Below are positions 1 through 64,000 of a stretch of 64,000 nt of DNA, in pieces. A program made the position numbers and the translations under genes. How positions within the stretch are numbered: the stretch's first letter is position 1; each line of letters starts with the position of its first letter. Source of the DNA: Minisyncoccota bacterium (lineage in GTDB: Bacteria; Patescibacteriota; Minisyncoccia; UBA6257; 2-01-FULL-56-20). Below the pieces are notes generated by a model, which did no database searches, was not told the DNA's origin, and was given only the letters and a program-made list of their open reading frames with translations. The stretch covers positions 3,962 through 67,961 of the forward strand of contig DATKNL010000002.1 of assembly GCA_035541435.1 (NCBI GenBank), read 5' to 3'.

Positions 1-1
1 G

Positions 2-241
2 GGCTTCCCCGGGGATGTGAACAGCACCGACCTGGCTCATTGGGCCAGCGTCAAGGCTGACGAATTCCTGAGGGATGCCAAACTCAAACCGAACCAGACC
101 GCTGTCGCCGCCGACCGGGCCATCGTGCTCGAAAACGGCGGCAAGGGCGGATTGGAACTGGTCGAGTACAAGCGCCAGCCCGACGGAACCGTCGAGTGGG
201 TCCGCGGACGAAATATTCCGCACCTGAAGCTTGCAAACTGA
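2..241 (+). CDS. 3' end of a CDS continuing from upstream of the window (hypothetical protein, C-terminal 80 aa)
   Basis: Open frame from position 2 with no stop until 241; followed by a strong bidirectional terminator. Confidence 0.4.
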   Translation, partial: GFPGDVNSTDLAHWASVKADEFLRDAKLKPNQTAVAADRAIVLENGGKGGLELVEYKRQPDGTVEWVRGRNIPHLKLAN

Positions 242-267
242 CCAACCTCCGACAGATAAAAAAATCA

Positions 268-303
268 GGGCGAACCTCCTATGGAGATTCGCCCTTTTTC
301 TTT
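268..303. terminator. Bidirectional rho-independent terminator
   Basis: gggcgaa..ttcgccc hairpin followed by tttttcttt; A-run on the other side serves the convergent minus gene. Confidence 0.7.
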
Positions 304-305
304 GC

Positions 306-1892
306 TTATGGTCCGGTCTTCGGGCCGATCGCCATCAGGGTTACCCTGCGGCTGTTTGGTCCGTTTTCCGCACCGGGGATGGGATCCTGCTTACTGAACG
401 AGACTTGCTCTTCGAGCTGCGCGGGACTCATGTCCCCCAGATACTGCTTAAGGAGATAATAGACGACCCACGCCCTTCTGAGCGCGAGGCCGGCGTTGTA
501 ATCGTAGTCGGCCTCCTCGCTCGCGAAGCCGCGGACCTGCAGATGGCATTTCGGATTCTTCTTGATCCATTGGGCCATCAGCTCGATCCGGTCCTGCCAC
601 TCGTTCACGGGCCGGGATCCTGAACCTTCGGTCCAGAAGTCCCTGGCGTTCATGCGGTAGGGCCTGCCGGGTTCCACGCTCCCCCTCGCCGGCATGTCAT
701 AGGCGAAGTTGATCGTGAATTTCGGGAGGCTTGCGCACGGATCCGGTGGTGGCGGCGGCGGTATGAATGCCTGCTGCGCCGGAGCCGGTGCCGGGGGTGG
801 CAGGGTTGGCGTGGCCGGAGGGGCGGAAACCTGAGCCGATGTCGGCGGCTGGGGAAGCTCATAGCTCCCCGGGCCGAGACACATAACTACGACTTCCGTT
901 TCCTCCTGCCGTTCGACGACGTTCTTCCCGATGACACCGCCGGTTGCGAACGCAACGGCGTCATTATCGGATGATGGTTCGGTGATTCGCGCCGCAGAGC
1001 CGCCTGCGCCGATCGAAAAACCTTTCGTCACACCCTTCACGTGCGGACGGACGCGCGCAGCGCACCGGTTGCTTCCCGTCTTTTCGGCAAGCTCGCCGAG
1101 GACGGAATAGACGACCTGCAGCGGCGTCACATTTGCCGGCGCGATCACCGCGATCTCGCCGAGCACCCTGTCGTCGCGATAGCCCGCTTGTTCGGGCCAC
1201 CACGGGACAAGATGGACGCCGTCACCTTCCGCATCGACTTTCCCGAGAATCGCCATGTGGGTCCTCTTCAAACCCTTGAGGTCATGGGCGGTCTTCAGGT
1301 CGTCGCGCGGAATGACGCTGCCGGGACGGTATGCCTCCCAGTCGCCGTGGCTCGGGGCGTATCCGGGAAACGGTCCCGGCACGCCTGTGGGGCCCGCAGA
1401 GGCCCCGATGAAGCCGCGGCTCGTGTTGTTCGTGGTGTTGATCGTGATCTTGTTGTTCCCGGAATTTGACGAGCTCTGACTGCCGCTCGTCACCCCGTTC
1501 ACGTTGGAGCTCGCGTTGCTCGAGTTGTTCCCCGAGTTGTTCACGGAGCCGTTTGCGTTCACGGTCGCATTGGCGCTGCCGCCATTGCCACCGTTGCCGC
1601 CGGTCGCGGTCGTGTTGCCCACGGTCGCATTGCCGCCGGTCGCCGATGTGTTGCCGACCGTGGCGTTGCCGCCGCTTGCATTCGCGTTGCCGCCGGTGGC
1701 GTTCGCCGTGCCGGTGGCCTGCGAGTTCGACGTCGAATTGGCATTCGATGTCGATCCGGAGTCGGCCTGCGCGTTGGCGTTCGGCTGCGTGGTGTTGGGC
1801 TGGGTCGCGTTCGACCCGCCGTCCTGCCCGGCAGCCGCCAAGGCAAGGGCGATCCCAAGGATGGCTGCGGTCACTGCGTTTCTCATGATCAT
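306..1892 (-). CDS. Secreted N/T/S/G-rich low-complexity protein with Pro-rich linker, central unknown domain and OmpA-like C-terminal domain
   Basis: N-terminal signal peptide (AILGIALALAAA); ~170 aa of NAT/NTT/NTS/NAS repeats; PPPPPP linker; C-terminus LQVRGFASEEADYDYNAGLALRRAWVVYYLL resembles OmpA/MotB peptidoglycan-binding fold; GAGGAG RBS favours start at 1886. Confidence 0.6.
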   Translation of the reverse strand: MIMRNAVTAAILGIALALAAAGQDGGSNATQPNTTQPNANAQADSGSTSNANSTSNSQATGTANATGGNANASGGNATVGNTSATGGNATVGNTTATGGNGGNGGSANATVNANGSVNNSGNNSSNASSNVNGVTSGSQSSSNSGNNKITINTTNNTSRGFIGASAGPTGVPGPFPGYAPSHGDWEAYRPGSVIPRDDLKTAHDLKGLKRTHMAILGKVDAEGDGVHLVPWWPEQAGYRDDRVLGEIAVIAPANVTPLQVVYSVLGELAEKTGSNRCAARVRPHVKGVTKGFSIGAGGSAARITEPSSDNDAVAFATGGVIGKNVVERQEETEVVVMCLGPGSYELPQPPTSAQVSAPPATPTLPPPAPAPAQQAFIPPPPPPDPCASLPKFTINFAYDMPARGSVEPGRPYRMNARDFWTEGSGSRPVNEWQDRIELMAQWIKKNPKCHLQVRGFASEEADYDYNAGLALRRAWVVYYLLKQYLGDMSPAQLEEQVSFSKQDPIPGAENGPNSRRVTLMAIGPKTGP

Positions 1893-2130
1893 GTCTCCTC
1901 GCGGTTGGCGGGATCCCGCTTGCGCGGGCGCGCCTGGCTAAACGGAAGTGGCCTCGGTTTTGCTGGGCAAAACCAGGAACTTTGCTATGTCTCCTTTATC
2001 CATATTCGGTTATGAAGGAACGTTACGGCACGGGCTAGTTATTCCACATTTCGAGGAAAAAATCAAGTCCCCGCCTTGTGGACGTGCCCGAAACTATGAT
2101 ACGAATTAGGATAGAACGTTATATCGAGCA

Positions 2131-2784
2131 GTGCCTCAAGGGGGCGTTGTGGCCGCATCAGCGCAAGAGCTCAGGAAATTTCCCATCGCGATCGCGCTTG
2201 TCACGATCGGTGCCGTAACCGCGTTCAACCTCCAGGTCGTCATCCGCCATCCGCTCGCGTGGCTGGCGTGCATCTTCTATAGTCCCCTGGCCCACGGATG
2301 GCTCAGGTCGTCCAACTACGATCCGAACCTCATCCGGGCCTGGACCGTCGTCCTCGCGAACTGCGGCGCCGTCCTTTATTGGACGCTCGCCTTTCTCGAC
2401 TTCGACCGCATTCGAGGATTCGCGCGCCTTCGCTCTGCGGTCATCTCGACCGGCGGCAGGACGAGCCGCGCGAAACCGTCGTATCCCGCGATCTTCCTCG
2501 GCCTCATCGCCGAGGTGGGATACGGCCTCGCGCTCGCCCGGCTGAGCGACGCGCATGCCGGCGTCGTCCTGTTCTTCGTGGTCGCCATCACGACGATCCG
2601 CAACCTCGTCTGGCATTCCGTCATCGGGTTCGCCCTCGGCATCTCCCCGTTCGTCGGCCACCACGTAGCCCTCCTTGCGTTCGCGCTCTCGCTCGTCATG
2701 TTCGGCCTTTCGTTCCTTTCGGGACGGATCGGCGCATCGGCCTCAAAGCCCGTCCCGGTCCCCGAATTCGATCCGGCCGAATGA
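2131..2784 (+). CDS. Hypothetical polytopic membrane protein (GTG start as listed; true start uncertain)
   Basis: Multiple hydrophobic helices; ends just before bidirectional terminator. Confidence 0.4.
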   Translation: MPQGGVVAASAQELRKFPIAIALVTIGAVTAFNLQVVIRHPLAWLACIFYSPLAHGWLRSSNYDPNLIRAWTVVLANCGAVLYWTLAFLDFDRIRGFARLRSAVISTGGRTSRAKPSYPAIFLGLIAEVGYGLALARLSDAHAGVVLFFVVAITTIRNLVWHSVIGFALGISPFVGHHVALLAFALSLVMFGLSFLSGRIGASASKPVPVPEFDPAE

Positions 2785-2804
2785 CAGCCCCCGTTCCCCA
2801 TAAC

Positions 2805-2829
2805 AAAACCCCTCGTCATGAGGGGTTTT
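2805..2829. terminator. Bidirectional terminator (perfect 10-bp stem aaaacccctc/gaggggtttt)
   Basis: Seen directly; lies between convergent genes 2131-2784(+) and 2858-3253(-). Confidence 0.7.
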
Positions 2830-2857
2830 CCTTATGCGGCAGGCCGCTGCCGGCGCG

Positions 2858-3253
2858 CTATTGGCCGCCCAGCAGACCGCGGACGCGGCCCGCGATCACG
2901 TCGAGGTCGGACGTCTTGTCGATGAAGTCGTCCATGCCCATGCCCTTGGTCACGTCGCTGCGGTCGGCGGTGATCGTCGGCCACGGATCCTTCATGTTGC
3001 TCAGGAACGCGATGCGGATGTCCTTCGTGTCGGGATGGTTCTTGATGCTCAGGGCCGCGTCGGTGCCGGTCTCGCCCGGCATGTGGATGTCCATCAGGAT
3101 GAGGTCGGGGTGCAGCTTGAACGCGGCGTCGACGGCCTCCTGCGCGTTGAACGCGACGACCGGCTCGAATCCGGCTTCGGCAAGCTTCGTCGAGACGATC
3201 TCGAGGATATTCTGCTCGTCATCGACGACGAGGATGAGCGGTTTGTCCCTCAT
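2858..3253 (-). CDS. Stand-alone response regulator receiver (CheY-like)
   Basis: LILVVDDE, phospho-acceptor [10 protein letters not shown], conserved S/T and K positions; no output domain. Confidence 0.75.
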
Positions 3254-3261
3254 GCTGGATG

Positions 3262-3657
3262 TCAGGCGAGGAAGCTCTTGATGTGCGAGGCGAGGACGTC
3301 GAGGTCGTCGGTCTTCTTGAGATAGCCCTGCGCGCCGAAGTCCTCGGAGAACTTGATGTTGAGCTGCTGCATGTCGAGCCGCGGGTCGCCGAGGCTCGTG
3401 AGGAACGCCACCTTGACGCCCTTCACGGCCGGATCCTCGTCGGCGCGGATCGCGAGCACGGCGGCGGCGCCGTCCATCACCGGCATGTTGACGTCCATGA
3501 GGACGAGGGCCGGCTTGAGCTCCTTCACCTTCTTGACCCCTTCCTCGCCGTTCGCGGCGGTTTCGACGCGGTAGCCCTCGGAACCGAGCTTCATGCCGAA
3601 GATCTCGCGAAAGTTCGCGTCGTCGTCGACTATCAGGATGAGCGGTTGATCAGCCAT
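3262..3657 (-). CDS. Stand-alone response regulator receiver (CheY-like), second of a tandem pair
   Basis: [33 protein letters not shown]; start at internal ATG 3657, the longer ORF is a high-GC extension. Confidence 0.75.
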
Positions 3658-3696
3658 GGATTTTTTATTATTATAGCACAGAACCCATCCGGGACC

Positions 3697-4425
3697 ATGG
3701 CACAAGGCACCATCATCGAAATACGCGCGGGGGCCGGCGGCGACGAAGCCGCCATTTTTGCGGGCGACCTGGCGCGCATGTATCAGCGGTATTCGGCGAA
3801 GCGCGGCTGGCGCTTTTCGATCCTTGACGCCAACGAGACGTCGCTTCAGGGCTACAAGTCCCTGGTGGCCGAGGTCGCGGGCGAAGGCTCCTATGAGGCC
3901 TTCGAGCACGAGTCGGGCGTGCACCGGGTGCAGCGCATCCCGAAGACCGAACGGTCGGGCCGCGTCCACACCTCGACCGCCTCGGTCGCCGTCCTGCCGA
4001 TCGTCGAGGCCCGCGAGGTGAACATCAACCCGAACGACCTCGAGGTGACCTTCTCGCGCGCCGGCGGTCCCGGCGGACAGAACGTCAACAAGGTTGAGAC
4101 GGCCGTGCGCATCCTGCACAAGCCGACCGGCATCGTGGTCGCCTCGCGCGAGGAACGCTCGCAGCACGCGAACCGCGAAAAGGCGCTCGCCGTCCTGCGC
4201 GCCAAGCTTCACGAGATCGAGACCCAGCGCGCGACGGGCAACGTGACCGATCTGCGCCGCGAGCAGATCGGCTCGGCCGACCGCTCGGAGAAGATCCGGA
4301 CCTACAACTTTCCCGACGACCGCATCACCGACCACCGGATCGGCAAGAAGTGGCACAACATCGAGAAGATCCTCGAAGGCGATATGGACGGCATCGTGAA
4401 GGCGTTCGAGTCGGGCGGCAAATAA
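3697..4425 (+). CDS. Class I peptide chain release factor, RF1-like, lacking N-terminal domain 1 (243 aa)
   Basis: Starts at the RAGAGGDEA motif (domain 2); [20 protein letters not shown] (PxT-type tripeptide is PKT); GGQ motif ([11 protein letters not shown]); [17 protein letters not shown]-terminal domain. The upstream in-frame region is antisense to a receiver gene and is not RF-like. Confidence 0.75.
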
Positions 4426-4428
4426 CCG

Positions 4429-4920
4429 CTATTCCTTGCCGGCGATCAGCTCGGCGACTTCCTCGATCTCCTCGGGAATGCCGTCGATCATGTCGTACTG
4501 CTTCGCTTCCTGCGCCGTCACCCAGGCGACCTCGGTGAGGTCCTTGCCCGGTTTGGGGTTGCCGCTCTTGTACAGGCACCAGAACGACATCGTGACGACG
4601 GGATAGCCGTCGGGCCGCACGAACGCGAGGTCGGTAAGGTAATGGATCTTGTCGCCGATCTCGACGTTCACCTCTTCCCGCACCTCTTTGCGCACGAGCC
4701 AGTCCATGGTGTTGTACCACTGCGGATATTGCGTCTTGTACGGCAGCTTCTCATATTCGCTGCGCACGAGCTTGCCGCCGGGAACCGTCCACTTGTTCGG
4801 AAAGGCCTTCTCGGTCGCCGCGCGCTTCGCGATGAGGAACCGCACGACGCCGTCGTCGCCCTTCTTCGCGATGATCGCGGTCGCCGTGACGAAATGCAGC
4901 CGGGGGTCGAGCTCGCTCAT
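4429..4920 (-). CDS. NUDIX-family hydrolase
   Basis: GGKLVRSE...REEVNVEIG Nudix-box-like segment; size 163 aa. Confidence 0.55.
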   Translation of the reverse strand: MSELDPRLHFVTATAIIAKKGDDGVVRFLIAKRAATEKAFPNKWTVPGGKLVRSEYEKLPYKTQYPQWYNTMDWLVRKEVREEVNVEIGDKIHYLTDLAFVRPDGYPVVTMSFWCLYKSGNPKPGKDLTEVAWVTAQEAKQYDMIDGIPEEIEEVAELIAGKE

Positions 4921-4928
4921 GGGATCGG

Positions 4929-5516
4929 TTATTCGTCGACGCCGAAACGCTTATAGCTGTAGATCTTGGCGTTCTTGCCGAACCAATGCTCAATCTCGTG
5001 CTTCGCCTCTTCGGGCGTCTCTGATGCGTGGATCAGGTTCATGACGGCCCGCTTTTCCTTGTTGGCAAGAAGCGGCGAATCGATCGAGAAGTCGCCTCGG
5101 ATCGTGCCGATTTCGGCCATATACGGCAGCGTCGGGCCTGCAATCTTGCGGACGACATCGACCGCATGGATTCCCTGGACGATCATGCGAACCAAGGGAG
5201 CCGCCATCATATAGTTGATAAGCCATTCACGGACGTTCCTACCGATCTCAAGGTCCTGGGTCATGCCAAGTTCATCCATGGGGTCAAGGCCATATTTTTC
5301 ATATGTCTTTAACGTCTTTTGGCCGAGGCGCGCGATCCAGGCCTCGTCCTTCGGATAGTGGTCGTCGATCTGCTGACGTGTCGGCTGGAACATCTCAAGG
5401 GCGACGATCTTCAGGTCGCGCTGTTCGAACCGCCTGATGACTTCGCCGATCAATCCTTTCTGAACGCCGTCGGGCTTCAGCATCACGTATGTCCGCTCCT
5501 CTTTCGGATGTGCCAT
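4929..5516 (-). CDS. ndk: Nucleoside diphosphate kinase (long form with internal insertion)
   Basis: TYVMLKPDGVQKGLIGEVIRRFE, NLIHASE (active-site His) motifs. Confidence 0.8.
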   Translation of the reverse strand: MAHPKEERTYVMLKPDGVQKGLIGEVIRRFEQRDLKIVALEMFQPTRQQIDDHYPKDEAWIARLGQKTLKTYEKYGLDPMDELGMTQDLEIGRNVREWLINYMMAAPLVRMIVQGIHAVDVVRKIAGPTLPYMAEIGTIRGDFSIDSPLLANKEKRAVMNLIHASETPEEAKHEIEHWFGKNAKIYSYKRFGVDE

Positions 5517-5520
5517 GGTT

Positions 5521-6906
5521 TTATTGTTTTTTAGTCTTTATTTCCAATCCTAGGTCATTGAGCTGCTTCTTGTCCACGTTCGAGGGCGACCCCATCATCG
5601 GATCGCGCCCGTCGCCCGTCTTCGGGAACGCGATTACCTCGCGGATGTTCGGCTCGGCGGCGAGGAGCGAGACGAACCGGTCGAGCCCCCAGGCGATGCC
5701 GCCGTGGGGCGGCGCGCCGCTCGCCAGGGCCTCGAGCATGTGGCGGAACTTCGCGTCGATCTCGTCGTCCGCGTATCCCATGATCTGGAAGACCGTCCGG
5801 AGCGCCTCGGGCCGATGGTTGCGGATGCTGCCGCCCCCGATCTCGAGCCCGTTCATCGCGACGTCATACTGCGTCGTAAGGATGTCGCCAACGTTGCGCT
5901 TGGCCATGAGGTCATCCATGAACTCCGGCTTCGGGGCCGAGAACGGGTTGTGGGTGAAGGTCCATCCGCCCTCTTCGGTCTTCTCGAAAAACGGAAAATC
6001 GAGCACCCAGCAGAACGCGAGCGTGTTCGGGTCGGTCTTGTCCTCGCGAATGTCGGGCCGGTCGGTACCGTACTTCTCCATCGCTTCGCGGTACGTGATG
6101 CGCGGGAACGGGACCTGTTGGATCTTCTTCTCGGGCGCAAGCTTCTTCACGATGGCGATGAGCAGCTCCTCGTTCAGCGCGAGGACGTCCTCCTGTTCGA
6201 CGAAGCTCATCTCCATGTCGAGCTGCGTGAATTCCGGCTGGCGGTCGCCGCGCGTGTCCTCGTCGCGGAAGCACCGCGCGATCTGGAAGTATTTCTCGAT
6301 GCCGCCCACCATGAGCAGCTGCTTGTATTGCTGGGGCGACTGCGGCAGGGCATAGAAATGGCCCTGCTCGATGCGCGACGGCACGAGATAGTCGCGCGCG
6401 CCTTCGGGCGTCGACTTCGTGAGGTTCGGCGTCTCGATCTCGAGGAATCCCCGCTCGTCGAGGAAGTCGCGGATGAACTTGATCATGCGGTGGCGGAGCG
6501 TCAGGTTGTTCTTCAAACGCTCGCGGCGCAGGTCGAGGTAGCGGTACTGCAGCCGCTTCTCCTCGTTGATGTCATAGCCGTCGGAATCGACGGGGATCGG
6601 CAGCTCGCGCGCGGCGTTCAGGATCTCGAGCCCGGTCGCTCCGACCTCGAACTGCCCGGTCTGGATCTTGTCGTTCACCATGTTCGGCGGGCGGCGCTTG
6701 ACCGTTCCCGTCACCTTCACGACGTACTCGAGCCTCAGGTCTCGCGCGGCCGCGACGTCCGGCCCGAAGACGACCTGCGCGAAACCGCTCCGGTCGCGGA
6801 GGTCGATGAACACGAGCTTGCCGTGGTCGCGGCGGGCGTGCACCCAGCCACAGAGCTGGACATTCTTGCCCTCATTCTGAATAATATCGGCAATGGGGAT
6901 CCGCAT
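5521..6906 (-). CDS. aspS: Aspartyl-tRNA synthetase, compact form without GAD insertion domain
   Basis: Class II motifs FRDEDTRGDRQPEFTQLDMEMSF, GGSIRNH, GLDRFV; start MRIPIADI at 6906; the upstream part of the long ORF is an artefact. Confidence 0.85.
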   Translation of the reverse strand: MRIPIADIIQNEGKNVQLCGWVHARRDHGKLVFIDLRDRSGFAQVVFGPDVAAARDLRLEYVVKVTGTVKRRPPNMVNDKIQTGQFEVGATGLEILNAARELPIPVDSDGYDINEEKRLQYRYLDLRRERLKNNLTLRHRMIKFIRDFLDERGFLEIETPNLTKSTPEGARDYLVPSRIEQGHFYALPQSPQQYKQLLMVGGIEKYFQIARCFRDEDTRGDRQPEFTQLDMEMSFVEQEDVLALNEELLIAIVKKLAPEKKIQQVPFPRITYREAMEKYGTDRPDIREDKTDPNTLAFCWVLDFPFFEKTEEGGWTFTHNPFSAPKPEFMDDLMAKRNVGDILTTQYDVAMNGLEIGGGSIRNHRPEALRTVFQIMGYADDEIDAKFRHMLEALASGAPPHGGIAWGLDRFVSLLAAEPNIREVIAFPKTGDGRDPMMGSPSNVDKKQLNDLGLEIKTKKQ

Positions 6907-6936
6907 ATTCCGTATATTTGTTATGGTAATATTACT
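6907..6936. promoter_or_regulatory. AT-rich 30-bp divergent promoter region between aspS(-) and mgtC-like(+)
   Basis: cgtatatttgttatggtaatattact; -10-like hexamers close to both start codons. Confidence 0.4.
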
Positions 6937-7398
6937 ATGATGCTGAGTTTTGAACAACTGCTTGGACGGTTCGTCGTGGCCCTCGTCGTAGGAGCCATTT
7001 TGGGCATCGAGCGCGAGCTCGTCGGCAAGGAGGCCGGCGTACGGACCGAGATGCTTGTCGCGGGCGGCGCCTCGATCTTCACCATGATCGGACTCATCCT
7101 TCCCTACGTGGCGGCTGCGAACGCGCATCTCGCGCCCGATGCGGCGACGATCACGAGCGGCTTCGGCATCGTCGCGAACATCGTGGTCGGCATCGGATTC
7201 CTCGGCGCGGGACTCATTTTGCACAACGGCGACCACATCAGGAACCTCACGACGGCGGCGATCGTCTGGATGACCGCCGCGATCGGCATCCTGGCCGGCC
7301 TCGGCCTTTTTGAATTCGCGTTCGCGACGGCGGTCATCGTGGCGGTCGTCCTCTATGCGCTGCGGGCCCTCAGGTTCAGCGAGGCATCCCTCAAATGA
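6937..7398 (+). CDS. mgtC: MgtC/SapB family membrane protein
   Basis: GAILGIERE signature, 4 TM helices. Confidence 0.7.
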   Translation: MMLSFEQLLGRFVVALVVGAILGIERELVGKEAGVRTEMLVAGGASIFTMIGLILPYVAAANAHLAPDAATITSGFGIVANIVVGIGFLGAGLILHNGDHIRNLTTAAIVWMTAAIGILAGLGLFEFAFATAVIVAVVLYALRALRFSEASLK

Positions 7399-8519
7399 CG
7401 AAACTCTATTACCATTGGATCAACCGCCCAACCGCGGGCGAGTTCAGGACCGGCGTTTCGCTTCACGGCCACACGTCGCGTTCCAACGAGAACCTGGCGT
7501 TCCTGCCGGGCGTGATCGAGGGAACGATGTTCCTGCCGAGCGTGATGCGCTGGGCCGAGAAGCACCACCGCCGCAAGTGGCACGAGGAGTTCGACTACAG
7601 CCGCGGCTATTGGAACTCCCCCGTCCTTCCCGAGCAGGCCTATGACCTCGAGGCCAAGCAGATCGCCGACGAGGGCCTTGAACCGCTCGTCTCGCTCACC
7701 GACCATGACGCGGTCGCCGCGTGCGCGGAGCTGCGCGCCAAGGACCGCCCCGTTCCCACGTCGCTCGAGTGGACGGCGCCCTATAAGACGGCGGTCTTCC
7801 ATATCGGGCTGCACAACATCCCTCAGGAGCACGCCGATGGGCTCCTGAAGGCGCTCCGCGACTATACGGCGAAGCCCGATCCTGCGACGCTCCGCGACAT
7901 CCTGAAGCACACGCACGGCATGCCTGACGCGCTCATCGTCCTCAACCATCCGCTCTCGGACCAGGGACGTATCGGCTTCGAGATCCATGTCTCGATGGTG
8001 GACGACTTCCTGTCGAACTTCGGCGACTTCATCCACGCGCTCGAGCTGAACGCCCTGCAGCCGTGGGATATGAACCGCCGCGTCGCCGCGATCGGCACCC
8101 GCGTGCGCCTGCCGCTCATTTCGGGCGGCGACCGCCACGGCTTCGAGCCGAACGGCGCCATCAACCTTACGAACGCGACGACGTTCGCCGACTTCGCCCA
8201 CGAGATCCGCGACAAGAAGAGCGCGCTCCTCTTCATGCCGCAGACCAAGGAATCGCTCCGCTACCGCTACGCCGAGAACGTGCGCATGATCATGGACTAT
8301 TATCCGAACCTCGGCCCCCAGGCCGCCTGGTTCAGCCGCATCTTCTATCAGTGCCCCGACGGCGTCGTGCGGACCTTCGGCGAGCTCGTCGGCAGGCGCT
8401 ACCGGGCGCTCGATATCACGACGCTCGCGCTCGGCTTTTTCAGTTCGGCCGTGGACCAGATCGTGCGGCCCGTCGCGCCGATCTTCTCAGGTTCGGACAA
8501 GCAGAAGGTCATCGGCTAG
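7395..8519 (+). CDS. PHP-domain (polymerase/histidinol-phosphatase-like) metal-dependent phosphoesterase
   Basis: SLHGHTSRS, LTDHD, GGDRH motifs; ATGA overlap with mgtC-like stop (translational coupling). Confidence 0.5.
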   Translation: MTKLYYHWINRPTAGEFRTGVSLHGHTSRSNENLAFLPGVIEGTMFLPSVMRWAEKHHRRKWHEEFDYSRGYWNSPVLPEQAYDLEAKQIADEGLEPLVSLTDHDAVAACAELRAKDRPVPTSLEWTAPYKTAVFHIGLHNIPQEHADGLLKALRDYTAKPDPATLRDILKHTHGMPDALIVLNHPLSDQGRIGFEIHVSMVDDFLSNFGDFIHALELNALQPWDMNRRVAAIGTRVRLPLISGGDRHGFEPNGAINLTNATTFADFAHEIRDKKSALLFMPQTKESLRYRYAENVRMIMDYYPNLGPQAAWFSRIFYQCPDGVVRTFGELVGRRYRALDITTLALGFFSSAVDQIVRPVAPIFSGSDKQKVIG

Positions 8520-8582
8520 CGGGCGGGCTGGTTGAAAGACTGCGGGCCGGCCGAAAAACGAATCGCGCGTAAAGCGCGTTTT

Positions 8583-11120
8583 TCATTTCTCGATCAGCGC
8601 GCCGTAGCGGCGATAGAAATAGCCCTTGGCGAAGTTCACGACGACAAGATAGGCGGCGACGATCACGAGGATGAGCACGACGGGCAACGCGCCGAGCTTC
8701 ACGAAGCCGAGGGGCACGCCGAGCGCGGAATAGGTGATGCCCCAGCCGACCGCGACGGCGCCGGCAGTCGCAAGGAAGAGAGTGCGGCTCGGCCCGCCGC
8801 CGGCCCAGACGCTTTCGCGGCTGCGGATCACGTTCACGACAAGCGTCTGCGTCGCGATCGATTCAAGGAACCATCCGGTCTGGAACGCCCCGCCCGCGGC
8901 GCGCAGCACGAAAAGCAGGACGCCGAACGTGACGAAGTCGAAGCACGAGCTCAGCGGTCCGAAGATGACCATGAACTTCTTCATGAAACCGATGTCGAAC
9001 TTCTTCGGCCGCTGGAGGAACTGCGGGTCGACGTTGTCGAACGGGATCGCGAGCTGCGACGAGTCGTAAAGGAAGTTGTTCAAAAGGATCTGAGGCGCGG
9101 TCATCGGCAGGAACGGCAGGAAGATCGACGCGATGGGCATGCTGAACATGTTGCCGAAATTCGAGCTCAGGGCCATCATGAGGTATTTGAACGTGTTGGC
9201 GAACGTCTTGCGTCCCTCGACGATGCCGTCGATGATCTCGCCGAGGCCCTTCTTGAGCAGGATGATGTCGGCCGTCTCTTTCGCGATGTCGACCGCGTTG
9301 TTCACCGAGATGCCGACGTCGGCCTCTTTTATCGAAAGCACGTCGTTCACGCCGTCGCCCATATAGGCCACGACGTGCCCGTTCTCGCGGAGCGCCCTGA
9401 TGATCGCCTGCTTCTGTTCGGGGTTCACGCGGGTGAAGACGTTCCCCCGCTCGACCGCGGCGGCGAGCTGCTTGCCCTGCAGTTTGGCGATCTCGTCGCC
9501 CGTGAGCGGGTTCCTGACCGGCAGGCCGATCTCTTCGGCGATCTTCTTCGTCACGAGGAAGTTGTCGCCCGTGATGATCTTGATGCCGACATTATAGAGG
9601 GCCATTTTCTTCAACGTCCCCTTCACGCTGCTTTTCGGCGGATCCAGGAAGGCCAGAAAGCCGACGAATACCAGCTCCTTTTCGTCAGCGATGCCGTAAG
9701 GGCCGCTCCGCGGCTCGACCTCCTTGATGCCGACCCCGATCACGCGGAAGCCGTTCGTCGACAGGTGCTCATAGGCCTTCATGATGGCCTCATGCGTCGA
9801 CGCGGTGAGCTTCTTCGTTTCTTTGCCCGACGTCCCCGTGCCGTAATGATGGGAAAGCTTCAGGATCTCTTCGGGGGCGCCTTTCGCGATGAGGACCGAC
9901 TGCTTCTTGTCCTTCACGATCACGGACTCGATGCGCCGCACGGCGTCGAAGGGAACCTCGTCCACCTTCTCCCACGCGGCGACGTCGATCGTCTTGTAAT
10001 GCTCGATCGCCCGGTCAAGCACGCCGCGCACGCCGGTAAGGTGCTGACTGCTCACATAGGCCCAGTAATGGGTCGTCTCGCTCTCCTTGCCGAACTCGTC
10101 GAGGGACTTCATGAGCACGATGCGGTCCTCGGTGAGCGTTCCCGTCTTGTCGGTGCAGAGCACGTCGACGCCGCCGAAGTTGTGGATCGCGGCGAGCTTC
10201 TTCACGATGACGCCGCTCTGGGACATGGCGAGCGCGCCTTTCGCGAGGTTGCTCGTCACGATGAGTGGCAGCAGCTCCGGCGTGAGGCCGACGGCGATCG
10301 CGACGGCGAACAGGAACACCTGGAAGCTCGCGCGTCCCAGAATGAAGACGTTGATGAGGATGACGGCGAGCACGAGGATGAGCGTCGTCCTGAAAATGAA
10401 CAGGCTGAAGTCCTTGAGGTTCCGCTCGAATTCGGTCGGCTGGTCGGGTTTCTTCAGGCCGCCGGCGATCGTTCCCACCTTCGTGCGCGCGCCGGTCGCC
10501 ACGGCGACGGCCGTCCCCTTGCCCGAAACGACGCTCGTGCCGAGATAGAGGGTCTTCTCGGCCGGCGTTGCGGGGGCCTTCTCGACCGGCAGCGATTCGC
10601 CCGTGAGGACGCTCTCATTGAGGAAGAGGTCGCGCGCCTCGAGCAGGATGCCGTCGGCAGGCACGAGGTCGCCGGCTTCGAGCGAAAAGATGTCGCCCGG
10701 GACGATGTCCCTCATCGACCGCTCGGTGAGGGTCCCGTTGCGCATGATGCCGGCGGTGATCGTCACCTTCTCCTGCAGCGCCTCGGCAGCGCGCGCGGAC
10801 TTGTAGCTGTTCACGAAGTCGATGATCGCGCTGCCGAAGACGATGGCCAGGATGATGAGCGCCTCAAGACGCGATCCGAGGAATCCCGAAACGAGCGCCG
10901 CGGCAATGAGCAGCAGGAGCAGCGGACTCTTGAATTTCGAGAGGAAAATGCCGACCGGCTGCAGCTTCTTGCGACCGGCAAACTCGTTCGCGCCATATTC
11001 GGCCAGGCGCTTCGCCGCCGCCTCGCTCGAAAGGCCCTTCCCAGACGTGCCGAGCGCCGCGAAGATGTCGGCGGGCGCCTTCGCGGCTAGCGCTGCGAGA
11101 TCGAACGTCGTTTCGGGCAT
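8583..11120 (-). CDS. mgtA: Mg2+-transporting P-type ATPase
   Basis: DKTGTLT phosphorylation motif, TGES, GDGVNDVLSIKEADVGIS, 10 TM layout; MgtA-like N-terminus. Confidence 0.8.
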   Translation of the reverse strand: MPETTFDLAALAAKAPADIFAALGTSGKGLSSEAAAKRLAEYGANEFAGRKKLQPVGIFLSKFKSPLLLLLIAAALVSGFLGSRLEALIILAIVFGSAIIDFVNSYKSARAAEALQEKVTITAGIMRNGTLTERSMRDIVPGDIFSLEAGDLVPADGILLEARDLFLNESVLTGESLPVEKAPATPAEKTLYLGTSVVSGKGTAVAVATGARTKVGTIAGGLKKPDQPTEFERNLKDFSLFIFRTTLILVLAVILINVFILGRASFQVFLFAVAIAVGLTPELLPLIVTSNLAKGALAMSQSGVIVKKLAAIHNFGGVDVLCTDKTGTLTEDRIVLMKSLDEFGKESETTHYWAYVSSQHLTGVRGVLDRAIEHYKTIDVAAWEKVDEVPFDAVRRIESVIVKDKKQSVLIAKGAPEEILKLSHHYGTGTSGKETKKLTASTHEAIMKAYEHLSTNGFRVIGVGIKEVEPRSGPYGIADEKELVFVGFLAFLDPPKSSVKGTLKKMALYNVGIKIITGDNFLVTKKIAEEIGLPVRNPLTGDEIAKLQGKQLAAAVERGNVFTRVNPEQKQAIIRALRENGHVVAYMGDGVNDVLSIKEADVGISVNNAVDIAKETADIILLKKGLGEIIDGIVEGRKTFANTFKYLMMALSSNFGNMFSMPIASIFLPFLPMTAPQILLNNFLYDSSQLAIPFDNVDPQFLQRPKKFDIGFMKKFMVIFGPLSSCFDFVTFGVLLFVLRAAGGAFQTGWFLESIATQTLVVNVIRSRESVWAGGGPSRTLFLATAGAVAVGWGITYSALGVPLGFVKLGALPVVLILVIVAAYLVVVNFAKGYFYRRYGALIEK

Positions 11121-11213
11121 ATGGAATCATTGTAGCATCTATAAGGCCCGCATTCGCGGGCCTTAGGCGGCTTGTTTATCGGCGGTGCACAAGCCGGAGT
11201 TAGAGTAAAAAAT

Positions 11214-11245
11214 CAGGCAGCTCTCACGAGGGTGAGGGTTGCCTG
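11214..11245 (-). terminator. Rho-independent terminator downstream of small gene 11261-11629
   Basis: caggcaaccctcaccctcgtgagagctgcctg hairpin followed by atttttt on minus strand. Confidence 0.55.
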
Positions 11246-11260
11246 AAGTATAAAGTGGTG

Positions 11261-11629
11261 CTATCCCCAAGCGATAACTCTTGTTCTGACAACCCTGTCG
11301 GGAGCTATCTCTTTGTTCCTGCTTGATAGGCTGTTCGTGATAGCGCACACGAGAAGCCATTTGCTGGATGGATGCGTCTCAAAAAATTCTGCGCTCGCGT
11401 CACAGACAGGCCAGCAGAGAAATGCCTGCTGGGGCCATCGTACAACGCCGGGGATGCTGGGCAAATGAACAGCGTCACGGTCGGGCGTGAGCAGGTAGAC
11501 GGTACGCGTTCCCATATCTGCCATCTCTGAAGAGGCGATGGGGTAAATCCAAATTTTGTCGCACCACTTTCCACGCAATCGTTCCTTGCGTTGTTCTTTT
11601 GTTTCCTTTTGGACCGCGGCCTTTTTCAT
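11261..11629 (-). CDS. Hypothetical small protein (122 aa) in lower-GC segment
   Basis: AGGAGG RBS 8 nt upstream of ATG at 11629; sits between rnpB terminator and its own terminator. Confidence 0.35.
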   Translation of the reverse strand: MKKAAVQKETKEQRKERLRGKWCDKIWIYPIASSEMADMGTRTVYLLTPDRDAVHLPSIPGVVRWPQQAFLCWPVCDASAEFFETHPSSKWLLVCAITNSLSSRNKEIAPDRVVRTRVIAWG

Positions 11630-11665
11630 GCCATCGTCCTCCTGCAAAAAAGATATCACATCGTC

Positions 11666-11694
11666 AAAAACAAAAACAGCCCCTTTCGGAGCTG
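11666..11694 (-). terminator. rnpB terminator
   Basis: ACAGCUCCGAAAGGGGCUGU hairpin + UUUUGUUUUUG on minus strand. Confidence 0.7.
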
Positions 11695-11696
11695 TC

Positions 11697-12113
11697 TTCG
11701 TGCAGGCAATCCATAAACCGGATTCTGTCGGCGGCGCTTGCGCGACGCGGACGGCCATTTGTCTGGGTCCTTGATCGCTCGCGGACTCGTGCGGCACTCC
11801 CCTGCGCCTTTCGGCGCACGGGCACGGCCTTGCACCCCGTAAGAGTTTTGCCGTTTCACTTCCGCTTTCCTATCCCTATGGCGGAATTGAGCCTTCAAGC
11901 TTGGGATCGGGCTCCCCCGGCGCTTTCGCGCCTTGCAACGGATGAGCATCCGTGGGGCGTCACTGCTCGCATCTCGTGCCTTGCGGCAGGCAGCCGTTAG
12001 CTGCTACGTTCCCTGCGGACCGTGAGGCCCGGCAGGATGGTGTCCGGATTTTCCTCCCCTCGCCCGCTCCGCTTGCGCGGAACCGGCGAAGAGCGGCCGT
12101 CTGGATTGCCGTT
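11697..12113 (-). ncRNA. rnpB: RNase P RNA, bacterial type A
   Basis: Minus-strand RNA reads GGCAAUCC...AGGGGAGGAAAAUCCGGACACCAUCCUGCC (P4 5' strand, cf. GGAAAGUCCGGGCUCCAUAGGGCA), ...GUGAAACGG..., ...CGACAGAAUCCGGUUUAUGGAUUGCC (cf. ACAGAACCCGGCUUAUCGG); P1 pairing GGCAAUCC/GGAUUGCC. Confidence 0.8.
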
Positions 12114-12162
12114 GTTCATTATGCCATATTTCTTTCAAAAAGGGAAGGCCGCGGTTTAATGA

Positions 12163-12180
12163 TTTATTTTTAATATATTA
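12163..12180. repeat. 18-bp perfect AT palindrome tttttaatatattaaaaa between divergent rnpB and sRNA promoters
   Basis: Seen directly. Confidence 0.6.
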
Positions 12181-12199
12181 AAAATGGGGAAAACGCCGC

Positions 12200-12227
12200 T
12201 TGACGCATCGAAGCGGTGCCGTACGAT
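12200..12227 (+). promoter_or_regulatory. Sigma70-like promoter TTGACG-N16-TACGAT
   Basis: Seen directly; drives the candidate sRNA. Confidence 0.5.
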
Positions 12228-12233
12228 AAAAAG

Positions 12234-12463
12234 AGCACCACATCATCTTCCTTCAGGAGCGAACGAGTTGGGACGATCAAGCACACCCTACCATCAACGG
12301 ACCGCTGACGAAGAGGCGCCCGAGGAACCGCGACGGCGGAGCGACGAGCGATCGTCGCAGCGAGCCCTGCCCGCGCAGGAAACCCAGCCTCCTTTAGAAC
12401 GGGATCTGCGATAACCCGAAACGCCCCCTTGCGGCCACGTCATCTGACGCGGCCGCTTTTTTA
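12234..12463 (+). ncRNA. Candidate ~230-nt small RNA of unknown family
   Basis: Promoter at 12200-12227 and terminator hairpin gcggccacg..cgcggccgc + TTTTTTAT at 12431-12463; no RBS/credible ORF. Confidence 0.4.
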
Positions 12464-12487
12464 TGGAGCGTGCACCAACGACGGCGC

Positions 12488-13108
12488 TCAGCGATGGAAT
12501 CCGAGGTCTGCTGGATTGAAGTCGCCCGATATGCGGCCGACCGATCCCCCGCGCTTTTCGAAATCCTCGCGCAGTTTCGAAACCTCGTCGGCGAGCGCCA
12601 CGGTCTCCTGGGGCAGCTCCTTGCGCTTGATGCGCCACTTGGACCAGTACTCGATGACAAGCTTGCTGTCGCCGAACACGTGCTTCGCGCCCTGCGCCTG
12701 CGCGATCTCGAGCGCATAACGGAGCGCGAGCAGCTCGCCGTAGTTGTTGGTGGCTTCGTCGTTGCCGACGAGATGCTTGCCGAAGCGGTTGAGTTCGGAC
12801 CGCGGAACGGCCTTGTGCAGCAGGTCCTTGCCGCGCTCGTCGGTCACGCTCACTTCGACGCCCGCGCCACGGCCGGTGCCGGCGTCGAAATAGATGCCCG
12901 GCTCGAGTCGCGGGGCCCGTTTGGCCTCATACATGGCGCCGCCCGCAAGCCAGGCTTCGGCGTCATCTTTCGAATCGAACGCCTTGAAGCGGGCGCCGGT
13001 CCTGCCCGACACTTTCGCTTCGGTCTCCTTCCAGTCGGTCGTGATGCCCGTCAGGTTCCCGTCGGGAACGAAATAGGCGTAATATTTCTGTTTTTTGGCC
13101 GGACTCAT
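12488..13108 (-). CDS. rnhA: Ribonuclease HI with N-terminal hybrid-binding (Cauli_VI-like) domain
   Basis: YYAYFVP...KAFDSKDDAEAWL HBD; catalytic DEDD context YFDAGTG, GNDEATNNYGELLAL, FGDSKLVI. Confidence 0.7.
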   Translation of the reverse strand: MSPAKKQKYYAYFVPDGNLTGITTDWKETEAKVSGRTGARFKAFDSKDDAEAWLAGGAMYEAKRAPRLEPGIYFDAGTGRGAGVEVSVTDERGKDLLHKAVPRSELNRFGKHLVGNDEATNNYGELLALRYALEIAQAQGAKHVFGDSKLVIEYWSKWRIKRKELPQETVALADEVSKLREDFEKRGGSVGRISGDFNPADLGFHR

Positions 13109-14070
13109 GAATGTGGCGCGGCGTTCAGGGCTTCGACCATCTTCGGAACCGCCTGATCCACGGCTTTGCGCGAGGTGAAGTTGACCGCACCAGCGCCCCA
13201 GTGTCCCCCGCCGCCGAACCGCGCGAGGAGCGCGCCGAGGTTCACGTTGCCGGGCTTCATCCAGGCGTTGTCGCCGATGCCCACATGGAACTGGCCGTCC
13301 TTCTTCGTGATGCGGATCGCATAGCGGATCTTCGGCTTCAGAAAATAAGGGGCGTAGCGCAGCGTCTCGACGTTCGCCTTCTCAAGGTCGATGACCGACA
13401 CGCGGCCTGCGATCTTCAGGTTGCGCCGATAGAACGCGAGCGCTTTCATGTTCTTCGCGCGCAGCTTCGTGACGACGCGCGCGATCCGCGGCTGCTTTGC
13501 GATCATTGGGAGCGGCTTCGTGGCAAAATCCTCGATCATCCGCTGCGCGGTCGCAGGGTTCTTGCGCGTTTCGTCGATGAAGGCGTCGAGCTGCGTCTCG
13601 ACGGTGGTGAGATAGATCGTTTCGCGCGGCGTTCGGTAGCGCGCGCCATCAACGATGTCGGCCCGCTTCACAAGGTCCCCGATGAGGCGCGGCGGCTTCC
13701 AGCCGAAGTTCTTCTTGAGCGATTCGAAAACGAGCCGCGTGCATGAGACATAGGACGGATCAAGCACCCGCTCGCGGGACGGACGATAGGATTTCTTCCA
13801 GGACTCCTTCTTGAACGTGGTCGGATGGTGGTCGAACCACCAGGCTGCGGCCGGATGATAAAAAAAGTCGACGACGACGGCCGGATTCCGCCTGCCGGCG
13901 AACAGCCGGTGCCGCGCGAAAAAACGCTCGCTCATCCATTGGTCCTGCAGGTCGAAATCGACGGCGGCAAAATGGCCAACGTCGTCCCCCCGGCTGCGCA
14001 GGAACGCCGTCATGACGGCCGCCGACGCCCGTCCGTCGAAATCGTTATGAAAATAGATGTCGTAAAGCAT
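13105..14070 (-). CDS. DHH-DHHA1 family phosphoesterase (NrnA-like nanoRNase/pAp phosphatase)
   Basis: HNDFDG (motif I), FDHHP (DHH), GGGGHWGAGA (DHHA1 GGGH); start at internal ATG 14070. Confidence 0.6.
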   Translation of the reverse strand: MLYDIYFHNDFDGRASAAVMTAFLRSRGDDVGHFAAVDFDLQDQWMSERFFARHRLFAGRRNPAVVVDFFYHPAAAWWFDHHPTTFKKESWKKSYRPSRERVLDPSYVSCTRLVFESLKKNFGWKPPRLIGDLVKRADIVDGARYRTPRETIYLTTVETQLDAFIDETRKNPATAQRMIEDFATKPLPMIAKQPRIARVVTKLRAKNMKALAFYRRNLKIAGRVSVIDLEKANVETLRYAPYFLKPKIRYAIRITKKDGQFHVGIGDNAWMKPGNVNLGALLARFGGGGHWGAGAVNFTSRKAVDQAVPKMVEALNAAPHS

Positions 14071-14107
14071 CGATAACAATGATGATCCCGTCCGCTGGGT
14101 GCGTGCG

Positions 14108-15331
14108 CTATTTCTTGACGAACGCCTCCTTCGGGGACAGCGAGCTAGCGCGCCGGGCCGGAATGAAGCCGGCCGCAAATCCGATGAGCCCCGAAACGGC
14201 GATAACGACGAGTATAAACCAAAGCGGCGAAACGAACAACGCGAACGCGACACCGCCGTAACGTTCCGCGATGAGGCTCACGACGAAGTTGAAGAGCTGC
14301 CCGATGCCGACGCCAAGCCCGATGCCAACGACGCCGCCCGCAAGGCCCATGACGACCGCCTCGGTGAGGAAGAGCATCTTCACGTCCTTGTCGGTCGCCC
14401 CGAGCGCCTTCATGACGCCCACCTCATAGGTCCGCTCAAGGAAGCCGACGATCATCGTGTTGAACATGCCGATCGCCGACACGATGAGGGCCGCAATGCC
14501 GAACACGCCGAGGATGATCGTGATGATGTTCGTCACCTGCTGCGCCTGCCGCACGAGGTCGATGTGGGCCGAGATGATGAACCCCTGGCCGAGAAGCGAG
14601 CTCCTCAAATTTGTGAATGTCGCGTCGTTCTTCGCTTCGACATAGACCTCCTTATAGAAGGGAGGCGCTTTGGGGAGCGAATTGGCAGAAACGACGACGG
14701 TCGGCGAAAGCGTATCGTTTGCCACGATGCCGGTGACCGGCAGGAGGCTGGTCGAGGTCACGTCGTATGCCGGACCGTTGTTCGGTCCGGGATAGAATGC
14801 CGTGACAAGGACCTGCTTCCCGATCGTCGACGGGGTCGATGAGAGGTTGAGCAGCCTGAGCGCCTGGCTCGAGATCACGACGCCGCCCGACGGTCCGAAC
14901 GGCTTGCCGATGTCGGGAAGGGAGCCGGAAAGGTCGAAATAGTCGGGATCGGCGATGTCGACCAAAACCAGGCCCGACGAGCCGCCGGGCATCGACACCG
15001 CCCCCGAGAATTCGGCGACCGGGCTCACGACGGCGACATCCGCCATCGCCTTCACCTGGTCGACCTTCGCCTGGTCGATCACGATGTTGCTGTCGGACGG
15101 ATAGGTCGCGCAGCACGTGATGAGCGACTGGGGCGTCGTGATGAGCTTGCCGAGCAGGATGTCCTGCAGGCCGTAGCCCAGCGAGACAAGCACCACGACC
15201 GTCGCGATGCCGACCGACGTGCCGAGGACGGTCAGGACGGTGCGCAGCGGCTTCGCGGAAAAGCTCCTGATCGAAAGGCGGACGAGGTTCCTGAAGCCGA
15301 GCTCGTGCGGGATGACGTCGTGGTGTTCCAT
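14108..15331 (-). CDS. ABC transporter permease, FtsX/MacB-like with large extracytoplasmic domain
   Basis: N-terminal TM, ~220-aa periplasmic region, C-terminal 3 TM FtsX fold (ERTYEVGVMKALGA). Confidence 0.75.
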   Translation of the reverse strand: MEHHDVIPHELGFRNLVRLSIRSFSAKPLRTVLTVLGTSVGIATVVVLVSLGYGLQDILLGKLITTPQSLITCCATYPSDSNIVIDQAKVDQVKAMADVAVVSPVAEFSGAVSMPGGSSGLVLVDIADPDYFDLSGSLPDIGKPFGPSGGVVISSQALRLLNLSSTPSTIGKQVLVTAFYPGPNNGPAYDVTSTSLLPVTGIVANDTLSPTVVVSANSLPKAPPFYKEVYVEAKNDATFTNLRSSLLGQGFIISAHIDLVRQAQQVTNIITIILGVFGIAALIVSAIGMFNTMIVGFLERTYEVGVMKALGATDKDVKMLFLTEAVVMGLAGGVVGIGLGVGIGQLFNFVVSLIAERYGGVAFALFVSPLWFILVVIAVSGLIGFAAGFIPARRASSLSPKEAFVKK

Positions 15332-15334
15332 GGC

Positions 15335-16654
15335 TTAGCGGTGCGACGGCGCCGTCGGCGCGAATGACGACAGCTGGGGATGCCCTTCCTTCAGGATGAA
15401 TTCCAGGCGCTCGCAGATGCGGTGCGCCGTCGGCGTCGCGAAGCCGAGTCCGGCGCGGCTCCGCGGCAGGCTGAGGATTTCGGAAACGTGCTCCGGGGTG
15501 ATGACGCCGCGGATCCGCTCGTTGAGCACCTCGTCAAGCTGCATGACCTGCAGGCTGTTCAGCACGCCGTGGTAGTCCTCGAGAAGCCACCGCCTCAGCT
15601 TCTCGATGTCGTCTTTGAGCGGCGCCTCGCGGTCGGTCTCGAGCTGATGATAGATGTCGCCCACCGTGCGGCGTTCAGCGATCACGTCCTCGATGATGGA
15701 ACTCACCTTGGCGGCCTTCTGCCGCCACAGTCCCAATCCCCCCTCGCGCCACGGACGGTCGAGCACGTTCCGGAAGACGTCCGCGTCGATCTTGCCGTCG
15801 AGCCGCTGGGCAAGGAAGAATTCGAACCGCTTCAGCTCGGGCGCGGCATAGCCCCTCAGGAACAGGTTCGAGAACGAATGCGCGGCAAGCTGGTGCTCGG
15901 ACATCCCGGGCGACAGCCGGCCGTACATCGTCTTCGAAAGCGCCTGCTGCACGGCCTGCTCCCCCACGCCGTCCTCCTTGGTGACGACGCCGTCCTTCAT
16001 ATAGAAAATCTTCTTCGCGTCGCGCAGGCTCCACGCCTCATGGGTCACCATGATGATCGTGCGGCCGTCCTTTTCGTTGAGCTCCTTCAGGAACTGCAGC
16101 ACCGTGTCGGCGTTCGATGAATCGAGGTTGCCGAGCGGCTCGTCCGCGATGATGATCGGCGGGTTGTTGGCGAGGGCGCGCACGATGCCCACGCGCTGCT
16201 GCTGGCCGCCCGAAAGCTCGTCGGGATAGCGGTCGGCAAGGTGCGCGATGTTCACGCGCTCAAGCAGCTTCATCGCCTCGCGCTTCGAACGGTCCTCGGA
16301 CACGCCGAGGAAGGACATCGGCAAGATGACGTTCTGCACGACGGTGAGCGACGGGATGAGGTTGAACTGCTGGAAGATCATGCCGACGCCGATCTGCCGG
16401 TAGATGGCGAGCTCCTGCCGCGTGAACGTCGATATGTCGCGGCCGTTGATGACGATCCTGCCGTCCTGACCCGGCTCGATGCCCGAAATGAGATAGAGCA
16501 GCGTCGTCTTGCCGGACCCCGACGATCCGAAGAAGGCCGCGTATTCCCCGGGGTAGATGTCGCACGAAACGTCCTTCAGCGCGTGATATTCGTTCGGCTT
16601 GCCGCGCTCGTACCAAAAATTGACGTTCTCGAGCCGGATGATGGGTTCGCTCAT
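15335..16654 (-). CDS. ABC transporter ATP-binding protein (MacB/LolD-like) with ~210-aa C-terminal extension of unknown function
   Basis: Walker A GSSGSGKTT, signature LSGGQQQR, Walker B IIIADEP, H-loop; extension residues ~225-439. Confidence 0.8.
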   Translation of the reverse strand: MSEPIIRLENVNFWYERGKPNEYHALKDVSCDIYPGEYAAFFGSSGSGKTTLLYLISGIEPGQDGRIVINGRDISTFTRQELAIYRQIGVGMIFQQFNLIPSLTVVQNVILPMSFLGVSEDRSKREAMKLLERVNIAHLADRYPDELSGGQQQRVGIVRALANNPPIIIADEPLGNLDSSNADTVLQFLKELNEKDGRTIIMVTHEAWSLRDAKKIFYMKDGVVTKEDGVGEQAVQQALSKTMYGRLSPGMSEHQLAAHSFSNLFLRGYAAPELKRFEFFLAQRLDGKIDADVFRNVLDRPWREGGLGLWRQKAAKVSSIIEDVIAERRTVGDIYHQLETDREAPLKDDIEKLRRWLLEDYHGVLNSLQVMQLDEVLNERIRGVITPEHVSEILSLPRSRAGLGFATPTAHRICERLEFILKEGHPQLSSFAPTAPSHR

Positions 16655-17094
16655 GGGTGGACGGCCTTCCCGACGACGTTGTTGATGATCTCGACCAGGT
16701 CCTTCGGCATGGTCTGCTCCTTGTGGATATAGCCGTCGGCCCCCTTCGCTTCGGCCTCCTCCTGGAATTCCTTCTCCGAATGGCCGGAGAAGATCAGCAC
16801 CTTGATGTCCTTCGTCGCAGGATCGCGCTTGATCCGCTCGAGGAAGGCGAAGCTGTTCTCGGGATCGATGATCGTTCGGTCCTCCACCTTTTTCGGGATG
16901 GCGAGGTCAAGGAAGACGACGTCGGGCCGCGACGCCGGATCGGCGACGGCCTTTTCGGCGTCGTCGAGGTTCTGGGCTACCGCGAGGTCGCAGGTGCGCT
17001 CGAACCCGTAAATCCAGAAGACGTCGTGAAAATAGATTCTGATGATCTCGTCGTCGTCCACCAGGAGTATTCGCGTCTTGGGGTCATGGCTCAT
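16651..17094 (-). CDS. Stand-alone response regulator receiver domain protein
   Basis: ILLVDDDE, VVFLDLAIP, KVLIFSG; start 1 nt after the giant gene stop. Confidence 0.7.
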   Translation of the reverse strand: MSHDPKTRILLVDDDEIIRIYFHDVFWIYGFERTCDLAVAQNLDDAEKAVADPASRPDVVFLDLAIPKKVEDRTIIDPENSFAFLERIKRDPATKDIKVLIFSGHSEKEFQEEAEAKGADGYIHKEQTMPKDLVEIINNVVGKAVHP

Positions 17095-17095
17095 G

Positions 17096-20000
17096 TCACT
17101 TTTGGATGTTCCGCATGAACTGGAACGTGTTCTCGAAATTGTTCAGGATGACGTCGAGGATCGACTGCGACTGCTGCGAGACGATCATCGTCTGCGGCGG
17201 GAATGCCGCGGTGTTCGAGGCCTGGTCGGTCGACGCGACGCGCACGCGGTACACGGCGCCCGGCACGAGGTTCGGCACGATCACCACGTGGCTTGTGACG
17301 AAGCTCGACAGGTCCTGCACCGTATGGGCATAGGTCGACGTGGGGCCCCCTACCCCCTGGTCGTATTGTACCACGGAGTTCGCCGGCTTATCGGTCATCC
17401 AGCCGACGATCGCCTGGGCCACGTTCGGCGACTGCGGGTCGATGATCGTCTGGATCCGGATGTTCGAGATGACGGGCGCCACCGTGTCCTTCGTCGTCCT
17501 CACCGTTACCGGGCTCGCGGCGGCGATCAGGTTGCCGTTCGCCGTATTGCCCGAGACGGTCACGAGATAGGTCGACGCCGGGGTCAGGTTCTGCACCGTC
17601 ACGCTGTGCACCGTGACCAGCGCGTCGTCGGTGATCGTCTGGGTGACGCCCGTCTTCGCGTCGCGATACTGGACGATCGAATTCGTGTCGCCGTCGGTCG
17701 TCCACGAGACCTGGAAGCTTGTCGGCGTGACTTTCGATACCTGCGGAACCACCTTGGCCGCGGCCGTGATGAAGGTGACGTCGCCGCTCTTGCCGAAGAC
17801 GCCCGGGATGCTGAACGATTCCGCCATCGCGTGATAGAGCGTGTTCGGCTGCAGGCCCGTGACCGTCACGGTGTGGGTCGCCACCTTGGTATTGACCTCC
17901 GACGACTGGGCGTCATAGGGATTGGCGGTCGATGTCGCGCCCGTGAAGTCGGCGTCGGTCGCATAATAGACCACCGAATAGGATTTGATGTTGGTCGTCC
18001 AGCGCACGGTCGCGCTGTTCTGGCCGACGTCGGTCACGACGGGCTGGCTGAGGAACGGGGGCACGAGGCTCGGGAGGGCCGAGGCGATGCTGTTCTCGAT
18101 CTCCTGCTGAAACTCATAGGCGTTCGCGATCGTGGTCGAGGACGAGAGCGAGGCCTCGGTGAGGTACTGGGTCGCGAAGGTCGCGTCGGTGGTCGACGCC
18201 TCGTTGCCGGACCGGTCGATCGCCCGTACGTAGAAATGATAGGTCGTGCCCATGACGAGCCCCTTCGCCGAGATGGTGTGGACCGTGCCGAACGCGCGGT
18301 CGGCGGCGGCTAACCCGTAATCGGTGCTCGTGCCGTAATCCACGAAGCCGACCGCCGGCTCGTCGGTAATGAAGCTCACGGTCGCGTCGAACGGCGTCGT
18401 CGTGGCGACGACGTCCGTGATCTTGGGCGGCACGGTGTCGGCCGCGCTCGTCACGACATAGCCGGTCGAATAGACGTACTGCGTCTTCGGGGTGTCCTGC
18501 GTCGCGAACGAATAATCGCCCGACACGCCCTCGCTGCCGGCGCTCGAGTCGGACCGGACGCGGTAATGATAGGTGGACGCCGGCACGAGGTCGGACAGGG
18601 TGACCGCATGATAGGTGCCGAGCGTGGGGTCGAGCGCCGTGCTCGACGGATAGGTCCCGGTCGCCGAACCGTAGTCCACCTGGCTCGTGCCGTTGCGGTC
18701 GGTGCTCCAGAGGATCACCGCCGTCGACGTGCCCGTGATCGGCGCGCTCACCCCCGTGATCGTCGGCGGACGGTGGTCGGTCGTCGTGAACTGGTAATAG
18801 TGGCTGAAGTTGTTGTCGAGGTGCGGAACGCCGTTCGCGTCGTCGGACTCGAGGTAGAACTCATAGGTCGTTCCCGGCGCAAGGCCGTCGATCACGACCG
18901 AATGCTGGAAGGGCGCCGTGCCGCCGACGAGCGTCGACGTGCCGACGTCCATGACCGCGCCTCCCCCGCTCGCCGGGACGAAATAATGGACGATCGAATC
19001 CGAATCCATCGACGTCTGCCAGCCGATGATCGCCTCGGTGTCGCCTGCATAGGTCGTCGTCACGCCCGTGAAGACCGGCGCGAGGGTCGTGAACGTCTGC
19101 TCGGTCGACGTCGCCTCGTTGCCCGCCGCATCCTTCACGTGGATGACGTAGTAATAGGTCGTTTCTGCCGCGAGGTCCGAGAGGAAGATCTCGTGATTCG
19201 CCGCGAGCGTCGACGTGGCGACGCTCGCCGTGTAGGCTTCGGTCGACGTGCCATAGAGGATGGTTCCGTCGGTGAACTTGCTGGTCGACCAGGTGATGGC
19301 CGCCGAATCGCCCGAGACGAACGGCACGGCGACGTTCGAAATGAGCGGCGACTGGGAATTCGTGGTCGTGAACGAATAGTAGGCGCCCGCGCTGTTGTCG
19401 ATCGCGACATCGCCGATGCCGTCGGTCGACTGGACGTAGAAATAATAGGTTGTGGACGGCGTGAGGCCGCCGAGGGTTATCGCGTGATGGAACGGCGCCG
19501 CGCCTCCGACGGACGAGGCGTTGCCGGTCGACGTCGCGAAGGAACCGGGCGTCGTCGCATAGAAGACATAGCCGTTCGCATCGACGTTCGTGTCCCACGC
19601 CACCGTCGCGCCGATATCGGACGGCGAAGACGTGACGTCCGTGATGACGAGCGGCGGAGCGACCGGCGCGAGGGTCGTGAACGTCTGCTCGCCCGACGTG
19701 GCGGCATTGCCGGCGTTGTCGACCGACTTCGCCACGTAATAATAGGTCGTCGAAGCGGCGAGGCCGGCGAGCGACGCAACATGCGATGCCGTCATGGGCG
19801 ACGTGTCGCCAAGGGCGGTCGATGACGCATAGATGCCCGATGCCGTTCCATAGAGGACCTGCGAATTGGAAAGCTTGTCCGTCGTCCACGAGACCGTTGC
19901 CACCGTCTGGCTTTGGGCCGAGGCGCTCACGCCCGTGATGACCGGCTTCGCGCTGTTCGTCGTCGTGAACTGGTAATATTGGCCGCTATTGCGGTCGATC

Positions 20001-23000
20001 GTCGTGTCGCCGTACGGGTCGACCGACTGCACGTAATAATAGTAGGTCGTCGACGGCGTGAGGCCCGTGATGACGAGGGCGTGGGACGTCGTCTGGGTCG
20101 AGCTCACGGCCGATCCGCTGATCGTCGAGGTCGATGTCCCGAAATAGACGCCCGAGTCGCCGTTCGAACCGGTGGTCCAGGCGACCGTCGCGGTGAAGTC
20201 GGTCGTCGTTGCCGAGACTCCCGAGATCGAGGGGCCCGGCGGACTGAGCGTCGTCACGGTGGAGGTGGCGAAGCTCTCGTTGCCGAACTGATCGACGGCG
20301 TGGATGCGGTAATAATAGAGCGTCGTCGGCGTGAGACCGGTGATCGACTGCGAGTGCGAGGTCGTGTAGGAATTGTCCAATGTGGTCGATGCGCCATAGG
20401 ACGTCGTCGTGCCATAGGCGATCTGCGACGTCGCGCCCTTGTCCGTCCCCCAGGTAATCGTCACGTTGCTCTGGCCGACGGCCGGGGTCTGGATGCTCGA
20501 GATCGCGGGCGGAACCGTGTCTTTGGCGGTCGTGAAGGAATAATAGGCGCCCCCGTTCGAATCCTTCGTGCCGTTTCCATATTGGTCGGTCGAGCGGACG
20601 TCGAGATAATAGGTCGTGGACGGCGTGAGTCCGGAAAGCGTCACCGAATGGTTCATGGCGAGCGTCGTGGTTCCGATCGTCGAATAGGGCGAGAACGCGA
20701 GGCTCGTCGAATAGTCGACGTTCGCATCGGCCGCCTTGTCGGTCGCCCACGTGATGGTCGCGGTCGAGGTCGCAACGCCGCTCACCGTCGTGCTCGTGAT
20801 CACCGGCCCGAACTGCAGCGTTGCGAACGACTGGCCGGACGACGTCGCGACGTTGTTCCCCGAATCCGTCGACTGCACATAGAAATAATAGGTGGTCGAC
20901 GCGGCAAGGTTGTTGAGTGTCAGGTCGTGGAACGTGACATAGGACGAGGTCGGCCCCGCGACGGAGTTCGGATAGGTCCCGGATGCGGTCCCATAGAAGA
21001 GGGCCGAGTTCGCCGGCTTGTCGGTCACCCAGTTGATCTCGGCGGAATTCTGCGACGGGTTCGCGTTGATCGACGAGATCTGCGCCGGATGGCTGTTCGT
21101 CGCCATGAACGTGTAATAGGCGTAGTTGTTGTTGTCGACGGACGTGTTGCCGATCGAGTCGACCGACTGCACGTAGAAATAATAGGTCGTCCCCGGCACG
21201 AGGCCCGTGATGTTCGCCGTGTGGACATAGGGTCCCGATCCGCTTTCGAGTGCCGGCGCCGAGCTTGCGTTGCCCTGCGCAAGCTGGGCCGACGAAGCGG
21301 CATAGAACACGAATCCGGTCGAATCGACGTTCGTGTTCCACGTCACGATCGCCGACGTATCGAGCGATGACGTCGCCACGTTCGAAATGGACGGTCCCCC
21401 GCCGCGGCCGGTCGGCGTGATGAACACCTGCGGCGAGAAGGCCGAAACGTTGCCCTTGGTGTCGGCGACCCTGACCTTGTAGTAATAGGCGATGTTGTTT
21501 GGCATGAGTCCCGTGTCGCCGAAATAGGGATTGGTCGTCGTCGCGTACGGGGCGTAGCTGCCCGACGTCGACCGCCAGATGTCATAGCGAAGGAAGTTCG
21601 ACGCCGTGCTTGTCGCCCACGAAAGGTAATCCGAATAGACGCCCGTATAGACGTTCGACGTGTCCTTCACGACGATGCCCGTCGGCGCGGGAGGCATGGT
21701 GGCCGTAAAGGCATAGTCGTTGCCGTAATTGTCGACGACCTCATAGGACAGCGTCGGCGACGTCGACGAGGAGAAGATCCACGATATCGTCCCGGTCGCG
21801 AATGAGCTGCTGAGGGTCTGCCATTGGCCGCTCGTCGGATTGAGGCCGTCGGCTGCGGCCGACGAGCTGCCGTTCGCAAACCGATACTTCACGGAACCGT
21901 TGCCGAGGAATGCGAACGAAAGCGCTCCCTGCGAGATGTCGGCGACGATCGTCTGTCCCGTCGCCCACGTCGATACGTCTCCGTCGGTGTCGGTCACCTT
22001 CATGCGATAGAAATAGGTCTGCCCCTGCACGGCGCCGTTGTCGGTAAAGGAATTCGACGACTGGTTGGTGCTCGTATAGATCGAAGCGAACGCACCGCCG
22101 GACGAACGGTCAAGCTCATAGGACGCAAACGCGGCTCCGGGCGCATTCGCATAGGACGACCACGAGATGATGTTCCCCGACACGGACAGGTTCTGGGGCG
22201 ACTGCGGGGCCGCGTTCGAAACGACGATATCGTTGCCATAGACGTCCTGCACCTCGGCATAGGCCGTCAATCCCGCCCCGAGCACGAGCGACTTGGTGCC
22301 GCTTGCCGTCCCGGCCGGCGCCATGGTCCACGGCACCGATGACGAGGGCGTCGAGGACGAGATGCTGGTCGTCGCGAACCGGTACATGAACCCGCTCGCA
22401 TCCGCAAAGGAATAGGTCAGGGTGTTCGAAGCGATGTTCAGGTTGGTGAGCGAGGCGGTCGGCGGCTGCGTGTCGATCGTGAACGCCGAACTGGTCGCCG
22501 TCGCCGTGTTGTTCGCAAGCTGATGGTCGTCGAGCGTCACGCGGATCTGCGAGCTTGTCGCATAAGCTGACCCGATGCCGGGTTCCGCAGCGGGATTCCA
22601 GATGACGGTCTGGTTGATGAACGAGGTCGTCGCAAGCACGATGTCGGACGTCGCATTCGCCGTCACGAACTGCGTCATCGTCTGCCATCCCGATCCGACA
22701 TTATATTGATAAGTCGGCGTCACGGTTCCCGTCGCATGCCCGTTCGCGGCCCCGTCCGTCGTATAGTCGATGTCCTTGAAGCGATAGGTGAACGTGACAT
22801 CGCCCACATGGCTCGCGTCGGTCGTCGTCGTGTTGTCCGCCTGCGTGATGCCCGTTCCCCCGCCATAGGACGCGTCGAAGGCCGGCGCGGAGTTGACAAC
22901 GTACTTCACCGTAACACCCTGAACGGCTGGCGCGGTCACGCCGTTCGAGGTCTCGGTGACCTGATACTGCCACCACCGGGAATTCGATTTCAGTGCCGCA

Positions 23001-26000
23001 GGGATGGCGGATCCGCTGCACGAAACCGAAGGATACGCCGAGAAGACGACGTCGGCACCCACGTCGGTCGTTCCGAAGCTCTGGTTCGGGAACGCTCCCG
23101 CGCTCGCGGCATAGACGCCGGCACTGCCCGTAAGCACCCCGTTCGTAATCGGGAAAGCAGCCGAGCCGCTCGGCCAGGAATTTGGGTCGGCGTCATTGTA
23201 GGAGACGACATAGTTCTTGCCCGCTGTAATGGTGAGCGGCGTCGCCAGGTTCTGCTGCTGCCATCCTGACGCCGATTCGCCGGTGAATGTCGTCGATGCG
23301 AGCAGGACATGGCTCGTGGCGTCCCAGATGTTTCCGACGTGGGTTCCCGTGTTGCCGGCCAGCTTATAGAAACGGACCGCGGTGATCTGCCCCGCTTGCG
23401 CGCTCGAAAAGGTCGTGCCGAGCTCGGTCCAGCCGTACGTTATGCCTCCATTCGAAAAAGTCTGATTCGTATGGACGCTCGATGTCGCCACAGCCGCCGT
23501 CGTACAGCCGGCCGTAGATTCGGTGAAGTTCGACCAGGTCGTTCCAAGGCCCGCCGAGGACGTTGCCGACGAGATGGCGACGGTGACGCCGTTTCCCGTC
23601 GAGGTCGTCTCGCTCCAATCGACTTCGCCGATAACATCGGACGGATCGGTCGAATCGTACGGCTGGGACTTCAGCGTGCCGAGACTCGCGTACCGAGACG
23701 GCGTATAGAACCGCTCGGAAATGTTGCTGTAGGTGCTGAGGTCGGTTGAATCGTAAAGGAAGCCGATTGTGCCCGTACTCGAAATCATGGGGGTGTAGCT
23801 GCCGTCATCCTGGATGTAAAGGAGGGTACTCGAAGCGATCGTGGTCGAAGCCGACCACGTCTGCCCCCCGTCGGTCGATTGCTGCATGAGGAGCAGATGG
23901 GATGTCTGGTTGATATAGGAAAGGATGAGCGTGCCGCTCGAATATGCGAGTGAGGACAACCGCGGATTCGTCGGCGTTACGAAGCTTGCCGACGTCGGCG
24001 TCGAGGTCCCGCTGCCGGTATAGATATTGAGGCGGTTCTGACCGTTGTAGTCGTAAACCACATAGGTCTTTCCGGTGCCGTCCACGATGATCGAGGGGCT
24101 CATATGGCTGAGGCCGTCCGCCGAACTTAGGGCGACCTGCGAACTCCAGGAGGTTCCGCCATTCGTCGAATAGGCAAACATGGGATAGAAAGAAACCCCG
24201 TCAAGCTCCTTCGAGGAATAGACGAGATAGAGGATGTTGCCGGGGCCTTCCGCCAGTGCCGGCACTTGCATCGCGTTGCCCGTGCCCGAATAGTTGATCG
24301 TTCCGGCGAGGGACCAGGACTGCCCGTTGTTGGTCGACTTATAGATGTCGATGGCCGTCGTGCGCGAGGTCGCGAGGTAATAGTTGCCGCTGTAGGCACC
24401 CCGCGTGAGGCCAATGCCGTTTGCGTTGTAGTTGTATCCCGACGTGGTTGCCACGGCAACAAACGACCACGTTGACCCGTTGTTCAGCGAATAGCGGGTC
24501 ATTACGCCCATATACGGGTTGACCTCTTTCGCGGTATAGGCAATAACGATCGATCCGTTATTGCCGGCGATTTGGACGGTATTCACCCCGACCGCTGACG
24601 GGACGAACATGCTTGTCGTGCTTGCCGTGAGGGCGACGGGCGTACCGCTCGCCGAATTGATGTATTCGAGGTTGTTGACGAAATGGTTCGGGTCGGCATC
24701 GAGGGACAGATAGGCAGCATGCACCGTGCCGCTCGAATCCTGGAAGGAATAAACGTTGGATGCGGTGGGGTTGCCCCAGAGCTGGGAGACGTCAGTGCGG
24801 GCGCTCCAGGTCGCCCCGCTCGACGTGGAGTAGCGGTACGCTATGTTGAAAAGCGACGGATTGAATGCCTCTGATTGATCCGTCACGTGAATCTTGCCGC
24901 TTGCATCGACCCCAGCGGCAGGAAAACGATCGCTGGAATTGCTGAGGTTGACGCTCGATGTAGCGCACAGGGTGTTCCAGTTGTCACAATAATTGAGGGC
25001 TCCTGCGGCCCATTGATAGACGAACCCGATCTTGCCGAGACCTTCTATGAACGCGCTGGTTCCGTTGGTGATGGTGTTCTGCGAGCTCGTGACCGGCGCG
25101 CTCCACGAGGAATAGTTCGTCGAGGTCACGAAGTATGAAAACGAGGTTATGTTGTTGATGTAATTTATGTAAGCGGTATTCGAGGCATCTACGAGCATCT
25201 GGCTGACATAATAATTGGTATTCACGGGTCCATTCGTGATGTCGATCCGGTTGTGCCAGTTATTGGAGTTCCTGTAGGCGATCTGGGAGAGCGATGACGA
25301 CGCCTCGAATGATCCGTAGGAAATATGAATGATGCCGTTCGGAGCGATCGCGACGCTGGGATTGGCAACGTTGCCGCCGGTCGTCGATGTCGTGACGTCG
25401 GTTCGTCCTGACCACGATTGCCAATTCGACGACGAAGATGCCGATCGCAGCACGACATTGAGCAACGCGGTGCCTGAAAATTCCTGTGAGGTATAAGCGA
25501 TATAGACGGCGTTGTTCGCGTCGACCGCGATGCTCGGCGAAGCCGCACTCTTGTTCGCGGTTGCCACCACCACTGGAGCCGACCAGACCTGCCACGAGGT
25601 CGAGGCAAGCGCGTAACGGTACGACACGTTCGTCGCCCCGGATTCGGTCGAATCATAGGCGAGATGGACGTTGCCGGCGCCGTCGACCGCCATCGAAAGG
25701 TGGTTATAGGTGAGGCCCGACGTCGCGTTGGTGATGCAGACCAGCGAGTTCCAGTTCTGCGAATCGCGATAGACAAGGTTGTTGAACCCGTTACACTCGC
25801 CGGAATTATAAACCACATGAACGATGCCGCTCGTCGAAATGACCATCGCATTGTAGCCGGTACCGGCCGACCACAGGAGCTTCGGAACGTTCTGCGTCAG
25901 GTCGATGCGGCTCCCGAGCGATGCCGTCGTCGTTGCAAGCGACAGGTTCGTCGACGTCGTGACGCTTGTCGCGCTCGCGTATTGGGTCGATGTCGGTGCG

Positions 26001-26143
26001 GGACTTGCGAGGGTTCCCGCCGTCTGTCCCCCGCTCCACGAGCTCTGGGTGAAGGTGTATGTCGTCGCCTGCGCGACGCCGAACACGCAGAACGACAGCG
26101 CGCCTACGATGAGGCCAACGATAAGGCCGCTCCGTTCGTGCAT
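17096..26143 (-). CDS. Giant secreted surface protein (~3015-3069 aa): signal peptide, Asp-box/BNR repeat region, then >=15 tandem Fn3-like ~100-aa repeats
   Basis: Signal peptide MHERSGLIVGLIVGALSFCVFGVAQA; Asp-boxes SLNNGSTWS, STNNGQSWS, STNGGTSWS, STDGGQTWS; repeats with ITWxTDK...YGT...LxGLxPxTTYY(Y/F)xVxSxDxxGN. Start could also be 26170 or 26305. Confidence 0.8.
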   Translation of the reverse strand: MHERSGLIVGLIVGALSFCVFGVAQATTYTFTQSSWSGGQTAGTLASPAPTSTQYASATSVTTSTNLSLATTTASLGSRIDLTQNVPKLLWSAGTGYNAMVISTSGIVHVVYNSGECNGFNNLVYRDSQNWNSLVCITNATSGLTYNHLSMAVDGAGNVHLAYDSTESGATNVSYRYALASTSWQVWSAPVVVATANKSAASPSIAVDANNAVYIAYTSQEFSGTALLNVVLRSASSSSNWQSWSGRTDVTTSTTGGNVANPSVAIAPNGIIHISYGSFEASSSLSQIAYRNSNNWHNRIDITNGPVNTNYYVSQMLVDASNTAYINYINNITSFSYFVTSTNYSSWSAPVTSSQNTITNGTSAFIEGLGKIGFVYQWAAGALNYCDNWNTLCATSSVNLSNSSDRFPAAGVDASGKIHVTDQSEAFNPSLFNIAYRYSTSSGATWSARTDVSQLWGNPTASNVYSFQDSSGTVHAAYLSLDADPNHFVNNLEYINSASGTPVALTASTTSMFVPSAVGVNTVQIAGNNGSIVIAYTAKEVNPYMGVMTRYSLNNGSTWSFVAVATTSGYNYNANGIGLTRGAYSGNYYLATSRTTAIDIYKSTNNGQSWSLAGTINYSGTGNAMQVPALAEGPGNILYLVYSSKELDGVSFYPMFAYSTNGGTSWSSQVALSSADGLSHMSPSIIVDGTGKTYVVYDYNGQNRLNIYTGSGTSTPTSASFVTPTNPRLSSLAYSSGTLILSYINQTSHLLLMQQSTDGGQTWSASTTIASSTLLYIQDDGSYTPMISSTGTIGFLYDSTDLSTYSNISERFYTPSRYASLGTLKSQPYDSTDPSDVIGEVDWSETTSTGNGVTVAISSATSSAGLGTTWSNFTESTAGCTTAAVATSSVHTNQTFSNGGITYGWTELGTTFSSAQAGQITAVRFYKLAGNTGTHVGNIWDATSHVLLASTTFTGESASGWQQQNLATPLTITAGKNYVVSYNDADPNSWPSGSAAFPITNGVLTGSAGVYAASAGAFPNQSFGTTDVGADVVFSAYPSVSCSGSAIPAALKSNSRWWQYQVTETSNGVTAPAVQGVTVKYVVNSAPAFDASYGGGTGITQADNTTTTDASHVGDVTFTYRFKDIDYTTDGAANGHATGTVTPTYQYNVGSGWQTMTQFVTANATSDIVLATTSFINQTVIWNPAAEPGIGSAYATSSQIRVTLDDHQLANNTATATSSAFTIDTQPPTASLTNLNIASNTLTYSFADASGFMYRFATTSISSSTPSSSVPWTMAPAGTASGTKSLVLGAGLTAYAEVQDVYGNDIVVSNAAPQSPQNLSVSGNIISWSSYANAPGAAFASYELDRSSGGAFASIYTSTNQSSNSFTDNGAVQGQTYFYRMKVTDTDGDVSTWATGQTIVADISQGALSFAFLGNGSVKYRFANGSSSAAADGLNPTSGQWQTLSSSFATGTISWIFSSSTSPTLSYEVVDNYGNDYAFTATMPPAPTGIVVKDTSNVYTGVYSDYLSWATSTASNFLRYDIWRSTSGSYAPYATTTNPYFGDTGLMPNNIAYYYKVRVADTKGNVSAFSPQVFITPTGRGGGPSISNVATSSLDTSAIVTWNTNVDSTGFVFYAASSAQLAQGNASSAPALESGSGPYVHTANITGLVPGTTYYFYVQSVDSIGNTSVDNNNYAYYTFMATNSHPAQISSINANPSQNSAEINWVTDKPANSALFYGTASGTYPNSVAGPTSSYVTFHDLTLNNLAASTTYYFYVQSTDSGNNVATSSGQSFATLQFGPVITSTTVSGVATSTATITWATDKAADANVDYSTSLAFSPYSTIGTTTLAMNHSVTLSGLTPSTTYYLDVRSTDQYGNGTKDSNGGAYYSFTTAKDTVPPAISSIQTPAVGQSNVTITWGTDKGATSQIAYGTTTSYGASTTLDNSYTTSHSQSITGLTPTTLYYYRIHAVDQFGNESFATSTVTTLSPPGPSISGVSATTTDFTATVAWTTGSNGDSGVYFGTSTSTISGSAVSSTQTTSHALVITGLTPSTTYYYYVQSVDPYGDTTIDRNSGQYYQFTTTNSAKPVITGVSASAQSQTVATVSWTTDKLSNSQVLYGTASGIYASSTALGDTSPMTASHVASLAGLAASTTYYYVAKSVDNAGNAATSGEQTFTTLAPVAPPLVITDVTSSPSDIGATVAWDTNVDANGYVFYATTPGSFATSTGNASSVGGAAPFHHAITLGGLTPSTTYYFYVQSTDGIGDVAIDNSAGAYYSFTTTNSQSPLISNVAVPFVSGDSAAITWSTSKFTDGTILYGTSTEAYTASVATSTLAANHEIFLSDLAAETTYYYVIHVKDAAGNEATSTEQTFTTLAPVFTGVTTTYAGDTEAIIGWQTSMDSDSIVHYFVPASGGGAVMDVGTSTLVGGTAPFQHSVVIDGLAPGTTYEFYLESDDANGVPHLDNNFSHYYQFTTTDHRPPTITGVSAPITGTSTAVILWSTDRNGTSQVDYGSATGTYPSSTALDPTLGTYHAVTLSDLVPASTYHYRVRSDSSAGSEGVSGDYSFATQDTPKTQYVYSTGYVVTSAADTVPPKITDVVATTTPFDATVSFITDEPAVGFVDYGTSTDYGLAAADRAFGTVHTISAKGLVMGTTYHFYVRAIDRSGNEASTTDATFATQYLTEASLSSSTTIANAYEFQQEIENSIASALPSLVPPFLSQPVVTDVGQNSATVRWTTNIKSYSVVYYATDADFTGATSTANPYDAQSSEVNTKVATHTVTVTGLQPNTLYHAMAESFSIPGVFGKSGDVTFITAAAKVVPQVSKVTPTSFQVSWTTDGDTNSIVQYRDAKTGVTQTITDDALVTVHSVTVQNLTPASTYLVTVSGNTANGNLIAAASPVTVRTTKDTVAPVISNIRIQTIIDPQSPNVAQAIVGWMTDKPANSVVQYDQGVGGPTSTYAHTVQDLSSFVTSHVVIVPNLVPGAVYRVRVASTDQASNTAAFPPQTMIVSQQSQSILDVILNNFENTFQFMRNIQK

Positions 26144-26346
26144 TCGGTATGAGCTGGTGTTCGGTGACATGCCGATCCGTATCCGTATAACTATCCTTTC
26201 CTTCATTGTAGGCCCGGAACAGCCGCTTAAAGCGAAAACTGTGGAAAAACGGGCCTTATGGGCGAAGCTTGGATGCTGAATCCTGCTAAACATTCTGGCA
26301 AACATTTCTGTTTGCCATATGTTTTTATTGAATTATCGGCTTTTCG

Positions 26347-27507
26347 TTATCTTCGCTTAAGTACCTCGATGCCTGGCAGCTTTTGTCCGGCAAGATAGTC
26401 GATCATGGCGCCCCCGCCCGTTGACACAAAATCGAAACGGCTGTCGAACCCGTATTTTTTCAGGAACATGACGGTTTCGCCGCCGCCCGCGACGCGGAAC
26501 GCCTTCCTGTTCCCAATAATGTCTTTTACGATGCTGATGGTTCCCTTGGCGTATCGCTTCTTCTCGATCAGGCCGAGCGGTCCGCTCCATACAATCGTCC
26601 GGGCAGCCGCTATTTTTTTCGCGAACGCGGCGGCCGTTTTCGGGCCGAGGTCGAGGATGGCGTCGTCCTTCCAGACGAAATCAACCGGCACCGAGATTTT
26701 TCGTGCCGTCGACGTCGCTGAGACGATCCGTTTGATTTCGGCGACGCTCTTCGGATCCTTGTCGCGCATCGATTTCTTCACGTCGACGCCGCGCAGAGCG
26801 AGTACGGTGTTCGCCGATCCTCCGCCGAGCAAAATCGTATCGGCTTTCTTTGCGAAAAACTTTATGACGCCGAGCTTGTCCGCCGCCTTCGCGCCGCCGA
26901 GGATGAGCGCGAGCGGATGCTTGGGATCAACCATCGCCTTGCCGAGCGAGACGATCTCCTGCTCGAGCTCGAATCCGGCATAGCTCGGCAGGAATGTCGT
27001 GACCGCATCGACCGATGCGTTGGAACGGTGACAGACGGCGAACGCGTCGTTTACATAGAACGTGCCGAGCGATGCGAGCTGTTTCGCGAGCGCGCGGTCG
27101 TTCTTCTCTTCGCCGGGCAGAAACCGCAGGTTGTCGAGCAGGAACACCGATCGCGCAGGCGCGTCAGCGACTTCGTGACGGATATCCGTGAACCTGAAAT
27201 GGTTTACGAACCGGACGGACCCGCCGGCGATCGCGCGACGGCCGAGCAGCTTCGTGAGATGCACGGCGTTCGGCCTGAGGCTTAATCCTTTTTTAACGTT
27301 CTTCGGGACGCCGTTCACGAGCATCACGCCCTCGGGCCTCCCCTTGTGGCTCACAATGACGATTTTGCAACCGTTCTTTAATAAGAATTTTATGGTCGGC
27401 AGGACCGCGCGCATGCGCCAGTCGTCTTCCGTGTTAAAATCGAGACGCAAGAGCGCCGTACCGCTCACGGCATCCTTTTGGGCCGTTCTTAAATAATGGA
27501 TGGGCAT
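26347..27507 (-). CDS. pgk: Phosphoglycerate kinase
   Basis: N-terminal RLDFN, CKIVIVSHKGRP and C-terminal ISTGGGA-like motifs. Confidence 0.85.
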   Translation of the reverse strand: MPIHYLRTAQKDAVSGTALLRLDFNTEDDWRMRAVLPTIKFLLKNGCKIVIVSHKGRPEGVMLVNGVPKNVKKGLSLRPNAVHLTKLLGRRAIAGGSVRFVNHFRFTDIRHEVADAPARSVFLLDNLRFLPGEEKNDRALAKQLASLGTFYVNDAFAVCHRSNASVDAVTTFLPSYAGFELEQEIVSLGKAMVDPKHPLALILGGAKAADKLGVIKFFAKKADTILLGGGSANTVLALRGVDVKKSMRDKDPKSVAEIKRIVSATSTARKISVPVDFVWKDDAILDLGPKTAAAFAKKIAAARTIVWSGPLGLIEKKRYAKGTISIVKDIIGNRKAFRVAGGGETVMFLKKYGFDSRFDFVSTGGGAMIDYLAGQKLPGIEVLKRR

Positions 27508-27553
27508 ATCACCTATTATAGCCTATCGCCGGGACGCGCCCCGCCGGATACGC

Positions 27554-29944
27554 CTATTCCCTCAGCCGCCGATAGATGTCGGCCTCAATCGCATGCCGTT
27601 CCTCACCGTATTTCACGCGGGAATACTCCTTCAGCTTCTCGGCGAATACCTTGTCCCCGCCGTTCCACGAGGTCGTTTCGATGCGGATATTGAAGGGTTT
27701 CGACGTCTGGCCATTGATCAGGATCTTCGCATAGGCGTTCAGGTTGTCGATGTTCAGCAGGTCGTTCTGGTCGAAAACCGGCTCGAACTGCTTCACGAGG
27801 AATTCCGCGTCCTGCACGCCGACGCGGAAGACGAGCTGTGAGCCCACGTTCCCGAAGACCGCGTCCTTGATCTTGTCGGTGAGCTGCGCGATGAACTGGT
27901 GAGCCATCGTGAGGTTGAGGCGGTATTTGCGGGCCTCGGACAAAATGGTCGAGATGGAATCGGTCGTGAAGTTCTGGAACTCGTCGATATAGAGGTTGAA
28001 GTCGCGGCGGCGGTCGGCGTCGGCGATGTCGACGCGCGAAAGCGCGGCCATAAGGATCTTGCCGGTGAAGATCATGCCGAGAAGCCCCGCATTGATGTCG
28101 CCGATGCGTCCTTTCGCCAGGTTGATGAGCAGGATCTTGCCGTCGTCCATCACCTCGCGGAAGCTGAACGCCGACTTCGCCTGGCCGATGATCGGCCGCA
28201 TGTAGTCGTTAGAAATGAAGTTGTTGAACTTCGACGTGATGTAGGGCGTCATGTTGGCGAGCGACGCCTCGCCGCCGGCCTTCACGGCCTCCTTTTCCCA
28301 GAAGTCCGCCACGATCGGATTGCGGATGCGCGCGAGCTTGCGCGTGCGGTACGCGGCGTCGGTGAAGACGCGCGGGACCTCCATGAGCGTCGCGGGCTCG
28401 TTCGCCATGTCCTCCATGAGGAGCAGGAGCGCGTTGCGCATGTACTGCTCGAACATCGGCCCCATCGTCTCGGGCGGGAACAGCTTATTGAAGATGCTCT
28501 GCATCTCGTTCACGATGAACGTCTTCTCTTCGGGACGCTCGTGATTGAAGTCGAGCATGTTGAGGCCGAGCGGGCGCGCGAGGTCGCCGGGGTTGAAATA
28601 GATGACGTCGTCGATGCGTTCGCGCGGCACGAACCCGAGCGCGTTCTCGACGAGGTCGCCGTGCGGATCGATGATCGCGACGCCCTTGCCCGCCCGGATG
28701 TCCTCGATGATCATGTTGCCGAGGAGCGTCGACTTGCCCGTGCCGGTCTGGCCGATCACATAGACGTGCCGCCGGCGGTCGTCGTCGGTGATGAAGACCG
28801 GCTTCGCCTGCCCCCTGAACGAGCTCTCGCCGACCTTCAGGCCCCGCTGCGGCAGGTTGTCGGGCGCGGGCGCCTCCTTCGACTTCAGCCATTTCACGTG
28901 CGGCGTCTCGGTCGACGAGATCGGGAAATGATAGAAGCTCGCGATCTCCTCGGCCGAAAGCGTCATCGCCTCGCCGTCGGCGAACAGGCGGTAGATGAAA
29001 TTGTTGATGCAGGATTTCGGGCTGCGCGGCTTCACCACCTTGAACTCGTTGCGCAACGGGCTGGCGAACTGGTTGAATCCGGCTGCCAGGCCGTCCAGGA
29101 TGTCGTCGGCCTGGAAGGGCGATCCCGCCGAGGCGACCAGCCGCACGTTCACCCTGAAGAGCGGCTTCGAGATCTTCATCTGCAGGGCCTTCACGGCCTC
29201 GTCGTCCACCACGCGGTCCTCCTGCTTCTGCTCCTTGGTCTTGGGGTTGAAGACCTCGACGACATCCGACGCCTCGACGGGAAAACCCTTTCCGAACACC
29301 TTTTTCAGCGATTCACCCTTCTTCAGCAGCTTGATGTAGTCCTGAATCGTCTTCTTGAAGCCGCCGGATGCCGGCGTGACGACCATCTGCAGCGCGGCGC
29401 CTTCGCCGACCTCGTTGATCTTCGAAAATGCGCCGATGATCCCCTCGAACGAGTCGATGCCGAGCTCGGCATAGGTCTTCACCGGCAGCGCGAAATTCTC
29501 TTTCTGCAGCAGGAACGCCGCCGCGGTCGCCCCGTGGACGTTGAAGATGTTGAAGTCGTCCTGCACGAGCTCGACGCTCGCGCCGGTCCACAGTCCCTGG
29601 ATCTGCTTCGCGGCGGTCTCGGCGGCGCGCTTCGGCACGCCGATATAGAAATGGATCTCCTCGCCCACGTGCGGCACGGCCATCTCGAAAACGACCGGCT
29701 GCCTGATCGCCGACAGGCCGCCAAGCAGCTGCTCGAAGTGCGCGAGTTCCGCCTTGAAGTCACCGTGTTCGGCGTTGCCGTTGGACGAAGCAGCGGACGC
29801 TCCGCTGCGCGGGATCTTTATGAGAAAAAGCGATGTCCCGAACGATGCGGCAATGCGCCGCCGCGCGATGGAACGCGCGATGAAATAGACGGCAACGCCG
29901 GCAAGCGTTCCGAGAACGACAGAAAAAAGGACGTACAATCCCAT
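27554..29944 (-). CDS. Membrane-anchored P-loop ATPase, VirD4/TraD-like (type IV coupling protein family)
   Basis: N-terminal TM, Walker A GQTGTGKST, Walker B LYIDEFQNF; true ATG at 29944. Confidence 0.5.
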   Translation of the reverse strand: MGLYVLFSVVLGTLAGVAVYFIARSIARRRIAASFGTSLFLIKIPRSGASAASSNGNAEHGDFKAELAHFEQLLGGLSAIRQPVVFEMAVPHVGEEIHFYIGVPKRAAETAAKQIQGLWTGASVELVQDDFNIFNVHGATAAAFLLQKENFALPVKTYAELGIDSFEGIIGAFSKINEVGEGAALQMVVTPASGGFKKTIQDYIKLLKKGESLKKVFGKGFPVEASDVVEVFNPKTKEQKQEDRVVDDEAVKALQMKISKPLFRVNVRLVASAGSPFQADDILDGLAAGFNQFASPLRNEFKVVKPRSPKSCINNFIYRLFADGEAMTLSAEEIASFYHFPISSTETPHVKWLKSKEAPAPDNLPQRGLKVGESSFRGQAKPVFITDDDRRRHVYVIGQTGTGKSTLLGNMIIEDIRAGKGVAIIDPHGDLVENALGFVPRERIDDVIYFNPGDLARPLGLNMLDFNHERPEEKTFIVNEMQSIFNKLFPPETMGPMFEQYMRNALLLLMEDMANEPATLMEVPRVFTDAAYRTRKLARIRNPIVADFWEKEAVKAGGEASLANMTPYITSKFNNFISNDYMRPIIGQAKSAFSFREVMDDGKILLINLAKGRIGDINAGLLGMIFTGKILMAALSRVDIADADRRRDFNLYIDEFQNFTTDSISTILSEARKYRLNLTMAHQFIAQLTDKIKDAVFGNVGSQLVFRVGVQDAEFLVKQFEPVFDQNDLLNIDNLNAYAKILINGQTSKPFNIRIETTSWNGGDKVFAEKLKEYSRVKYGEERHAIEADIYRRLRE

Positions 29945-29990
29945 CAATTCATTCTATCACAGCGATCCGCCCGCGATCCGGCGCGGTCCG

Positions 29991-30401
29991 CTATTTGACG
30001 ATGCCGCGGCGCTGCAATTCGGGATACAGGCGGCCGGCGAGCGCGTCATGAAACGCGTCCTGGACGAAGTACGGCGACTTGGCCGACTCGTCGAACGCCT
30101 TGCCGATCCCCTGCTTCAGGGCGACATCGATGAGGTATTCGATCTCGAGCTTCGTTTCGGGCGATGCGGCGTCGGCATAGGCAGGCAGCGGTCCCTGCGC
30201 CGTCGGCGCGGCGTTCGCCGGTGCGGCCTGCTGCGGGCGCGGGACGGGGGCAAGCGCGCGGAGCGATTCGCGGATCAGGTCCTGCTCGCTCGCGCTCTGC
30301 ATCTCAGGCGCCTCGCGGTGTTTCTCGATCTCGGCCGCAAGCTGCCGCATGTCGGACTCGAGCGCCTGTTCGAAACTGAACGAATTGGGTGCGTCACTCA
30401 T
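29991..30401 (-). CDS. Hypothetical protein (137 aa)
   Basis: ORF with internal ATG 30401 (MSDAPNSF...). Confidence 0.4.
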   Translation of the reverse strand: MSDAPNSFSFEQALESDMRQLAAEIEKHREAPEMQSASEQDLIRESLRALAPVPRPQQAAPANAAPTAQGPLPAYADAASPETKLEIEYLIDVALKQGIGKAFDESAKSPYFVQDAFHDALAGRLYPELQRRGIVK

Positions 30402-30414
30402 ATATAATAGAGGT

Positions 30415-31899
30415 ATGTCGAAACGGATGCGCGTGGGGCTGGTTGCGGTTGTCCTCATTATAGCAGCCTTCCTGCGGTTCTACCATTTCACCTCGACGCC
30501 GCCCGGCCTGTATCCCGACGAGGCCATGGACGGCAACAATGCCGCCGAGGCTGCGGCCACCGGTCACTTCCAGGTCTTCTATCCCGAAGACAACGGCCGC
30601 GAGGGGCTCTATGTCAACCTGATCGCGCTATTCCTGAAGGCCTGGCCGATCCATGAGCCATGGGTCGTGAGACTACCGGCCGCCGTCGCCGGAACGCTCA
30701 CCGTGCTCGGCCTCTATCTGCTCGCGGCGGAACTCTTCGGTTTCGAAACAGGCCTGCTCGCCGCTTTTCTGCTCGCCACGTCGTTCTGGCACATCGATTT
30801 CTCGCGCGTCGGATTCCGCGCGATTCTCGCGCCGCTCTTTCTCACCTGGTCATTTTATTGGCTGCTGAAAAGTTTCCACAGGCAGCGGCGCGGACGACCC
30901 GCATATGGCTTTGCCGCCCTGGCCGGCATCGCCTATGGCCTCGGCTTCTGTAGCTATATCGCCTATCGGGTGACGCCGCTGCTCTTCCTGCTCTTCATTC
31001 CGTTCTTCGCGCGCCGCGAGGGATTCATGAAAAAGACGGCGGTCTTCATCGTCTGCACGTTCATCGTTGCCGCGCCGCTCGGCTATTATTTCGTCGCTCA
31101 TCCCGCTGACTTCTTCGGCCGCACGTCCGAGATCGCGGTGACGAACGGCGCGAATCCGGCGCGCGACTTCGCCGTCAACCTGGCAAAGACGTTCCTCATG
31201 TTCAACGTCAAGGGCGATGGGAACTGGCGGCACAACATAAGCGGCGCGCCGGAGCTCATCTGGCCCGTCGGCCTGCTTTTTATTCTCGGCATTGGCATCG
31301 CCGCCGCGGCGCTCGCAAGGCGACGGAAAGAACGCGCGGGGACGGAAACCCGCAGCGACAACGAACGCTTCGGCCTCTGGCTCGCCGTCTCATGGCTCAT
31401 CCTCGCGGCGATCCCGGCAGCGGCGTCGAACGAGAGCATCCCGCACGCGCTCCGTTCGATCCTCATGCTCCCGCCCGCCATCATGCTGGCCGCGATCGGC
31501 GGCATCTGGCTCTATCGCCTGCTGTCGACCCACGGCCACCTGCGCGCGGCGCGCGTGATGGGTGCGCTTTTCCTGGTCGCCATGGCGCTCGTCGCCTATT
31601 ATGACTATTTCGTCGTGTGGGGCGAAAACCCGAACGTCGCGGGCGCGTTCAATGAGAATTACGTGGACATCGGCCGGGCGATCAACCGGCTGCCGGCGTC
31701 GACGCCGAAATACGTGATCGTGAGCGCGGGCGACGTCTTCGCGCGCGGCGTTCCCGTCATGGCCGAGACGACGATGTTCATGACCGATTCCTTCACGGCC
31801 GAGGGCCAAGCGGCGAAAAATATTCATTATCTTTTACCGAGCCAAACCGGCTCGATCCCTCCGGGAACGCCATCAAGTTCGGTTTTCAACATCAACTGA
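30415..31899 (+). CDS. GT-C fold glycosyltransferase, PMT/ArnT-like (family 39/83)
   Basis: Polytopic membrane protein, first loop YPDEAMDG motif typical of PMT_2/ArnT; 494 aa. Confidence 0.6.
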   Translation: MSKRMRVGLVAVVLIIAAFLRFYHFTSTPPGLYPDEAMDGNNAAEAAATGHFQVFYPEDNGREGLYVNLIALFLKAWPIHEPWVVRLPAAVAGTLTVLGLYLLAAELFGFETGLLAAFLLATSFWHIDFSRVGFRAILAPLFLTWSFYWLLKSFHRQRRGRPAYGFAALAGIAYGLGFCSYIAYRVTPLLFLLFIPFFARREGFMKKTAVFIVCTFIVAAPLGYYFVAHPADFFGRTSEIAVTNGANPARDFAVNLAKTFLMFNVKGDGNWRHNISGAPELIWPVGLLFILGIGIAAAALARRRKERAGTETRSDNERFGLWLAVSWLILAAIPAAASNESIPHALRSILMLPPAIMLAAIGGIWLYRLLSTHGHLRAARVMGALFLVAMALVAYYDYFVVWGENPNVAGAFNENYVDIGRAINRLPASTPKYVIVSAGDVFARGVPVMAETTMFMTDSFTAEGQAAKNIHYLLPSQTGSIPPGTPSSSVFNIN

Positions 31900-31924
31900 A
31901 TCCCGCATCCCGTATACTGAAGGC

Positions 31925-32890
31925 ATGCCCATCGTCACCCTGATGGTCCTCGCGCCGGTCCTCACGGAACTCGTGACCGGCAGCACGCCGGTCATCGGGC
32001 TCCTCAGTCCCTTTTCGCTCATCCTGCTTTTCATCGGCTATAGCGTGCCGGTTGTCCTGATCCGCGACTATGTCGTGCGGAACCGGATCGGCTTCGCCGG
32101 AACGTTCGCGATCGGCTTCGCCTTCGGCGTCTATAACGAGGGCCTGTTGGCGAAGACGCTTATCATCGCGCACAACCTGCCGATCAAGCAGTTCGACCAG
32201 TACGGCGTGATCGGCGGCGTCAACGTTCCCTGGATGCTCACGATCTGCCTCTATCACGCGCTTGCAGCCGTCTTCCTGCCGATCCTCTTCACCCATGCGC
32301 GCTATCCGGAAGCGGCCGCGCGCCCGTGGCTCGGCAAGAAGCTCGCGATCGGACTCGCGGTCGGGCTTGTCGCGCTTGCGTCGTTCAGCTTCATGAGCTC
32401 CTTCGTGACGCGGGGAACCGGCGGCGAACTCGTGTCGCTCCTCGCCGTCATGGCGCTCTGCGTCATCCTCGCGCGGCGCTCGCATGAGCATCCCTTCGAC
32501 GAACCCGCGCCCGGCGCCGCACCGACCATGAAGGCGTTCTGGCTCGGCATCAGCACCCTGGTCGCCTTCTTCGTTTTGCCGCCGCTCGCCGCAAGCCATG
32601 TTTCGCTGCTCATCTATTTCGCGATCGTCGCCGCGGCCGCCTGGTTCTATGTCCGCCTGCTGCACCGGTCCGTTCCCTTTACCCGCGACAACGTCATCCT
32701 GTTCGGCCTCGGCTTCTATGTCCAGTCGGCGACGTTCGGCGGACTGCTCGGACTTTCGATCGGCAGCATCGACCGCGTCCTCACGGCCGTCGCGCTCGAC
32801 GTCGCGCTCATCTGGGCCGCGCGGCGCGTCGTGCGCAACGCAAAAACGGCGCCTGTCGCGATGACGGCGCCGTCTGGCCCTGCGGCCTGA
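31925..32890 (+). CDS. Hypothetical polytopic membrane protein
   Basis: ~8 predicted TM helices; TATACT-N6-ATG promoter architecture. Confidence 0.5.
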   Translation: MPIVTLMVLAPVLTELVTGSTPVIGLLSPFSLILLFIGYSVPVVLIRDYVVRNRIGFAGTFAIGFAFGVYNEGLLAKTLIIAHNLPIKQFDQYGVIGGVNVPWMLTICLYHALAAVFLPILFTHARYPEAAARPWLGKKLAIGLAVGLVALASFSFMSSFVTRGTGGELVSLLAVMALCVILARRSHEHPFDEPAPGAAPTMKAFWLGISTLVAFFVLPPLAASHVSLLIYFAIVAAAAWFYVRLLHRSVPFTRDNVILFGLGFYVQSATFGGLLGLSIGSIDRVLTAVALDVALIWAARRVVRNAKTAPVAMTAPSGPAA

Positions 32891-32903
32891 TTGGCGAAAA
32901 GGC

Positions 32904-33365
32904 TTATTTGATCTCGACGATCTGATAGGTCGCGCTGCCGGCCGGCGTCGCGACGTTCACGCTCTCGCCGACGCGGCGCTTGAGGAACGCGCGGCCGAGC
33001 GGCGACTCGTCCGAGATGCGGCCGTCCTCGGGCTTCGCCTCGTAAGGGCCGACGATCGTATAGGTCGAGACCTTCTCGCCCTTCTTCACGATCACGGTGG
33101 AACCGACCTGCACCGAATCGGCATGGTCGGCCTTCTCGATGATGGAGGCGTTCTTCACGAGCTCTTCGAGTTCGGCGATGCGCGTCTCGACGTTCGCCTG
33201 CTCCTCGCGGGCTTCGGCGTATTCCGAGTTCTCGGAAAGGTCGCCGTATTCCTTCGCCTGCTTCAGGCGCTGCGCGACTTCGAGGCGGCGCTTGTTCTTG
33301 AGCTCCTCGAGTTCCAGCTTGAACTCCTCGAGGCGTTCCTTCGTGACGTACTGCTTGCTGTTCAT
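32904..33365 (-). CDS. greA: Transcription elongation factor GreA
   Basis: GDLSENSEYAEAREEQ coiled-coil, C-terminal FKBP-like domain. Confidence 0.85.
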   Translation of the reverse strand: MNSKQYVTKERLEEFKLELEELKNKRRLEVAQRLKQAKEYGDLSENSEYAEAREEQANVETRIAELEELVKNASIIEKADHADSVQVGSTVIVKKGEKVSTYTIVGPYEAKPEDGRISDESPLGRAFLKRRVGESVNVATPAGSATYQIVEIK

Positions 33366-33425
33366 GGGTTCTTGGTTATATAAATTCCGGCTTCTTGGCC
33401 GGAACGCGACGTTTTTTCCCTTGTT

Positions 33426-34184
33426 TCAGGCTGGCGGCTGGGACGGGGTCGCCGCGGCAAGCGGATACCCTCCCCTCCACAGCCATAGCCGTATTTTAAT
33501 GAGGTCCCGCAGAAATTGCAAACCGGACGAGAAGCGCACATGGGACCGGGCGTCGTTCGCCCAGCGGACCGGCACCTCTTTGACCGCGAAGCCCATGGCC
33601 CGGGCGAGCGCCAGCGCCTCGACGTCGAACCCCCACCCGACGATCTTCGACTGGTTGAAGACCCGTTCGGCGGCCTCGTCCGTGAACGCTTTGAAGCCGC
33701 ACTGGGTGTCCCAGATGCCGGGCACGAGGAGCGCCTGCACGATGAGGTTGAGGCCCTTGCCCGCAAGCTGGCGGCCGAAGGATTCCGGTGGGTCGAGCCG
33801 CGCGCCCTTCACCGCGCGCGACCCGATGACGACGCCGTAGCCCTGCTTGAAGAGCGGCATCATGGCGTCGAACTGGTCGATCGTCGTCGAGTTGTCGGCG
33901 TCGGCGAAGAGCCGCACCTTGCCGGACGAAAGGAGCATGCCCTGCCGCACCGCGCCGCCCTTGCCCTGGTTGTCCTTGAGGTCGATGAGCTTGAGGTTGC
34001 GCACGATCTTCGTCATGTTGCGCACGACGTCGGCGGTCGCGTCCTTCGAGCCGTCGTTCACGACGACGATCTCATAGGAATAGGGGGCGCCCTCAAGGCG
34101 CCGGTCCATGTCGACGAGGGTCTGCGGGATGCGCTCGGCCTCGTTGTATGCCGGGATGATGATCGAGAGGTACGGCTGCGCCAT
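33426..34184 (-). CDS. GT2 glycosyltransferase, polyprenol-phosphate mannose/glucose synthase-like (DPM1/Ppm1-like)
   Basis: LSIIIPAYNE, VVNDGSKD, DADNS (DXD) motifs. Confidence 0.7.
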   Translation of the reverse strand: MAQPYLSIIIPAYNEAERIPQTLVDMDRRLEGAPYSYEIVVVNDGSKDATADVVRNMTKIVRNLKLIDLKDNQGKGGAVRQGMLLSSGKVRLFADADNSTTIDQFDAMMPLFKQGYGVVIGSRAVKGARLDPPESFGRQLAGKGLNLIVQALLVPGIWDTQCGFKAFTDEAAERVFNQSKIVGWGFDVEALALARAMGFAVKEVPVRWANDARSHVRFSSGLQFLRDLIKIRLWLWRGGYPLAAATPSQPPA

Positions 34185-34210
34185 ATCCCTCAGTATAGCA
34201 GACGGCGGCG

Positions 34211-34969
34211 CTACTTCGTGAGGATGCGCGGTCCCTTCGCGGTGATCGCGACCGTGTGCTCGAAGTGCGCGGCGAGCGACCCGTCGCCCGTGCCATAGCT
34301 CTCGTCGAGCAGCTGGCGGATCGCGCCGCCGCCCATCGCGACCATCGGCTCGATCGCGAGCACCATGCCGGCCTCGAGGTCGTCGCCCTGGCCCCTGCGG
34401 CCCATGTTGAACACGGTCGGGTCGTCGTGCAGGACCTCGCCGATGCCGTGGCCCGTGAGGCCCTCGACGACGGCGAACCCGGCCTTCTCGATCGCCTTCT
34501 GGATCGCATGGCCGATGTCGCCGGTCGTCTTGCCGGGCTTCGCCTCTTTGATGCCGGCGGCGAGCGCGGCCTTGGTCGTTTCGATGAGCTTTGTCGCGCG
34601 CCTGCCGATGTCGCCCACGGCGACCGTGATCGCCGCGTCGAGATAGAGTCCCTGATGTTTGAGCCCGAGGTCGAGCTTCACGAGGTCGCCTTCGCGGATC
34701 TTATAGGCGGACGGCTGCCCGTGCACGACGACGTCGTTCACCGACGCGCAGAGCGTGTAGGGATAGGCCTTCTTCGCGCCGGCGGGACGGTAATGCAGAA
34801 ACGCCGGCTTGGCTCCGGCTTCGACGATCATGGTGCGGGCCAGGCGGTCGAGCTCGATCGTCGCGACGCCCGGTTTCGCCTCGCGTTCAAGCGCCCGCAG
34901 GACGTCCGCGAGGATCGCGCCGCCCTCGGCCATCACCTCGATCTCACGCGCGGTCCTTAACGTGGCCAT
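34211..34969 (-). CDS. map: Methionine aminopeptidase type I
   Basis: Conserved metal ligands in VNDVVVHG, HGIGEVLHDDP. Confidence 0.85.
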   Translation of the reverse strand: MATLRTAREIEVMAEGGAILADVLRALEREAKPGVATIELDRLARTMIVEAGAKPAFLHYRPAGAKKAYPYTLCASVNDVVVHGQPSAYKIREGDLVKLDLGLKHQGLYLDAAITVAVGDIGRRATKLIETTKAALAAGIKEAKPGKTTGDIGHAIQKAIEKAGFAVVEGLTGHGIGEVLHDDPTVFNMGRRGQGDDLEAGMVLAIEPMVAMGGGAIRQLLDESYGTGDGSLAAHFEHTVAITAKGPRILTK

Positions 34970-35624
34970 AAATATGCTCCATCACTTGATACGGCGCCGG
35001 ACGCGCATCGACGCGGTGCAGGTTGTAGCCGTGCTTCTTCACGTAATCGATGATCGGGAACGTCCGTTCCTCGTATTCCTTCAGCCGCACCTTGATCACG
35101 CTCGGCTTGTCGAGGCTGCGTTTATAGAACGATCCCGCGCAGACCGGGCAGTGCTCAGGCTTGCGATGCGGATAGAACCGGGTGAGCAGCAGGTAGCCGC
35201 AGCTTTTGCAGACCATCCGCGCGCCGTTGCGGCGGATCGACTCCGACGGCGGCACCTCGAGCACGAAGACGTTGACCTTCTTCTTGCCGTACAGCTTCTC
35301 GAACAAGGGATAGAGCTTTTTCGCCTCGTACATCGTGCGCGGCGAGCCGCTCAGCACCATCCCCCATCCCGCCTTCGCGATGCGCCGCGCCTCGCGCATC
35401 ACCTCGCCCGTCACGAAGCTCGGCGTCATGAGCTTGCCGCCGTCGAACAGCGCCCGCTCGCGGCGGACGACCTTCTCGTGCTGCCGGTCAGGGTCGTGCA
35501 CGATCGACTCGAGGAACCTGCCGGTGTCGAAATGGATGAGGTCCAGCTTGCTTGCAAGCAGGTTTGCCTGGGTCCCTTTCCCGGCGCCCGGGGGACCATA
35601 GAGGACGACGACGATTTTGCGCAT
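34944..35624 (-). CDS. adk: Adenylate kinase, long form with Zn-finger lid
   Basis: GPPGAGKGTQ P-loop; CKSC...CPVC lid; start at ATG 35624 with TATAAT 6 nt upstream. Confidence 0.85.
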   Translation of the reverse strand: MRKIVVVLYGPPGAGKGTQANLLASKLDLIHFDTGRFLESIVHDPDRQHEKVVRRERALFDGGKLMTPSFVTGEVMREARRIAKAGWGMVLSGSPRTMYEAKKLYPLFEKLYGKKKVNVFVLEVPPSESIRRNGARMVCKSCGYLLLTRFYPHRKPEHCPVCAGSFYKRSLDKPSVIKVRLKEYEERTFPIIDYVKKHGYNLHRVDARPAPYQVMEHIYGHVKDRA

Positions 35625-35652
35625 GATCACATTATAGCGGAAAAATCCCAGG

Positions 35653-35681
35653 TTGAACATTCGCCGGCGAAGGAGTATGAT
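35653..35681 (+). promoter_or_regulatory. Sigma70-like promoter TTGAAC-N17-TATGAT
   Basis: Seen directly; precedes small ORF(s). Confidence 0.45.
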
Positions 35682-35748
35682 GAGGCAGCCATTGAGGAGT
35701 GGCAATGCATGAACAAAGCACGTTTGCTCATGACGGCTGCGACCGAAG

Positions 35749-35958
35749 ATGGCTCATGGCGCTTCTCCGCAATTCCGCATGCAAAACGGAATTGCAAGCT
35801 ATGCCAAAGGCTTAGCTGAAATGCGAAGGGAGCTCGTCTTCCTCCGCACGCATGGATGCATCGTCATTCGGCGCCCGCATGAAATTGTCCGCCTCGAACA
35901 AGAGGCTGCGACACTCAGGCGCGCGTGGATTGGCCCACCGTCCGAAACCGAGCGCTAG
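35749..35958 (+). CDS. Hypothetical small protein (69 aa); alternative 36-aa ORF at 35709-35819 is also possible
   Basis: Lower-GC segment with promoter upstream and terminator right after the stop. Confidence 0.25.
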   Translation: MAHGASPQFRMQNGIASYAKGLAEMRRELVFLRTHGCIVIRRPHEIVRLEQEAATLRRAWIGPPSETER

Positions 35959-35969
35959 GCGCTCATCGC

Positions 35970-36004
35970 CCGGCAGAGGGAACCTCCCCTGCCGGCTTTT
36001 TTTA
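35970..36004 (+). terminator. Rho-independent terminator
   Basis: ccggcagaggg..tcccctgccgg hairpin + cttttttta. Confidence 0.6.
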
Positions 36005-36007
36005 TGC

Positions 36008-36045
36008 AAAAAAAACGGGCGCATCCTGGTTGGGATGCGCCTTTT
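36008..36045. terminator. Bidirectional terminator
   Basis: aaaaaaaac ggcgcatcc tggttg ggatgcgcc tttt. Confidence 0.7.
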
Positions 36046-36054
36046 CCTGAAGGC

Positions 36055-36831
36055 CTATTCGACGGTGACGGTCGTCGTCCGATAGCCGTCATGCTGGGCC
36101 TCGCTGCTCGAAACCCTGCGATAGGGCCCGTACTCGATGCGTGTCGGCTCGCCGTCCGAACCGGGACGCACCGTCACGCTCGGGCGGACCGTCTGGTTGG
36201 ACGGAGCGGCCGGCGACACGGGAGCGGCGGCCGGTGCGGGAACGGGCGTCGGGACGAGACTGGCCGGCTGCGGATCGTCGTAATAATGGCGATGCCTCCG
36301 GAGTAGCCAGGCGATCCCGAGCGCGATCGCAACGACGATAAACAGCAACCCGAGGATCAGCGCGATGAACACGACGAGTCGAAACAAATCCCACGCGAGC
36401 TCGTCGAAAAACCACCATGCCGGATACGAACCATTCGAAGATGCGGCCTGACTGATGACGCGCCCGTTGAAGGTCAGCTGCGGAGGCGGCGTCTCGCTCG
36501 TTGTATGATCGGCGGCGCCCGCCACGGAAGCCAAACGGTTCCCGCAGCTCTCCTTATAGACCGGATCGCCCTTCTCGTCCGCGAGGACGAGCGTTCCGGC
36601 CGGAATCGTCTCAAGGACGAACCGATGGGCGTCCTCATGCCAGTTGAGCATGGTCGTCGTATGCGCGAGCGCCACGGGTCTCAGTCCCCGCGCCGCCATT
36701 TCGGTTACGGTGAGCGGCTTCTTGAGCAAGGGGTATTTCTGTAGGTCGATGCCGTCCGGCATCGCCTCGTACTGACCCATCGCCATGACGCTTACCGCGC
36801 AGAACAGCAGCAGGACTGCGGTCGTTCTCAT
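36055..36831 (-). CDS. Secreted/membrane-anchored hypothetical protein with Pro-rich tail
   Basis: Signal peptide MRTTAVLLLFCAVSVMA; single C-terminal TM (FRLVVFIALILGLLFIVVAIALGIAWLL). Confidence 0.5.
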   Translation of the reverse strand: MRTTAVLLLFCAVSVMAMGQYEAMPDGIDLQKYPLLKKPLTVTEMAARGLRPVALAHTTTMLNWHEDAHRFVLETIPAGTLVLADEKGDPVYKESCGNRLASVAGAADHTTSETPPPQLTFNGRVISQAASSNGSYPAWWFFDELAWDLFRLVVFIALILGLLFIVVAIALGIAWLLRRHRHYYDDPQPASLVPTPVPAPAAAPVSPAAPSNQTVRPSVTVRPGSDGEPTRIEYGPYRRVSSSEAQHDGYRTTTVTVE

Positions 36832-36972
36832 ATCGCTCTCTCCTTCGTTCCCTATGCGGTGAACTGGCTATATTATACTATATATTTATTATTTGTCAAT
36901 ATAAGCCCATTCGCGCACAAAAAAACCGCCATCCTCGGGGAAGGCAGTCTTTATGGGGGCTGCAACCCCTTC

Positions 36973-38244
36973 CTATTCGATCCCGTCGTATTCGCGGACC
37001 GTGAGCTGGGAATCGATCTGCCGCATCGTCTCGAGGGCGACGGCGACCACGATGAGGAGCGCGGTGCCGCTGATCGTGACGACCGCGATGCCCGTGAGCG
37101 CCTGAACGATGAGCGGGAGGACGGCGATGATGCCGAGGAAGGCGGCGCCGAAGAGCGTGATGCGGTTCACGATGCTGCCGAAAAACTTTTCGGTGCTCTC
37201 ACCGGGACGGATGCCGGGCACGAATCCCCCGCTCCGCTGGAGGTTCTTCGCGACCTCCTCGGGGTTGAACGTGATCGCGGTATAGAAATAGGTGAAGGCG
37301 AACACGAGCAGGAAGTAAACGACGCCGTAATAGAGGTGGTTGTTCACGAACGCCTGCGCGAAGCCGTTCACCTTGAGCGCCCAGGTCGTCGAGAAGATCG
37401 TGAGCAGCTGCGCCAGGAACTGAGGCAGCAGAAGGACCGAGATCGCGAAAATGAGCGGGATCATGCCCGCCTGGTTCACCTTGAGCGGCAGGTAGCTCTG
37501 CGCCCCGCCGAACATCTTGTTGCCGCGCACGCGGCGCGCGTAGGCGACCGGGATCTTGCGCTCCCCTTCGTTCAGATAGACGATGCCCGCGATGAGCAGC
37601 AAACCAACGATGATAAAGCCGGCATAAGCCGTGAGCTGCGACGGCGTATAGGCGACGAGTGCCGTGCCGACCGCCGACGGCAGGCGGCTGATGATGCCCG
37701 CCATGATGATGAGCGAGATGCCGTTGCCGATCTTCTGCTCGGTGATGAGCTCGCCGAGCCATAGGGCGATCATCGATCCGCAGGTGATCACGATGATGTT
37801 CGTCGCCAGGTGGAACGGGTCGGGCCGCGGGATGACGTTCTGCGAGATGAGGAGCGTGAGGAAGCCATAGGCCTGGACCATCGCGAGCGGCACCGTGAGG
37901 AGCCGCGCGTACTGGTTGAACTTGGCCTGACCGCGGGCGCCGTCCTCGTAATACATCTCCTTCATGCTCGGAAAGATGATCGTCATGAGCTGCATGATGA
38001 TCGTCGCCGTGATATAGGGACCGACGCCGAGCATCACGACCGAAAGCGTGACGAGGCCGCCGCCCGAGAAGAAGTTGAGGAAGCCGAGCAGCTGGTTGGA
38101 ATTGAAATAGTTCTGCAGGGCCGCGGCGTTGATGCCCGGGATCGGGATCGCGGCGAGCACGCGGAAGGCGACGAGAAGCACGGCCACGATCAGGACCTTC
38201 TTGCGGAGTTCGGGCACCCTGAATATCTGAAGGAATCGTTCCAT
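36973..38244 (-). CDS. secY: Preprotein translocase subunit SecY
   Basis: 10 TM; conserved SecY segments (GISLIIMAGI, plug region). Confidence 0.9.
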   Translation of the reverse strand: MERFLQIFRVPELRKKVLIVAVLLVAFRVLAAIPIPGINAAALQNYFNSNQLLGFLNFFSGGGLVTLSVVMLGVGPYITATIIMQLMTIIFPSMKEMYYEDGARGQAKFNQYARLLTVPLAMVQAYGFLTLLISQNVIPRPDPFHLATNIIVITCGSMIALWLGELITEQKIGNGISLIIMAGIISRLPSAVGTALVAYTPSQLTAYAGFIIVGLLLIAGIVYLNEGERKIPVAYARRVRGNKMFGGAQSYLPLKVNQAGMIPLIFAISVLLLPQFLAQLLTIFSTTWALKVNGFAQAFVNNHLYYGVVYFLLVFAFTYFYTAITFNPEEVAKNLQRSGGFVPGIRPGESTEKFFGSIVNRITLFGAAFLGIIAVLPLIVQALTGIAVVTISGTALLIVVAVALETMRQIDSQLTVREYDGIE

Positions 38245-38253
38245 AAGTGGCGG

Positions 38254-38691
38254 CTAGGTGACGCTGCCTCCGGCCTTTTGGATCTTCGCCTTGGCGCTTT
38301 CCGAAACCTTGAGCCCGGCGACGGCGATCGGGAACGCGATATCGCCGGTGCCGAGCACCTTCACGATGCCGCGGAAGTTCTTATGCAGCAGGCCCGCCTC
38401 GCGCAGAAGCTCGTGGTTCACCGCAAGGGGCGCCGGGCCCTTCGCGCGCGACTGCAGCCGTGCGGCAAGCAGGTTCAGGTTCAACACGTGCTCGTTGATG
38501 TCCTTCTGCTTGTTACGGAAGCCGCGCATCTTCGGCAGGCGGATGATGAGGTCGCGCTCCGCGGGGCGGATGCGGTGGCCCGAGCGGGACTTCTGTCCCT
38601 TCACGCCGCGGCCCGAATAGCTGCCGCGCTTGCCGCTGCGGCCGATGCGCTGGGTCTTCTTCTGGATTGAGGGAAGCTGATGGACGTGCAT
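38254..38691 (-). CDS. rplO: 50S ribosomal protein L15
   Basis: RIGRSGKRGSYSGRGVKGQKSRSG. Confidence 0.85.
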   Translation of the reverse strand: MHVHQLPSIQKKTQRIGRSGKRGSYSGRGVKGQKSRSGHRIRPAERDLIIRLPKMRGFRNKQKDINEHVLNLNLLAARLQSRAKGPAPLAVNHELLREAGLLHKNFRGIVKVLGTGDIAFPIAVAGLKVSESAKAKIQKAGGSVT

Positions 38692-38698
38692 GGTGGTG

Positions 38699-39181
38699 TT
38701 AGGCTTTGAGCTTGCGGAGCGCCTCGAGCGTGGCCATCGCGTTCGTGAGCTTGTTCGGCGTGCGGCCGAGGATCTTCGCCGTGGCGTCCTTCACGCCCGC
38801 GAAGGCGAGAACGAAGCGGACGCTGCCGCCGGCGCGCAGGCCGTGGCCCTTGCTCGCAGGCTTGAGGAGCACCTTGGCGGCGCTGTATTTCGCAAGGACC
38901 TCGTGGGCGATCGTGCGCTGGTCCTTGAGGCTGATCGTGAGCATGTTCTTCCTGGCCTCGGTCTTCGCCTTGGCGACGGCCTGCTGGACGTCGAGGCCCT
39001 TCGCGACGCCGATGCCGACGCGGCCCTTCTCGTCGCCGAGGACGAGGGTCGCGCGGAACCTGAAGCGCTTGCCGCCGGCAACGACGCGCGTCACGCGCCG
39101 CATGTCGAGCACGCGCTCGCGGAATTCGCTCTTGACCGGCACGGCGCTATCGCGCCGCCTCTGGAATGTGGGTGCTGGCAT
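38699..39181 (-). CDS. rpsE: 30S ribosomal protein S5
   Basis: RVTRVVAGGKRFRFRATLVLGD. Confidence 0.9.
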   Translation of the reverse strand: MPAPTFQRRRDSAVPVKSEFRERVLDMRRVTRVVAGGKRFRFRATLVLGDEKGRVGIGVAKGLDVQQAVAKAKTEARKNMLTISLKDQRTIAHEVLAKYSAAKVLLKPASKGHGLRAGGSVRFVLAFAGVKDATAKILGRTPNKLTNAMATLEALRKLKA

Positions 39182-39185
39182 GGTG

Positions 39186-39587
39186 TTAGATGGTAAGTCC
39201 CGCTTTCTTCGCGCCTTCGGCGAACTGTTTCACCCGACCGTGAAACTTGTACGATCCGCGGTCGAAGACCGCCTTCGTGATCCCCTTCTCGGTAGCCTTG
39301 CGGCCGAGCACCTCGCCCACCGTGAACGCCTCGTCGGCCTTCTTCGCTTTGGCCTTGGCCTTCGCCGCTGCGGCTGCCGATTTCGCGGCCGCGCCGGCGG
39401 TCTTCGCCGCCGAGCTCGAAACCGAGACGATCGTGACGCCCTTCATGTCGTCGATCAGCTGCGCATAAAAATGGCGGTTGCTGCGGAACACCGCGAGGCG
39501 GGGCCGTTCGGCCGTCCCCTCGATGGCTGCGCGGGTGCGCGCGCCGCGGCGGATCCTCTTTTCGTTGAGCTTCTTCCTTGGGTTCAT
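39186..39587 (-). CDS. rplR: 50S ribosomal protein L18
   Basis: RPRLAVFRSNRHFYAQLIDD. Confidence 0.85.
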   Translation of the reverse strand: MNPRKKLNEKRIRRGARTRAAIEGTAERPRLAVFRSNRHFYAQLIDDMKGVTIVSVSSSAAKTAGAAAKSAAAAAKAKAKAKKADEAFTVGEVLGRKATEKGITKAVFDRGSYKFHGRVKQFAEGAKKAGLTI

Positions 39588-39597
39588 GATGGTGATG

Positions 39598-40152
39598 TTA
39601 CGACGCCGTCGCTCCGGCTTTCTTGCCGACCTTGCGGCGGATCACTTCGCCCTGATAATGGATGCCCTTGCCCTTGTACGGTTCGGGCTTCTTGAGCGCC
39701 CGGATCTCGGCCGCAGCCTGCCCGACCGCTTCCTTGCTGATGCCCGTGATCTTGATCGTGTTCTTCTCGAGCGTGATCTCGACGCCCGCGGGAACCGGCA
39801 GCTTGACCGGCTGGGCATAGCCGAGATACAGGACGAGCGTCTTGCCTTCCATCACGGCGCGGTAGCCGACGCCCTCGATCTCGAGGACCTTCGTGAACCC
39901 GTCGGTCACGCCGGCGATCGCGTTCTTCGCAAGCGCATAGAACGTCCCCGCCATGGCGGTCGAGCCGTTGCCCTTCGCCGTCACATTCGCGTTCGTCCCT
40001 TCGACGGCGATGTCGACGTTGTGCGGGATCCTGACCGTGAGCGCGCCCTTCGGGCCCTTCACGGCAAGAACGTCGCCGTCCTTCGTGACGGTCGCTCCCT
40101 GCGCGATGATGATGGGTTTCTTGATGAGGCGGGACATGTTACCAGATTTCAA
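39598..40152 (-). CDS. rplF: 50S ribosomal protein L6
   Basis: MSRLIKKPI...VKGPKG; two-domain L6 fold. Confidence 0.9.
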   Translation of the reverse strand: MKSGNMSRLIKKPIIIAQGATVTKDGDVLAVKGPKGALTVRIPHNVDIAVEGTNANVTAKGNGSTAMAGTFYALAKNAIAGVTDGFTKVLEIEGVGYRAVMEGKTLVLYLGYAQPVKLPVPAGVEITLEKNTIKITGISKEAVGQAAAEIRALKKPEPYKGKGIHYQGEVIRRKVGKKAGATAS

Positions 40153-40511
40153 AAAGATATTCGCCGCCGATTTTCGCCTTGAGCGCCTGCTTGTCCGACA
40201 TGATGCCCTTCGAGGTCGAGAAGACGCCGATGCCGTGGCCCTGCTTCACCCGGCGGATGCTGCGGTAGTCGGCATAGAAATGGCGGCTCGGCTTGCTCAC
40301 GATCTTGAAATCGTTCAGGGCCTTGTCCTTCGCCGGAAGCTTCACGGCGATCACGGTGCGGCGGCCGACGGTCTCTTTTTCGGCGCTCTTCACATAGCCG
40401 CCGTCCGTCAGCACCTTGAGCACCGCGAAGTCCATTTTCGAGTACGGAAACGTCACCCGGTCTTTGCGGGCCCGCACGGCATTTTTGAGTTCTGAAAGGA
40501 TGTTGTAATAC
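40139..40511 (-). CDS. rpsH: 30S ribosomal protein S8
   Basis: Start at MYYNILSEL (ATG 40511); C-terminal GEYLFEIW. Confidence 0.85.
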
Positions 40512-40530
40512 ATGCTCGTGGTGATCGGGA

Positions 40531-40716
40531 TTACCAGGACGCCTTTTTCACGCCCGGGATCTGCTGGTTGGTCGCCATCTCGCGGAAGCAGATGCGGCAC
40601 AGGCCGAAATCGCGCATATAGCCGCGCTTGCGGCCGCAGCGGAAACAGCGGCGCACGGCGCGGGTCGAGTACTTCGGGCGCTTTTTCGATCGCGCGATGA
40701 CGGATGCTTTTGCCAT
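40531..40716 (-). CDS. rpsZ: 30S ribosomal protein S14 type Z (zinc-binding, 61 aa)
   Basis: [20 protein letters not shown]. Confidence 0.85.
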
Positions 40717-40717
40717 G

Positions 40718-41278
40718 TTATTTCCTCTTCTTCGGCGCCGCCCCCTTCTTCATCGGGACGCCGAACTTCGCGAACGCGGCGACCGCCGCATCGTGGTTCT
40801 TCTTCTTGGGAACGATGCTCACGCCGATCGAGAACGAAACGGGCGACTGTTCGGGCGTGATTTCGGGGAACACCTGATGCTCTCTGATGCCGACGTTCAG
40901 CGTGCCGCCCTGGTCGATGGCGGATTGGTTCAGGCCGTTAAAGTCGCGCACACGGGGCAATACTATTGTAATCAGACGCTCGAAAAAATCAACCATTTTG
41001 TCGCGGCGAAGGGTCGTCCGCAGGCCGACGATCTGGCCTTCGCGGAGCTTGAAGCCCGCGATGGACTTCTTCGCGCGGCGGAGCTGCGGCTTCTGGCCGG
41101 CGATGTCGGCGAGGTCGCGCTCGACCTGGACGAGCGTCTTGTCCTCGAAGTTCGGCGTCTGGCCGAGACGGCCGACACCCGCGTCGATCACGATCTTCTC
41201 GAGGAAGGCCCTGATCTCCTTGCGCTGGTTCTGTTGTTCGGTGTTCGTAGCCATGGTGGTTAGATGGTCGCCTTGCAT
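40718..41278 (-). CDS. rplE: 50S ribosomal protein L5
   Basis: Length 186 aa, conserved L5 core. Confidence 0.9.
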
Positions 41279-41568
41279 TTCTTGCAGAAACGGACCTTGG
41301 TCCCCTTCCCCTCGATGCGATAGCCGATCCGGGTCGGCTGCTTGCAGCTCGCGCAGACGAGCTGCACCTTCGAGACGGGCATCGGGCGGGCGACGTTGAC
41401 GATCTGGCCGGTTTCTCCCTGGCGGCGGGGGCGCGAACGCTTCTTGAAGAGGTTCAGCCCCTCGACGACGATCCTGTCCTCGATCGGGTATGCCAAAAGC
41501 ACGGTCCCGGTCTTGCCCCGGTCCTTTCCCGACATGATCTTCACATGATCGCCCTTCTTAATCTTCAT
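41260..41568 (-). CDS. rplX: 50S ribosomal protein L24
   Basis: MKIKKGDHVKIMSGKDRGKTG KOW motif. Confidence 0.85.
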   Translation of the reverse strand: MKIKKGDHVKIMSGKDRGKTGTVLLAYPIEDRIVVEGLNLFKKRSRPRRQGETGQIVNVARPMPVSKVQLVCASCKQPTRIGYRIEGKGTKVRFCKKCKATI

Positions 41569-41614
41569 GGTTTTGATATTCGTACATTCGTAAAAATTCG
41601 TTCGTTCGCGAACA

Positions 41615-41983
41615 TTAGACGATTTCCTCGGCCATCGTCATGAGCTTCTCATAGCCCTTCTCCTTGAGCTCGCGAGGCAGGGGGCCGAAGATGCGGGTTG
41701 CGACCGGCTCTTTTTTCGCGTCGATGAGGACGACGGCGTTCTCGTCGAAGCGGACGTACGATCCGTCCTTGCGGCGCATCGCGTTCCTCGTGCGGACGAC
41801 GAGCACCTTCACGACGTCCTTCTTCTTGACGCTCTTGCGGGGCTCAGCCGACTGCACCGAGGCGACCACGATGTCGCCGATGTTCGCATAGCGGTGGCGG
41901 GTGCCGCCGAGGATGCGGAAGCACCGCACGACTTTGGCGCCGCTGTTGTCCGCTACCTTGAGGATGGAACGTTCCTGGATCAT
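41615..41983 (-). CDS. rplN: 50S ribosomal protein L14
   Basis: [17 protein letters not shown]. Confidence 0.9.
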
Positions 41984-41989
41984 GGCTCG

Positions 41990-42259
41990 TTATTTCGTGA
42001 CCTTGCCGACGATGCGCCAGCGCTTGTCCTTCGATATGGGGCGCGTCTCTTCGATCACGACCTTGTCGCCGGCCTTATACTCGTTGTTCTCGTCATGCGC
42101 CTTGAACTTCGCCGTGACGCGGTAATAGGTCACGTACTTCGGGTGCTTCTTGAGGCGCTCGACGGCAACGACGCGCGTCTTCTGCATGCGGTCAGAGACG
42201 ACGGTGCCGGTAAGCTTGCGGTGCCTGGGTTGGGATTGGATTGGGGTTGCCTTCTGCAT
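41990..42259 (-). CDS. rpsQ: 30S ribosomal protein S17
   Basis: [17 protein letters not shown]. Confidence 0.85.
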
Positions 42260-42267
42260 GGTCGTGG

Positions 42268-42462
42268 TTATGCCTTGGCTTTCAAAAACGTCTTTACGCG
42301 CGCGATCTTCTTCTTGAGCTCGCGGAGTTCCGCTACATTCTTCACTTTTCCGGCCGCAAGGTCAAACCGGAGCACGCGCAGCTTCTCTTTGCTCTCGCGC
42401 TCGAGGTTCGTGAGGTCGGCGGCCGAGCGGTTTTTGAGGTCCTGGATGTCTTTCTTCTTCAT
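42268..42462 (-). CDS. rpmC: 50S ribosomal protein L29
   Basis: 64 aa, L29-like coiled coil. Confidence 0.8.
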
Positions 42463-42471
42463 GGCTCGTGG

Positions 42472-42894
42472 TTAATGGGTGCCCATCTTCTCGATGATGC
42501 GACTCTTTACCGGAAGCTTGTAGGACGCGTGACGCAGGGCTTCTTTGGCTTTCCCGGCCTCGACGCCGTCGATTTCGAAAAGGATCCGTCCCGGCTTCAC
42601 CGGGAATACGAAATGGTCAACCGATCCCTTGCCGCCGCCGAGCGTCTTTTCAGGCGCCTGGAGCGTGATCGGCTTGTCGGGGAAGATCCGGATCCAGAGG
42701 CGCCCTTCGCGCTTGAGGAAGTTCGTGATCGTCTTGCGGGCGGCCTCGATCTGGCGCGAGTTGACCCACGCCGCCTCGAGCGACTTCAAGCCGAACTGGC
42801 CGTAGCTCAGCTCGAGCCCGCGCGTCTCAACGGTGCGCTTCTTCGAGCGCCCCTTCTGCCATTTGCGATGTTTTACTTTTTTAGGAAGCAGCAT
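42472..42894 (-). CDS. rplP: 50S ribosomal protein L16
   Basis: MLLPKKVKHRKWQKGR. Confidence 0.9.
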   Translation of the reverse strand: MLLPKKVKHRKWQKGRSKKRTVETRGLELSYGQFGLKSLEAAWVNSRQIEAARKTITNFLKREGRLWIRIFPDKPITLQAPEKTLGGGKGSVDHFVFPVKPGRILFEIDGVEAGKAKEALRHASYKLPVKSRIIEKMGTH

Positions 42895-42906
42895 GGTCGT
42901 GATGTC

Positions 42907-43677
42907 TTATTGGCGGGGTGCGGTGCGCGGCGCCTTATCGTCGCGGCCATAGGGCGGACGGGGTCCCCGCATGTCGCGGCGGCCGGCGAAGCGGCTGTCT
43001 TCGCGCTCCTGGGCGGCGCGGTCCTTGGCGAAAATCTCTCCTTTATAGACCCACACGCGGATGCCGATCGTGCCATAGCTCGTCTTCGCGGTCACGCGGC
43101 CATAGTCGATGTCGGCGCGGAGCGTCTGCAGCGGGAGCGAGCCCCGCGACAGCCATTCGCGGCGCGCGATCTCCTTGCCGTCGAGGCGGCCCGACAGGAA
43201 CACCTTCACGCCCTTCACGTCCTTGTTCTGCTGCACCTGCTCCACGTATTTCTTCATCGTGCGGCGGAACGGCATGCGGCGCTCAAGGTCCCATGCGATC
43301 TGCTGGGCGACATAGCGGGCCGAAACTTCGGAACGCTTGAGTTCCTCGACGTTGAGGCTGAGCGCAACCTTGTTGCGGTTGCCGCGGACCTTCTGCAGCG
43401 CCGTGACGACGGCCTTCTGCAGGTCCTCCATCCCCTTGCCACCACGGCCGATCACGAGGCCCGGACGGGCCGCCTTGATATAGACGCGAAGGTTGCCCTG
43501 CGTGCGCTCGATCTGGACCTCGGAAATGCCGGCCTGGGCGATCTTCTGGTCGATCGTCGCGCGGATGGCCTCGTCCTCTTCCAGGAACTGCTTGTAGCCG
43601 GCCTTAAGGAACCAGCGAACCGGCCAGTCCTTCGTCACCCCGAGGCGGTATGAATTTGGATTGATCTTCTGTCCCAT
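42907..43677 (-). CDS. rpsC: 30S ribosomal protein S3 (with RG-rich C-terminal tail)
   Basis: MGQKINPNSYRLGVTKDW; KH domain. Confidence 0.9.
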   Translation of the reverse strand: MGQKINPNSYRLGVTKDWPVRWFLKAGYKQFLEEDEAIRATIDQKIAQAGISEVQIERTQGNLRVYIKAARPGLVIGRGGKGMEDLQKAVVTALQKVRGNRNKVALSLNVEELKRSEVSARYVAQQIAWDLERRMPFRRTMKKYVEQVQQNKDVKGVKVFLSGRLDGKEIARREWLSRGSLPLQTLRADIDYGRVTAKTSYGTIGIRVWVYKGEIFAKDRAAQEREDSRFAGRRDMRGPRPPYGRDDKAPRTAPRQ

Positions 43678-43683
43678 GGCGTG

Positions 43684-44199
43684 TTAGATATTGCCCGACT
43701 TGCGGCGCGTGAACGTGCGCTTCCAGAATCCGGGCTTCTGCGGCCTCGAGTCCTTCTCGGTGCCGGTATCGGGCGTGTGCTTGTCCTTGATCTTCTTCGT
43801 GTCGGTCACGGGCGGCAGCTTCGTCTTCTTCGGCGCCACGATCGTGAACTTCGGCTTGAGCGCCTCATTCACGCCGAGCGTGATCGTCACGTGGCTCATC
43901 TTCTTCTCGATCGGCGATGCCGAACCGCGGGCGCGGGGCAGGATGCGCTTCAGCATCGGCCCGCCATCGACGCGGACGTTCTGTACGAAAAGATGGTCGG
44001 CATTGAGCTTCTTGTTGGTTTTAGCATTCGCGACGGCCGAGCGCAAGAGCTTCAGGAGCGCTTTTGCGGGCCGGCGGCGCTGGGTGATGAGCTGCGCCTC
44101 GGCCTCGTTCACCGGCATGCCCTTCACGAGGTCGCCAACGCTGCGCACCTTGCGGGGTGCCATGCGGAGATAGCGGAGGGTTGCGGTTTGCTGTTCCAT
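43684..44199 (-). CDS. rplV: 50S ribosomal protein L22 (C-terminally extended)
   Basis: TATLRYLRMAPRKVRSV. Confidence 0.85.
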   Translation of the reverse strand: MEQQTATLRYLRMAPRKVRSVGDLVKGMPVNEAEAQLITQRRRPAKALLKLLRSAVANAKTNKKLNADHLFVQNVRVDGGPMLKRILPRARGSASPIEKKMSHVTITLGVNEALKPKFTIVAPKKTKLPPVTDTKKIKDKHTPDTGTEKDSRPQKPGFWKRTFTRRKSGNI

Positions 44200-44205
44200 G
44201 GTTCG

Positions 44206-44529
44206 TTATTTCTTGGCTGCCTGCGATGCGGCCTTTCCGGCCTCGGCGGCCTTGAGCTCGAGCTCTTTCTGCATCTTGCCGCCGTGACGGGTGAACTTGC
44301 GCGTGGGCGAGAACTCGCCGAGGCGATGCCCCACCATCTCTTCGGTCACGCGGACCTCGATGAAGGCCCGGCCGTTGTGCACGCCGAACACGTGGCCCAC
44401 CATTTCGGGGGCGATCTCCGAGGCGCGCGACCAGGTCTTGATGACCGTACCGCTTCCCGCCTTGGCGGCGGCCACCTTCTTCAGCAGCTTCGGATCGACG
44501 AACGGTCCTTTTTTGAGGCTTCGGCTCAT
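44206..44529 (-). CDS. rpsS: 30S ribosomal protein S19
   Basis: [18 protein letters not shown]; start at internal ATG 44529. Confidence 0.9.
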
Positions 44530-44549
44530 GGTTTCGTTATATGGATAGG

Positions 44550-45392
44550 TTAGTTCGTTCCGCGGGCGTTCTTGCGGCGCTTCACGATGAATTTGCTCGA
44601 CTTCTTCTTCGGGTTGCGGGTCTTGTGGCCGCCGGTCACCTTGCCCCACATCGTCTTCGGCTTGCGGGTGCCGCGAGGCTGCGCGCCTTCGCCGCCGCCG
44701 TACGGATGGTCAACCGGGTTCATGGCACTGCCGCGGACCGTCGGACGGATGCCGAGCCAGCGCGAGCGTCCCGCCTTGCCGATCGAGATGAGGCTCCATT
44801 CGGCGTTCGAGACCTGGCCGAGCGAGGCGAGGCACGTCCACTGGACGCGGCGCACTTCGCCGGAGTTGAGCTTGAGGTCGGTATAGCCGTCGGCGTTCGC
44901 AAGAACTTCGGCATAGGAACCCGCCGAACGCGCGAGCTGTCCGCCGCGGCCCGGCGTCATCTCGACGTTATAGACCTGATAGCCGACCGGGATGTTCTTG
45001 AGGCTCATGCGGTTGCCCGGCTTGAAGGGCGTCGTTTCGGCGACCGCGATCTCGGTGCCGACCGCGAGGCCTTCGGGAGCGAGGATGTAGCTGCGGCTGC
45101 CGTCGGCATTCTTCACGCGCGCGATGAACGCCGTGCGATACGGGTCATATTCGATCGTCTCGACAAGCTGCTTCGCGTTCATGACGTTCTGCCTGAAATC
45201 AACCATGCGGTACAGCTTCTTGTTGCCGCCGCCCTGGTGTCGCGTCGTGATGCGGCCTTGCGAGTTGCGGCCGGCGCGCGACTTGAGGCGCTTGAGGAGC
45301 GGCTTGTACGGGCGTGCGCCTTTCGTAAGCACGCTGTAGTCGGTCCCGGTCATGTTGCGCCGCGAGGCGCTTGTGGGCTTGTAGGTCTTCAT
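44550..45392 (-). CDS. rplB: 50S ribosomal protein L2
   Basis: [24 protein letters not shown]. Confidence 0.9.
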
Positions 45393-45398
45393 GGCTCG

Positions 45399-45674
45399 TT
45401 ATACGAGGTCGATTTTCTGGCCTTCCTTCAAGGTCACGATCGCCTTGCGATAGCCTTCCTGGACGCCGCGGCGGTTCATGTAGCGCTTGCTCTTCGCCGG
45501 GCGGTTCACGACGTTAACGTCGGTGACGTCCACCTTATAAATGTCCCGGATCGCCTTCTTGATTTCGGGCTTCGAGGCTTTCTCGCGCACGAGGAACACG
45601 TATTTGCGGTCGGCACCCATGAGGGCCGCCTTCTCGGTGATCCACGGCTTCTTGATGATGAATTGGTCGGTCAT
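45399..45674 (-). CDS. rplW: 50S ribosomal protein L23
   Basis: 91 aa L23-like. Confidence 0.85.
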   Translation of the reverse strand: MTDQFIIKKPWITEKAALMGADRKYVFLVREKASKPEIKKAIRDIYKVDVTDVNVVNRPAKSKRYMNRRGVQEGYRKAIVTLKEGQKIDLV

Positions 45675-45683
45675 GGCTCGTTA

Positions 45684-46322
45684 TTAGTAGTGCTTTTCGA
45701 TGGTGGCGACCGACGACTTCTCGATAAAGAGGTTCTTATGATTCAAAACATCGAACACGTTGAGGGACATCGCGTCGATGGCCTTCGCCTTCTGCAGGTT
45801 GGACGAGGCGCGGAAGAGGTTCTTGTTGTCCTTGCTCGAAACGAGGAGCACGTCATAGCGCTTCGCGCGCTTCTGCATCGCGAGCGCCGTGCCGAGCGAC
45901 GAGGCGAGCACCTTGGTCTTCGGAGCCTCGATCGCGAACGAGTCGAACACCTTGAGCTCGCCGTCCTTCGCCTTGCGCGAAAGCGCGACGAACAGCGCGA
46001 GGCGCTTCATCTTCTTGTTGACCTTCTGCGAATAGTCCTTGTCGTTGCGCGGACCGTGGGCCTTGCCGCCATGGACCCAGATCGGCGACCGGGTGGAGCC
46101 GTGGCGCGCGCGGCCGGTCCCCTTCTGACGCCAAGGCTTTTTGCCGCCGCCGCTCACCTCGCTGCGGTCGCGCACGTGCGCCCACGGACGCCGGGCATTC
46201 GCAGCCTGGGCGTCGAGCACCTGCTTCACGAGCGTCGAGTTCCAACGCGCGCCGAAGACGGCCTCGGGCAGATCAACCGTGCCAACCACTTCGTTTTTCA
46301 GATTGTAGACGTCGGTCTTCAT
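45684..46322 (-). CDS. rplD: 50S ribosomal protein L4
   Basis: GGGKKPWRQKGTGRARHGS. Confidence 0.85.
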   Translation of the reverse strand: MKTDVYNLKNEVVGTVDLPEAVFGARWNSTLVKQVLDAQAANARRPWAHVRDRSEVSGGGKKPWRQKGTGRARHGSTRSPIWVHGGKAHGPRNDKDYSQKVNKKMKRLALFVALSRKAKDGELKVFDSFAIEAPKTKVLASSLGTALAMQKRAKRYDVLLVSSKDNKNLFRASSNLQKAKAIDAMSLNVFDVLNHKNLFIEKSSVATIEKHY

Positions 46323-46327
46323 GGTCG

Positions 46328-46909
46328 TTATTTGTCGGACTTCGCCGGCCTGCCGGTCGCGATTTCCAAAAAGCCGCCGCGGGCGCCCGGCACCGCGCCG
46401 CGGAGATAGAGCAGGTTCTTGTCCTTGTCGACGGCCGCGACGACCAGGTTCTTGATCGTCACGCGCTCGACGCCCATATGGCCGGCCATGCGGCGGCCCG
46501 GAACGACGCGCTGGAATGCGGTCGAGCCGATGGAGCCCGGCGCGCGATGGCGGTTCTTCTGACCGTGGGTCTTGGGACCGCCGCCGAAGCCGTGACGCTT
46601 GACGACGCCCTGGAAGCCGCGGCCCTTCGTGAGACCCGAGACGCGGACCTTGTCGCCCTCTTTGAACGACTCGACGGTGACGTCGGCGCCGACTTCGAGC
46701 GCGGCCATGTCGACCGGCTGGATCGCGCGGTTGCGAAATTCGCGCTTGGTCTTGCCCATCGCCACCTGGACGGCCTCATAGCCGTCCCGCTCGTTCGTGC
46801 GGAGCATGGCAACCTTGTTCGGTTCGGCCTTGACGACCGTAACCGGGACGACTTTGCCGTCCTTCCACATCTGCGTCATATTGAGTTTTTTGCCTAAGAT
46901 GAAGGCCAT
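46328..46909 (-). CDS. rplC: 50S ribosomal protein L3
   Basis: MAFILGKKLNMTQ start at 46909; GKTKREFRN, GHMGVERVT. Confidence 0.9.
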   Translation of the reverse strand: MAFILGKKLNMTQMWKDGKVVPVTVVKAEPNKVAMLRTNERDGYEAVQVAMGKTKREFRNRAIQPVDMAALEVGADVTVESFKEGDKVRVSGLTKGRGFQGVVKRHGFGGGPKTHGQKNRHRAPGSIGSTAFQRVVPGRRMAGHMGVERVTIKNLVVAAVDKDKNLLYLRGAVPGARGGFLEIATGRPAKSDK

Positions 46910-46947
46910 AGTCTTGATCGTTCCCCCTGCCCGAGGGAAATCCAGAA

Positions 46948-46975
46948 ATTGAAATTTGATAAAAATACCGGGGCT
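46948..46975 (-). promoter_or_regulatory. Terminator-like hairpin + U-tract inside the rplC operon leader (candidate attenuator)
   Basis: ACCGGGGAUCGAGCCCCGGU + AUUUUUAUC about 40 nt upstream of rplC ATG, downstream of a strong promoter. Confidence 0.45.
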
Positions 46976-47106
46976 CGATCCCCGGTGCGTCACGCGAAAA
47001 ACCCTCCAAGAACGGCCCTTTCAGGAAGAGCCAGGTTCATAAGAAAACGATGCCGCTTTCTTGATGAGGATTGTTCGCATAAAGCTCCGAGGAAACCTTA
47101 GGGACG

Positions 47107-47134
47107 AGTATAGCAGAACGGGGCGAAGTGTCAA
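47107..47134 (-). promoter_or_regulatory. Strong sigma70 promoter TTGACA-N16-TATACT for the rplC...secY operon
   Basis: Seen directly on minus strand. Confidence 0.6.
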
Positions 47135-47147
47135 CCGTGAGGCGCGG

Positions 47148-48164
47148 CTACGGGATGAGCGGCCGGAGGGCGGCGGCGTCGAGCGCATAGGCGCGCACGA
47201 AGGAATCGTCCACATGGGCATAGAGGGTGCCTTCGCCCTTCCTGCCGGGAACGAACTGGCTCGCGAACGTGATGGTGCGGGCCTCGCTGTCGCGGATCAG
47301 GGGCTGTTCGGACACCCATTCGATGCCGCCGTTCTCATAGTCATAGACGAAGAGCCCGACCGAAAACAGGCCGTGATGGATGCGGTCGTGCTTGCGCGTG
47401 TCGGCCTCGCGCCCGTTCATCACGCCGAGCAGCTTGCCCGCGCCCACGTCGATGAAGTCCCTCGGCAGCAGCGGTCCCGGCGACGCGTGGCCGGCGATCC
47501 ACGGGATGCCGTGTTCGGCAGGATGGAAGACCACGTCGCCGAACTCCCACGGCTCCCCCATCTCGAGCGCGACCGCCGACCGCACGACCGAATAGGTCAT
47601 GCCGTCGATCGTGTTGCTCGATTCGACGAGGTTGAACCGGTATCCCTCCTTGTTGAGCGGCGCGATCGAGACCTCCTTCGCGCCGTCCTGGCCGCTGTCG
47701 GTGAGGACGGGCAGCGTCATCGTGAGCGACATGAGGTCTCTGCCAACCGCGTGTCCCAGATGGACCCGCGTGTGCGCGTGGTTCGTGAGCGCGCCGTGGA
47801 AGATCGGCATCGTGAAATAGAGATGCATGAGGCCGGCTGCATCGTCGATCCAGATGTCGGGATCCTCGAGGCCGAGAAAGTCGTCGCCGCGACCCGTGAG
47901 GGACGCGATCATCTCCTTTTCGTGCCTGATCGGCAGGCGCTCGCCGATCGCGAAACGCCCCGCAGGGTCGAGCGCGATCCCGCGGAGCTCGCTGTGATCA
48001 AGCGCGCCGCCATCGACGAGGTCGCCCTCGCGGCTCGTGATGCAGCGCGCCACGCCGCGCTCGAACCGCGCGGTCGGATCAAGCGTGATCGCCATCACGT
48101 GCTTAAACCGCTCGTCGGTCTCGATCACGCGGCCGGGGAGTTCGCGGTAAGGCTCATGTTGCAT
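47148..48164 (-). CDS. Hypothetical β-propeller protein, possibly GH130/GH43-like (DUF377-like) glycoside hydrolase/phosphorylase
   Basis: 338 aa, Asp/Gly/Trp-rich propeller-like composition; weak family call from motif impression only; TATACT-N6-ATG. Confidence 0.35.
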   Translation of the reverse strand: MQHEPYRELPGRVIETDERFKHVMAITLDPTARFERGVARCITSREGDLVDGGALDHSELRGIALDPAGRFAIGERLPIRHEKEMIASLTGRGDDFLGLEDPDIWIDDAAGLMHLYFTMPIFHGALTNHAHTRVHLGHAVGRDLMSLTMTLPVLTDSGQDGAKEVSIAPLNKEGYRFNLVESSNTIDGMTYSVVRSAVALEMGEPWEFGDVVFHPAEHGIPWIAGHASPGPLLPRDFIDVGAGKLLGVMNGREADTRKHDRIHHGLFSVGLFVYDYENGGIEWVSEQPLIRDSEARTITFASQFVPGRKGEGTLYAHVDDSFVRAYALDAAALRPLIP

Positions 48165-48209
48165 TTTTTTAGTATATCAAAGCAGCCCTAAGACTGTATT
48201 CTTCAACTA

Positions 48210-48238
48210 TTGACAATTATTATATCAATTGCTAAAAT
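48210..48238 (+). promoter_or_regulatory. Near-consensus sigma70 promoter TTGACA-N17-TAAAAT
   Basis: Seen directly; followed by AAGGAG RBS at 48253. Confidence 0.65.
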
Positions 48239-48263
48239 GTTGTCAGTTCATAAGGAGCTGACA

Positions 48264-48629
48264 ATGGAAAAGAAGCGTCGACTGCGACTGATCGGAATGT
48301 TGATCGACCTTTACACCCTTCTAGCCCTGGTTGGAATGTGCTTCCTTTTTCGGGCACACTGGCCGGTCGCCCTCGCCTCCATTATTATGGCGATGTCATG
48401 CGCGATAAAGATTGGCGGCAAGGTCGGCGTGGGCGTTGGCTACGGCACCCTTATGTTTGCGGGGTGCATGGGAATGTGTTTCTGCCCTTTCTGGCCCGAC
48501 GCCGCGAAGGCTGTCGCTCTTGTAGGAGGAATTCCTGCACTGATCTACGCCTGCTGCGGACTATGGATGAGCGCGACAACCAGGGAAATCAGCCTGATCG
48601 AACTCATCCAAATCAGAAAAAATTGGTAA
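48264..48629 (+). CDS. Small Cys-rich membrane protein (121 aa), AT-rich island
   Basis: AAGGAG-N5-ATG; 3-4 TM; motifs MGMCFCPFWP, YACCGLW. Confidence 0.45.
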   Translation: MEKKRRLRLIGMLIDLYTLLALVGMCFLFRAHWPVALASIIMAMSCAIKIGGKVGVGVGYGTLMFAGCMGMCFCPFWPDAAKAVALVGGIPALIYACCGLWMSATTREISLIELIQIRKNW

Positions 48630-48869
48630 AAATCATGCGGCGCGCCGAGCAAATGGTGCGCCGCTTTTCTTATCAGAAAAAATCACCGCCTTCGTGGGGA
48701 TTTCCATTGCGTAATTTTCATGAAATTCAGCATAGCAAAAACAGCCCTTGTGGGCTGTTTTTGCAAACCGAGGTTCGGTTAGGAAATCTCAGCTTACAAC
48801 GATCCAATTTAATCCTCCCCGTACCGATGTCAATCTCCATTAAGGGAAGATTAAATTTATAAACGAGAT

Positions 48870-48901
48870 AAATAAATTCCCCCTCGCGGGGGAATTTATT
48901 T
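48870..48901. terminator. Bidirectional terminator, perfect 14-bp stem (aaataaattccccc/gggggaatttattt) ending the tuf-rpsJ unit
   Basis: Seen directly; overlaps the rpsJ stop codon. Confidence 0.75.
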
Positions 48902-49223
48902 ACACCATTTTGATTTCAATATCTACGCCGGCGGGAAGATTCAGGTTTGAGAGGGACTCGATGATCTTCGCGCTCGGGTTCACGATCTCAACCAGCCGCT
49001 TATGTACCCGAAGCTCGAACTGCTCGCGGGAGTCCTTGTGGACGAACGTCGAGCGGTTCACGGTGTAGCGCTTGATCTCGGTCGGAAGCGGGATCGGTCC
49101 CACGACTTTCGCGTCATTCCGCTCCGCCGACTCGATGATCTGCCGCGCGGAGTTGTCGATCAGCTTGTGATCGTACGACTTGATGCGCAGGCGGATCTTC
49201 TGGGGTACTTCGGTCTTGGCCAT
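48900..49223 (-). CDS. rpsJ: 30S ribosomal protein S10
   Basis: [23 protein letters not shown]... Confidence 0.9.
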
Positions 49224-49239
49224 GGGTGCTCAAAGTATA

Positions 49240-50439
<1,200 letters not shown>

Positions 50440-50530
50440 GGGTTTGTTGGATTAAAATTTTATTTTCCGCCTATCCCGACGCTTGCCGACCGAGGTCGGG
50501 GCGCCGGCCATTCTTGTTCCCCCTTCTCGA

Positions 50531-50554
50531 ACAAAAACAGCTTCAGAGAGCTGT
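50531..50554 (-). promoter_or_regulatory. Hairpin + U-tract in the tuf leader (terminator of upstream unit and/or attenuator)
   Basis: ACAGCUCUCUGAAGCUGU + UUUUGUU; very similar to rnpB terminator ACAGCUCCGAAAGGGGCUGU UUUUGUUUUUG. Confidence 0.45.
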
Positions 50555-50601
50555 GAAAACCTAAACCAATCGACCGGTTTAGAGAAAGGGTTTACCTGGC
50601 T

Positions 50602-50631
50602 ATCATAGGGCACATCGGCCGAACCTGTCAA
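50602..50631 (-). promoter_or_regulatory. Sigma70 promoter TTGACA-N18-TATGAT upstream of tuf
   Basis: Seen directly. Confidence 0.5.
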
Positions 50632-50635
50632 CCCC

Positions 50636-50902
50636 TTAAAGGTAGACCCGGTCGACGTAGCACCACGTGAACTCCTCGCCGGGCGATACGGATTTCATGA
50701 CCGGATGGCCGGTCGCCTTGAAATGGGCCGTCGCGTGCCGGTTCTTCGAGCTGTCGCAGCAGCCGACGTGGCCACAGGTGAGGCACATGCGCAGGTTGAC
50801 CCAGCTATCGCCGGTCTTTACGCAGTCCTCGCAGACGGTGATGTCTTTCGGATGGACGTCGCGGATCTGGTCGAGATGCGTGCAGGCGGAAGCCTTGTTC
50901 AC
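50636..50902 (-). CDS. UBP-type zinc-finger protein
   Basis: Cys/His pattern CxxC...CxxCGHxGCC...H...H. Confidence 0.7.
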   Translation of the reverse strand: MNKASACTHLDQIRDVHPKDITVCEDCVKTGDSWVNLRMCLTCGHVGCCDSSKNRHATAHFKATGHPVMKSVSPGEEFTWCYVDRVYL

Positions 50903-50923
50903 GATCGGATCATTAAAAACGAT

Positions 50924-51205
50924 TTAATCTTCGCCGAGGTCGGCCTTGATCTCGCGGAACTGGTTCTCAAGCTCGCCGAGGCGCTTCTTGCTCGTCTTGA
51001 TGAGCTCGGACGCGAGCTTCACTTTCTCGAGGGCCTGCTCGACGTCGAGCTCCTCCTGCGAATCGAACCACTCAAGGATCCCGGCGATCTCTTTGAGCTT
51101 CTTCTTGAAGTCCTGCGTGCCGCTTTCGGATGCGGCCGCCTCGTTGCGCTCCTTCGGGTTTTTCGAAGCCTTGGGGCTCATGGGTGATTCGAACAATGAT
51201 TGCAT
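50924..51205 (-). CDS. xseB: Exodeoxyribonuclease VII small subunit
   Basis: Helical ~80-aa core LEEALEKVKLASELIK; adjacent to xseA. Confidence 0.65.
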   Translation of the reverse strand: MQSLFESPMSPKASKNPKERNEAAASESGTQDFKKKLKEIAGILEWFDSQEELDVEQALEKVKLASELIKTSKKRLGELENQFREIKADLGED

Positions 51206-51240
51206 GGGTTCATGGAAAACGTCCTACCACTATATCCCTT

Positions 51241-52389
51241 TTACCGGCCGCTTTCCATCCCGCCGCCCGGCTCGACGCGCGAGCGCACGACGCCGTCCCT
51301 GAGCTCGGTCTCGAGCCGGTCGCCGGGCGCGACGTCGCCTGCGCTCCGCACGATGCGGCCGTCGCGGCGCATGATGGAATAGCCGAACGCAAGCTGGCGG
51401 CGCGGGTCGTGGATGCGCACGAAGCGCTCGGCGTAGTCGATCACATCCTTGCCGTGGGCGATCCCCTGCTCCACCTGGTTCGTCATCGAGTCGCGCGCGA
51501 ACATGAGGTCGTTGCGGACGCGGCGGAACTCCTGCTCGATGCGGCCGAGCAGGTACGGGACCTGCTGCAGCTTCGCGAACGCCTCTTCCCACGTGCGGCC
51601 GAGCGCGTGCGCGGCGGCGGTGGGCGTCGAGGTCATGAGGTCGGCGGCGAGGGCGACGAGCGGGACGTCCTGGTCGTGCCCGATGCCCGCGATCACCGGG
51701 ACCGGGAAGGACCCAATCGCGCGGACGAGCGCCTCGTTGTTGAACGCCTGGAGCGACTCGAGCGAGCCGCCGCCGCGGATCACGACGAGCACGTCGATCA
51801 TCCCCTCCTCCGCCTCGCGGCGCATGCGCGCGACCGCCTTCATGAGCGGCGCGGCGGCCTGCTGCCCCTCGACGCGCGAGTCGAGCACGCTGATCACGAA
51901 ACCGAATTTGCCGAGGTTGTTCTGAAAGTCGTGGATGACGGCGCCCTTCATCGAGGTGATGACGCCGATGCGGCGCGGATAGTCCGGCAGCGGCCGCTTG
52001 CGTTCGGGCGCGAACACGCCCTCGGCCTCGAGCCTCTTCTTCAGCGCGTCATAGGCCTTCTTGAGCGCGCCCTCGCCGACGAGCTCCACCGTGTCGGCGA
52101 CGAACGACAGCCGGCCGCTCGGGGCGTAGACGTTCGGGTGGCCCGACAGGATGAGCTCCATGCCGACCTCGATCGCCACGCCGCAGAGCTCGTAATTGCG
52201 GCTCCAGATGATGCAGTCAAGCACGCCCTTGTCCTCTTTATCCTTCACGGTGAAATAGACGTGGCCCGAGGCGGCGCGCTTCAGCTCGCAGACCTCGCCC
52301 GTCACGCGGACCGCCTGCGCCTTGAAGATCTCGTTCAGGAAGGCGATGAATTCGCCGACCGTAAAAAGCTTTTCCCTCACGTCGAGCAT
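51241..52389 (-). CDS. xseA: Exodeoxyribonuclease VII large subunit
   Basis: OB-fold N-terminus (VRVTGEVCELKRAASGHVYFTVKD), catalytic core VIRGGGSLE. Confidence 0.8.
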   Translation of the reverse strand: MLDVREKLFTVGEFIAFLNEIFKAQAVRVTGEVCELKRAASGHVYFTVKDKEDKGVLDCIIWSRNYELCGVAIEVGMELILSGHPNVYAPSGRLSFVADTVELVGEGALKKAYDALKKRLEAEGVFAPERKRPLPDYPRRIGVITSMKGAVIHDFQNNLGKFGFVISVLDSRVEGQQAAAPLMKAVARMRREAEEGMIDVLVVIRGGGSLESLQAFNNEALVRAIGSFPVPVIAGIGHDQDVPLVALAADLMTSTPTAAAHALGRTWEEAFAKLQQVPYLLGRIEQEFRRVRNDLMFARDSMTNQVEQGIAHGKDVIDYAERFVRIHDPRRQLAFGYSIMRRDGRIVRSAGDVAPGDRLETELRDGVVRSRVEPGGGMESGR

Positions 52390-52431
52390 TCCGCCATTCT
52401 ACCACGAACGGCGTTGCCCTATAATGAAGGC

Positions 52432-53001
52432 ATGCCTCCCGAACGCGATCCCCGGACCCCGACGCGGCCGGAGCCGCCGCCCCCGCTCCCCCATCCGTCG
52501 CGCGCGGCCGGGTTCGTCTTAAGATATGCGCCGGTCGCGACCCTCGCCGTGTCGCTGCTCTATGCCGTCGCGCTCCTCATCGGGAACGCGGGCGTGATCG
52601 CGTTTTTCTCGGTCGTCCTTTCGGTCCTCCTCGCCGTCCTCATGGGGCTCATTGCCCTCATGGCCGGCGCGGTCGTGCTCCGGTCCCTGTTCGCCGTCGC
52701 GGCGGAACTCTCGCTCCTCATCTTCATCACCCAGGCCTATTGCATGTCGCCCGGACGGACGGCGGCGAGCCAGACCGCGATGAGCACGCTCTTCACCGTC
52801 GGCGTGATCTATGTCGTCGTCATCTTCGGGCGCGAGCTGTGGGAGGCGCTCAGGGCGACCTATGGGCGCGTGAGCGCGTCCCGGCGGTCGTTCCAGCGCG
52901 TGCTCACGGTCGCGGGGTTCGTCTTCTTCGTCGCCCTCTTCCTCTGGCAGCTTACGCTCGTCATGCAGCCGATCATCGGGGGCCTGTGCGTCTATCGGTG
53001 A
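52432..53001 (+). CDS. Hypothetical membrane protein with Pro-rich N-terminus
   Basis: TATAAT-N6-ATG; 4-5 TM helices. Confidence 0.5.
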   Translation: MPPERDPRTPTRPEPPPPLPHPSRAAGFVLRYAPVATLAVSLLYAVALLIGNAGVIAFFSVVLSVLLAVLMGLIALMAGAVVLRSLFAVAAELSLLIFITQAYCMSPGRTAASQTAMSTLFTVGVIYVVVIFGRELWEALRATYGRVSASRRSFQRVLTVAGFVFFVALFLWQLTLVMQPIIGGLCVYR

Positions 53002-53067
53002 TTGACTTTTGGACGGCGCCGGGCGATAACAAAAGAAGCAAAGCCCCTTTGCACGTCACCGAGGAGG

Positions 53068-53337
53068 ATGGCCGTGAGCGTCACGAAGGAACAGATGAAA
53101 GCCTGGCTTTCCCGGCTGAACAGAGCCGAAGAAGACAAGGTCAGGATCACGCATGAACACTACGCAGTGGTTCGGGAGATGAAGGCCGCAGGGTTGAACG
53201 TCGTTCTCGAAGTAAAGTTCAGTATCCTCGTGAAGACCGAGAATGAGGAATACACCGAATTGGCATGCCTGCTCGGCACCATCGATCGGGAAAACTATCT
53301 GAGGAACCTGCCCGCCATCAATACGAAACCGGTCTAA
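53068..53337 (+). CDS. Hypothetical small protein (89 aa)
   Basis: GAGGAGG RBS; own terminator at 53382-53416. Confidence 0.4.
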   Translation: MAVSVTKEQMKAWLSRLNRAEEDKVRITHEHYAVVREMKAAGLNVVLEVKFSILVKTENEEYTELACLLGTIDRENYLRNLPAINTKPV

Positions 53338-53381
53338 GCTTGCACGACGGCATCGGAGGTGATGAACGATGCAGGAACGAC

Positions 53382-53416
53382 GGCCGCCCAATGCGTTATG
53401 GGCGGCCTTTTATTTT
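53382..53416 (+). terminator. Rho-independent terminator
   Basis: ggccgccca..tgggcggcc + ttttatttt. Confidence 0.65.
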
Positions 53417-53449
53417 CAACAAGAAAAGCCGCCGAATCTCTTCGGCGGC
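53417..53449 (-). terminator. Rho-independent terminator (convergent)
   Basis: gccgccgaa tctc ttcggcggc followed on minus by uuuucuuguu. Confidence 0.6.
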
Positions 53450-53464
53450 CTGGCGCGTTCGGCC

Positions 53465-53699
53465 CTAACGACATGACACCAGATGAAGCTTCCGCGCGGA
53501 ACCGGCGATCTTTTTCGCGGGGCTCCGGCGGGGCGGCTGCAGGATCATGATCGAGCGGACCAGGAGTTCCTCGTTCAGATGCACCTCGCATCCTTCCTCG
53601 ACAAGGGCCTGCAGGGCCTGGGGGTTGCTGTTGAAAAAGTTGCGCAGCTCGACGAACAGGGCCTCGCGCAGCTTTTCGATCCTTTCGTTCGAATCCATG
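53465..53699 (-). CDS. Hypothetical small protein (78 aa)
   Basis: GAGGAGG-N6-ATG at 53699. Confidence 0.4.
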
Positions 53700-53801
53700 A
53701 CTGCCTCCTCACCCAGGGTGGCGTACTGAGGTTCTTTATGCCACAAACGACATGAAAAGTCAAAGCCGCCGAACGATTGTCCGGCGGCCGATGATGCGGG
53801 C

Positions 53802-54380
53802 TCACCCGATTTTGAAATTGCCTCTTGCTATGTCGTCGAGTTCGCCGTCACCGAAGACGCCCGGCTTGACGCGGCCGCTTTCGTCGACGAGCGACCCACC
53901 GGGATCCTTCGCGGGGATAAAGGTCAGGTGCGGCAGGAACATGAGGTCGTAACCCCTTTCCCTGATCGCGGCCACGAGCTCGGTAATCTCGGCGCTTTCG
54001 TTCACGGCCTTGATGACACCGACCGAAAACTCGTTGGCCCAGTTGGCGAATTGCGCCGCCTCCTCTTCGGTGTATGACCTCTTCTCGTGTTCGCCGTTGC
54101 GGGTGAACCAGAATGCCGAAAGCGGCACGACGGCTCCCGCGCAGTGGACAGGCTTCTTGGAATCGGCTTCCCCGAGAAGAAGCAGCTGCGTATGAAGCTT
54201 GCGGCAGGGCATGTTCAACGGCGCTTCGACAACCTTCCAGACGACGAAGGGGCCGGTCGAGCCAAGGCAGTCCCGCAGGCCCGACGACTGCGTATAAAAG
54301 TCCTCCTGTTCGGGATCGATCAGCCGCAGCCAAACCGTATCCCCGGGCTCGAACACCGTATGTCGTTCCGGATTTCCCAT
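53802..54380 (-). CDS. Hypothetical protein (192 aa)
   Basis: GAGAGGG RBS; terminator at 53750-53789. Confidence 0.45.
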   Translation of the reverse strand: MGNPERHTVFEPGDTVWLRLIDPEQEDFYTQSSGLRDCLGSTGPFVVWKVVEAPLNMPCRKLHTQLLLLGEADSKKPVHCAGAVVPLSAFWFTRNGEHEKRSYTEEEAAQFANWANEFSVGVIKAVNESAEITELVAAIRERGYDLMFLPHLTFIPAKDPGGSLVDESGRVKPGVFGDGELDDIARGNFKIG

Positions 54381-54433
54381 CGTTCCCTCTCAAAGTTGGA
54401 ATGGATTGCTACCTTTTTTATCGCCCATCGCGC

Positions 54434-54471
54434 GCGAAAACGCAAACGGCCGCCCTTTCGAGGCGGCCGTT
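54434..54471 (-). terminator. fusA terminator (hairpin acggccgcc/ggcggccgt)
   Basis: Seen directly; U-tract on minus strand. Confidence 0.6.
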
Positions 54472-54495
54472 GGATCGTTCGCATTCGTTCGAACG

Positions 54496-56601
<2,106 letters not shown>

Positions 56602-56605
56602 GATG

Positions 56606-56639
56606 TTACGAAATTACGAATTTTTACGAATATACGAAT
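56606..56639. repeat. Left ~32-bp inverted repeat (TTACGAAATTACGAATTTTTACGAATATACGAAT) flanking the GxxExxY gene; lies in the fusA 5' region
   Basis: Reverse complement matches 57039-57069 at ~29/32 positions. Confidence 0.75.
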
Positions 56640-57040
56640 TATTGTTCATTGACGATCCTTTTGAAAATCACTCCCTTGCTTGAAAACCTCGCCAGAATGG
56701 CGAGTTTCAAGTTCGTCGCCTTCAGATATCCATAAACTTGAGTGATGTCATGTTTGGAGAATCGGTTTCCTCGTTTGAGTTCCAGGACGATCTTTCCGTC
56801 GATTAGGAAATCCAGAATTTGCCTGCCTATGATCTTGTTCTTGAATTTTATTTCGTAAGCGATCTGCTGCTTGAATGGAATCCTGGCGATCGCAAGCTCT
56901 TGGGCAATCGCGCGCTGATAGTATTTTTCCCGATAACCATATCCCAACGCGTTAAAGACCGAGAACAGGGCTCCGACGACCCGATAACTGAGTTCGGGAT
57001 ACAGAATATCGGCACGTTCGAGTTTCTTCTTTTCCGCCAT
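56639..57040 (-). CDS. GxxExxY family protein (PD-(D/E)XK nuclease-like)
   Basis: GYREKYY = GxxExxY motif; D...ELK (ILDFLIDGKIVLELKRG); AT-rich gene inserted between rpsG and fusA. Confidence 0.7.
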   Translation of the reverse strand: MAEKKKLERADILYPELSYRVVGALFSVFNALGYGYREKYYQRAIAQELAIARIPFKQQIAYEIKFKNKIIGRQILDFLIDGKIVLELKRGNRFSKHDITQVYGYLKATNLKLAILARFSSKGVIFKRIVNEQ

Positions 57041-57069
57041 TCGTATATTCGTACATATTCGTAATTTCG
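57039..57069. repeat. Right inverted repeat (ATTCGTATATTCGTACATATTCGTAATTTCG)
   Basis: Partner of 56606-56639; begins exactly at the GxxExxY start codon. Confidence 0.75.
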
Positions 57070-57073
57070 CAAA

Positions 57074-57541
57074 CTACCGGGCGAAATGGGCGAAGGCGCG
57101 GTTGGCCTCGGCCATGCGGTGCGTGTCCTGCTTCTTCTTGATCGCGGAACCCTCGTTCTTCGCGGCGGCGATCAGCTCGTCGGCGAGCTTTTCGGCCATC
57201 GGCTTGCCCTTGCGCGCGCGGGCGGCGCCGATGATCCAGCGGAGGGCGAGGATGAAGCGGCGCTCGGGGCGCACTTCGCGCGGAACCTGGTAGTTCGCGC
57301 CGCCGACCCGCTTCGAGGCGACCTCGAGGAGCGGCGAGGCGTTCTCGAGCGCCTTGTCGAAGATGACGAGCGGGTCCTCCTTGGTCTGCTCTTTGATCTT
57401 GTCGAACGCGGCATAGACCACGCGCTCGGCGGTGGACTTCTTGCCGTCCTTCATCACGTAGTTGATGAAACGGCCGAGCTCGACGCGTCCGTGGACGGCA
57501 TCGGGCTGGTGGTATTTCTTATAGACGCGCTTCTTTCTCAT
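57074..57541 (-). CDS. rpsG: 30S ribosomal protein S7
   Basis: 155 aa S7 fold, conserved KRELGPDA-like core. Confidence 0.9.
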
Positions 57542-57562
57542 GTCGTTCTGTGGTTGCTGACG

Positions 57563-57973
57563 TTATTTCGCCTTCTTGGCTCCATATTTGGAACGCTGCT
57601 GCTTGCGGCCGTCGACGCCGGTCGTGTCGAGCACGCCGCGCACGATGTGATAGCGCACGCCCGGAAGGTCCTTCACGCGGCCGCCGCGGAGCACGACGAT
57701 CGAGTGCTCCTGCAGCGAGTGTCCCTCGCCCGGGATATAGGCCGTGACCTCGGTGCCGTTCGTGAGGCGCACGCGCGCCACCTTGCGGAGGGCCGAGTTC
57801 GGCTTCTTCGGGGTCTGGGTGAACACCTTCACGCACACGCCGCGCTTGAACGGGGCGCCCGAATGGACGGGGCGGTTCTTGATGGAATTGAAATAGAACG
57901 ACAACGCCGGCGATTTGCTCTTCGCCTTGTGGGGATGACGTCCTTTCTTGATGAGCTGCCGAACGGTGGGCAT
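57563..57973 (-). CDS. rpsL: 30S ribosomal protein S12
   Basis: [12 protein letters not shown]; [10 protein letters not shown]; start at ATG 57973. Confidence 0.9.
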
Positions 57974-58020
57974 GAGGCTTAAAAAAGATCGGTGGCTCGA
58001 AGGCCAACCGAACAAGAAGA

Positions 58021-58049
58021 ATTGTAGGGTGGACGGGATTTTTTGTCAA
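58021..58049 (-). promoter_or_regulatory. Consensus sigma70 promoter TTGACA-N17-TACAAT for rpsL-rpsG
   Basis: Seen directly on minus strand, ~40 nt upstream of rpsL ATG. Confidence 0.65.
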
Positions 58050-58450
58050 CAAACGCCGCGCGCGGGAAAAGAAAAAGCCCCGCGCGAATCGCACGAGGCT
58101 TCCTGCTCCCCCTTGTTCGTCCCAACCGAGCGTGTGCCGTCCGTTATGAAAAGAATAAGGGCATGCGAAGCATGAAAGAAGGGTCCTGGGCCTTGGATCC
58201 CCTTCCGGCGCTTCCCGCGAGGGTCTATGGCCGCCAGCCACGGCGACCCCGGGGCGCTCGCTTCGCACGTCGCCGTCATTCGGGGGGAGGGCAATGAACG
58301 ACGACGATCTTTGTTTTTTCAATTCACTCACCTTTTATTCTGGCATTATTCTATCGCAGCTTTTCATTTCTGTCAATGCAGGGTAGAATCACCTTCGTAA
58401 GACGATAAAGGGGCCCCGGCGGCTGCGCCGCCTGTGCCCTCGCTCGTCAA

Positions 58451-58477
58451 GAATGAATAGTTAGGAACTATTCATTC
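58451..58477. repeat. Perfect 10-bp-arm palindrome gaatgaatag-ttaggaa-ctattcattc 11 nt upstream of tRNA-Ala
   Basis: Seen directly. Confidence 0.6.
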
Positions 58478-58488
58478 TTGCCTCGCTC

Positions 58489-58562
58489 GGGCCCATAGCA
58501 TAATGGTAGTGCATCCGGTTTGCATCCGGAGGGCGGGAGTCCGATTCTCCCTGGGTCCACCA
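58489..58562 (+). tRNA. tRNA-Ala (anticodon TGC) with encoded CCA
   Basis: Hand-folded cloverleaf: acceptor gggccca/tgggtcc with G3:U70 Ala identity pair, D-arm gcat/gtgc, anticodon loop ttTGCat, T-arm gggag-tccgatt-ctccc, discriminator A, CCA. Confidence 0.85.
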
Positions 58563-58650
58563 CTAGCAGCGACGGTCCGGTTCGCGCCCCGCCTGGACAC
58601 GTGTCGTGGTGCGCCATATGGTGTAGCCAGCCCTCCACCAAAGGAATCCC

Positions 58651-58944
58651 ATGCTGAAATACGGCGACGACCTCGCATTCTATTCCTGCGAGGAGACGGC
58701 GGCACTGCTCGGCGTCTGCCTGCGCACGCTGCAGAGGTGGGTCGCCGGCGATTCGCCGTGGCCCCCACCGCTCGCAGAACTCAAGCCCCTGACCGCCCCG
58801 AACGGCAAGACCCTGTTCAACGCGAAGGAGGTCCACCGGGCGGTCTCCACCACCCTCCGGATCGAGTTCACGTCCGAGGTCGCGGAGCGGTTCCTCGCAA
58901 GAAACGTAGAAACCAAGAAACGGCCCAAAGCAAACCCCACCTGA
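58651..58944 (+). CDS. Helix-turn-helix DNA-binding protein (excisionase/MerR-like HTH)
   Basis: YSCEETAALLGVCLRTLQRWV; AAAGGA RBS; terminator 58932-58959. Confidence 0.55.
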   Translation: MLKYGDDLAFYSCEETAALLGVCLRTLQRWVAGDSPWPPPLAELKPLTAPNGKTLFNAKEVHRAVSTTLRIEFTSEVAERFLARNVETKKRPKANPT

Positions 58945-58959
58945 TACGGTGGGGTTTTT
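58932..58959 (+). terminator. Rho-independent terminator
   Basis: aaccccacc..ggtggggtt + ttttt. Confidence 0.65.
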
Positions 58960-59023
58960 CGTATGGAGAGGGAGATCCATCTCACGAGATGGTCCACGCG
59001 TACATTTTTCGAAATCAACAATC

Positions 59024-59054
59024 GATGCCGGATAAAAAAATCGAGGGTCGCAAG
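59024..59054 (-). terminator. Rho-independent terminator
   Basis: gagggt..accctc hairpin preceded by A7 on plus (U-tract on minus). Confidence 0.55.
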
Positions 59055-59081
59055 AGCAACCCTCAAAGGAGCATCCGAACA

Positions 59082-59723
59082 TCAAGGCACGATGACGCTC
59101 CCGGCGGAAGGAGCGCCCCACACCGGGACCACGCTGTCTTCACAGAAGTCGTTGAGCACAGGCGTGTAGCCGGCGAGATACAGAAGCGGGACACGGCCCC
59201 CGACGAGGCCCCCATCGCACCGCGAGCCTACAAGATACATGCAGTGATGGCTGAGAACCATCGGGAACAGGATCACGTGGATGATGCCGCGGAAGGCATC
59301 GTATGGATTACGCTTCTCGTTGGCAATGTTTTGCCGCGAGACCATCGCATTCACATTCAGCCGTGCGCGGCCGTCTTCGACATCCACGAGCAGATGAGCC
59401 GAGTGCGGAACTTCCACGGTGGCCGTGATGTCAACTATATCGAGATGGTTGACGCCAGTCTCGCCGTTCAGCTCGACGTGAGCCATCAGTTCGTTCAGAT
59501 CGAGCACTTTTGGGCGCGGCGGCACAAAGAGGAAGAATCCCTTCTCCGGCAGCCGATTGCGGAACGGGTCGGCATCGCCGTAGGTGGCGAGCTTCCGGTC
59601 CACGAGGCCTTCGACCTGATAGTCAAAGAATTCGCTCGCGCTGGGTAGCATGGGCGGCGGGGCGATGAGCCCCTGATACTGTTCGGCGGATACGACACGT
59701 TTCTCCTTCGCTGTCTGGGGCAT
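59082..59723 (-). CDS. Hypothetical protein (213 aa)
   Basis: AAGGAGG-N4-ATG at 59723. Confidence 0.4.
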   Translation of the reverse strand: MPQTAKEKRVVSAEQYQGLIAPPPMLPSASEFFDYQVEGLVDRKLATYGDADPFRNRLPEKGFFLFVPPRPKVLDLNELMAHVELNGETGVNHLDIVDITATVEVPHSAHLLVDVEDGRARLNVNAMVSRQNIANEKRNPYDAFRGIIHVILFPMVLSHHCMYLVGSRCDGGLVGGRVPLLYLAGYTPVLNDFCEDSVVPVWGAPSAGSVIVP

Positions 59724-59891
59724 AGCCCCTCCTTTCGTTGTCTTGCGATGCCTTGATGATACCAAAAATCTGAAATTATTTTATCGTATTACTTACTCTA
59801 TGTCAATAGGCGCAAATTTTAAGCTGTTGCCATTCCCGCATTTCGGCGACAAATTGGTTCCAATGGACTCGCGGGTAGTCCACACGCGATA

Positions 59892-60524
59892 TCACCCAAG
59901 CGACTGGCCGGTGAGCAGCGAGAAGATGCCCGTCATGATGGGCACGAGGAGCTGGAAGCCGAAGAAGACGAAGATGAGCACGATGAAGAACCCGTAGCGC
60001 TCGAGCGCATAGGCGGCCCGCGCGGTCGCGGGCGTCTGCGGCAGCGCGGCGAAGAGCACCCGCGACCCGTCGAGGGGCGGGATGGGGACGAGGTTGAAGA
60101 CGCCGAGCAGGATGTTCACGTAGCACACGAGTGCGAGGAGCGTGATGAAGAGCGGCGACACGGTCGTATAGGTGAGCACGCGCACGATGAGGCCGAACAC
60201 GAGCGCGAGGGCGAAGTTGGTGAGCGGCCCGGCGACCGCGATGAGCGCTCCCCCGGTCCGCGGGTCCTTCAGGTTGTTCGGGTTGTACGGGACGGGCTTC
60301 GCCGCCGCGAAGAAGAACGACCCGCCCGAGGCCAGATAGAGGAAGACCGGCATGAGCACCGATCCGATCGGGTCGAGGTGCTTCAGCGGGTTCAGTGTGA
60401 GGCGGCCGGCGCGCTCCGCGGTGTCGTCGCCGAGGCGCTGCGCGACATAGCCGTGCGCGACCTCGTGGAGCACCGCCGAAAAGATGAGCACGATGAATTC
60501 GAAAATGGTAAGCGGGAGGTTCAT
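59892..60524 (-). CDS. Site-2 protease family (peptidase M50) membrane metalloprotease
   Basis: HEVAHG (HExxH), NLVPIPPLDG motifs. Confidence 0.7.
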   Translation of the reverse strand: MNLPLTIFEFIVLIFSAVLHEVAHGYVAQRLGDDTAERAGRLTLNPLKHLDPIGSVLMPVFLYLASGGSFFFAAAKPVPYNPNNLKDPRTGGALIAVAGPLTNFALALVFGLIVRVLTYTTVSPLFITLLALVCYVNILLGVFNLVPIPPLDGSRVLFAALPQTPATARAAYALERYGFFIVLIFVFFGFQLLVPIMTGIFSLLTGQSLG

Positions 60525-60545
60525 GCCGGTATACAGATATAGTAC

Positions 60546-60568
60546 CAAAAACCGCGCCGGAGCGCGGT
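60546..60568 (-). terminator. rplU terminator
   Basis: accgcgc cgga gcgcggt + uuuuu on minus. Confidence 0.6.
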
Positions 60569-60585
60569 TGGTTCGGTCCGACGGG

Positions 60586-60888
60586 CTAGATCTTCACGAT
60601 CTCGACCTCGGCATAGTCCTGACGGTGCCCCTTCTTGCGGCGCCGGCGGGTCTTCGAGTGGTATTTGAACGTGATCTTCTTCTCGCCGCGCACGGCCCGC
60701 ACGAGGCGCCCTTCGGCGGCTCCCGCGAGGTGCGGCATGCCGATCTCAACCTTGCCGTTCGCGGAACGGAGGAGGACCTTGAACGAAGCCGCGCCCTCCG
60801 CGGGCCCGAGCTTCTCAACCTGGATCTTCTGGCCCGGCGTCACTTTGTATTGCTTGCCGCCGGTCGTGATGATGGCAAAATCAGGCAT
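60586..60888 (-). CDS. rplU: 50S ribosomal protein L21
   Basis: FAIITTGGKQYKVTPGQKIQVEKL. Confidence 0.85.
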   Translation of the reverse strand: MPDFAIITTGGKQYKVTPGQKIQVEKLGPAEGAASFKVLLRSANGKVEIGMPHLAGAAEGRLVRAVRGEKKITFKYHSKTRRRRKKGHRQDYAEVEIVKI

Positions 60889-61228
60889 TGACGTTCAGGA
60901 TAGCAGCACAGGCGAGAAAAAGCAAGACGGCGAAGATGAGCGTGCCGCCCGCGAGCACCTTGCCTAGGAACCCGTCACGCTGCTCGAATTCGAGCGCGAT
61001 GAAGAAGTTCATAAGGACGACGATGACGCCGAGCACCCCCGCGAACGCGACGGGGGTCGCGTCGCCGACCGACGTGATGCCGGTCATGTCGTTGAAGTGC
61101 ATGATGTACGGCCCGGTCCCCGACGCGAGGAGCGAGGCATAGGCCCAGGCCGATCCGCCGGCCACGAAGACCAGCGAAAGGAGCGCGAGGCCGCTCACCG
61201 CCCGGTACCGGATCGCCTTCTGCAGCAT
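60881..61228 (-). CDS. Hypothetical small membrane protein
   Basis: 3 TM helices; overlaps rplU start by 8 nt. Confidence 0.45.
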   Translation of the reverse strand: MLQKAIRYRAVSGLALLSLVFVAGGSAWAYASLLASGTGPYIMHFNDMTGITSVGDATPVAFAGVLGVIVVLMNFFIALEFEQRDGFLGKVLAGGTLIFAVLLFLACAAILNVNA

Positions 61229-61229
61229 G

Positions 61230-62246
61230 TCAGCCGCGGCGCCCCCGCAGGATGGCGGCGGCCTTGTCGGGGTCGACCGTGTTGATGTCGATCCACGTCG
61301 AAAGCTCGAATCCCGCCGAGATCGAGATCTTGGGGATGATCTCGACGTGCCAATGATGATAGCGATAATCGCGGTGGCGGTAGTTCCCCTGGTTGAGCGG
61401 CGCGTCGTGCACGAAGAAGTTGAGGTCGGGGTCGTTCACGTTCCGGCGCAGCCGCTTCATGACCGCCTGCACGAGGAGCGCGACGCCCGTCACGACGGAC
61501 TTCGGCGTCTCGCGGAACGACGCGAAGTGCTTCTTGGGGATCACGGCGACCTCGAAGGGGTACTTCGAGGCGTACGGCGCGATCGCGATCGCGTGCGCGT
61601 TCTCGTCGACGACGCGGACCTTCGCCTTTTTCTCGAACTTCACGATGTCGCACCGGATGCAGCGGCGGTGGCGCACGAAATAATGGTGCGCGCCGCGGAG
61701 CGAGTTGATCGTGTGCGTCGGCACGAGCGGCAGCGTGAGCACCTGGTAATGCGGGTGCCACACCGACGCGCCCGAGCTCGGGCCGTAGTTCAGGAACGAC
61801 GACACGTACTGCGCGCACTTGTCCTTGCCCGCCATGATGTGGCACGCCTGGATGATCTCGAACACCTTCGCCGCGGTCTCGCGGTCGAGGTCGGCGAAGC
61901 CCTTGTTGTGGTCGCGCGTGATGATGAGCTGGTGCGAGCCCACGCCGGTCTTGCCGCGGAACATGCCTTGCTCGAAGGGCACCGAGCAGACGTTGCTCGG
62001 CATGAGCGCCGGATATTTGTTGTTGATCACCGCGATCTTCCACTTGTCCCCGAGGAGCTCGCCTTCGGGATACGTGAGGACGGGCGGCCAATTGCCGGAC
62101 TTCTGCAGGTCCTCGAAGGGACACTCGCGGAGCGGCGTCGGCGTGCGCTTGGGCCTGCGGGCGTCGAGGAACTTCGGGCGCGCGGCGCGGCCCGGAGCAA
62201 GGATCACCCAGTCCCCCGAGATGATGTCTTGGCGTAGTTCACTCAT
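61230..62246 (-). CDS. Galactose-1-phosphate uridylyltransferase-like (GalT/HIT superfamily)
   Basis: WHPHYQV (HxHxQ-like) motif, CPFE Zn-site remnant, DWVILAPGRAARP. Confidence 0.5.
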   Translation of the reverse strand: MSELRQDIISGDWVILAPGRAARPKFLDARRPKRTPTPLRECPFEDLQKSGNWPPVLTYPEGELLGDKWKIAVINNKYPALMPSNVCSVPFEQGMFRGKTGVGSHQLIITRDHNKGFADLDRETAAKVFEIIQACHIMAGKDKCAQYVSSFLNYGPSSGASVWHPHYQVLTLPLVPTHTINSLRGAHHYFVRHRRCIRCDIVKFEKKAKVRVVDENAHAIAIAPYASKYPFEVAVIPKKHFASFRETPKSVVTGVALLVQAVMKRLRRNVNDPDLNFFVHDAPLNQGNYRHRDYRYHHWHVEIIPKISISAGFELSTWIDINTVDPDKAAAILRGRRG

Positions 62247-63903
62247 GAGCTATCCTGTTCTCATAATACCAGCTGAGGACGTCCTTGGCGATCGGCACCG
62301 CGTTCAGGCTCCCTTCGCGCGAGTTCTCGATGAGGATGAGGATCGCGATCTGCGGATCGTCGCAGGGAGCATAGCCGACGAAGAGCGCGTTTTCCTGCTG
62401 GTTGTTCTGCACCTGGGCGCTGCCGGTCTTCGCGCATACCGGGAACGGCAAGTCATGCAGGGTATACGCCGTGCCGAGCGGCGACGTTACCCCCGCGCGC
62501 ATCCCCTGCTGCACGTCCTGGATCTGCGGAAGCAGCGACGTGAGGTCCTCGTTCACCTTGGGCGTCGAGCTTTGGTTCAGATAGGGCCGCCAGACGGTGC
62601 CGCCGTTCGCGATCGCGCCGATGTATGACAGAAGCTGCACGGGCGTGACGAGCAGGTCGCCCTGGCCGATCGCGACGTTATAGGTGTCGCCCAAGAGCCA
62701 CGGCGTGCCGGACTTCTGCCGCTTCCAGTCGGGCGTGGGCAAAAAGCCGTCCGCCTCGCCGGGCAGGTCGATGCCGGTCGCCGTACCGAGGCCGAACCTC
62801 TGCCACCAGCCGTGCAGCGCGTCGATGCCGAGCCCCTTCACGCCATAGTCGCTCGCGTCGTTCAGCATCGGCGTCGAGGCCGGCGATCCGCCGACCGTGA
62901 CATAGAAATAGACGTCGGACGACTGCGCGAGCGCCGACGCGAGGTCGACGTTCCCCTGATAGCGCCAGTCGAGGTACTTCGTCGGCGTCGACGAGTTGTA
63001 GGGGTTCGGAACCATGAGGTAGCCCGGCGAGAAGATCTCGCGCTTGGGGTCGATCACGCCGTCCTTCAGGATGGCCACGCCGTCGAGCGGCTTGATGGTC
63101 GAGCCGGGGTTATAGAAGCCCGAGACCGCGCGGTCGAAGAGCGGCCGCAGGTTCGAGGTCAGCAGGTTCTCGATCTCGGCCGTGTTCGAGGCCGGGTCGG
63201 AGAACACGTTGTCGTTGTAGCCCGGCAGGTTGACGAGCGAAAGCACCTGGCCGTTGCGCGGGTCGATCGCGAGCCCGAGGCCCACCTGGCGCCCGAGCGA
63301 TGCGAGTCCCGACGCGAGGCGGCTGTGCAGCTCGGCCTGCAGGCCGCCGTCGACGGTGAGATGCACGCTCCCGCCGATCGCGGGGTTCGACCGCTCCTCG
63401 GTGCGCAGCACCTTGCCCTGCGCGTTTTTGAACTGCACGTCCACGCCGGGGACGCCCTCGAGCGTGCTGTCATATTCCTTCTCGATGCCGGCCTTGCCGA
63501 CGAAGTCCTGCGCGGTGAGCTTCGGGTTGCCCTTGAGGTCGGCCTGGGTCACGCGGCCGATATAGCCCACGACCGACGAGAAGACGGCGCCCTGCGGATA
63601 GGTCCGTTCGAAGTCGCTCGAGAGCCTGATCGCCGGCTCGCCCACGCCGAGCGCCTGCACGTTCACGAGCTGCGCCTGGGTCAGGTTGTCGGCGAGGACG
63701 ACGGGCGTCGCGAAGTCCTGCGCCTGGCTTTCCGCAAGCATGGACCAGAGCGTGTCCGAAGCCGTGCCGAAGATCCTGCGGACCTCGGCCACGGTCGACG
63801 ACTGCGCGTCGGGCGTCTCCTTGATGAACTGCCGCGCGTCGAGATAGGCGGCGAACACCGCCTTGTTCGCGACGAGCTCGTCCCCTTCGCGGTCATAGAT
63901 CAT
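62239..63903 (-). CDS. mrdA: Penicillin-binding protein 2 (peptidoglycan D,D-transpeptidase); N-terminus may extend past the window end
   Basis: SxxK (GSTIKP), SxN, KTG (CAKTGSA) motifs. Confidence 0.8.
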   Translation of the reverse strand: MIYDREGDELVANKAVFAAYLDARQFIKETPDAQSSTVAEVRRIFGTASDTLWSMLAESQAQDFATPVVLADNLTQAQLVNVQALGVGEPAIRLSSDFERTYPQGAVFSSVVGYIGRVTQADLKGNPKLTAQDFVGKAGIEKEYDSTLEGVPGVDVQFKNAQGKVLRTEERSNPAIGGSVHLTVDGGLQAELHSRLASGLASLGRQVGLGLAIDPRNGQVLSLVNLPGYNDNVFSDPASNTAEIENLLTSNLRPLFDRAVSGFYNPGSTIKPLDGVAILKDGVIDPKREIFSPGYLMVPNPYNSSTPTKYLDWRYQGNVDLASALAQSSDVYFYVTVGGSPASTPMLNDASDYGVKGLGIDALHGWWQRFGLGTATGIDLPGEADGFLPTPDWKRQKSGTPWLLGDTYNVAIGQGDLLVTPVQLLSYIGAIANGGTVWRPYLNQSSTPKVNEDLTSLLPQIQDVQQGMRAGVTSPLGTAYTLHDLPFPVCAKTGSAQVQNNQQENALFVGYAPCDDPQIAILILIENSREGSLNAVPIAKDVLSWYYENRIAHE

Positions 63904-64000
63904 GCCGCGGGGCGCCGGCGTCTCCTGTCCCTGCGCGACGTTCGCCGCGGCGCGCGCGGCATAATAGCCGTAGCCCGAGGCGTTCAGATAGACGACCCGT

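Follow-up and report, generated by a model that had tools for sequence, protein, structure and literature searches.

A release factor 1 without domain 1 in a Paceibacterota bacterium

The 64,000-nucleotide stretch of DNA analysed here (the window) carries a single RF1-type gene, and its product is a class I release factor of 242 aa that lacks domain 1 altogether. We consider it likely that this gene is the housekeeping RF1 gene (the prfA orthologue) of a Paceibacterota (Patescibacteria/CPR) bacterium, and that its product acts at UAA and UAG, has lost all of domain 1 and works without RF3. Bacterial RF1 and RF2 are commonly assumed to include domain 1. In a review of release factor evolution, both canonically consist of three parts, and PrfH is named as the exception without the N-terminal domain. 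Our full-text literature search found no paper describing a housekeeping RF1 without domain 1 in Patescibacteria, and a literature search for prfB or prfC in CPR/Patescibacteria found no description of either. Below, we present the evidence on the protein itself, on its upstream region and its relatives, and on the alternatives to a housekeeping role.

Domain content and decoding residues

Several lines of evidence place the protein among the RF1s and define which part of it is missing. Firstly, the Pfam PCRF profile is matched only over its positions 101-194 of 194 (E = 8.5e-42), and behind this partial match lies a full RF-1 domain (E = 6.2e-39). Secondly, when the protein was compared with the NCBIfam models of the class I factors, as an earlier note made from the sequence alone had proposed, the two RF1 models (NF001859 and TIGR00019) came out on top with 362 and 353 bits, followed by RF2 (234 bits), PrfH (85 bits; 84.9 before rounding) and ArfB (54 bits). 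The curated cutoffs of these models are 400 and 423.25 for RF1, 370 for RF2, 166.65 for PrfH (TIGR03072) and 100 for ArfB. Thus, the protein does not reach the RF1 equivalog cutoffs either (362.3 versus 400, and 353.1 versus 423.25), because the first 104-113 model positions have no counterpart in it; the matches begin at model positions 105 and 114, respectively. Thirdly, phmmer aligned residues 4-238 with residues 106-340 of Thermus thermophilus RF1 with zero gaps. The best match among the PDB sequences was Thermotoga maritima RF1 (E = 1.5e-77), again without gaps. Identity is roughly 55% to the latter (1RQ0; estimated by eye from the gapless alignment) and 48% to T. thermophilus RF1 (Foldseek). 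Furthermore, the AlphaFold2 model of the protein has a mean pLDDT of 87.8 and superimposes on ribosome-bound T. thermophilus RF1 (PDB 4V63) with a TM-score of 0.90 and an rmsd of 2.2 Å over 242 columns.

The protein therefore shares with the canonical RF1s of T. thermophilus and T. maritima domains 2 to 4, the PxT tripeptide, the G/E helix tip, the H-T pair and the GGQ motif, and differs from them in lacking all of domain 1 (about 105 aa) together with the LLLPxDPxD linker. The earlier note had described a class I release factor without its N-terminal domain of about 105 aa and with the GGQ motif and C-terminal part intact. This description is borne out by the Pfam and NCBIfam matches and by the alignment to T. 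thermophilus RF1, which starts at residue 106 of the latter, and by the GGQ motif at residues 126-128 within the complete RF-1 domain. Its statement that the ORF begins exactly at the RAGAGGDEA motif needs correction, since the start lies 9 residues ahead of RAG. The GGQ domain is shared with ArfB, ICT1 and C12orf65. These factors, however, have no codon-recognition domain and use a C-terminal tail instead; their mechanism is not comparable. The window protein, unlike the GGQ-domain-only ArfB, has a complete domain 2/4 module.

Table 1. Positions of the RF1 gene, its sequence motifs and the elements upstream of it in the window
Feature	Position	Strand	Remarks
Receiver-domain gene	3262-3657	-	ATG 3655-3657; Pfam Response_reg, E = 1.6e-19
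Promoter-like TTGATC-17 nt-TATTAT (sigma-70-like)	3646-3674	+	ends 22 nt before the ATG of the RF1 gene; consensus match only
Spacer between the start of the divergent receiver gene and the RF1 start	3658-3696		39 nt
prfA-type RF1 gene, domains 2, 3 and 4 only	3697-4425	+	ATG 3697, stop TAA 4423-4425, 242 aa
G14-G15-D16-E17, tip of helix alpha5	3736-3747	+	G14/E17 correspond to T. thermophilus G116/E119
Q79-R-I-P82-K83-T84, RF1 'anticodon' loop	3931-3948	+	equivalent to T. thermophilus Q181 and P184-V185-T186
PKT tripeptide, residues 82-84	3940-3948	+	
V90-H91-T92	3964-3972	+	corresponds to I192-H193-T194 of T. thermophilus
G126-G127-Q128, GGQ peptidyl-tRNA hydrolysis motif	4072-4080	+	invariant in the alignment

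Residues were assigned to their T. thermophilus counterparts by the offset of +102 that follows from the gapless alignment (Table 1). In T. thermophilus RF1, as known from RF1-70S structures (4V63), U1 of the stop codon is read by G116 and E119, and its positions 2 and 3 by I192-H193-T194. Equivalents of all the residues that read UAA and UAG (G116, E119, Q181, PxT, H193 and T194) are present in the gapless alignment. In an alignment of 95 sequences, Q79, P82, T84, T92 and the GGQ motif are invariant and H91 is conserved in at least 90% of the sequences. The switch-loop region is likewise conserved with respect to canonical RF1.

The SPF tripeptide of RF2 is absent, and its position is occupied by PKT. 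The earlier note had read this tripeptide correctly; its view that PKT departs from the canonical RF1 motif is not supported, since eight residues (A, V, E, D, Q, K, S and L) occupy the middle place in a set of 81 RF1s. Within the short clade to which the window protein belongs it is K, E, A or S, and PKT itself also occurs in the full-length RF1 of an Ignavibacterium (L049) and in a 317-aa Parcubacteria RF1 (L036). Because the P and the T are invariant and the residue between them is variable, PKT represents ordinary P-x-T variation and, judged from these alignments, is no signal of an altered specificity. The tripeptide of mtRF1a is reported to be PKT as well. The latter is an RF1-type factor (E = 4e-65 to 7NQH chain BL) that retains domain 1, unlike the window protein.

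The same residues bear on whether the factor might be omnipotent, that is, whether it also reads UGA in a lineage that has lost RF2. The fetched DNA contains no RF2 gene, an observation of little weight because this DNA consists of RF1 neighbourhoods only, and UGA ends 16 of the 52 ORFs in the window. On the other hand, the residues that determine UAA/UAG specificity are the same as those in the RF1s of organisms that have RF2, and the few clade-specific substitutions that exist all lie outside the decoding loops. We consider an omnipotent factor highly improbable. A tally of stop codons, another check proposed in the earlier note, showed that all three stops are used in the window, in line with the standard code: TAA closes 24, TGA 16 and TAG 12 of the 52 ORFs that are 100 aa or longer. 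As TAG ends the genes for EF-Tu, SecY, L15 and S7, RF1 activity is needed for highly expressed essential genes.

Upstream region, relatives and loss of domain 1

The reading frame of the RF1 gene is open upstream as far as position 3238, 153 codons before the ATG. This could be taken as a sign that a mis-assembly, a frameshift or a wrongly chosen start hides a normal RF1 of 360 aa, or that the gene is a pseudogene. Such an artefact is effectively refuted by several observations. First, the open stretch is the antisense of a bona fide receiver-domain gene on the minus strand (Table 1), so that, as the earlier note had recognized, it holds no hidden domain. Second, a promoter-like element lies directly upstream of the gene; one such site was found, compared with 0.1 expected in shuffled sequences, and a -10-like TAT(G/A)AT element is present at the matching place in the relatives L002 and L008. 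With the putative promoter ending 22 nt before the ATG, the leader would be short and would leave no room for an upstream coding extension. (A terminator-like hairpin at 3736-3753, inside the RF1 gene, was also inspected and is within chance expectation.) Third, as detailed below, most relatives have in-frame stops just upstream of the gene, the same short architecture turns up on about 24 contigs that come from unrelated samples and assemblers, and dN/dS is about 0.1.

Another alternative is that the gene has been split, with domain 1 encoded separately and joining the protein in trans. Domain 1 is an autonomous, flexible helical domain (PMC1586002), and given its low sequence conservation, a diverged copy standing alone could easily escape detection. 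Nevertheless, an HMM made from 66 domain-1 sequences of RF1s, with which the reduced domains of CPR members do score, gave no match at E <= 10 in the window, in L001 or in the short-form loci when all six-frame ORFs of 50 aa or more were searched. Furthermore, the intermediate forms described below resemble a progressive erosion and not a fission, and we regard a split gene as very unlikely. Both a frameshift that would restore domain 1 and an upstream exon-like start, which the earlier note had raised, were looked for; neither was found: the region upstream is taken up by the antisense receiver gene and the 39-nt spacer, and the domain-1 HMM is without a match.

The short form is widespread. 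An identical protein has been deposited for a MAG named 'Candidatus Paceibacterota bacterium', where it is encoded on contigs of 110-133 kb. The best 120 clusters listed (clustered at 90% identity) are 82-100% identical to the query and 231-286 aa long, and among them only P0111 (286 aa) exceeds 253 aa. A scan of GTDB species genomes gave the relatives L002-L010 (65-85% identity) with short RF1 genes of 239-250 aa; some are from MAGs assigned to Jorgensenbacteria and Liptonbacteria, and L002 is carried by a complete chromosome of 829 kb (OY970354.1). In these relatives an in-frame stop is found 5-31 codons upstream of the match, with the exception of L006, where the frame is open over 81 codons and the sole ATG lies 4 codons upstream. 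About 14 further short genes were found in a scan of metagenome contigs, on contigs of 34-50% GC. In all, the short architecture is present on about 24 independent contigs, most of them with in-frame upstream stops. Public databases already list the short proteins, either as 'PCRF domain-containing protein' or as 'peptide chain release factor 1'; the NCBI name of the window protein is just the former.

Two groups of candidates were rejected in the course of this survey. P0193, P0245, P0260, P0147 and others (260-286 aa) had been considered as short forms, but they keep the 'LLPxDPxD' linker and are truncated calls of normal RF1s. Similarly, P0121, P0123 and P0127 (477, 481 and 293 aa), which had been considered as tandem or two-stretch release factors, carry exact internal duplications of parts of RF1 and are most likely assembly artefacts.

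The short gene is also well conserved. Its dN/dS with respect to L002 and L003 is 0.105-0.116, at a dS of at least 1. Between the window and L002 the RF1s are 83-85% identical, compared with 77% for AspRS, 67% for the receiver protein and 59% for the NUDIX protein; the value for NDK is lower as well. By these sequence-based measures, the short RF1 gene is functional and under strong purifying selection, and is neither an artefact nor a pseudogene.

The length of what remains of domain 1, expressed as the number of residues ahead of the first strand of domain 2, shows a gradient across 81 aligned RF1s. Bacteria outside the CPR have 102-115 residues there. Most Parcubacteria have 73-80, corresponding to the loss of helix 1 and part of helix 2, and single lineages are intermediate with 48 or about 21 residues. 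In the window's clade, only 0-4 residues are left. Compared with the Parcubacteria RF1s of 312-341 aa, which follow the same trend of N-terminal shortening and keep a helical remnant, the window protein keeps none. Partial shortening is also seen outside the CPR: the 342-aa RF1 of T. maritima enters domain 2 at about residue 88.

Neighbour-joining trees of domains 2-4, which carry no support values or bootstrap, place the window RF1 within the CPR RF1s. Each fetched locus gave one release factor. The window, L002-L010 and L082-L088 form one short-form clade in these trees, and its sister group (L011, L089 and L093) carries a non-helical tail of 20-30 residues. A second short clade (L091, L092, L094 and L098) adjoins L090, which retains a full domain 1 (63% identity), and L016 and L097 are further, isolated short forms. 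This topology suggests that domain 1 was completely lost several times independently, a count that is only suggested because the trees lack support values. The direction of the change is clear from the gradient and the trees: secondary erosion of a normal RF1. As a separate observation, domain 1 is replaced in L016, L011, L089, L093 and P0270 by a W/K/Q/E-rich non-helical tail of 20-30 residues, for example 'MDWQEWKKSQANVETESRQGE', which could represent either a remnant or a short motif that arose anew.

Proposed function without domain 1

The earlier note had left open whether the gene encodes a streamlined RF1 or a specialised paralogue. Our results favour the streamlined RF1 and speak against the paralogue, which would be a PrfH-like or rescue-type factor acting alongside a full-length RF1 encoded elsewhere in the genome. 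The likeness to PrfH (RFH) is real: this class I release factor homologue also has the GGQ motif and a codon-recognition-like domain, and it too lacks domain 1 (PMC1586002). In addition, the window protein fails the curated RF1 cutoffs. However, the decoding loops of PrfH are altered and its gene always goes together with rtcB, while the decoding loops of the window protein are those of canonical RF1, with no indels, and no rtcB gene is nearby. The score against the PrfH model, 85 bits, falls far below the cutoff of 166.65, compared with 362 bits for RF1. The search for rtcB, which the earlier note had proposed for the whole genome and which we carried out at the loci, covered 11 mapped loci with a short form (L016 and 10 that are fully short), and in none of them does an RtcB-like gene adjoin RF1. 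There is no other conserved partner gene either. Most short-form loci have the L31 gene (rpmE) near the RF1 gene, a setting that resembles that of prfA, and the recurrent neighbours are L31, L25, an aldolase and a secreted peptidase; the closest relatives share the layout of the window, with two receiver genes, RF1, NUDIX, NDK and AspRS in this order. Furthermore, the protein nests within the CPR RF1 tree in a pattern of vertical inheritance with graded intermediates, its sequence is very highly conserved, and a pattern-limited scan gave one release factor match per locus or contig, including the 829-kb complete chromosome. A specialised paralogue is therefore unlikely.

A phmmer search with an RF1 query over the window, 161 loci and a 10-kb contig extension found neither an RF2 nor a second RF1. 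Likewise, the fetched loci, which amount to about 2.3 Mb and are all RF1-gene neighbourhoods, yielded no RF2, RF3 or PrmC; these negative results say little, because the fetched DNA only surrounds RF1 genes. When PrmC was sought next to RF1 with an E. coli probe, it was found beside prfA in 7 non-CPR loci and in none of the CPR loci. A CPR SecA, sought as a route to RF2 through secA-prfB synteny, was not found in the fetched loci.

How, then, might a housekeeping RF1 function without domain 1? The most economical mechanism is a normal RF1 cycle without the stalk contact and without RF3-assisted recycling. In such a cycle, the domain 2/4 module would read UAA and UAG in the A site through G14/E17, Q79, P82-x-T84, H91 and T92, and domain 3 would place the GGQ motif into the peptidyl-transferase centre and hydrolyse the peptidyl-tRNA, as in any RF1. 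The missing part is the helical domain that contacts the L11 stalk region and links class I factors to recycling by RF3. Once the peptide has been released, the factor would have to leave the ribosome unaided, by spontaneous dissociation, because domain 1, through which it would be coupled to RF3, is absent; weaker binding probably stands in for RF3. For the genome as a whole, we infer that this gene is the sole RF1, that prfC is absent and that a separate RF2 reads UGA.

Published work is relevant to this mechanism. According to the account of Mora et al. 2003 (Mol Microbiol 50:1467) given in PMC1586002, deletion of domain 1 from the E. coli release factors leaves codon-specific release intact and abolishes only the interplay with RF3, and the truncated RF1 works in vivo. 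The E. coli RF1 and RF2 engineered in that study, as described there, have the same architecture as the window protein. They are laboratory deletions for which that account reports slow growth, whereas the form found in the window is naturally fixed in a large clade under strong purifying selection. The short housekeeping RF1 of a very abundant environmental clade would thus be a natural confirmation of the 2003 deletion experiments.

RF3 is absent from 72 of 191 bacterial genomes, notably from small ones, and weaker release factor binding has been proposed as compensation for its absence (PMC1780047). Loss of RF3 alone is nevertheless insufficient to explain the deletion, because Bacillus and Mycobacterium lack RF3 (PMC1780047) and keep domain 1. 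It follows that domain 1 normally has another value, the loss of which is tolerated here. The short RF1 may therefore offer a handle on a role of domain 1 beyond RF3 coupling, such as an effect on the on-rate, accuracy or the stalk contact. For comparison, the RF1s of Bacillus and Mycobacterium are full-length, with domain 1 retained, and Mycoplasma RF1 is likewise full-length.

Tentatively, and with rather less than even confidence, we extend this reading to a large part of the Patescibacteria, which would use minimal class I factors that arose by stepwise erosion, with several complete losses. The contact with the L11/L7-L12 stalk and RF3 recycling would be dispensable on the ribosomes of these bacteria, RF2 would perhaps be truncated as well, and faster spontaneous dissociation would compensate. 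If this is true, the group amounts to a natural experiment on the purpose of domain 1. The short RF1 also adds to the picture of a simplified translation machinery in the CPR, and the window is also without an L30 gene. A practical consequence concerns annotation: the short RF1s score below the cutoffs and are named 'PCRF domain-containing protein', so that pipelines that rely on prfA may wrongly call RF1 missing. This would affect pipelines that score genome completeness or the genetic code by the presence of prfA in CPR genomes.

Other features of the window

The ribosomal protein genes include the whole S10-spc cluster and lie, together with the genes for EF-Tu, EF-G, S7 and S12, at about 36.9-58.0 kb. 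Just 7 nt separate the S5 gene (38699-39181, minus strand) from the L15 gene (38254-38691, minus strand), so that the L30 gene usually found there is missing; the absence of L30 at this place is a known hallmark of the CPR, and the window as a whole has a CPR-like appearance. An ORF of 338 aa without a Pfam match (47148-48164, minus strand) is located between the genes for S10 (48900-49223) and L3 (46328-46993). The S10 operon is normally tight.

Three stand-alone receiver-domain proteins of 131-147 aa without an output domain are encoded on the minus strand, at 2858-3253, 3262-3657 and 16651-17094. The first two, a tandem pair directly divergent from RF1, are kept in L002 and L008. A giant ORF of 3069 aa (17096-26305, minus strand), which ends in TGA, contains 12 purple-acid-phosphatase-N/fn3-like repeats, further fn3 domains and a DUF4082 domain, and its product is probably a cell-surface protein. 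A protein of 797 aa (27554-29947, minus strand) has domains of VirD4/TraG/TrwB-type coupling proteins of type IV secretion, and its gene adjoins that for phosphoglycerate kinase. On the plus strand, a 374-aa ORF without a Pfam match (7395-8519) is located downstream of a MgtC-family gene, and the same gene is called in L001.

Finally, the window has a GC content of 62%, which is high for Patescibacteria, and a GC3 of about 0.8-0.9; the relatives with a short RF1 have 34-52% GC.

Follow-up and report, generated by a model that had tools for sequence, protein, structure and literature searches.

We consider it likely that a run of six genes in a 64-kb window (the window being the whole stretch of DNA analysed) is a composite of two units: a cassette encoding a giant surface protein, a receiver and a MacB-like ABC pair, which would operate through a receiver-gated mechanotransducer mechanism, and a Parcubacteria housekeeping block that contributes a DHH phosphoesterase and an RNase H. 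The original prediction had treated all six as one module that had not been described before. Comparison of loci across genomes indicates that the giant, the receiver and the ABC pair form a true conserved unit that recurs in unrelated neighbourhoods, and for this four-gene cassette we found no published description; the nucleases belong to a separate housekeeping block. Only the cassette is a real, apparently undescribed module, the nuclease pair being unrelated to it. The range first assigned to the module, 12488-17098, contains five of the genes but only the stop codon of the giant gene, which reaches 26305. The features of the locus are listed below.

26347-27507, minus strand: pgk, phosphoglycerate kinase (Pfam PGK, E=1e-97)
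17096-26305, minus strand: giant surface protein gene (3069-aa ORF; probable start M55 at 26143)
17099-17578, minus strand: the giant's conserved last Fn3-like domain and 25-aa tail (alignment of 13 giants)
16651-17094, minus strand: receiver (Pfam Response_reg, E=6e-13)
15335-16654, minus strand: ABC ATPase, whole gene (439 aa)
15977-16654, minus strand: ATPase nucleotide-binding domain, MacB/LolD/FtsE subfamily (ABC_tran, E=7e-35)
15335-15979, minus strand: ATPase C-terminal extension of ~210 aa (no known family)
14108-15331, minus strand: MacB-type permease (Pfam MacB_PCD at residues 31-244 and FtsX at 276-400)
13105-14070, minus strand: DHH/DHHA1 phosphoesterase, NrnB/PggH type (321 aa; ATG at 14070)
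12488-13108, minus strand: HBD-RNase H, type 1, with N-terminal hybrid-binding domain (Cauli_VI/HBD, E=4e-10)
12431-12456, no strand assigned: hairpin with 10-bp G+C-rich stem (read directly in the sequence)
11699-12112, minus strand: RNase P RNA, class A (RF00010, 73.5 bits, E=4e-22)

The tight junctions of the original prediction were all read in the sequence: a 1-nt gap between giant and receiver (TGAcATG), a 4-nt overlap of receiver and ATPase (ATGA), a 3-nt gap between ATPase and permease (TAAgccATG) and a 4-nt overlap of DHH and RNase H (ATGA). The 37-nt spacing from permease to DHH had gone unmentioned. Such close spacing is a mere habit of this genome: of 46 neighbouring gene pairs on one strand in the window, 9 are separated by no more than 3 nt and 19 by no more than 10 nt. 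A consensus scan of the window gave no promoters or terminators above shuffled expectation and placed no terminator in the permease-DHH interval. The hairpin lies ~30 nt past the rnh stop, is followed on the plus strand by TTTTTTAT, and is absent from the terminator-scan list. For DHH, a 382-aa ORF starting at GTG was discarded as an over-extension, since the ATG at 14070 (321 aa) agrees with the public gene call. The identities given earlier to the receiver, the MacB-like ABC pair and the RNase H hold up in Pfam and NCBIfam domain matches.

Two synteny patterns separate the units. The cassette was found in Paceibacterota, Doudnabacteria (L087) and other Patescibacteria; its neighbourhoods number at least seven, all unrelated, and its orientations differ. 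Across 17 contexts, a selective set, uncorrected for phylogeny, which we chose from the best matches on long contigs, the permease is present in 17, the receiver in 16 (in each case 5' of the ATPase), the giant in 14 and the downstream DHH-RNase H pair in four, all from one small clade. The cassette lies within a type IV pilus cluster in L076/L081, adjoins mraZ-rsmH-ftsL in L078 and L083, and neighbours Dsb genes in L089 and aminoacyl-tRNA synthetase genes in L091. Relative to the rest of the cassette, the giant is divergent in L083 and L090 and convergent in L080, and it lies 1 nt from the receiver or overlaps it in six contexts.

The housekeeping block runs pgk, DHH, HBD-RNase H and RNase P RNA (rnpB), with pgk as its upstream anchor, outside the cassette. 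In a survey of 74 GTDB loci holding a DHH homologue, pgk is found upstream of DHH on the same strand at 56 of 68 assessable loci (within 300 nt at 41 of these), and RNase H follows directly at 32 of 61 assessable loci and at 28 of the 32 where DHH identity is at least 42%. Whether the cassette is there (window, L055) or not (L002, L006), rnpB lies downstream of rnh; the RNase P RNA match spans the full RF00010 model, at 73.5 bits against a gathering score of 100. The cassette is present at three of the 74 loci (L009, L011, L055). In the window's small clade it occupies the variable slot between pgk and DHH, which elsewhere takes other inserts, and as a result DHH and rnh now begin 37 nt after the permease; in this clade both are probably co-transcribed with the cassette by read-through.

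These patterns bear directly on the reading that all six genes are one module, in which a giant adhesin and its ABC machine are coupled to RNA/DNA-hybrid and nanoRNA hydrolysis. Such a module might, for instance, process nucleic acid that is extracellular or has been imported. The close junctions and the permease-DHH interval without a predicted terminator would fit this reading, as would the synteny of the six genes in at least three species of the window's clade (window, L009, L055/L093) and, with insertions, in L011/L079. L093, on an 827-kb contig (GTDB record OY970126.1, labelled 'chromosome: 1'), carries the window's full gene order, with pgk directly 5' of the giant in both. Synteny has nevertheless already largely refuted a single module, which we regard as very improbable: conservation of the arrangement, on which the original prediction depended, breaks down outside this one narrow clade, beyond which the parts never occur together; 13 of the 17 cassette contexts lack DHH-rnh, 71 of the 74 DHH loci lack the cassette, the nuclease genes retain pgk and rnpB as their own partners, and close spacing is genome-wide. 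Co-occurrence likewise supports grouping the giant with the receiver and ABC pair (14 of 17 contexts), but not the cassette with DHH (3 of 74 loci). Furthermore, in Pfam and NCBIfam neither of the nucleases hits a family linked to membranes or secretion, RNase H matching only the HBD and the RNase H fold; both look cytoplasmic and could not meet an extracellular adhesin. We infer that they are bystanders with no connection to the adhesin, engaged in routine nucleic-acid housekeeping in which RNase H would cut the RNA of RNA/DNA hybrids and DHH would clear the short oligonucleotides produced.

The DHH protein, which has no Pfam or NCBIfam match, has 327 homologues, to some of which JGI gives the name COG2404 'NrnB'. 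It carries DFD at residues 10-12 and FDHH at 79-82; in the family alignment H8, D10 and D12 are kept at 90% or more, and D68, H81, H82 and G288-G289-H290 are invariant. Where an NrnA-like enzyme had been proposed, the closest fold is that of PggH, of NrnB type (AF2 model, pLDDT 95.8; E=8e-18, TM 0.73-0.79), and a profile search also matches PggH (7d62, E=7e-17). NrnB-family enzymes are 3'-5' exonucleases acting on short RNAs (PMC12709177), and the window enzyme is a probable dinucleotide/nanoRNA 3'-5' exonuclease. For the RNase H, the Pfam RNase_H match is weak (18.7 bits, under the cutoff); the family profile matches the HBD of RNase H1 (E=3e-5) and the catalytic core of B. halodurans RNase H (E=1.4e-3), and 16 orthologues all keep D75, E125, D147 and D201.

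Within the cassette, the giant opens with a canonical N-terminal Sec signal peptide (AxA site, ending AQA) and a conserved N-terminal module, TTYTFTQSSWSGG, that is kept in eight of nine giants, followed by an Asp-box-rich region, DUF4082, ~18 Fn3/Pur_ac_phosph_N repeats and a conserved last Fn3 domain with its tail; Pfam matches comprise 13 stretches of Pur_ac_phosph_N, five of fn3, and DUF4082. Related giants range from 1651 to 3069 aa and differ in their heads and in repeat number. The 25-aa C-terminal tail, SQSILDVILNNFENTFQFMRNIQK, is near-invariant in 13 aligned giants, whereas whole-protein identity is only 35-78%, and the motif D[VI][IV]..N[FL][EQ].TF.[FW] was confined to the ends of cassette giants in the 1.41 Mb of loci searched. 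The tail matched none of the known sorting-signal models. Ends so much more conserved than the body are the pattern expected of an interaction surface, and the last Fn3-like domain with its tail is a candidate docking or anchoring element.

The receiver is a stand-alone, CheY-like protein without an output domain; D13, D14, S103 and K125 do not vary among 12 orthologues. Its phospho-acceptor, D62, is present in the window protein and is Gly in L087 and L088, and no sensor kinase is encoded within the window; phospho-control of the receiver is therefore not universal. The L011 cassette encloses a HAMP-PAS-HisKA-HATPase_c kinase and additional receivers.

The ATPase finds its best NCBIfam matches in LolD, FtsE, DevA and MacB, and its PDB matches (MJ0796, YtrE, BceA, LolD, MacB) end at residues 224-243. 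The C-terminal extension is all-alpha, with helices throughout its AF2 model (pLDDT 80.9), and consists of two tandem helical repeats of ~70 aa each (internal duplication, hhalign 93.8% probability, E=1.8e-7); it gave no Pfam match and no PDB fold match at E<1. Searching 1.84 billion proteins placed it in 143 representative clusters, C-terminal in full-length matches (~415-460 aa), with many shorter matches resembling fragments. The C-extension ATPase family has 799 matches at E<1e-60, and the best 120 of these are all 396-459 aa. The permease is of the FtsX/MacB type with a large extracytoplasmic domain, as originally proposed from the sequence and now borne out by its MacB_PCD and FtsX domains: TM1, a ~220-aa extracytoplasmic domain and three FtsX-type TM helices. 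Among PDB sequences, it best matches MacB 5gko (E=7e-28, residues 18-404) and YtrF 9o9x.

Patescibacteria are ultra-small bacteria whose cells have no outer membrane, which, together with the giant's own signal peptide, argues that the ABC pair is neither an efflux pump nor a type 1 secretion system. That it is a dedicated exporter of the giant, type 1 secretion-like or MacAB-like, seems to us highly doubtful, even though the conserved tail might be a secretion signal and the L080 giant adjoins a second MacB-type system with an HlyD-family adaptor: the giant would travel by Sec, the permease is of the 4-TM MacB rather than the 6-TM HlyB type, the cassette has neither adaptor nor outer-membrane factor, and, going by MacB structures (review PMC5985334), MacB-family proteins are not known to have a transmembrane substrate channel. 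Gene neighbourhood suggests that the ABC pair acts on the giant, most likely as a mechanotransducer of the type VII ABC class, working as FtsEX does with PcsB, EnvC or RipC, or as LolCDE does. Cytoplasmic ATP hydrolysis would move the extracytoplasmic domain of the permease, and that domain would use one of the giant's invariant ends to hold, deploy or release it. The ATPase would be gated by the receiver, probably by way of the unique C-terminal domain; the receiver would itself be phosphorylated by a sensor kinase, and in the L011 variant the gene for one lies within the cassette.

Three of the 17 contexts (L085 from Wolfebacteria, L088, L092) hold the REC-ATPase-permease trio without an adjacent giant, and the trio may thus have a broader envelope role. 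It could be a general Patescibacteria envelope system, with the giant a frequent neighbour to which it has no physical coupling; such a system might be an FtsEX paralogue related to the cell wall or division, or one that extrudes lipids or peptides. The trio often adjoins the mraZ-rsmH-ftsL-PBP cluster, the C-extension ATPase family is widespread, and YtrEF, the nearest solved monoderm relative, has been tied to B. subtilis cell-wall thickness (PMC8060467). We nonetheless think this unlikely, because 14 of the 17 contexts have the giant next to the trio although surroundings differ and its relative orientation takes three forms, giant and receiver are 1 nt apart or overlap in six, conservation is far stronger at the giant's termini than in its body, and L085 encodes a canonical FtsE/FtsX with FtsX_ECD separately.

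As a receiver-gated mechanotransducer, the cassette would resemble FtsEX (partners PcsB, CwlO, RipC, EnvC), with which it shares an FtsE/LolD/MacB ATPase, a 4-TM FtsX-fold permease with a large extracytoplasmic domain, a monoderm setting, the proposed movement of a protein partner outside the cell, not of a solute, and, in some copies, proximity to the division/cell-wall gene cluster. It differs in that its ectodomain is MacB_PCD and not FtsX_ECD, its ATPase has an additional ~210-aa helical domain absent from FtsE and is coupled to a receiver gene, the partner would presumably be an Fn3-repeat protein of 1650-3069 aa instead of a coiled-coil hydrolase, and the related L085 genome holds its own canonical FtsEX. 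MacAB-TolC and the monoderm MacB pairs (S. pneumoniae Spr0694-0695, B. subtilis YtrEF) supply the best matches of the permease (5gko, 9o9x, 5xu1), and the cassette nucleotide-binding domain also matches MacB 5gko, YtrF 9o9x and 5xu1. The cassette differs in having no MacA/HlyD adaptor or outer-membrane channel, in keeping ATPase and permease as separate polypeptides, in adding the C-terminal domain and receiver, and in implying no small-molecule substrate. The Pseudomonas LapA-LapG-LapD system offers a functional analogy only, drawn by us and with no homology: in it an inside-out signal, relayed by a membrane protein between a cytoplasmic sensor domain and an extracytoplasmic one, sets whether a giant repeat adhesin is present on the surface, as might be the case for the cassette giant. 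Lap relies on c-di-GMP, a protease in the periplasm and type 1 secretion; the cassette would have in their place a receiver, an ABC motor and a giant exported by Sec. Finally, the window nucleases keep the motifs, fold and catalytic residues of NrnB/PggH and of the B. halodurans-type HBD RNase H, and the DHH C-terminus is short after GGGH, as in NrnB classes preferring short RNAs (PMC12709177). Their activities are predicted. The DHH protein is 17-18% identical to PggH, the RNase H core falls under the Pfam cutoff and, unlike in those systems, the two lie in a fixed pgk-DHH-rnh-rnpB order that appears specific to Parcubacteria.

The six tightly spaced genes that the original prediction read as one adhesin-receiver-ABC-nuclease module very probably comprise two units with separate evolutionary histories, a cassette of giant surface protein, stand-alone receiver, ABC ATPase and MacB-type permease, and a housekeeping block that also takes in pgk and the RNase P RNA gene (rnpB). 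The window is part of metagenome contig ENA ERZ27256510 k141_3760265, which is filed at NCBI under a Candidatus Paceibacterota MAG (Patescibacteria/CPR), and carries the following features:

27554-29947, minus strand: VirD4/TraG-like coupling ATPase, 797 aa, directly upstream of pgk
26347-27507, minus strand: pgk
17096-26305, minus strand: giant ORF, 3069 aa
16651-17094, minus strand: stand-alone receiver
15335-16654, minus strand: ABC ATPase, 439 aa
14108-15331, minus strand: permease with MacB_PCD and FtsX domains
13105-14070, minus strand: DHH-like gene, 321 aa
12488-13108, minus strand: RNase H gene (rnh) with hybrid-binding domain (HBD)
12431-12456: G+C-rich hairpin with a 10-bp stem, about 30 nt past the rnh stop
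11699-12112, minus strand: class A RNase P RNA, immediately following rnh

The close junctions on which the single-module reading was built are present in the sequence as described, running from giant to receiver (TGAcATG), receiver to ATPase (ATGA), ATPase to permease (TAAgccATG) and DHH gene to rnh (ATGA). The junction between permease and DHH gene, which that reading omitted, is a gap of 37 nt when the DHH start is set at the ATG of the public gene call. Tight spacing is typical for the genome of the window, the gap being at most 3 nt in 9 and at most 10 nt in 19 of its 46 same-strand neighbour pairs; by itself it says little about function, and in streamlined genomes it can join unrelated units. 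A consensus promoter and terminator scan of the window returned counts within the shuffled expectation, and neither supports nor opposes a six-gene transcript. The hairpin at 12431-12456 is not listed by the terminator scan; read on the plus strand it is then followed by TTTTTTAT, giving it the shape of an intrinsic terminator, and no plus-strand gene runs into it. Over positions 24000-28000, where pgk and the 5' portion of the giant gene lie, G+C content is about 0.57, versus about 0.62 elsewhere.

Homologues of the DHH protein numbered 327, nearly all from Parcubacteria-type MAGs, and the block was examined in 74 DHH loci from GTDB species representatives, with flanks reaching as far as 10 kb if the contig was long enough, and the other proteins of the window placed by tblastn. 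Upstream on the same strand, pgk was found in 56 of 68 assessable loci (at most 300 nt away in 41), and an HBD-RNase H gene lay immediately downstream in 32 of 61, including 28 of the 32 loci with a DHH protein of 42% identity or higher. The RNase P RNA comes next after rnh in the window, in the cassette-bearing locus L055 and in two loci without the cassette (L002 and L006). These positions define a conserved block, pgk-DHH-rnh-rnpB, while receiver, ATPase and permease occurred in only three of the DHH loci (L009, L011 and L055). The window's RNase P RNA was missed by the default scan because its score of 73.5 bits is below the Rfam gathering score of 100; a 178-aa ORF overlapping it (11261-11797) was set aside as spurious. 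The pgk-DHH junction behaves as a variable slot, a recurrent insertion site in Parcubacteria: in loci L025, L035, L037, L047 and L048 it holds one to three tandem genes, encoding proteins of about 560-630 aa that begin with a conserved Zn-ribbon-like motif (CQNCK..F.IEP.DF.FYEKI.VP.PTWCPECR).

Together with pgk and rnpB, the two nucleases are ordinary housekeeping genes. The DHH protein, which carries the DHH/DHHA1 motifs (DxD, D, DHH, D, GGGH) and a two-domain fold, had been called NrnA-like, a label that does not survive comparison with known structures. In the PDB, PggH is the one strong match of its family profile (E=7e-17, against 0.13 for NrnA chains), and its AF2 model (pLDDT 95.8) has its closest fold in PggH (TM 0.73-0.79), followed by DhhP, TM1595, NrnA (TM about 0.45-0.57) and GdpP. 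With PggH best by both profile and fold, the protein is therefore of the NrnB/PggH type; some relatives are labelled COG2404 NrnB by JGI, and NrnB classes preferring short RNAs have a short C-terminus, as this protein does (PMC12709177). The gene predicted to encode RNase HI indeed specifies a type 1 RNase H, with a clear hybrid-binding domain (Cauli_VI, E=4e-10) and DEDD catalytic residues (D75, E125, D147 and D201) invariant in 16 orthologues. Its core is divergent, as it scores 18.7 bits with Pfam RNase_H against a cutoff of 25.8, and its profile matches the B. halodurans RNase H weakly (E=1.4e-3). Neither the DHH protein nor the RNase H matches a transmembrane or secretion-associated family in Pfam or NCBIfam, and on the basis of these family matches both look cytoplasmic.

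Approached from the cassette side, a metagenome scan with the C-terminal extension of the ATPase, together with look-ups of full-length ATPase homologues, brought the number of distinct contexts to 17. In every one of them the ATPase is followed by the permease; the receiver is present in 16, and a large Fn3/Pur_ac_phosph_N-repeat protein of 1651-3069 aa is adjacent in 14. The proposed coupling of adhesin, receiver and ABC genes is real and conserved. The main rival explanation is that receiver, ATPase and permease form an envelope system of general function to which the giant is just a neighbour, and it draws on three contexts that have this trio without a giant and on the frequent location of the trio near the division/cell-wall cluster. 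The surroundings of the cassette are varied: it is found within a type IV pilus cluster (L076/L081), adjoining mraZ-rsmH-ftsL (L078 and L083), among Dsb genes (L089), beside aminoacyl-tRNA synthetase genes (L091) and on a Doudnabacteria contig (L087), and the giant is divergent from the rest of the cassette in L083 and L090 and convergent in L080. Beyond the convergent giant of L080, positions 17020-20535 of the minus strand encode a second MacB-type system (HlyD-family adaptor, 239-aa ATPase, 414-aa permease and DUF7282 protein), so that MacB-type systems lie on both sides of this giant.

Synteny thus upholds the cassette but not the full gene set. Among the 17 contexts, the cassette has DHH-rnh downstream of it in a single small clade, made up of the window, L009, L055/L093 and L011/L079. 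The six-gene order is therefore kept only within a narrow clade, and comes about because the cassette sits in the pgk-DHH slot there; what ties the cassette to the nucleases is a juxtaposition peculiar to this lineage. Locus L093, from an 827-kb contig (GTDB record OY970126.1, labelled 'chromosome: 1'), repeats the window's order exactly, with VirD4-like gene, pgk, giant, receiver, ATPase, permease, DHH, rnh, a gap and a P-type ATPase, the gap standing at the place of rnpB as mapped in L055. The VirD4/TraG-like gene that precedes pgk there has a DUF8128 N-terminal match; the VirD4/TraG-like ATPase of the window is probably part of the type IV secretion machinery that PMC12102498 describes for Patescibacteria. 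The L011 variant (8157-9979; also seen in L079) is rearranged to giant-receiver-permease-receiver-ATPase, and has a kinase and a third receiver ahead of the DHH gene.

The prediction of a MacB-like ABC pair with a large extracytoplasmic permease domain was confirmed. The nucleotide-binding domain (NBD) of the ATPase matches ABC_tran in Pfam (E=7e-35), has LolD (193 bits), FtsE, DevA and MacB as its best NCBIfam models, and matches MJ0796, YtrE, BceA, LolD and MacB in the PDB. The permease consists of TM1, a large extracytoplasmic domain and three C-terminal FtsX-type helices, matches MacB_PCD (31-244) and FtsX (276-400), and aligns to MacB (5gko) over residues 18-404, nearly its whole length, with a further match to YtrF of B. 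subtilis. Both the MacB/LolD/FtsE-subfamily NBD and the permease topology are those of the type VII ABC superfamily, and judged by sequence the pair can be assigned to the MacB/FtsX superfamily. The ATPase extends about 210 residues past the NBD, and this extension is conserved among relatives, all-helical in the AF2 model (pLDDT 80.9) and made of an internally duplicated unit about 70 residues long (hhalign 93.8%), with no matching Pfam family and no fold neighbour in the PDB. An exhaustive HMMER search of 1.84 billion proteins recovered it in 143 representative clusters, at the C-terminus of full-length matches of about 415-460 aa; many shorter matches are probably fragments. Sub-threshold Pfam matches of the extension (e.g. 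MRS2-like, 9 of 22 members) were scattered and uninformative, and a helix-hairpin-helix motif, a first impression, was confirmed by no tool.

The receiver was also correctly recognised, the window protein having the CheY-like signature of acidic pair D13 and D14, phospho-acceptor D62, S103 and K125. All 12 orthologues keep D13, D14, S103 and K125, and two of them have Gly in place of D62 (L087, 6105-6551, FLGL; L088, 9568-9996, FTGL) with the remaining signature residues retained, which suggests that receivers are phosphorylation-independent in some lineages. No histidine kinase was found among the larger ORFs of the window; inside its cassette, the L011 variant encodes a HAMP-PAS-HisKA-HATPase_c kinase as well as two additional receivers.

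The giants of the cassette are orthologous at their two ends. All carry a Sec signal peptide that closes with an AxA site (AQA in the window giant), the mature N-terminus is conserved in eight of nine (ATYTFTQ..W.GG.TANTA.H), and in 13 of 13 the last Fn3-like domain is likewise conserved and leads into a nearly invariant tail, Q.(E/Q)S(I/V).D(V/I)(I/V)..N(F/L)(E/Q).TF.(F/W). Across 1.41 Mb of related loci this tail motif is confined to the giants' ends, and none of the NCBIfam C-terminal sorting-signal models matches it. The number of repeats in the middle varies between relatives, as does the head, which is an Asp-box-rich region with DUF4082 in the window (23066-25918) versus a glycine-rich ALK_LTK_GRD domain in L093 (2173-9561). 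Constant ends combined with a changing head are what one would expect if a variable binding head sat on an unchanging stalk.

Patescibacteria have no outer membrane. This, together with the giant's own Sec signal and a 4-TM MacB-type permease that lacks an adaptor, makes it unlikely that the ABC pair is an efflux pump or type 1 exporter. The best analogy is instead type VII ABC mechanotransmission, in the manner of FtsEX with PcsB, EnvC or RipC, and of LolCDE (reviewed in PMC5985334 and PMC11627006). The permease ectodomain would engage one invariant end of the giant, ATP hydrolysis would change the giant's state (anchoring, deployment or release), and the receiver, taking its input from a membrane kinase, would gate the ATPase motor, probably via the family-specific C-terminal domain; gating is proposed because the receiver nearly always directly precedes the ATPase. 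We rate this specific model, a mechanotransducer acting on the giant, as a serious candidate that falls somewhat short of an even chance. Still more tentative, and on balance doubtful, is the fuller proposal that the cassette is an unrecognised inside-out surface machinery, in which a MacB-type motor, gated by a phospho-receiver via the new tandem-helical ATPase domain, would physically grip a host-binding giant at its invariant C-terminal tail or at its N-terminal module, and ATP-driven movement would deploy, tension or release it, making episymbiont attachment switchable.

Little is known of how ultra-small Patescibacteria attach to host cells and detach from them, and their giant surface proteins tend to be catalogued without any machinery to go with them. 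Giants with conserved ends that stand in 14 of the 17 sampled contexts beside a receiver-coupled MacB-type ABC pair with a new cytoplasmic domain offer concrete parts for testing regulated attachment and, if the mechanotransducer model is true, would extend an idea developed for FtsEX, LolCDE and MacB to a new class of partner. Our search of the full-text literature on Patescibacteria, Parcubacteria and CPR found no description of the cassette, and a Patescibacterium paper that presents very large FhaB/DUF2341 proteins as possible adhesins does not mention it (PMC11809585); the claim of an undescribed module appears to stand for the cassette, but not for the six genes, which very probably are not one unit. 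The tandem-helical C-terminal domain of the ATPase, the fixed pairing of the ABC pair with a stand-alone receiver, and the recurrent pairing with a giant Fn3-repeat family having conserved termini all appear to be new.

MacAB-TolC, FtsEX proper and type 1 secretion were each rejected as the identity of the ABC pair, whose features depart from those that define these systems. MacAB-TolC needs a MacA/HlyD adaptor and an outer-membrane channel, whereas the window cassette is without a HlyD-family gene, as are 16 of the 17 contexts; the sole context with one is L080, where it belongs to the second, separate MacB system. FtsEX combines an FtsX_ECD ectodomain with an FtsE of about 220-230 aa, whereas the cassette permease matches MacB_PCD and its ATPase has 439 aa, and in L085 a canonical FtsE (218 aa) and FtsX (FtsX_ECD) are encoded separately from the cassette. 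Finally, type 1 secretion employs a 6-TM HlyB-type ABC protein, an adaptor and an outer-membrane factor, and its substrate lacks an N-terminal signal peptide, whereas the cassette joins a 4-TM MacB-type permease to a giant with a Sec signal.

Follow-up and report, generated by a model that had tools for sequence, protein, structure and literature searches.

Fibrillar adhesins were defined as a class by Monzon et al. (PMC8286594, PMC9210967), with S. aureus Cna and other LPXTG adhesins as examples. In monoderm bacteria, they typically consist of an N-terminal head, a stalk, and a C-terminal anchor, and about half of fibrillar adhesins have no known anchor (PMC8286594). Giant surface proteins and adhesins of CPR bacteria have been interpreted as attachment factors (PMC8080830, PMC10633639, PMC11809585), a literature reading on which the preliminary description of the present locus agreed. 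Such proteins measure 1392-4163 aa in Vampirococcus lugosii (PMC8080830), and Patescibacterium danicum has Fn3/FhaB proteins of >5000 aa (PMC11809585). The RTX/T1SS giant adhesins have a dedicated ABC exporter, as in LapA-LapBCE and SiiE-SiiCDF (PMC6272769, PMC8277102).

The window analyzed here, that is, the whole 64-kb stretch of DNA, carries the gene for a 3015-aa protein. The gene lies on the minus strand, which had not been stated before. We propose, with a probability of roughly 60%, that the protein is a Sec-exported fibrillar adhesin of a Paceibacteria-class bacterium and that the ABC module encoded downstream cooperates with the protein's conserved C-terminal end. The neighboring PGK, VirD4-like, and PMT_2 genes are 62-85% identical to those of Paceibacteria/Minisyncoccia MAGs, despite a GC content of 62%. 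Those MAGs are closed chromosomes of 0.83-0.9 Mb, in agreement with the earlier attribution to an ultra-small bacterium. The features of the locus are as follows:

17096..26143 (-), giant gene, 3015 aa plus stop, with in-frame ATGs up to 26305.
26066..26143 (-), signal peptide, aa 1-26, with an A-Q-A cleavage site; only hydrophobic segment, A-x-A conserved in the family.
25919..26065 (-), conserved mature N-terminus, aa 27-75, beginning TTYTFTQSSWSGG, delimited by conservation with orthologs.
24824..25918 (-), head part 1, aa 76-440, BNR_4-like, with W-rich blades of ~55 aa; sub-threshold Pfam match, related to the heads of two non-syntenic proteins (P0001 and P0002).
23654..24823 (-), head part 2, aa 441-830, Asp-box (BNR_2) region, from strict Asp-boxes and Pfam.
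23009..23653 (-), post-head domain, aa 831-1045, interrupted by DUF4082 (Pfam); flanks common to three syntenic orthologs (L001, L002, and L005).
23066..23428 (-), DUF4082, aa 906-1026, Pfam 105 bits.
22232..23008 (-), conserved Ig-like middle region, aa 1046-1304, collinear with orthologs at 37-48% identity.
18170..22231 (-), Fn3 stalk, aa 1305-2658, 13 Fn3 modules, from Pfam and a self-built HMM.
17099..18166 (-), conserved C-terminal module, aa 2660-3015 (356 aa), 65-87% identical to orthologs (alignment A1).
17099..17179 (-), terminal amphipathic helix SQSILDVILNNFENTFQFMRNIQK, hydrophobic moment about 0.5.
16651..17094 (-), REC-only response regulator, 147 aa, starting 1 nt past the giant-gene stop; found near family members too.
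15335..16654 (-), long ABC ATPase, 439 aa, overlapping the regulator gene by 4 nt.
14108..15331 (-), MacB-type permease, 407 aa, starting 3 nt past the ABC gene.

Among the in-frame candidates, the start at 26143 is the most plausible, since an A-x-A site directly before TYTFTQxxWxGG is kept in 12 family members. With this start, the cleavage junction reads MHERSGLIVGLIVGALSFCVFGVAQA/TTYTF, and the sole hydrophobic segment of the protein is aa 3-21. These features agree with the secreted protein of ~3000 aa with an N-terminal signal peptide that the preliminary description had reported. Its statement that no C-terminal anchor is visible holds in the classical sense: the protein has no hydrophobic tail, and a motif search found no LPXTG, PEP-CTERM, or RTX motifs in it. 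For the middle region, Pfam gave weak Ig-like hints only. The stalk that follows contains one non-Fn3 spacer (aa 1401-1488). Pfam identified 14 Pur_ac_phosph_N-type and six fn3 stretches in the protein, and the self-built HMM identified 16 confident Fn3 modules between aa 1305 and 2988, where at least 15 had been claimed. The tandem array of ~100-aa repeats described earlier is present but spans ~1,680 aa, not 1,900 aa. Nor does each repeat end in TTYY(Y/F)xVxSxDxxGN, as had been thought; the exact motif, allowing N or D at the last position, fits three modules only, and a relaxed form fits 13. The C-terminal module comprises, in order, a helical linker (..FQQEIENSIASALPSLVPPF), three Fn3 modules, and the terminal amphipathic helix. 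Its AF2 model had a mean pLDDT of 80.8, with low confidence (pLDDT about 55-65) for the two helices. Pfam matched neither the linker nor the tail, and no Pfam model matched the conserved N-terminus (aa 27-75). Both conserved terminal modules are additions to the preliminary description.

The giant protein belongs to a family found in Patescibacteria, with a fixed chassis made of the A-x-A site, TYTFTQxxWxGG, the stalk, and the 356-aa C-terminal module. The three syntenic orthologs have in common with it aa 1-100 and everything from ~aa 820-1040 onward, whereas their heads differ, being of the ALK_LTK_GRD type in L001 and L005 and of the NHL type in L002. This exchange of heads between syntenic orthologs had not been noticed earlier. 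Elsewhere in the family, the heads are Kelch, RCC1, Lactonase- or Vgb_lyase-type propellers or Gly_rich_2 domains, and the window's own head type recurs in P0001 and P0002. Identity to orthologs climbs toward the C-terminus: it is 40-51% at the N-terminus (aa 27-75; aa 1-100) and reaches 65-87% in the final 400 aa, higher than for PGK (65%). As judged from these alignments, the family combines a constant chassis with an exchangeable head, as expected for an adhesin that recognizes a host or partner and experiences diversifying selection.

The giant, REC, ABC, and permease genes are spaced by 1, -4, and 3 nt, respectively. The tight packing of these downstream genes, which travel with the family, had also escaped the earlier reading. 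The ATPase joins a MacB/LolD/FtsE-type nucleotide-binding domain (aa 5-235), closest to MJ0796, YtrE, BceA, MacB, and LolD, to a 200-aa C-terminal extension. No known relatives of this extension were found, and it is conserved in the ABC genes neighboring family members. The permease consists of a MacB_PCD extracytoplasmic domain and an FtsX transmembrane domain, and its nearest solved structure is MacB (5gko), with a full-length alignment. On the basis of these matches, the transporter is a MacB-type mechanotransmission ABC. Linkage was surveyed in 79 metagenome loci retrieved via the C-terminal module, and ABC-module genes were nearby in 50 of them. Dereplicating at 90% identity left 56 informative clusters, in 41 of which the giant gene lay beside a long MacB-type ABC ATPase and an FtsX/MacB permease, usually accompanied by a REC-only regulator and in variable gene order. 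The same four-gene set was present in L001, L081, L084, and L086, in differing orders and contexts.

Alternatively, the ABC, FtsX, and REC proteins might have no functional tie to the giant protein. They could, for instance, make up a pump of the MacB/BceAB/YtrEF type that serves peptide resistance or efflux and has only its operon or island in common with the giant gene. Several of the closest relatives of the nucleotide-binding domain do belong to resistance or efflux systems, and the giant protein, which carries a Sec signal itself, does not require the transporter to cross the membrane. The module was missing from the DNA examined in 14 of the 56 informative lineages; with about a quarter of dereplicated lineages lacking it nearby, either the partnership is facultative or the genes are located at another site. 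However, the linkage persists across changed gene order, strand, and context, in different lineages with loci spanning 29-61% GC. Relatives at the PGK locus have all four genes or none, indicating joint gain or loss. The extension is family specific and, in the DNA examined, was found only beside these giants; among 80 PGK-centered loci (~51 of them from Patescibacteria), it occurred only beside the giant gene of L001. Finally, L084 encodes both this module and a distinct, canonical MacAB-like pump complete with a membrane-fusion protein. An unrelated pump is unlikely.

The protein could also be a structural coat, a layer of fibers on the surface that protects the cell, keeps cells apart, or holds them together but has no part in host recognition. 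Its large size, S+T content of 27.7%, and conserved chassis would suit such a role, and the Vampirococcus giants have been tied to a fibrous cell surface (PMC8080830). However, some close relatives have the gene at this locus and others do not, so that it is not a core envelope component, and wholesale head replacement is typical of recognition proteins rather than lattice-forming ones. A Pfam scan of the giant protein found no SLH or other S-layer domain. We regard a purely structural role as quite unlikely.

The head had been called sialidase-like and said to contain several canonical Asp-boxes. Four strict Asp-boxes (S-x-[DN]-x-G-x-[TS]-W) are located at aa 552, 603, 659, and 756; two further sites, at aa 439 and 863, match the motif more loosely, and the strict pattern is absent elsewhere in the window in all six frames. 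The Pfam matches suggested for BNR and fn3 were partly recovered: besides fn3, BNR_2 exceeded its gathering score in a segment scan (35.4 versus 31.4 bits, E 1e-8, aa 430-880), and BNR_4 fell just short (25.1 versus 27.3 bits, E 1e-5, aa 75-440). The sialidase likeness stops at these motif matches, as no FRIP motif occurs anywhere in the protein and the head had no similarity to a solved sialidase or other solved structure at E<=10. Resemblance to homologs reaches one or two blades only, and the predicted structure of the propeller head gave no confident fold (pLDDT 34.6). The DUF4082 domain, which had been overlooked, occurs in L005 only among the three syntenic orthologs. A catalytic exo-sialidase or other glycoside hydrolase carried on a stalk, digesting host or environmental glycans instead of binding them, would fit the BNR_2 score, a weak Glyco_hydro_43 hint (E 0.016), and some distant head relatives that pair BNR_2 with a GH43 or peptidase domain. 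The missing FRIP-like motif and structural match argue against it, as do the partial BNR_2 match (profile positions 18-117 of 277) and the Kelch, RCC1, NHL, and glycine-rich heads on the orthologous chassis, which are binding scaffolds, not glycosidases. A tethered enzyme appears very unlikely.

The giant gene is real and intact. It lies in a single unbroken minus-strand ORF (17096..26305, 3069 codons, with the ATG at 26305 as the furthest possible start), and its GC3 of 0.82 is in line with that of adjacent genes. As the preliminary description held, its DNA repeats are imperfect and coding; in a self-alignment, the best match reaches 78% across 121 nt, and the repeats are too diverged (<=78% identity, <=155 nt, longest exact repeat 31 nt) for repeat collapse to be likely. 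An assembly artefact (collapsed or expanded repeats, a chimeric ORF, or the frameshift-split ORF once envisaged) might be suspected from the repetitive Fn3 coding sequence and from the related contig L081, where the gene is broken into several ORFs, but is extremely improbable given this divergence, an uninterrupted frame of 9.2 kb at a genomic GC content of 62%, and collinearity with ORFs of 2476-3062 aa from independent assemblies, those of the syntenic relatives being intact and of comparable length (2476, 3062, and >=3059 aa).

From the same stalk and tail, the swapped tip, and the usual MacB-type neighbor, we infer that the giant protein probably serves in host attachment, together with a membrane partner dedicated to it. 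As a fibrillar adhesin, it would be exported by Sec and then cleaved at A-Q-A. The N-terminal 800 aa would form the distal head, with two BNR/Asp-box-type repeat regions followed by the DUF4082 module, and would probably recognize a glycan or surface structure on another cell. The stalk would consist of Ig-like and Fn3 modules totaling approximately 1,900 aa, and the conserved C-terminal module would be the end nearest the bacterium's own cell. The putative membrane partner is the ABC module, an operon-mate of the giant gene. Via the extracytoplasmic domain of the permease, this transporter would retain the C-terminal module, set it free, or exert mechanical force on it, similar to FtsEX/LolCDE mechanotransmission, and the REC-only regulator would control the ATPase.

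Like monoderm fibrillar adhesins, the giant protein has a signal peptide, an N-terminal putative head that evolves fast, a long Ig/Fn3-type stalk, and a conserved C-terminal end. Unlike them, it has no LPXTG/sortase motif, SLH, LysM, choline-binding, or other listed anchor, its propeller-repeat head is outside the catalogued adhesive domains, and its gene is genetically tied to a MacB-type ABC transporter. The V. lugosii and P. danicum giants are likewise very large Fn3/PKD-type extracellular proteins of ultra-small, host-dependent bacteria with an inferred role in attachment. They are known from lists of their domains only and were compared here by published descriptions; conserved N- and C-terminal modules, head exchange, and ABC/REC linkage are not described in those reports (PMC8080830, PMC11809585). 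As in LapA-LapBCE and SiiE-SiiCDF, a giant repetitive adhesin gene adjoins an ABC transporter gene, and the C-terminal end is conserved. In contrast to the RTX/T1SS adhesins, the giant protein has a Sec signal peptide and no RTX repeats, the ABC is a MacB-type split ATPase and 4-TM permease rather than a fused exporter, the cassette has no membrane-fusion or outer-membrane component, and the nearest relatives are Patescibacteria, described as monoderm-like (PMC12102498).

The ABC module resembles FtsEX, LolCDE, and MacB (type VII ABC) in its nucleotide-binding domain, permease, and large extracytoplasmic domain. Systems of this type act on extracytoplasmic protein partners via helical adaptors, e.g., PcsB, CwlO, and EnvC. 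The present module differs in that it scores below every NCBIfam equivalog cut-off, its ATPase has the 200-aa relative-less extension with a REC-only regulator alongside, and its candidate partner is a 3000-aa Fn3 fiber, not a peptidoglycan hydrolase or lipoprotein.

We interpret the product of the long minus-strand gene of the window as a fibre on the cell surface whose head serves in binding, a reading to which we assign a probability of roughly 0.8. The gene is a single open reading frame of 3069 codons (17096..26305), and the coordinates of the preliminary description (17096..26143) correspond to a start at MHERSG, which gives a protein of 3015 aa. In 12 family members an A-x-A motif immediately precedes the mature N-terminus (A/T)TYTFTQxxWxGG, which supports this start as well as processing by signal peptidase I. 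With this start the window protein has a Sec signal peptide, in line with the signal peptide proposed earlier: its sole hydrophobic stretch covers aa 3-21, and the cleavage site is A-Q-A. A lipoprotein reading was rejected, as Cys at aa 19 lies outside any lipobox (by eye) and is not kept among the orthologues. A motif scan of the window protein found no LPXTG, PEP-CTERM, or RTX motifs, and there is no C-terminal hydrophobic segment, in agreement with the earlier remark that no C-terminal anchor is visible. Ser and Thr together make up 27.7% of the protein and Cys 0.2%. GC3 of the gene is 0.82, the same as that of adjoining genes. The gene and its three downstream partners are as follows.

17096..26143 (-): giant gene, 3015 aa; variable head (aa 76-830), Fn3 array, and C-terminal module (aa 2660-3015)
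16651..17094 (-): REC-only response regulator, 147 aa, directly downstream of the giant gene
15335..16654 (-): ABC ATPase, 439 aa; nucleotide-binding domain at aa 5-235, of the MJ0796/YtrE/BceA/MacB/LolD/FtsE type
14108..15331 (-): permease, 407 aa; MacB_PCD extracytoplasmic domain and FtsX transmembrane domain

The head is, as judged from its sequence, an Asp-box/BNR-type repeat region, probably two propellers. Four strict Asp-boxes (S-x-D-x-G-x-T-W type) lie at aa 552, 603, 659, and 756, and a six-frame scan of the 64-kb window gave no further instance of the pattern. Searched as a separate segment, aa 430-880 matched Pfam BNR_2 with 35.4 bits (gathering cut-off 31.4), so that the Asp-box region reported initially was recovered; aa 75-440 scored slightly under the gathering threshold for BNR_4. 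An exhaustive search of 1.84 billion representatives returned 598 relatives of the head, only five of them below E 1e-30. The top two, P0001 (2047 aa) and P0002 (2590 aa), are themselves giants from this family, and their heads are many-bladed ('YRNSSNW'). Other relatives aligned over one or two blades only, in many registers, and those that were examined had strong BNR_2 matches. Alignment of the Asp-box region from these matches was possible only blade by blade, again in many registers, and gave no usable alignment; a single-sequence AF2 model of the head was unusable (pLDDT 34.6). A word-indexed protein search with the 863-aa head gave no match, and a scan of a genome collection gave no relative.

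Immediately relevant to the family comparison is DUF4082 (PF13313), detected at aa 906-1026 with 101-105 bits (gathering score, 28.4). It lies within a conserved post-head domain (window 23009..23653 (-); L005 14000..15400), whose flanks, ..TESTAGCT.. and ..CSGSAIPAALKSNSRWWQY.., directly adjoin each other in L001, L002, P0001, and P0002 and are split by DUF4082 in the window protein and L005. The sequence comparison suggests that DUF4082 is an insertion inside this domain, common, among the three syntenic orthologues L001, L002, and L005, to the window protein and L005 only.

These three close relatives carry a giant gene at the same position, directly after PGK. When the window protein was compared with its orthologues in 100-aa windows, conservation climbed from the N- to the C-terminus.

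Amino acid identity of the window protein to family members, by region
aa 1-100: 40-51% to syntenic orthologues
aa 100-800 (head): no match in syntenic orthologues; 29-44% to the non-syntenic P0001 and P0002
Post-head, Ig-like, and Fn3 regions: collinear with syntenic orthologues, 30-60%
Last 400 aa: 65-87% to syntenic orthologues (PGK, 65%)

The heads of the orthologues consist of ALK/LTK-type glycine-rich domains (L001 and L005) or NHL repeats (L002), and those of further family members include Kelch, RCC1, lactonase-type or Vgb_lyase-type propellers, and Gly_rich_2. At the sequence level, the orthologues therefore share a fixed chassis, the conserved parts minus the head, on which the head has been replaced. 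This exchange bears on two other readings of the protein. The first, a tethered sialidase or glycosidase, draws on the term sialidase-like used in the preliminary description, which holds as far as the Asp-box/BNR repeat match is concerned. It does not extend to the catalytic motifs or the PDB: the FRIP-type pattern [FYW]R[IVLT]P is absent from the whole window protein, the head contains a single R-x-P, in SDRFPAA at aa 406, and a PDB sequence search with aa 82-881 found no chain at E<=10. The head sequence thus gives no indication of a sialidase active site, and we disfavour a tethered enzyme given the missing motifs and the non-enzymatic heads of the orthologues. The second, a structural coat protein, is likewise disfavoured, since the giant gene is present or absent between relatives and its heads are swapped.

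The neighbourhood of the giant gene is conserved as well. The three downstream genes follow at spacings of 1, -4, and 3 nt. The nucleotide-binding domain of the ATPase (ABC_tran by Pfam) matches MJ0796, YtrE, BceA, MacB, and LolD at E values of 1e-44 to 1e-53, and the permease aligns over its full length (aa 18-404) with MacB (5gko) and partially with YtrF, LolC/E/F, and FtsX. By sequence, these genes have the nucleotide-binding domain, FtsX transmembrane domain, and MacB-type extracytoplasmic domain of the MacB (type VII) superfamily. Scores for individual NCBIfam equivalogs were far below their cut-offs (FtsX_Gpos, 34 versus 225; lolCE, 37 versus 362; MacB, 89 versus 966). The C-terminal extension of the ATPase (200 aa) had no match in Pfam, the PDB, or a protein search limited to shared 5-mers, and among 80 PGK-centred control loci it was found in L001 only, beside the giant gene.

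Metagenome contigs were scanned with two motifs of the C-terminal module, which yielded 79 loci of 29-61% GC. Partner genes were located within 700 nt downstream of the giant gene at 40 loci, about 1.9 kb downstream at five, and upstream at another five; at 25 no partner was present although at least 1.5 kb of downstream DNA was available, and four were too short for judging. After dereplication at 90% identity, the partners were linked in 41 of 56 informative clusters, and unlinked loci had housekeeping genes on their flanks. The order of these genes beside family members elsewhere varies: giant, regulator, ATPase, permease (L001 and L081); regulator, ATPase, permease, giant, in an unrelated context (L084); giant, ATPase, permease (L086); giant, regulator, permease, ATPase (L087); or partners upstream of and divergent to the giant gene (L106, L107, L114, and L143). 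Where the giant gene is missing from the PGK locus of a relative (L003, L004, and L006-L009), PGK is followed directly by the next conserved ORF, and all three partner genes are missing too, so that the four genes behave as one unit of ~12 kb. The closed chromosomes OY970358.1, OY970382.1, and OY970175.1 have no cassette at this locus. The unit was also considered as a mobile island, and this was rejected: no direct repeat of >=10 nt is shared by the two cassette borders and GC3 is like that of the neighbours, hence there is no sign of recent insertion, though relatives differ in cassette presence.

Chance adjacency to an unrelated efflux or resistance pump would explain the ABC genes without any bearing on the fibre. 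We disfavour this reading, as the linkage is kept across shuffled gene orders and contexts, and the genome encoding P0001 has a separate canonical MacAB-like pump. This set (L084 22869..26144), ~7 kb downstream of the giant gene, comprises a YknX/RND-type membrane-fusion protein, a 236-aa ABC ATPase, and a MacB_PCD/FtsX permease, and is distinct from the module with the long ATPase upstream of the giant gene. In our judgment, the giant protein and the ABC system are probably linked in function in one way or another.

Pfam assigned 14 stretches of the window protein to Pur_ac_phosph_N (287 bits) and six to fn3 (160 bits), above gathering scores, and an HMM built from the repeats delimited 16 confident Fn3 modules at aa 1305-2988; the initial count of at least 15 Fn3-like modules was thus confirmed. 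The motif TTYY(Y/F)xVxSxDxxGN, said to end each module, is present as written in three modules only and in relaxed form in 13. The repeats are in frame and coding, as had been proposed, which rules out CRISPR-like or non-coding repeats. An assembly artefact is rejected: the gene is one open ORF, its DNA self-repeats reach at most 78% identity over 121 nt (longest exact repeat, 31 nt), and independent assemblies of relatives have collinear ORFs of 2476-3062 aa, so that the repeat collapse or frameshifts considered at the outset are very unlikely. The error feared there is exemplified by a close relative, L081 (1..7321; ENA ERZ25039472 contig_61633), in which ORF calling splits the giant gene into at least four consecutive ORFs and the FtsX gene into three pieces, probably through frameshift error of that assembly; the window ORF is intact by contrast.

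The most conserved end of the protein is a C-terminal module of 356 aa (alignment A1), arranged as follows.

Helical linker: FQxEIExxIxSxLPSLxPPF
Three Fn3 domains
Terminal helix: SxxDxIxxNFxxxFxF

From a seven-sequence alignment, AF2 modelled the module with a mean pLDDT of 80.8. The Fn3 domains were confident, and these last three modules of the array had a predicted Fn3 fold with fibronectin and tenascin tandems as structural matches; the linker and terminal helices were predicted with low confidence (pLDDT about 55-65). The fold search returned generic Fn3 tandems only and was uninformative on the helices. The terminal helix has an amphipathic character (hydrophobic moment, about 0.5). No Pfam model matched the N-terminal motif, the helical linker, or the tail. 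On sequence grounds, the conserved module is a candidate new anchor.

The source is apparently a soil lineage of Paceibacteria with unusually high GC. Window GC is 57-66% (overall about 62%) and the closest MAG loci have 49-62%, against a phylum mean of 33.6 +/- 6.7% (PMC11809585). The PGK encoded next upstream of the giant gene shares 57-65% identity with PGK of Paceibacteria/Minisyncoccia/Parcubacteria MAGs recovered from soil, peat, and groundwater. Several of these MAGs are closed chromosomes of 0.83-0.9 Mb, and the VirD4-like and PMT_2 neighbours share 58-85% identity with the same MAGs. The guess of an ultra-small bacterium was therefore right despite the 62% GC. The VirD4/TraD-like type IV coupling protein (797 aa; 27554..29947 (-)) adjoins PGK and is better conserved than it, with 67-85% identity in all relatives, with or without the giant gene. 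No VirB4 was found among the scanned genes adjoining it; patescibacterial T4CP genes are mostly away from virB4 (PMC12102498). PMT_2-family and GT2 glycosyltransferase genes (30349..31899 (+) and 33426..34969 (-)) lie 4-9 kb upstream of the giant gene, and O-glycosylation of the Ser/Thr-rich fibre is conceivable; relatives lacking the giant gene nevertheless have the PMT_2 gene too.

Further features of the window are listed here.

306..1892 (-): probable second secreted protein, 528 aa, with a start resembling a signal peptide, a long low-complexity stretch rich in N/S/T/G, a linker rich in Pro, and a C-terminus that scores at the borderline for the OmpA family (peptidoglycan-binding; 27.0 versus 27.2 bits)
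11121..12487 and 52390..53464: stretches of 1.1-1.4 kb without an ORF of genome-typical high GC3, and without an Rfam family at gathering threshold
13105..14253 (-): conserved hypothetical ORF after the cassette, directly after PGK in relatives without the cassette; no Pfam or NCBIfam match, DHH-like motifs (DFDG, DHH) by eye; the annotated start overlaps the FtsX gene end, and orthologue alignments start near aa 37
58489..58562 (+): single tRNA-Ala(TGC), on the strand opposite to the surrounding translation genes

The window also carries EF-Tu, EF-G, and SecY genes, and the small genes in a row between these resemble a ribosomal-protein cluster; no rRNA gene was found in the window.

If the protein follows the layout of monoderm fibrillar adhesins (PMC8286594), its variable N-terminal head would bind the ligand at the distal tip, the Ig/Fn3 array would serve as stalk, and the conserved C-terminal module would lie nearest the cell. 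At 3-4 nm per domain, about 20 tandem domains would give an estimated fibre length of roughly 60-80 nm. Transporters of the MacB superfamily (FtsEX, LolCDE, and MacB) do mechanical work on extracytoplasmic partners, and for this reason we propose that the permease extracytoplasmic domain may hold or act on the C-terminal module, with the REC protein regulating the ATPase through its extension; both steps, drawn by analogy, are tentative and less likely than not. A more specific version, in which the module docks on the permease extracytoplasmic domain via the linker and terminal amphipathic helix while ATP hydrolysis, gated by REC via the ATPase extension, holds, tensions, or releases a fibre whose host-binding tip is exchanged by recombination, seems doubtful. 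Were docking true, the family would define a new way of anchoring and actuating fibrillar adhesins non-covalently in monoderm ultra-small bacteria, with an FtsEX-like mechanotransmission machine repurposed for regulated host attachment. Were the ABC link incidental, the gene would be a well-documented but ordinary giant adhesin-like gene.

Giant adhesin-like proteins have been reported in CPR bacteria (PMC8080830, PMC11809585) and adhesins are essential to epibiotic growth of a Saccharibacterium (PMC10633639), so a giant Fn3 protein is expected in such a genome. The literature searched contained no description of this particular family with its conserved N- and C-terminal modules, of the systematic head exchange, or of the linkage to a REC protein, a permease, and a long MacB-type ABC ATPase. 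For uncultured Patescibacteria, the finding and holding of hosts is little understood, and genetic work is confined to a few Saccharibacteria (PMC10633639). The family offers a sequence-defined handle, its chassis being recognisable in metagenomes by two short motifs. The variable head is an obvious candidate for host specificity, so that head types might be matched statistically to the hosts that occur alongside. Roughly half of all fibrillar adhesins predicted so far lack a known anchor (PMC8286594), and the recurrent MacB-type ABC and REC link suggests a previously undescribed anchoring or control of a fibrillar adhesin.

Compared with known systems, the window protein falls outside sialidases, sortase-anchored adhesins, and RTX/T1SS adhesins. 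The last have GGxGxD repeats and no Sec signal, whereas the window protein has a signal peptide and no RTX repeats; they also use a fused ABC exporter with a membrane-fusion protein, whereas the cassette encodes a split MacB-type ABC system without a membrane-fusion gene. Fibrillar adhesins (Monzon et al.) have an export signal and a tandem-repeat stalk, both present here. They carry an adhesive domain distal to the anchor; the window protein has a variable N-terminal head, but neither BNR nor DUF4082 is an established adhesive domain. Known anchors of that class (LPXTG, SLH, LysM, choline-binding, or a transmembrane helix) were not found in the window protein, which, except for the anchor, fits the fibrillar-adhesin class.

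Follow-up and report, generated by a model that had tools for sequence, protein, structure and literature searches.

The 402-nt open reading frame that separates rpsG from fusA in this 64-kb stretch of a Candidatus Paceibacterota genome (the window) is best explained, with a probability that we put at roughly 55%, as one copy of a conserved, horizontally spreading and operon-embedded GxxExxY nuclease cassette, whose arms would act as sequence-specific cis elements. The proposed layout is an array arm, the GxxExxY nuclease gene and an inverted array arm, set in a 5-nt rpsG–fusA intercistronic spacer, and the cassette would be transcribed as part of the rpsG–fusA operon. According to this explanation, a small, probably dimeric, PD-(D/E)XK protein would recognise the TAC(G/A/T)AAT units of the arms in a sequence-specific manner, and most of the spread of the cassette would consist of transfers to one and the same conserved site, moves to other sites being occasional. 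Such a transfer could rely on double-strand-break repair, as in homing, or simply on homologous recombination via the conserved genes on either side. Annotation of the family nowhere goes beyond "GxxExxY protein", function unknown; in one large subfamily a conserved cis architecture is now shown, with strict position and orientation in essential operons, ORF-less derivatives, and signs of horizontal spread accompanied by strong purifying selection.

The gene (minus strand, 56639-57040; 133 aa, 402 nt including the TAA stop) lies, as proposed in the first-pass annotation, between the upstream host gene rpsG (57074-57541; P0121, 100% identity, named 30S ribosomal protein S7) and the downstream host gene fusA, coding for EF-G (54496-56601), both of them on the minus strand. 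The whole element measures 467 nt, and repeats and gene occupy the entire rpsG–fusA spacer. The 5′ arm, TTGCGAAATTACGAATATGTACGAATATACGAAT in mRNA sense (57039-57072, minus strand), starts 1 nt past the rpsG stop and comprises four (T)ACGAA(T) units, the first one degenerate (TGCGAA); its final two bases are the AT of the ATG of the ORF. The 3′ arm, ATTCGTATATTCGTAAAAATTCGTAATTTCGTAA in mRNA sense (56606-56639, minus strand), is the reverse complement of four TACGAA units, shares 1 nt with the stop codon TAA of the ORF and leaves 4 nt to the fusA ATG. In both arms the four units follow a 9-nt period. The inverted repeats had been described as near-identical, with 29 matches in ~32 bp; they are real, and slightly longer and better than that, as a repeat search gives 34 nt with 31/34 positions (91%) complementary and 399 nt between the arms. 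The ORF does meet the inner repeat edges as claimed, with an overlap of 2 nt at the ATG and 1 nt at the stop. A chance inverted repeat, or an assembly artefact around an ordinary hypothetical gene, has a practically negligible probability: nothing speaks for it beyond the AT-rich, low-complexity appearance of the arms, and it is refuted by the shuffles (the 34-mer with up to three mismatches hits just the two arm positions in 64 kb, with 0 expected from 100 shuffles) and by the recurrence of the same architecture in different phyla, where dozens of assemblies show it independently.

The composition of the insert is distinct from that of its surroundings, with 45% GC versus 63% in the context (0.40-0.49 across the insert, 0.60-0.69 on either side). 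The junctions read TAGT/TTGCGAA...TTCGTAA/CATCATG (slashes at the arm edges), and neither a direct repeat nor any other target-site duplication is visible in them. The CATC ahead of the fusA ATG resembles the ATC-ATG junction of the empty sites L082, L098, and L103.

As first read from the letters alone, the protein is a GxxExxY (PD-(D/E)XK-like) protein, and a full-length, high-scoring member of that family: it matches TIGR04256 with 94.7 bits over the full profile (positions 1-116; cut-off 35) and PF13366 (PDDEXK_3) with 94 bits (cut-off 22), the latter being the only Pfam match of the ORF. The nuclease motif D77...E87-x-K89 is intact, the catalytic residues are invariant, and the PD-(D/E)XK catalytic motif is accompanied by the α-β-β-β-α-β core fold. 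In structural comparison, the protein is most similar to nucleases that act on DNA (Cas4, BpuSI, and Dna2); a sequence search found no solved structure. Pfam detects PDDEXK_3 alone in the ORF and no transposase domain, and Pfam together with NCBIfam returns only PDDEXK_3 and GxxExxY, with no IS200/IS605-like Y1 (HUH) transposase. Readings as a defence-system or phage gene were dropped since nothing significant appeared in either resource: PADLOC gave merely sub-threshold Cas4 matches (E 0.019) and PHROGs no match. With 17,484 clusters at 50% identity (E ≤ 1e-3), the family is a large one, and around 25 of its top 150 representatives are tandem two-domain fusions, which suggests that the protein acts as a dimer. 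In the literature, it is listed merely as 'function unknown' (PMC3424549, Table).

The comparison of 78 homologous loci (Patescibacteria, Bacteroidota, and others) shows that the gene and its arms recur together. Both flanks carry at least two units in 63 of the 78 loci and at least three units in 47, while the background density is 0.31 units per 83 nt. The opposite pattern, in which the repeats would be absent from homologous insert sites and the gene present here in all relatives, is contradicted by these counts and by the nearest relatives, in which the site has no such gene. The typical arm consists of four TAC(G/A/T)AAT units in a 2+2 layout (logo T-A-C-[G/A/T]-A-A-T; spacing 7-8, 10-11, and 8), so that the gene is flanked by inverted arrays. 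The variant of the unit is concerted between the two arms of one locus (r = 0.82), and both unit sequence and 2+2 layout are kept between phyla with proteins just ~50% identical. The central spacer of one arm is often different from that of the other. Arms and ORF evidently travel together, as one unit, across phyla. The conservation of TACGAAT units at this distance argues for sequence-specific recognition rather than for a mere stem, and we infer that the protein is what recognises them. In all of the 11 loci with ACAAA units, the N-terminal motif of the protein is altered from (R/K)xDLxYPELSY to xKVxY(K/P)ELSY. This link between N-terminal motif and unit variant may be partly phylogenetic. 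The conservation of the arm sequence across phyla was missed in the first reading of this DNA.

As a rule, the cassette takes up the whole spacer between two co-directional housekeeping genes and is read in their sense. Both neighbours are co-oriented with the gene in 65 of 77 loci, and only one of the 77 has the gene antisense between co-directional genes. The gap between upstream stop and arm has a median of 4.5 nt, and that between arm and following ATG one of 6 nt. The neighbours most often encode S7 and EF-G (10 loci) or aldehyde dehydrogenase and an AIR-synthase-like protein (6-7 loci); tRNA synthetases, DnaX, fmt, MreB, SecA, and others are also found. ORF-less palindromes of 4+4 units were located in other operon spacers (L148, 1368-1430; L099, 497-557; L012, 2390-2471; L140, 5261-5324; L067, 2112-2165). 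Across ~0.9 Mb of scanned loci, no second cargo family was found between TACGAAT arms, but ORF-less hairpins or solo arms only.

With regard to distribution, the nearest sampled relatives lack the gene at rpsG–fusA. Where S7 is 75-94% identical, the rpsG–fusA spacers are 5-30 nt long or hold unrelated inserts; no Pfam family was recognised in the other small ORFs that relatives carry at this site. The closest relatives available (L166-L170, S7 92-94% identical) have an unrelated 79-nt spacer, and further empty junctions include L083 and L088. No occupied/empty pair was found within the same species, hence the exact breakpoints rest on more distant empty sites. The cassette is lower in GC than its flanks in all 78 loci (median difference 0.114). 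Its distance does not correlate with host distance (rho 0.08): L161 and L096 have equally distant hosts, while their cassettes are 67% and 51% identical to that of the window, and a cassette 66% identical to the latter occupies another site, T2SSF. The rpsG–fusA cassettes nevertheless cluster by site, 13 of 18 having a same-site nearest neighbour versus a permutation mean of 3.7. As judged from these comparisons, occupancy is patchy and incongruent with the host phylogeny. The compact mobile cassette with terminal inverted repeats, which the first-pass annotation had suggested, is therefore supported by the like repeats at most homologous loci and by the nearest relatives that lack the gene. 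At some Bacteroidota sites the cassette has persisted vertically for long. The protein has a dN/dS of 0.02-0.07, and divergence in the arms lags far behind that at synonymous sites (for example, 2/90 versus pS 0.21, and 9/85 versus pS 0.83); by these measures, both protein and arms are under purifying selection. As for a vehicle of transfer, the family is essentially absent from viral contigs (2 weak matches in 2.9 million), so that no phage vehicle is apparent, and it is rare on plasmids; with both results, no transfer vehicle is identified.

Free-standing homing genes of the phage T4 seg/mob type offer a close precedent for such a pattern, as they place a nuclease gene precisely between conserved genes, with patchy presence, site-associated lineages, and incongruence with the host tree, all of which are also seen here. 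PD-(D/E)XK is one of the known homing-endonuclease folds (I-Ssp6803I). However, homing genes do not need the flanking inverted repeats that the cassette has, their hosts are phages and not cellular genomes of CPR and Bacteroidota, and the dN/dS of the cassette is far below that expected for a cycling parasitic homing gene. A value of ~0.05 and the long vertical persistence at some Bacteroidota sites would rather be expected of a gene that is useful to its host, or addictive, than of a homing gene with a purely parasitic life.

The same data bear on a conventional cut-and-paste transposon, in which GxxExxY would be a minimal PD-(D/E)XK transposase binding four sites per terminal inverted repeat and the ORF-less palindromes would be MITEs. 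Terminal inverted repeats with multiple subterminal units that resemble binding sites are typical of some transposons, such as Tn7 and Mu, and the multi-unit arms of the cassette resemble them. ORF-less derivatives that keep both arms exist, the closely related cassette at a different site would fit as well, and PD-(D/E)XK proteins with roles in transposition or recombination are known; PDDEXK_2 has been listed as a putative transposase (Steczkiewicz et al.; PMC3424549). Nonetheless, we regard this reading as quite improbable. The missing target-site duplication speaks against it, as does the age of intragenomic copies: no near-identical copies were found in the genome fragments compared, and the same-genome pairs L006/L040 and L038/L046 are just 52% and 69% identical, which gives no sign of recent intragenomic transposition. 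Moreover, cassettes are hardly ever inserted in antisense orientation or elsewhere than in operon spacers, they form site-associated lineages, and a single-domain nuclease of 130 aa is not known to perform strand transfer. The likeness to MITEs and insertion sequences (terminal inverted repeats, ORF-less derivatives, and intergenic location) is limited in the same way, since the cassette lacks a target-site duplication, near-identical copies, and a transposase of any recognised family, is strictly orientation-biased, and fits exactly from the stop codon to the next start codon. REP/RAYT (REPIN) systems are similar, by analogy only, in that inverted copies of a short repeat stand on either side of a small gene of the nuclease type, in that intergenic spacers contain this repeat as palindromic doublets with no ORF, and in that repeat sequence and protein appear to co-vary. 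They differ in the enzyme, a Y1 (HUH) IS200/IS605-type transposase there and a PD-(D/E)XK protein here, and in the repeat, a single REP hairpin there and a four-unit array per arm here; in addition, genomes with cassettes can hold several diverged gene copies, and no complete ORF-less element is found in the window.

At the RNA level, the two arms pair in both the MFE and the centroid folds, forming a duplex of ~31 bp with −39.6 kcal/mol. Within the cassette explanation, this pairing in the polycistronic mRNA (~31 bp, −40 kcal/mol) would loop out the ORF, bury its AUG and restore the distance between the rpsG stop and the fusA start to ~5-10 nt, as at empty sites; in this way, an operon with translational coupling and no SDs could put up with the insertion. 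Cleavage of the stem by RNase III would be a further, plausible possibility. Evidence of selection on the pairing itself was sought in 51 loci by comparing the 5′ arm with the reverse complement of the 3′ arm and counting mismatches: there were 54 G-U-compatible mismatches in the sense and 58 in the antisense orientation (p = 0.78), and the arm identity at spacer positions was 0.76 within a locus versus 0.71 between loci. Selection on RNA pairing, or locus-specific compensatory evolution, obtains no support from either result, and the RNA-stem role is accordingly to be taken as a consequence of the architecture and not as a demonstrated selected function. Rfam 15 gave no relevant match, either in the window (gathering threshold or E ≤ 10) or in six loci with ORF-less hairpins. 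It is important to note that, according to a survey of start contexts, Shine-Dalgarno sequences are absent from the ribosomal-protein genes of the host genome. The earlier claim that the left repeat replaces the SD of fusA does not stand for this reason: in a genome generally without SDs, nothing is replaced.

These features recall the ORF-bearing intervening sequences (IVS) of 23S rRNA, known from Coxiella burnetii and Leptospira (PMC4990558). Both are elements of ~430-470 nt with a single small ORF within terminal inverted repeats and a stem of ~30 bp, the insertion site is a very highly expressed and highly conserved transcription unit, the GC is below that of the host, the distribution is sporadic, and horizontal acquisition is inferred; in the window cassette, too, a terminal complementary stem encloses the element. 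A purely IVS-like interpretation would hold that the arms matter only as a dsRNA stem cut by host RNase III, with the ORF RNA excised and the ORF carried along passively, a view put forward for S23p of the Coxiella 23S IVS. The length of 467 nt and the stability of the stem would suit it. It is, however, improbable. A constraint on the stem only would permit compensatory drift; instead, the unit and its 2+2 layout are conserved between phyla, so that the arbitrary complementary ends of the IVS contrast with arrays of a conserved 7-nt unit here, and neither the frequent mismatches in the central arm spacers nor the missing wobble signature is expected from it. The ORF does not behave as passive cargo, given its dN/dS and invariant catalytic residues. 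No S23p or four-helix-bundle ORF is present, PF13366 being the only match and the fold α/β PD-(D/E)XK, and the S23p four-helix bundle of the IVS is replaced by a nuclease under strong purifying selection. The element is also outside rRNA, none of which is found in the 64-kb window; it lies in the spacer of an mRNA operon, between protein genes, and not within helix 9, 25 or 45 of 23S rRNA.

Another interpretation keeps the RNA but gives the protein an active part. In a host-integrated RNA-level system, GxxExxY would be a sequence-specific RNA (or RNA/DNA) endonuclease or binding protein and the TACGAAT hairpins of operon spacers its cis sites, with roles in intercistronic processing, stabilisation or translational coupling, autoregulation at its own site, and mobility as a secondary matter. 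We consider this rather unlikely. The patchy distribution, the cassette-less nearest relatives and the uniformly low GC speak against a core housekeeping role; no excess of G-U wobble is seen in sense orientation; the best structural matches are nucleases of DNA; and one intact cassette plus one solo arm in 64 kb do not amount to a genome-wide set of sites.

A broader proposal goes beyond the preferred cassette explanation. Tentatively, and with clearly more doubt than the latter, the GxxExxY gene, the TAC(G/A/T)AAT arms, and the ORF-less palindromes might constitute an unrecognised class of prokaryotic element, and no description of a gene-plus-array cassette architecture was found in the searchable literature. 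Such a class would be built on a minimal dimeric PD-(D/E)XK protein specific for short arrayed repeats, protein and repeat co-evolving, and its habitat would be the intercistronic spacers of essential operons in SD-poor lineages (Patescibacteria and Bacteroidota). It could be either a mobile element that uses no DDE, HUH, serine or tyrosine recombinase, or a transferable module for operon punctuation or RNA processing. If the protein mobilises the cassette, mobility would be achieved by an enzymatic route that is new; should the protein act on RNA instead, the cassette would be a transferable operon-processing device. In either case, an anonymous family becomes a testable system, with protein, likely binding units, and natural empty sites defined, as well as a specificity variant found in nature (ACGAA versus ACAAA, the latter together with the change in the N-terminal motif). 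The system also bears on how the compact CPR and Bacteroidota genomes cope with insertions that fall in the most conserved of their operons, and on how SD-less organisms preserve translational coupling.

The cassette is not strictly alone in the window, contrary to the initial description of it as the only element of its kind there, because a solo arm-like array (41569-41614, minus strand; GCGAACGAACGAATTTTTACGAATGTACGAAT... in the sense direction) is found in the rplN–rplX spacer. This array lacks both an ORF and a partner arm and is probably what remains of a second cassette. Outside the subfamily described here, distant GxxExxY subfamilies are flanked by different repeats.

The element fills the spacer between rpsG and fusA in a minus-strand gene cluster, where the transcription order is rpsL (57563-57973), rpsG (57074-57541), an ORF of 133 amino acids belonging to the GxxExxY family (56639-57040) and fusA (54496-56601). 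The ORF is enclosed by two inverted arms of 34 nt each (56606-56639 and 57039-57072), 91% complementary and 399 nt apart, which the repeat search reported as the single outstanding inverted repeat at this place. Each arm is composed of four TACGAA units with a 9-nt period. In the sense of the mRNA, the 5′ arm begins 1 nt past the rpsG stop and contributes its final two bases, AT, to the ORF start codon; the first base of the 3′ arm also belongs to the TAA stop, and this arm ends 4 nt short of the fusA ATG, so that the 472-nt spacer is nearly all element. The GC content is 0.40-0.49 across the insert vs 0.60-0.69 in both flanks. The first-pass annotation, which described an AT-rich ORF with near-identical inverted repeats at its edges, is confirmed in these respects. 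Allowing up to three mismatches, the 34-mer occurs at just two sites in the 64-kb window, namely the two arms, and in none of 100 dinucleotide-preserving shuffles.

The identity of the protein as GxxExxY, PD-(D/E)XK-like, also holds: it matches TIGR04256 with 94.7 bits (cut-off 35) and PF13366 (PDDEXK_3) with 94 bits (cut-off 22), in both cases over the full profile length. Six residues are invariant among 45 aligned relatives (E38, D77, E87, K89, Q101, and Y105), and they form the GxxxxExxY signature and the canonical D...ExK nuclease motif. No solved structure is detectable for this protein by sequence, and it has no match among the PADLOC and PHROGs families. The family comprises 17,484 clusters at 50% identity (E ≤ 1e-3), or 5,126 at E ≤ 1e-10, and was listed with function unknown in a survey of PD-(D/E)XK proteins (Steczkiewicz et al., PMC3424549). 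Among the top 150 representatives of the family, about 25 are ~265 amino acids long and have two GxxExxY domains fused in tandem (P0254, P0261, P0265, P0269, P0274, and others), which suggests that the single-domain proteins work as dimers. Since dN/dS between the proteins of related cassettes is 0.02-0.07, the protein is functional and constrained.

When one genome was scanned per species, 426 relatives were found, and the best 80 of these loci were analyzed; their hosts are Patescibacteria, Bacteroidota, one Planctomycetota MAG, and others. Far from being absent from the homologous sites, the repeats are present as at least two units in both flanks, with inverted array orientation, in 63 of 78 loci from this set, and as at least three in 47 of the 78 (background density, 0.31 units per 83 nt). 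As a logo, the unit is T-A-C-[G 60%/A 32%/T 8%]-A-A-T, and the most frequent arm layout has four units spaced by 7-8, 10-11, and 8 nt. Arms and ORF overlap in many loci, where a G following the last unit completes the ATG and the TAA stop extends into the 3′ arm's first unit. The unit variants ACAAA and ACTAA are concerted within a locus, also between its two arms (r = 0.82), and track the protein tree in part. At all 78 loci the GC content of the ORF is below that of its surroundings, by a median of 0.114. With high confidence, arms and ORF constitute a conserved, horizontally spreading unit; the feature of the window is one instance of a cassette spanning several phyla, and the original observation is thus more general than could be seen from the window.

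The neighbors of the cassette are housekeeping genes, both co-oriented with the GxxExxY gene in 65 of 77 loci; an antisense cassette between co-directional genes was found once in the 77. The unit arrays start a median of 4.5 nt after the stop codon of the upstream gene and end a median of 6 nt before the start codon of the next. Among the best 80 of the 426, ten loci have S7 (the rpsG product) upstream and EF-G (the fusA product) downstream, the same site as in the window, and in six to seven, from Bacteroidota, the cassette follows an aldehyde dehydrogenase gene and precedes an AIR-synthase-like one. Further neighbors are DnaX, class I tRNA synthetases, fmt, MreB, PGK, and SecA. Regarding the closest relatives of the window protein, P0009 (67% identity) and P0018 (64%) also belong to rpsG-fusA cassettes, and P0006 (66%) lies at another site, after a T2SSF gene.

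Scanning metagenomes with the window S7 as query provided 80 rpsG loci. On the S7+EF-G tree, the window's 13 nearest loci (S7 79-88%, EF-G N-terminus ~90%) all lack the cassette; they have either unrelated inserts or spacers of 5-30 nt (e.g., L083, TAG-aggtt-ATG; L088; L091), which are the empty sites sought in relatives. The nearest relatives by S7 (L166-L170, 92-94% identical) share an identical 79-nt spacer (1316-1394 in L166) that starts with TAGTCATGG and is unrelated to the cassette. Without the element, the window junction would read TAG-tcatc-ATG, a 5-nt spacer as in L083, and its ATC-ATG end resembles the empty-site junctions of L082, L098, and L103. Occupancy of the rpsG-fusA site is scattered across the host tree. 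For 13 of 18 rpsG-fusA cassettes the nearest relative is at the same site (permutation mean 3.7, maximum 11), and the distances between cassettes show no correlation with those between their hosts (rho 0.08, p = 0.35); for instance, the hosts of L161 and L096 are equally distant, and their cassettes are 67% and 51% identical to that of the window. Patchy occupancy, low GC, incongruence with the hosts, and lineages tied to a site speak, in combination, for this conserved site having been entered horizontally more than once, and a single ancient insertion is less likely. The route could be homing-like, or plain recombination via the conserved flanks. Classical transposition is another way to account for a gene between terminal inverted repeats, which MITEs also have, but no target-site duplication is visible at the window junctions and near-identical copies are lacking in the genome fragments compared, those within a genome being old (52% and 69% identity); this evidence speaks against it. 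The family is almost absent from 2.9 million viral contigs and rare on plasmids. Seven other rpsG-fusA spacers, from relatives (L081, L086, L089, L092, L102, L149, and L154), hold unrelated inserts of 240-800 nt with small ORFans of 74-147 amino acids, two of them membrane-like, without Pfam family; in Paceibacteria this site seems to attract small insertions generally.

In three pairs of related cassettes the arms diverge far less than synonymous sites: 2 mismatches in 90 at pS 0.21 (L058/L064), 9 in 85 at pS 0.83 (L021/L048), and 13 in 77 at pS 0.76 (L024/L076). By this measure the arms are functional and constrained in sequence. This constraint does not have the appearance of selection for pairing. 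Identity at spacer positions is 0.76 between the two arms of one locus, barely above the 0.71 between arms of unrelated loci, the central spacers of the two arms are frequently different, and the sense transcript has no surplus of G-U-compatible mismatches (54 vs 58, p = 0.78). The arms are therefore alike as arrays of one conserved motif, which points to a sequence-specific protein reading them. The sole constantly associated protein is GxxExxY itself. In this sense, all 11 loci with ACAAA units show a change of the N-terminal segment from (R/K)xDLxYPELSY to xKVxY(K/P)ELSY, and three of them have nearest relatives of ACGAA or ACTAA type by the rest of the protein; this link is suggestive of GxxExxY reading its own units, with phylogenetic confounding remaining. 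Distant GxxExxY genes on plasmids (29-31% identity) have other flanking repeats: an 11-nt inverted repeat, ACACGGATTCG, in Treponema pTS1 (L174); a 22-nt direct repeat, AGATTTAATCCGTGTACCTAT, containing AATCCGTGT, in Fusobacteria pZRK30-1 (L175); and TAAATCC arrays on both sides in the same orientation in a Persicobacter plasmid (L176).

At the RNA level, both arms pair in the MFE and centroid folds of the 496-nt transcript (z = -2.99 vs shuffles), as a duplex of 16 bp, a 3×3 loop, and 15 bp (-39.6 kcal/mol). Such a stem would bury the AUG of the ORF, and its base would put the rpsG stop ~5 nt from the fusA start, the spacing of the empty sites. RNase III may also cut it. The proposal that the left repeat replaces the Shine-Dalgarno sequence of fusA has no force, because the ribosomal-protein genes (minus strand, 38254-46909 and 57074-57973) carry none. 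Many of their junctions are of the form TAAC(G/A)ANCC-ATG, a stop followed by 7-8 nt, and the organism appears to depend on tight coupling instead of Shine-Dalgarno pairing. It is plausible that the insertion is tolerated because the termination-reinitiation geometry is kept, in genes without Shine-Dalgarno sequences and with very short spacers.

Cassette-carrying genomes also contain ORF-less palindromes, 4+4 units with a tiny loop, in other intercistronic spacers. These are notably frequent between rpsL and rpsG (L148, 1368-1430; L099, 497-557; L012, 2390-2471), and others are found in L140 (5261-5324) and L067 (2112-2165). More palindromes or solo arms of TAC(G/A/T)AAT lie between rpsL and rpsG in L164 (1931-1967) and L101 (1583-1617); in several Patescibacteria they fit exactly from stop to start codon. 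In L043 and L010 a gene is flanked by complete hairpins. The extra arrays lie between co-directional genes in 29 of 33 classifiable cases, a weak test in genomes so compact. The window itself has a solo arm-like array, GCGAACGAACGAATTTTTACGAATGTACGAAT (41569-41614, minus strand), which fills the 46-nt rplN-rplX spacer without ORF or partner arm, vs 7-10 nt in the spacers of neighboring ribosomal-protein genes. It matches a stretch of the fusA-proximal arm at 24 of 25 positions; a second cassette probably left it behind. The rpsG-fusA element, regarded in the first-pass annotation as the only one of its kind in the window, is thus the sole ORF-bearing one and has the only full copies of the 34-mer, but not the only array. 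The ORF-less palindromes and solo arms look like decayed or non-autonomous derivatives. No Rfam model corresponds to the arms or the solo array of the window, or to the ORF-less hairpins of six loci. Hairpins of other unit arrays, such as four inverted ATCCGAA units, are found at rpsG-fusA in relatives (L108-L111, 2968-3075; L143, 2968-3244; L136; L115-L117; L140), and L143 has a membrane ORF of 63 amino acids between CAAAATG-type arrays; hairpins made of arrays may form a wider class that includes several families of unit.

With moderate confidence, these features could be joined in one mechanism: the GxxExxY protein would read the units, the cassette would spread through recombination at conserved sites, and the RNA stem would neutralize the insertion. 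The cassette is akin to known kinds of element, being IVS-like, REPIN-like, and homing-like; that it stands for a distinct class is less likely but has a substantial probability. Among described structures, ORF-bearing intervening sequences in 23S rRNA come closest; in Coxiella such a sequence is 428-444 nt long, has a 28-bp terminal stem cut by RNase III in its middle, and contains a small ORF, with lower GC and sporadic, horizontally acquired occurrence (PMC4990558). The shape is common to both; however, the window element lies in an mRNA operon, encodes another protein family with a strongly constrained ORF, and has arms that are sequence-conserved arrays. REP/RAYT systems likewise have a gene enclosed by inverted repeats and further copies of these repeats as doublets lacking an ORF, but the enzyme of the cassette does not belong to the Y1 transposases. 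Free-standing homing endonuclease genes are similar in position, patchiness, and site lineages, but need no inverted repeats. No description of the GxxExxY cassette architecture was found in the searchable literature, whose coverage is incomplete, so an earlier account is possible.

Two further features of the window were noticed. The tuf gene (49240-50439) is ~4 kb from fusA, with other ORFs between them (e.g., 51241-52389 and 53802-54380), a spacing that departs from the usual adjacent arrangement of the str operon. Beside rpsJ, an AT-rich patch (48000-49200, GC 0.51-0.53) includes a hydrophobic ORF of 139 amino acids on the plus strand (48210-48629) and may be another small foreign insert.
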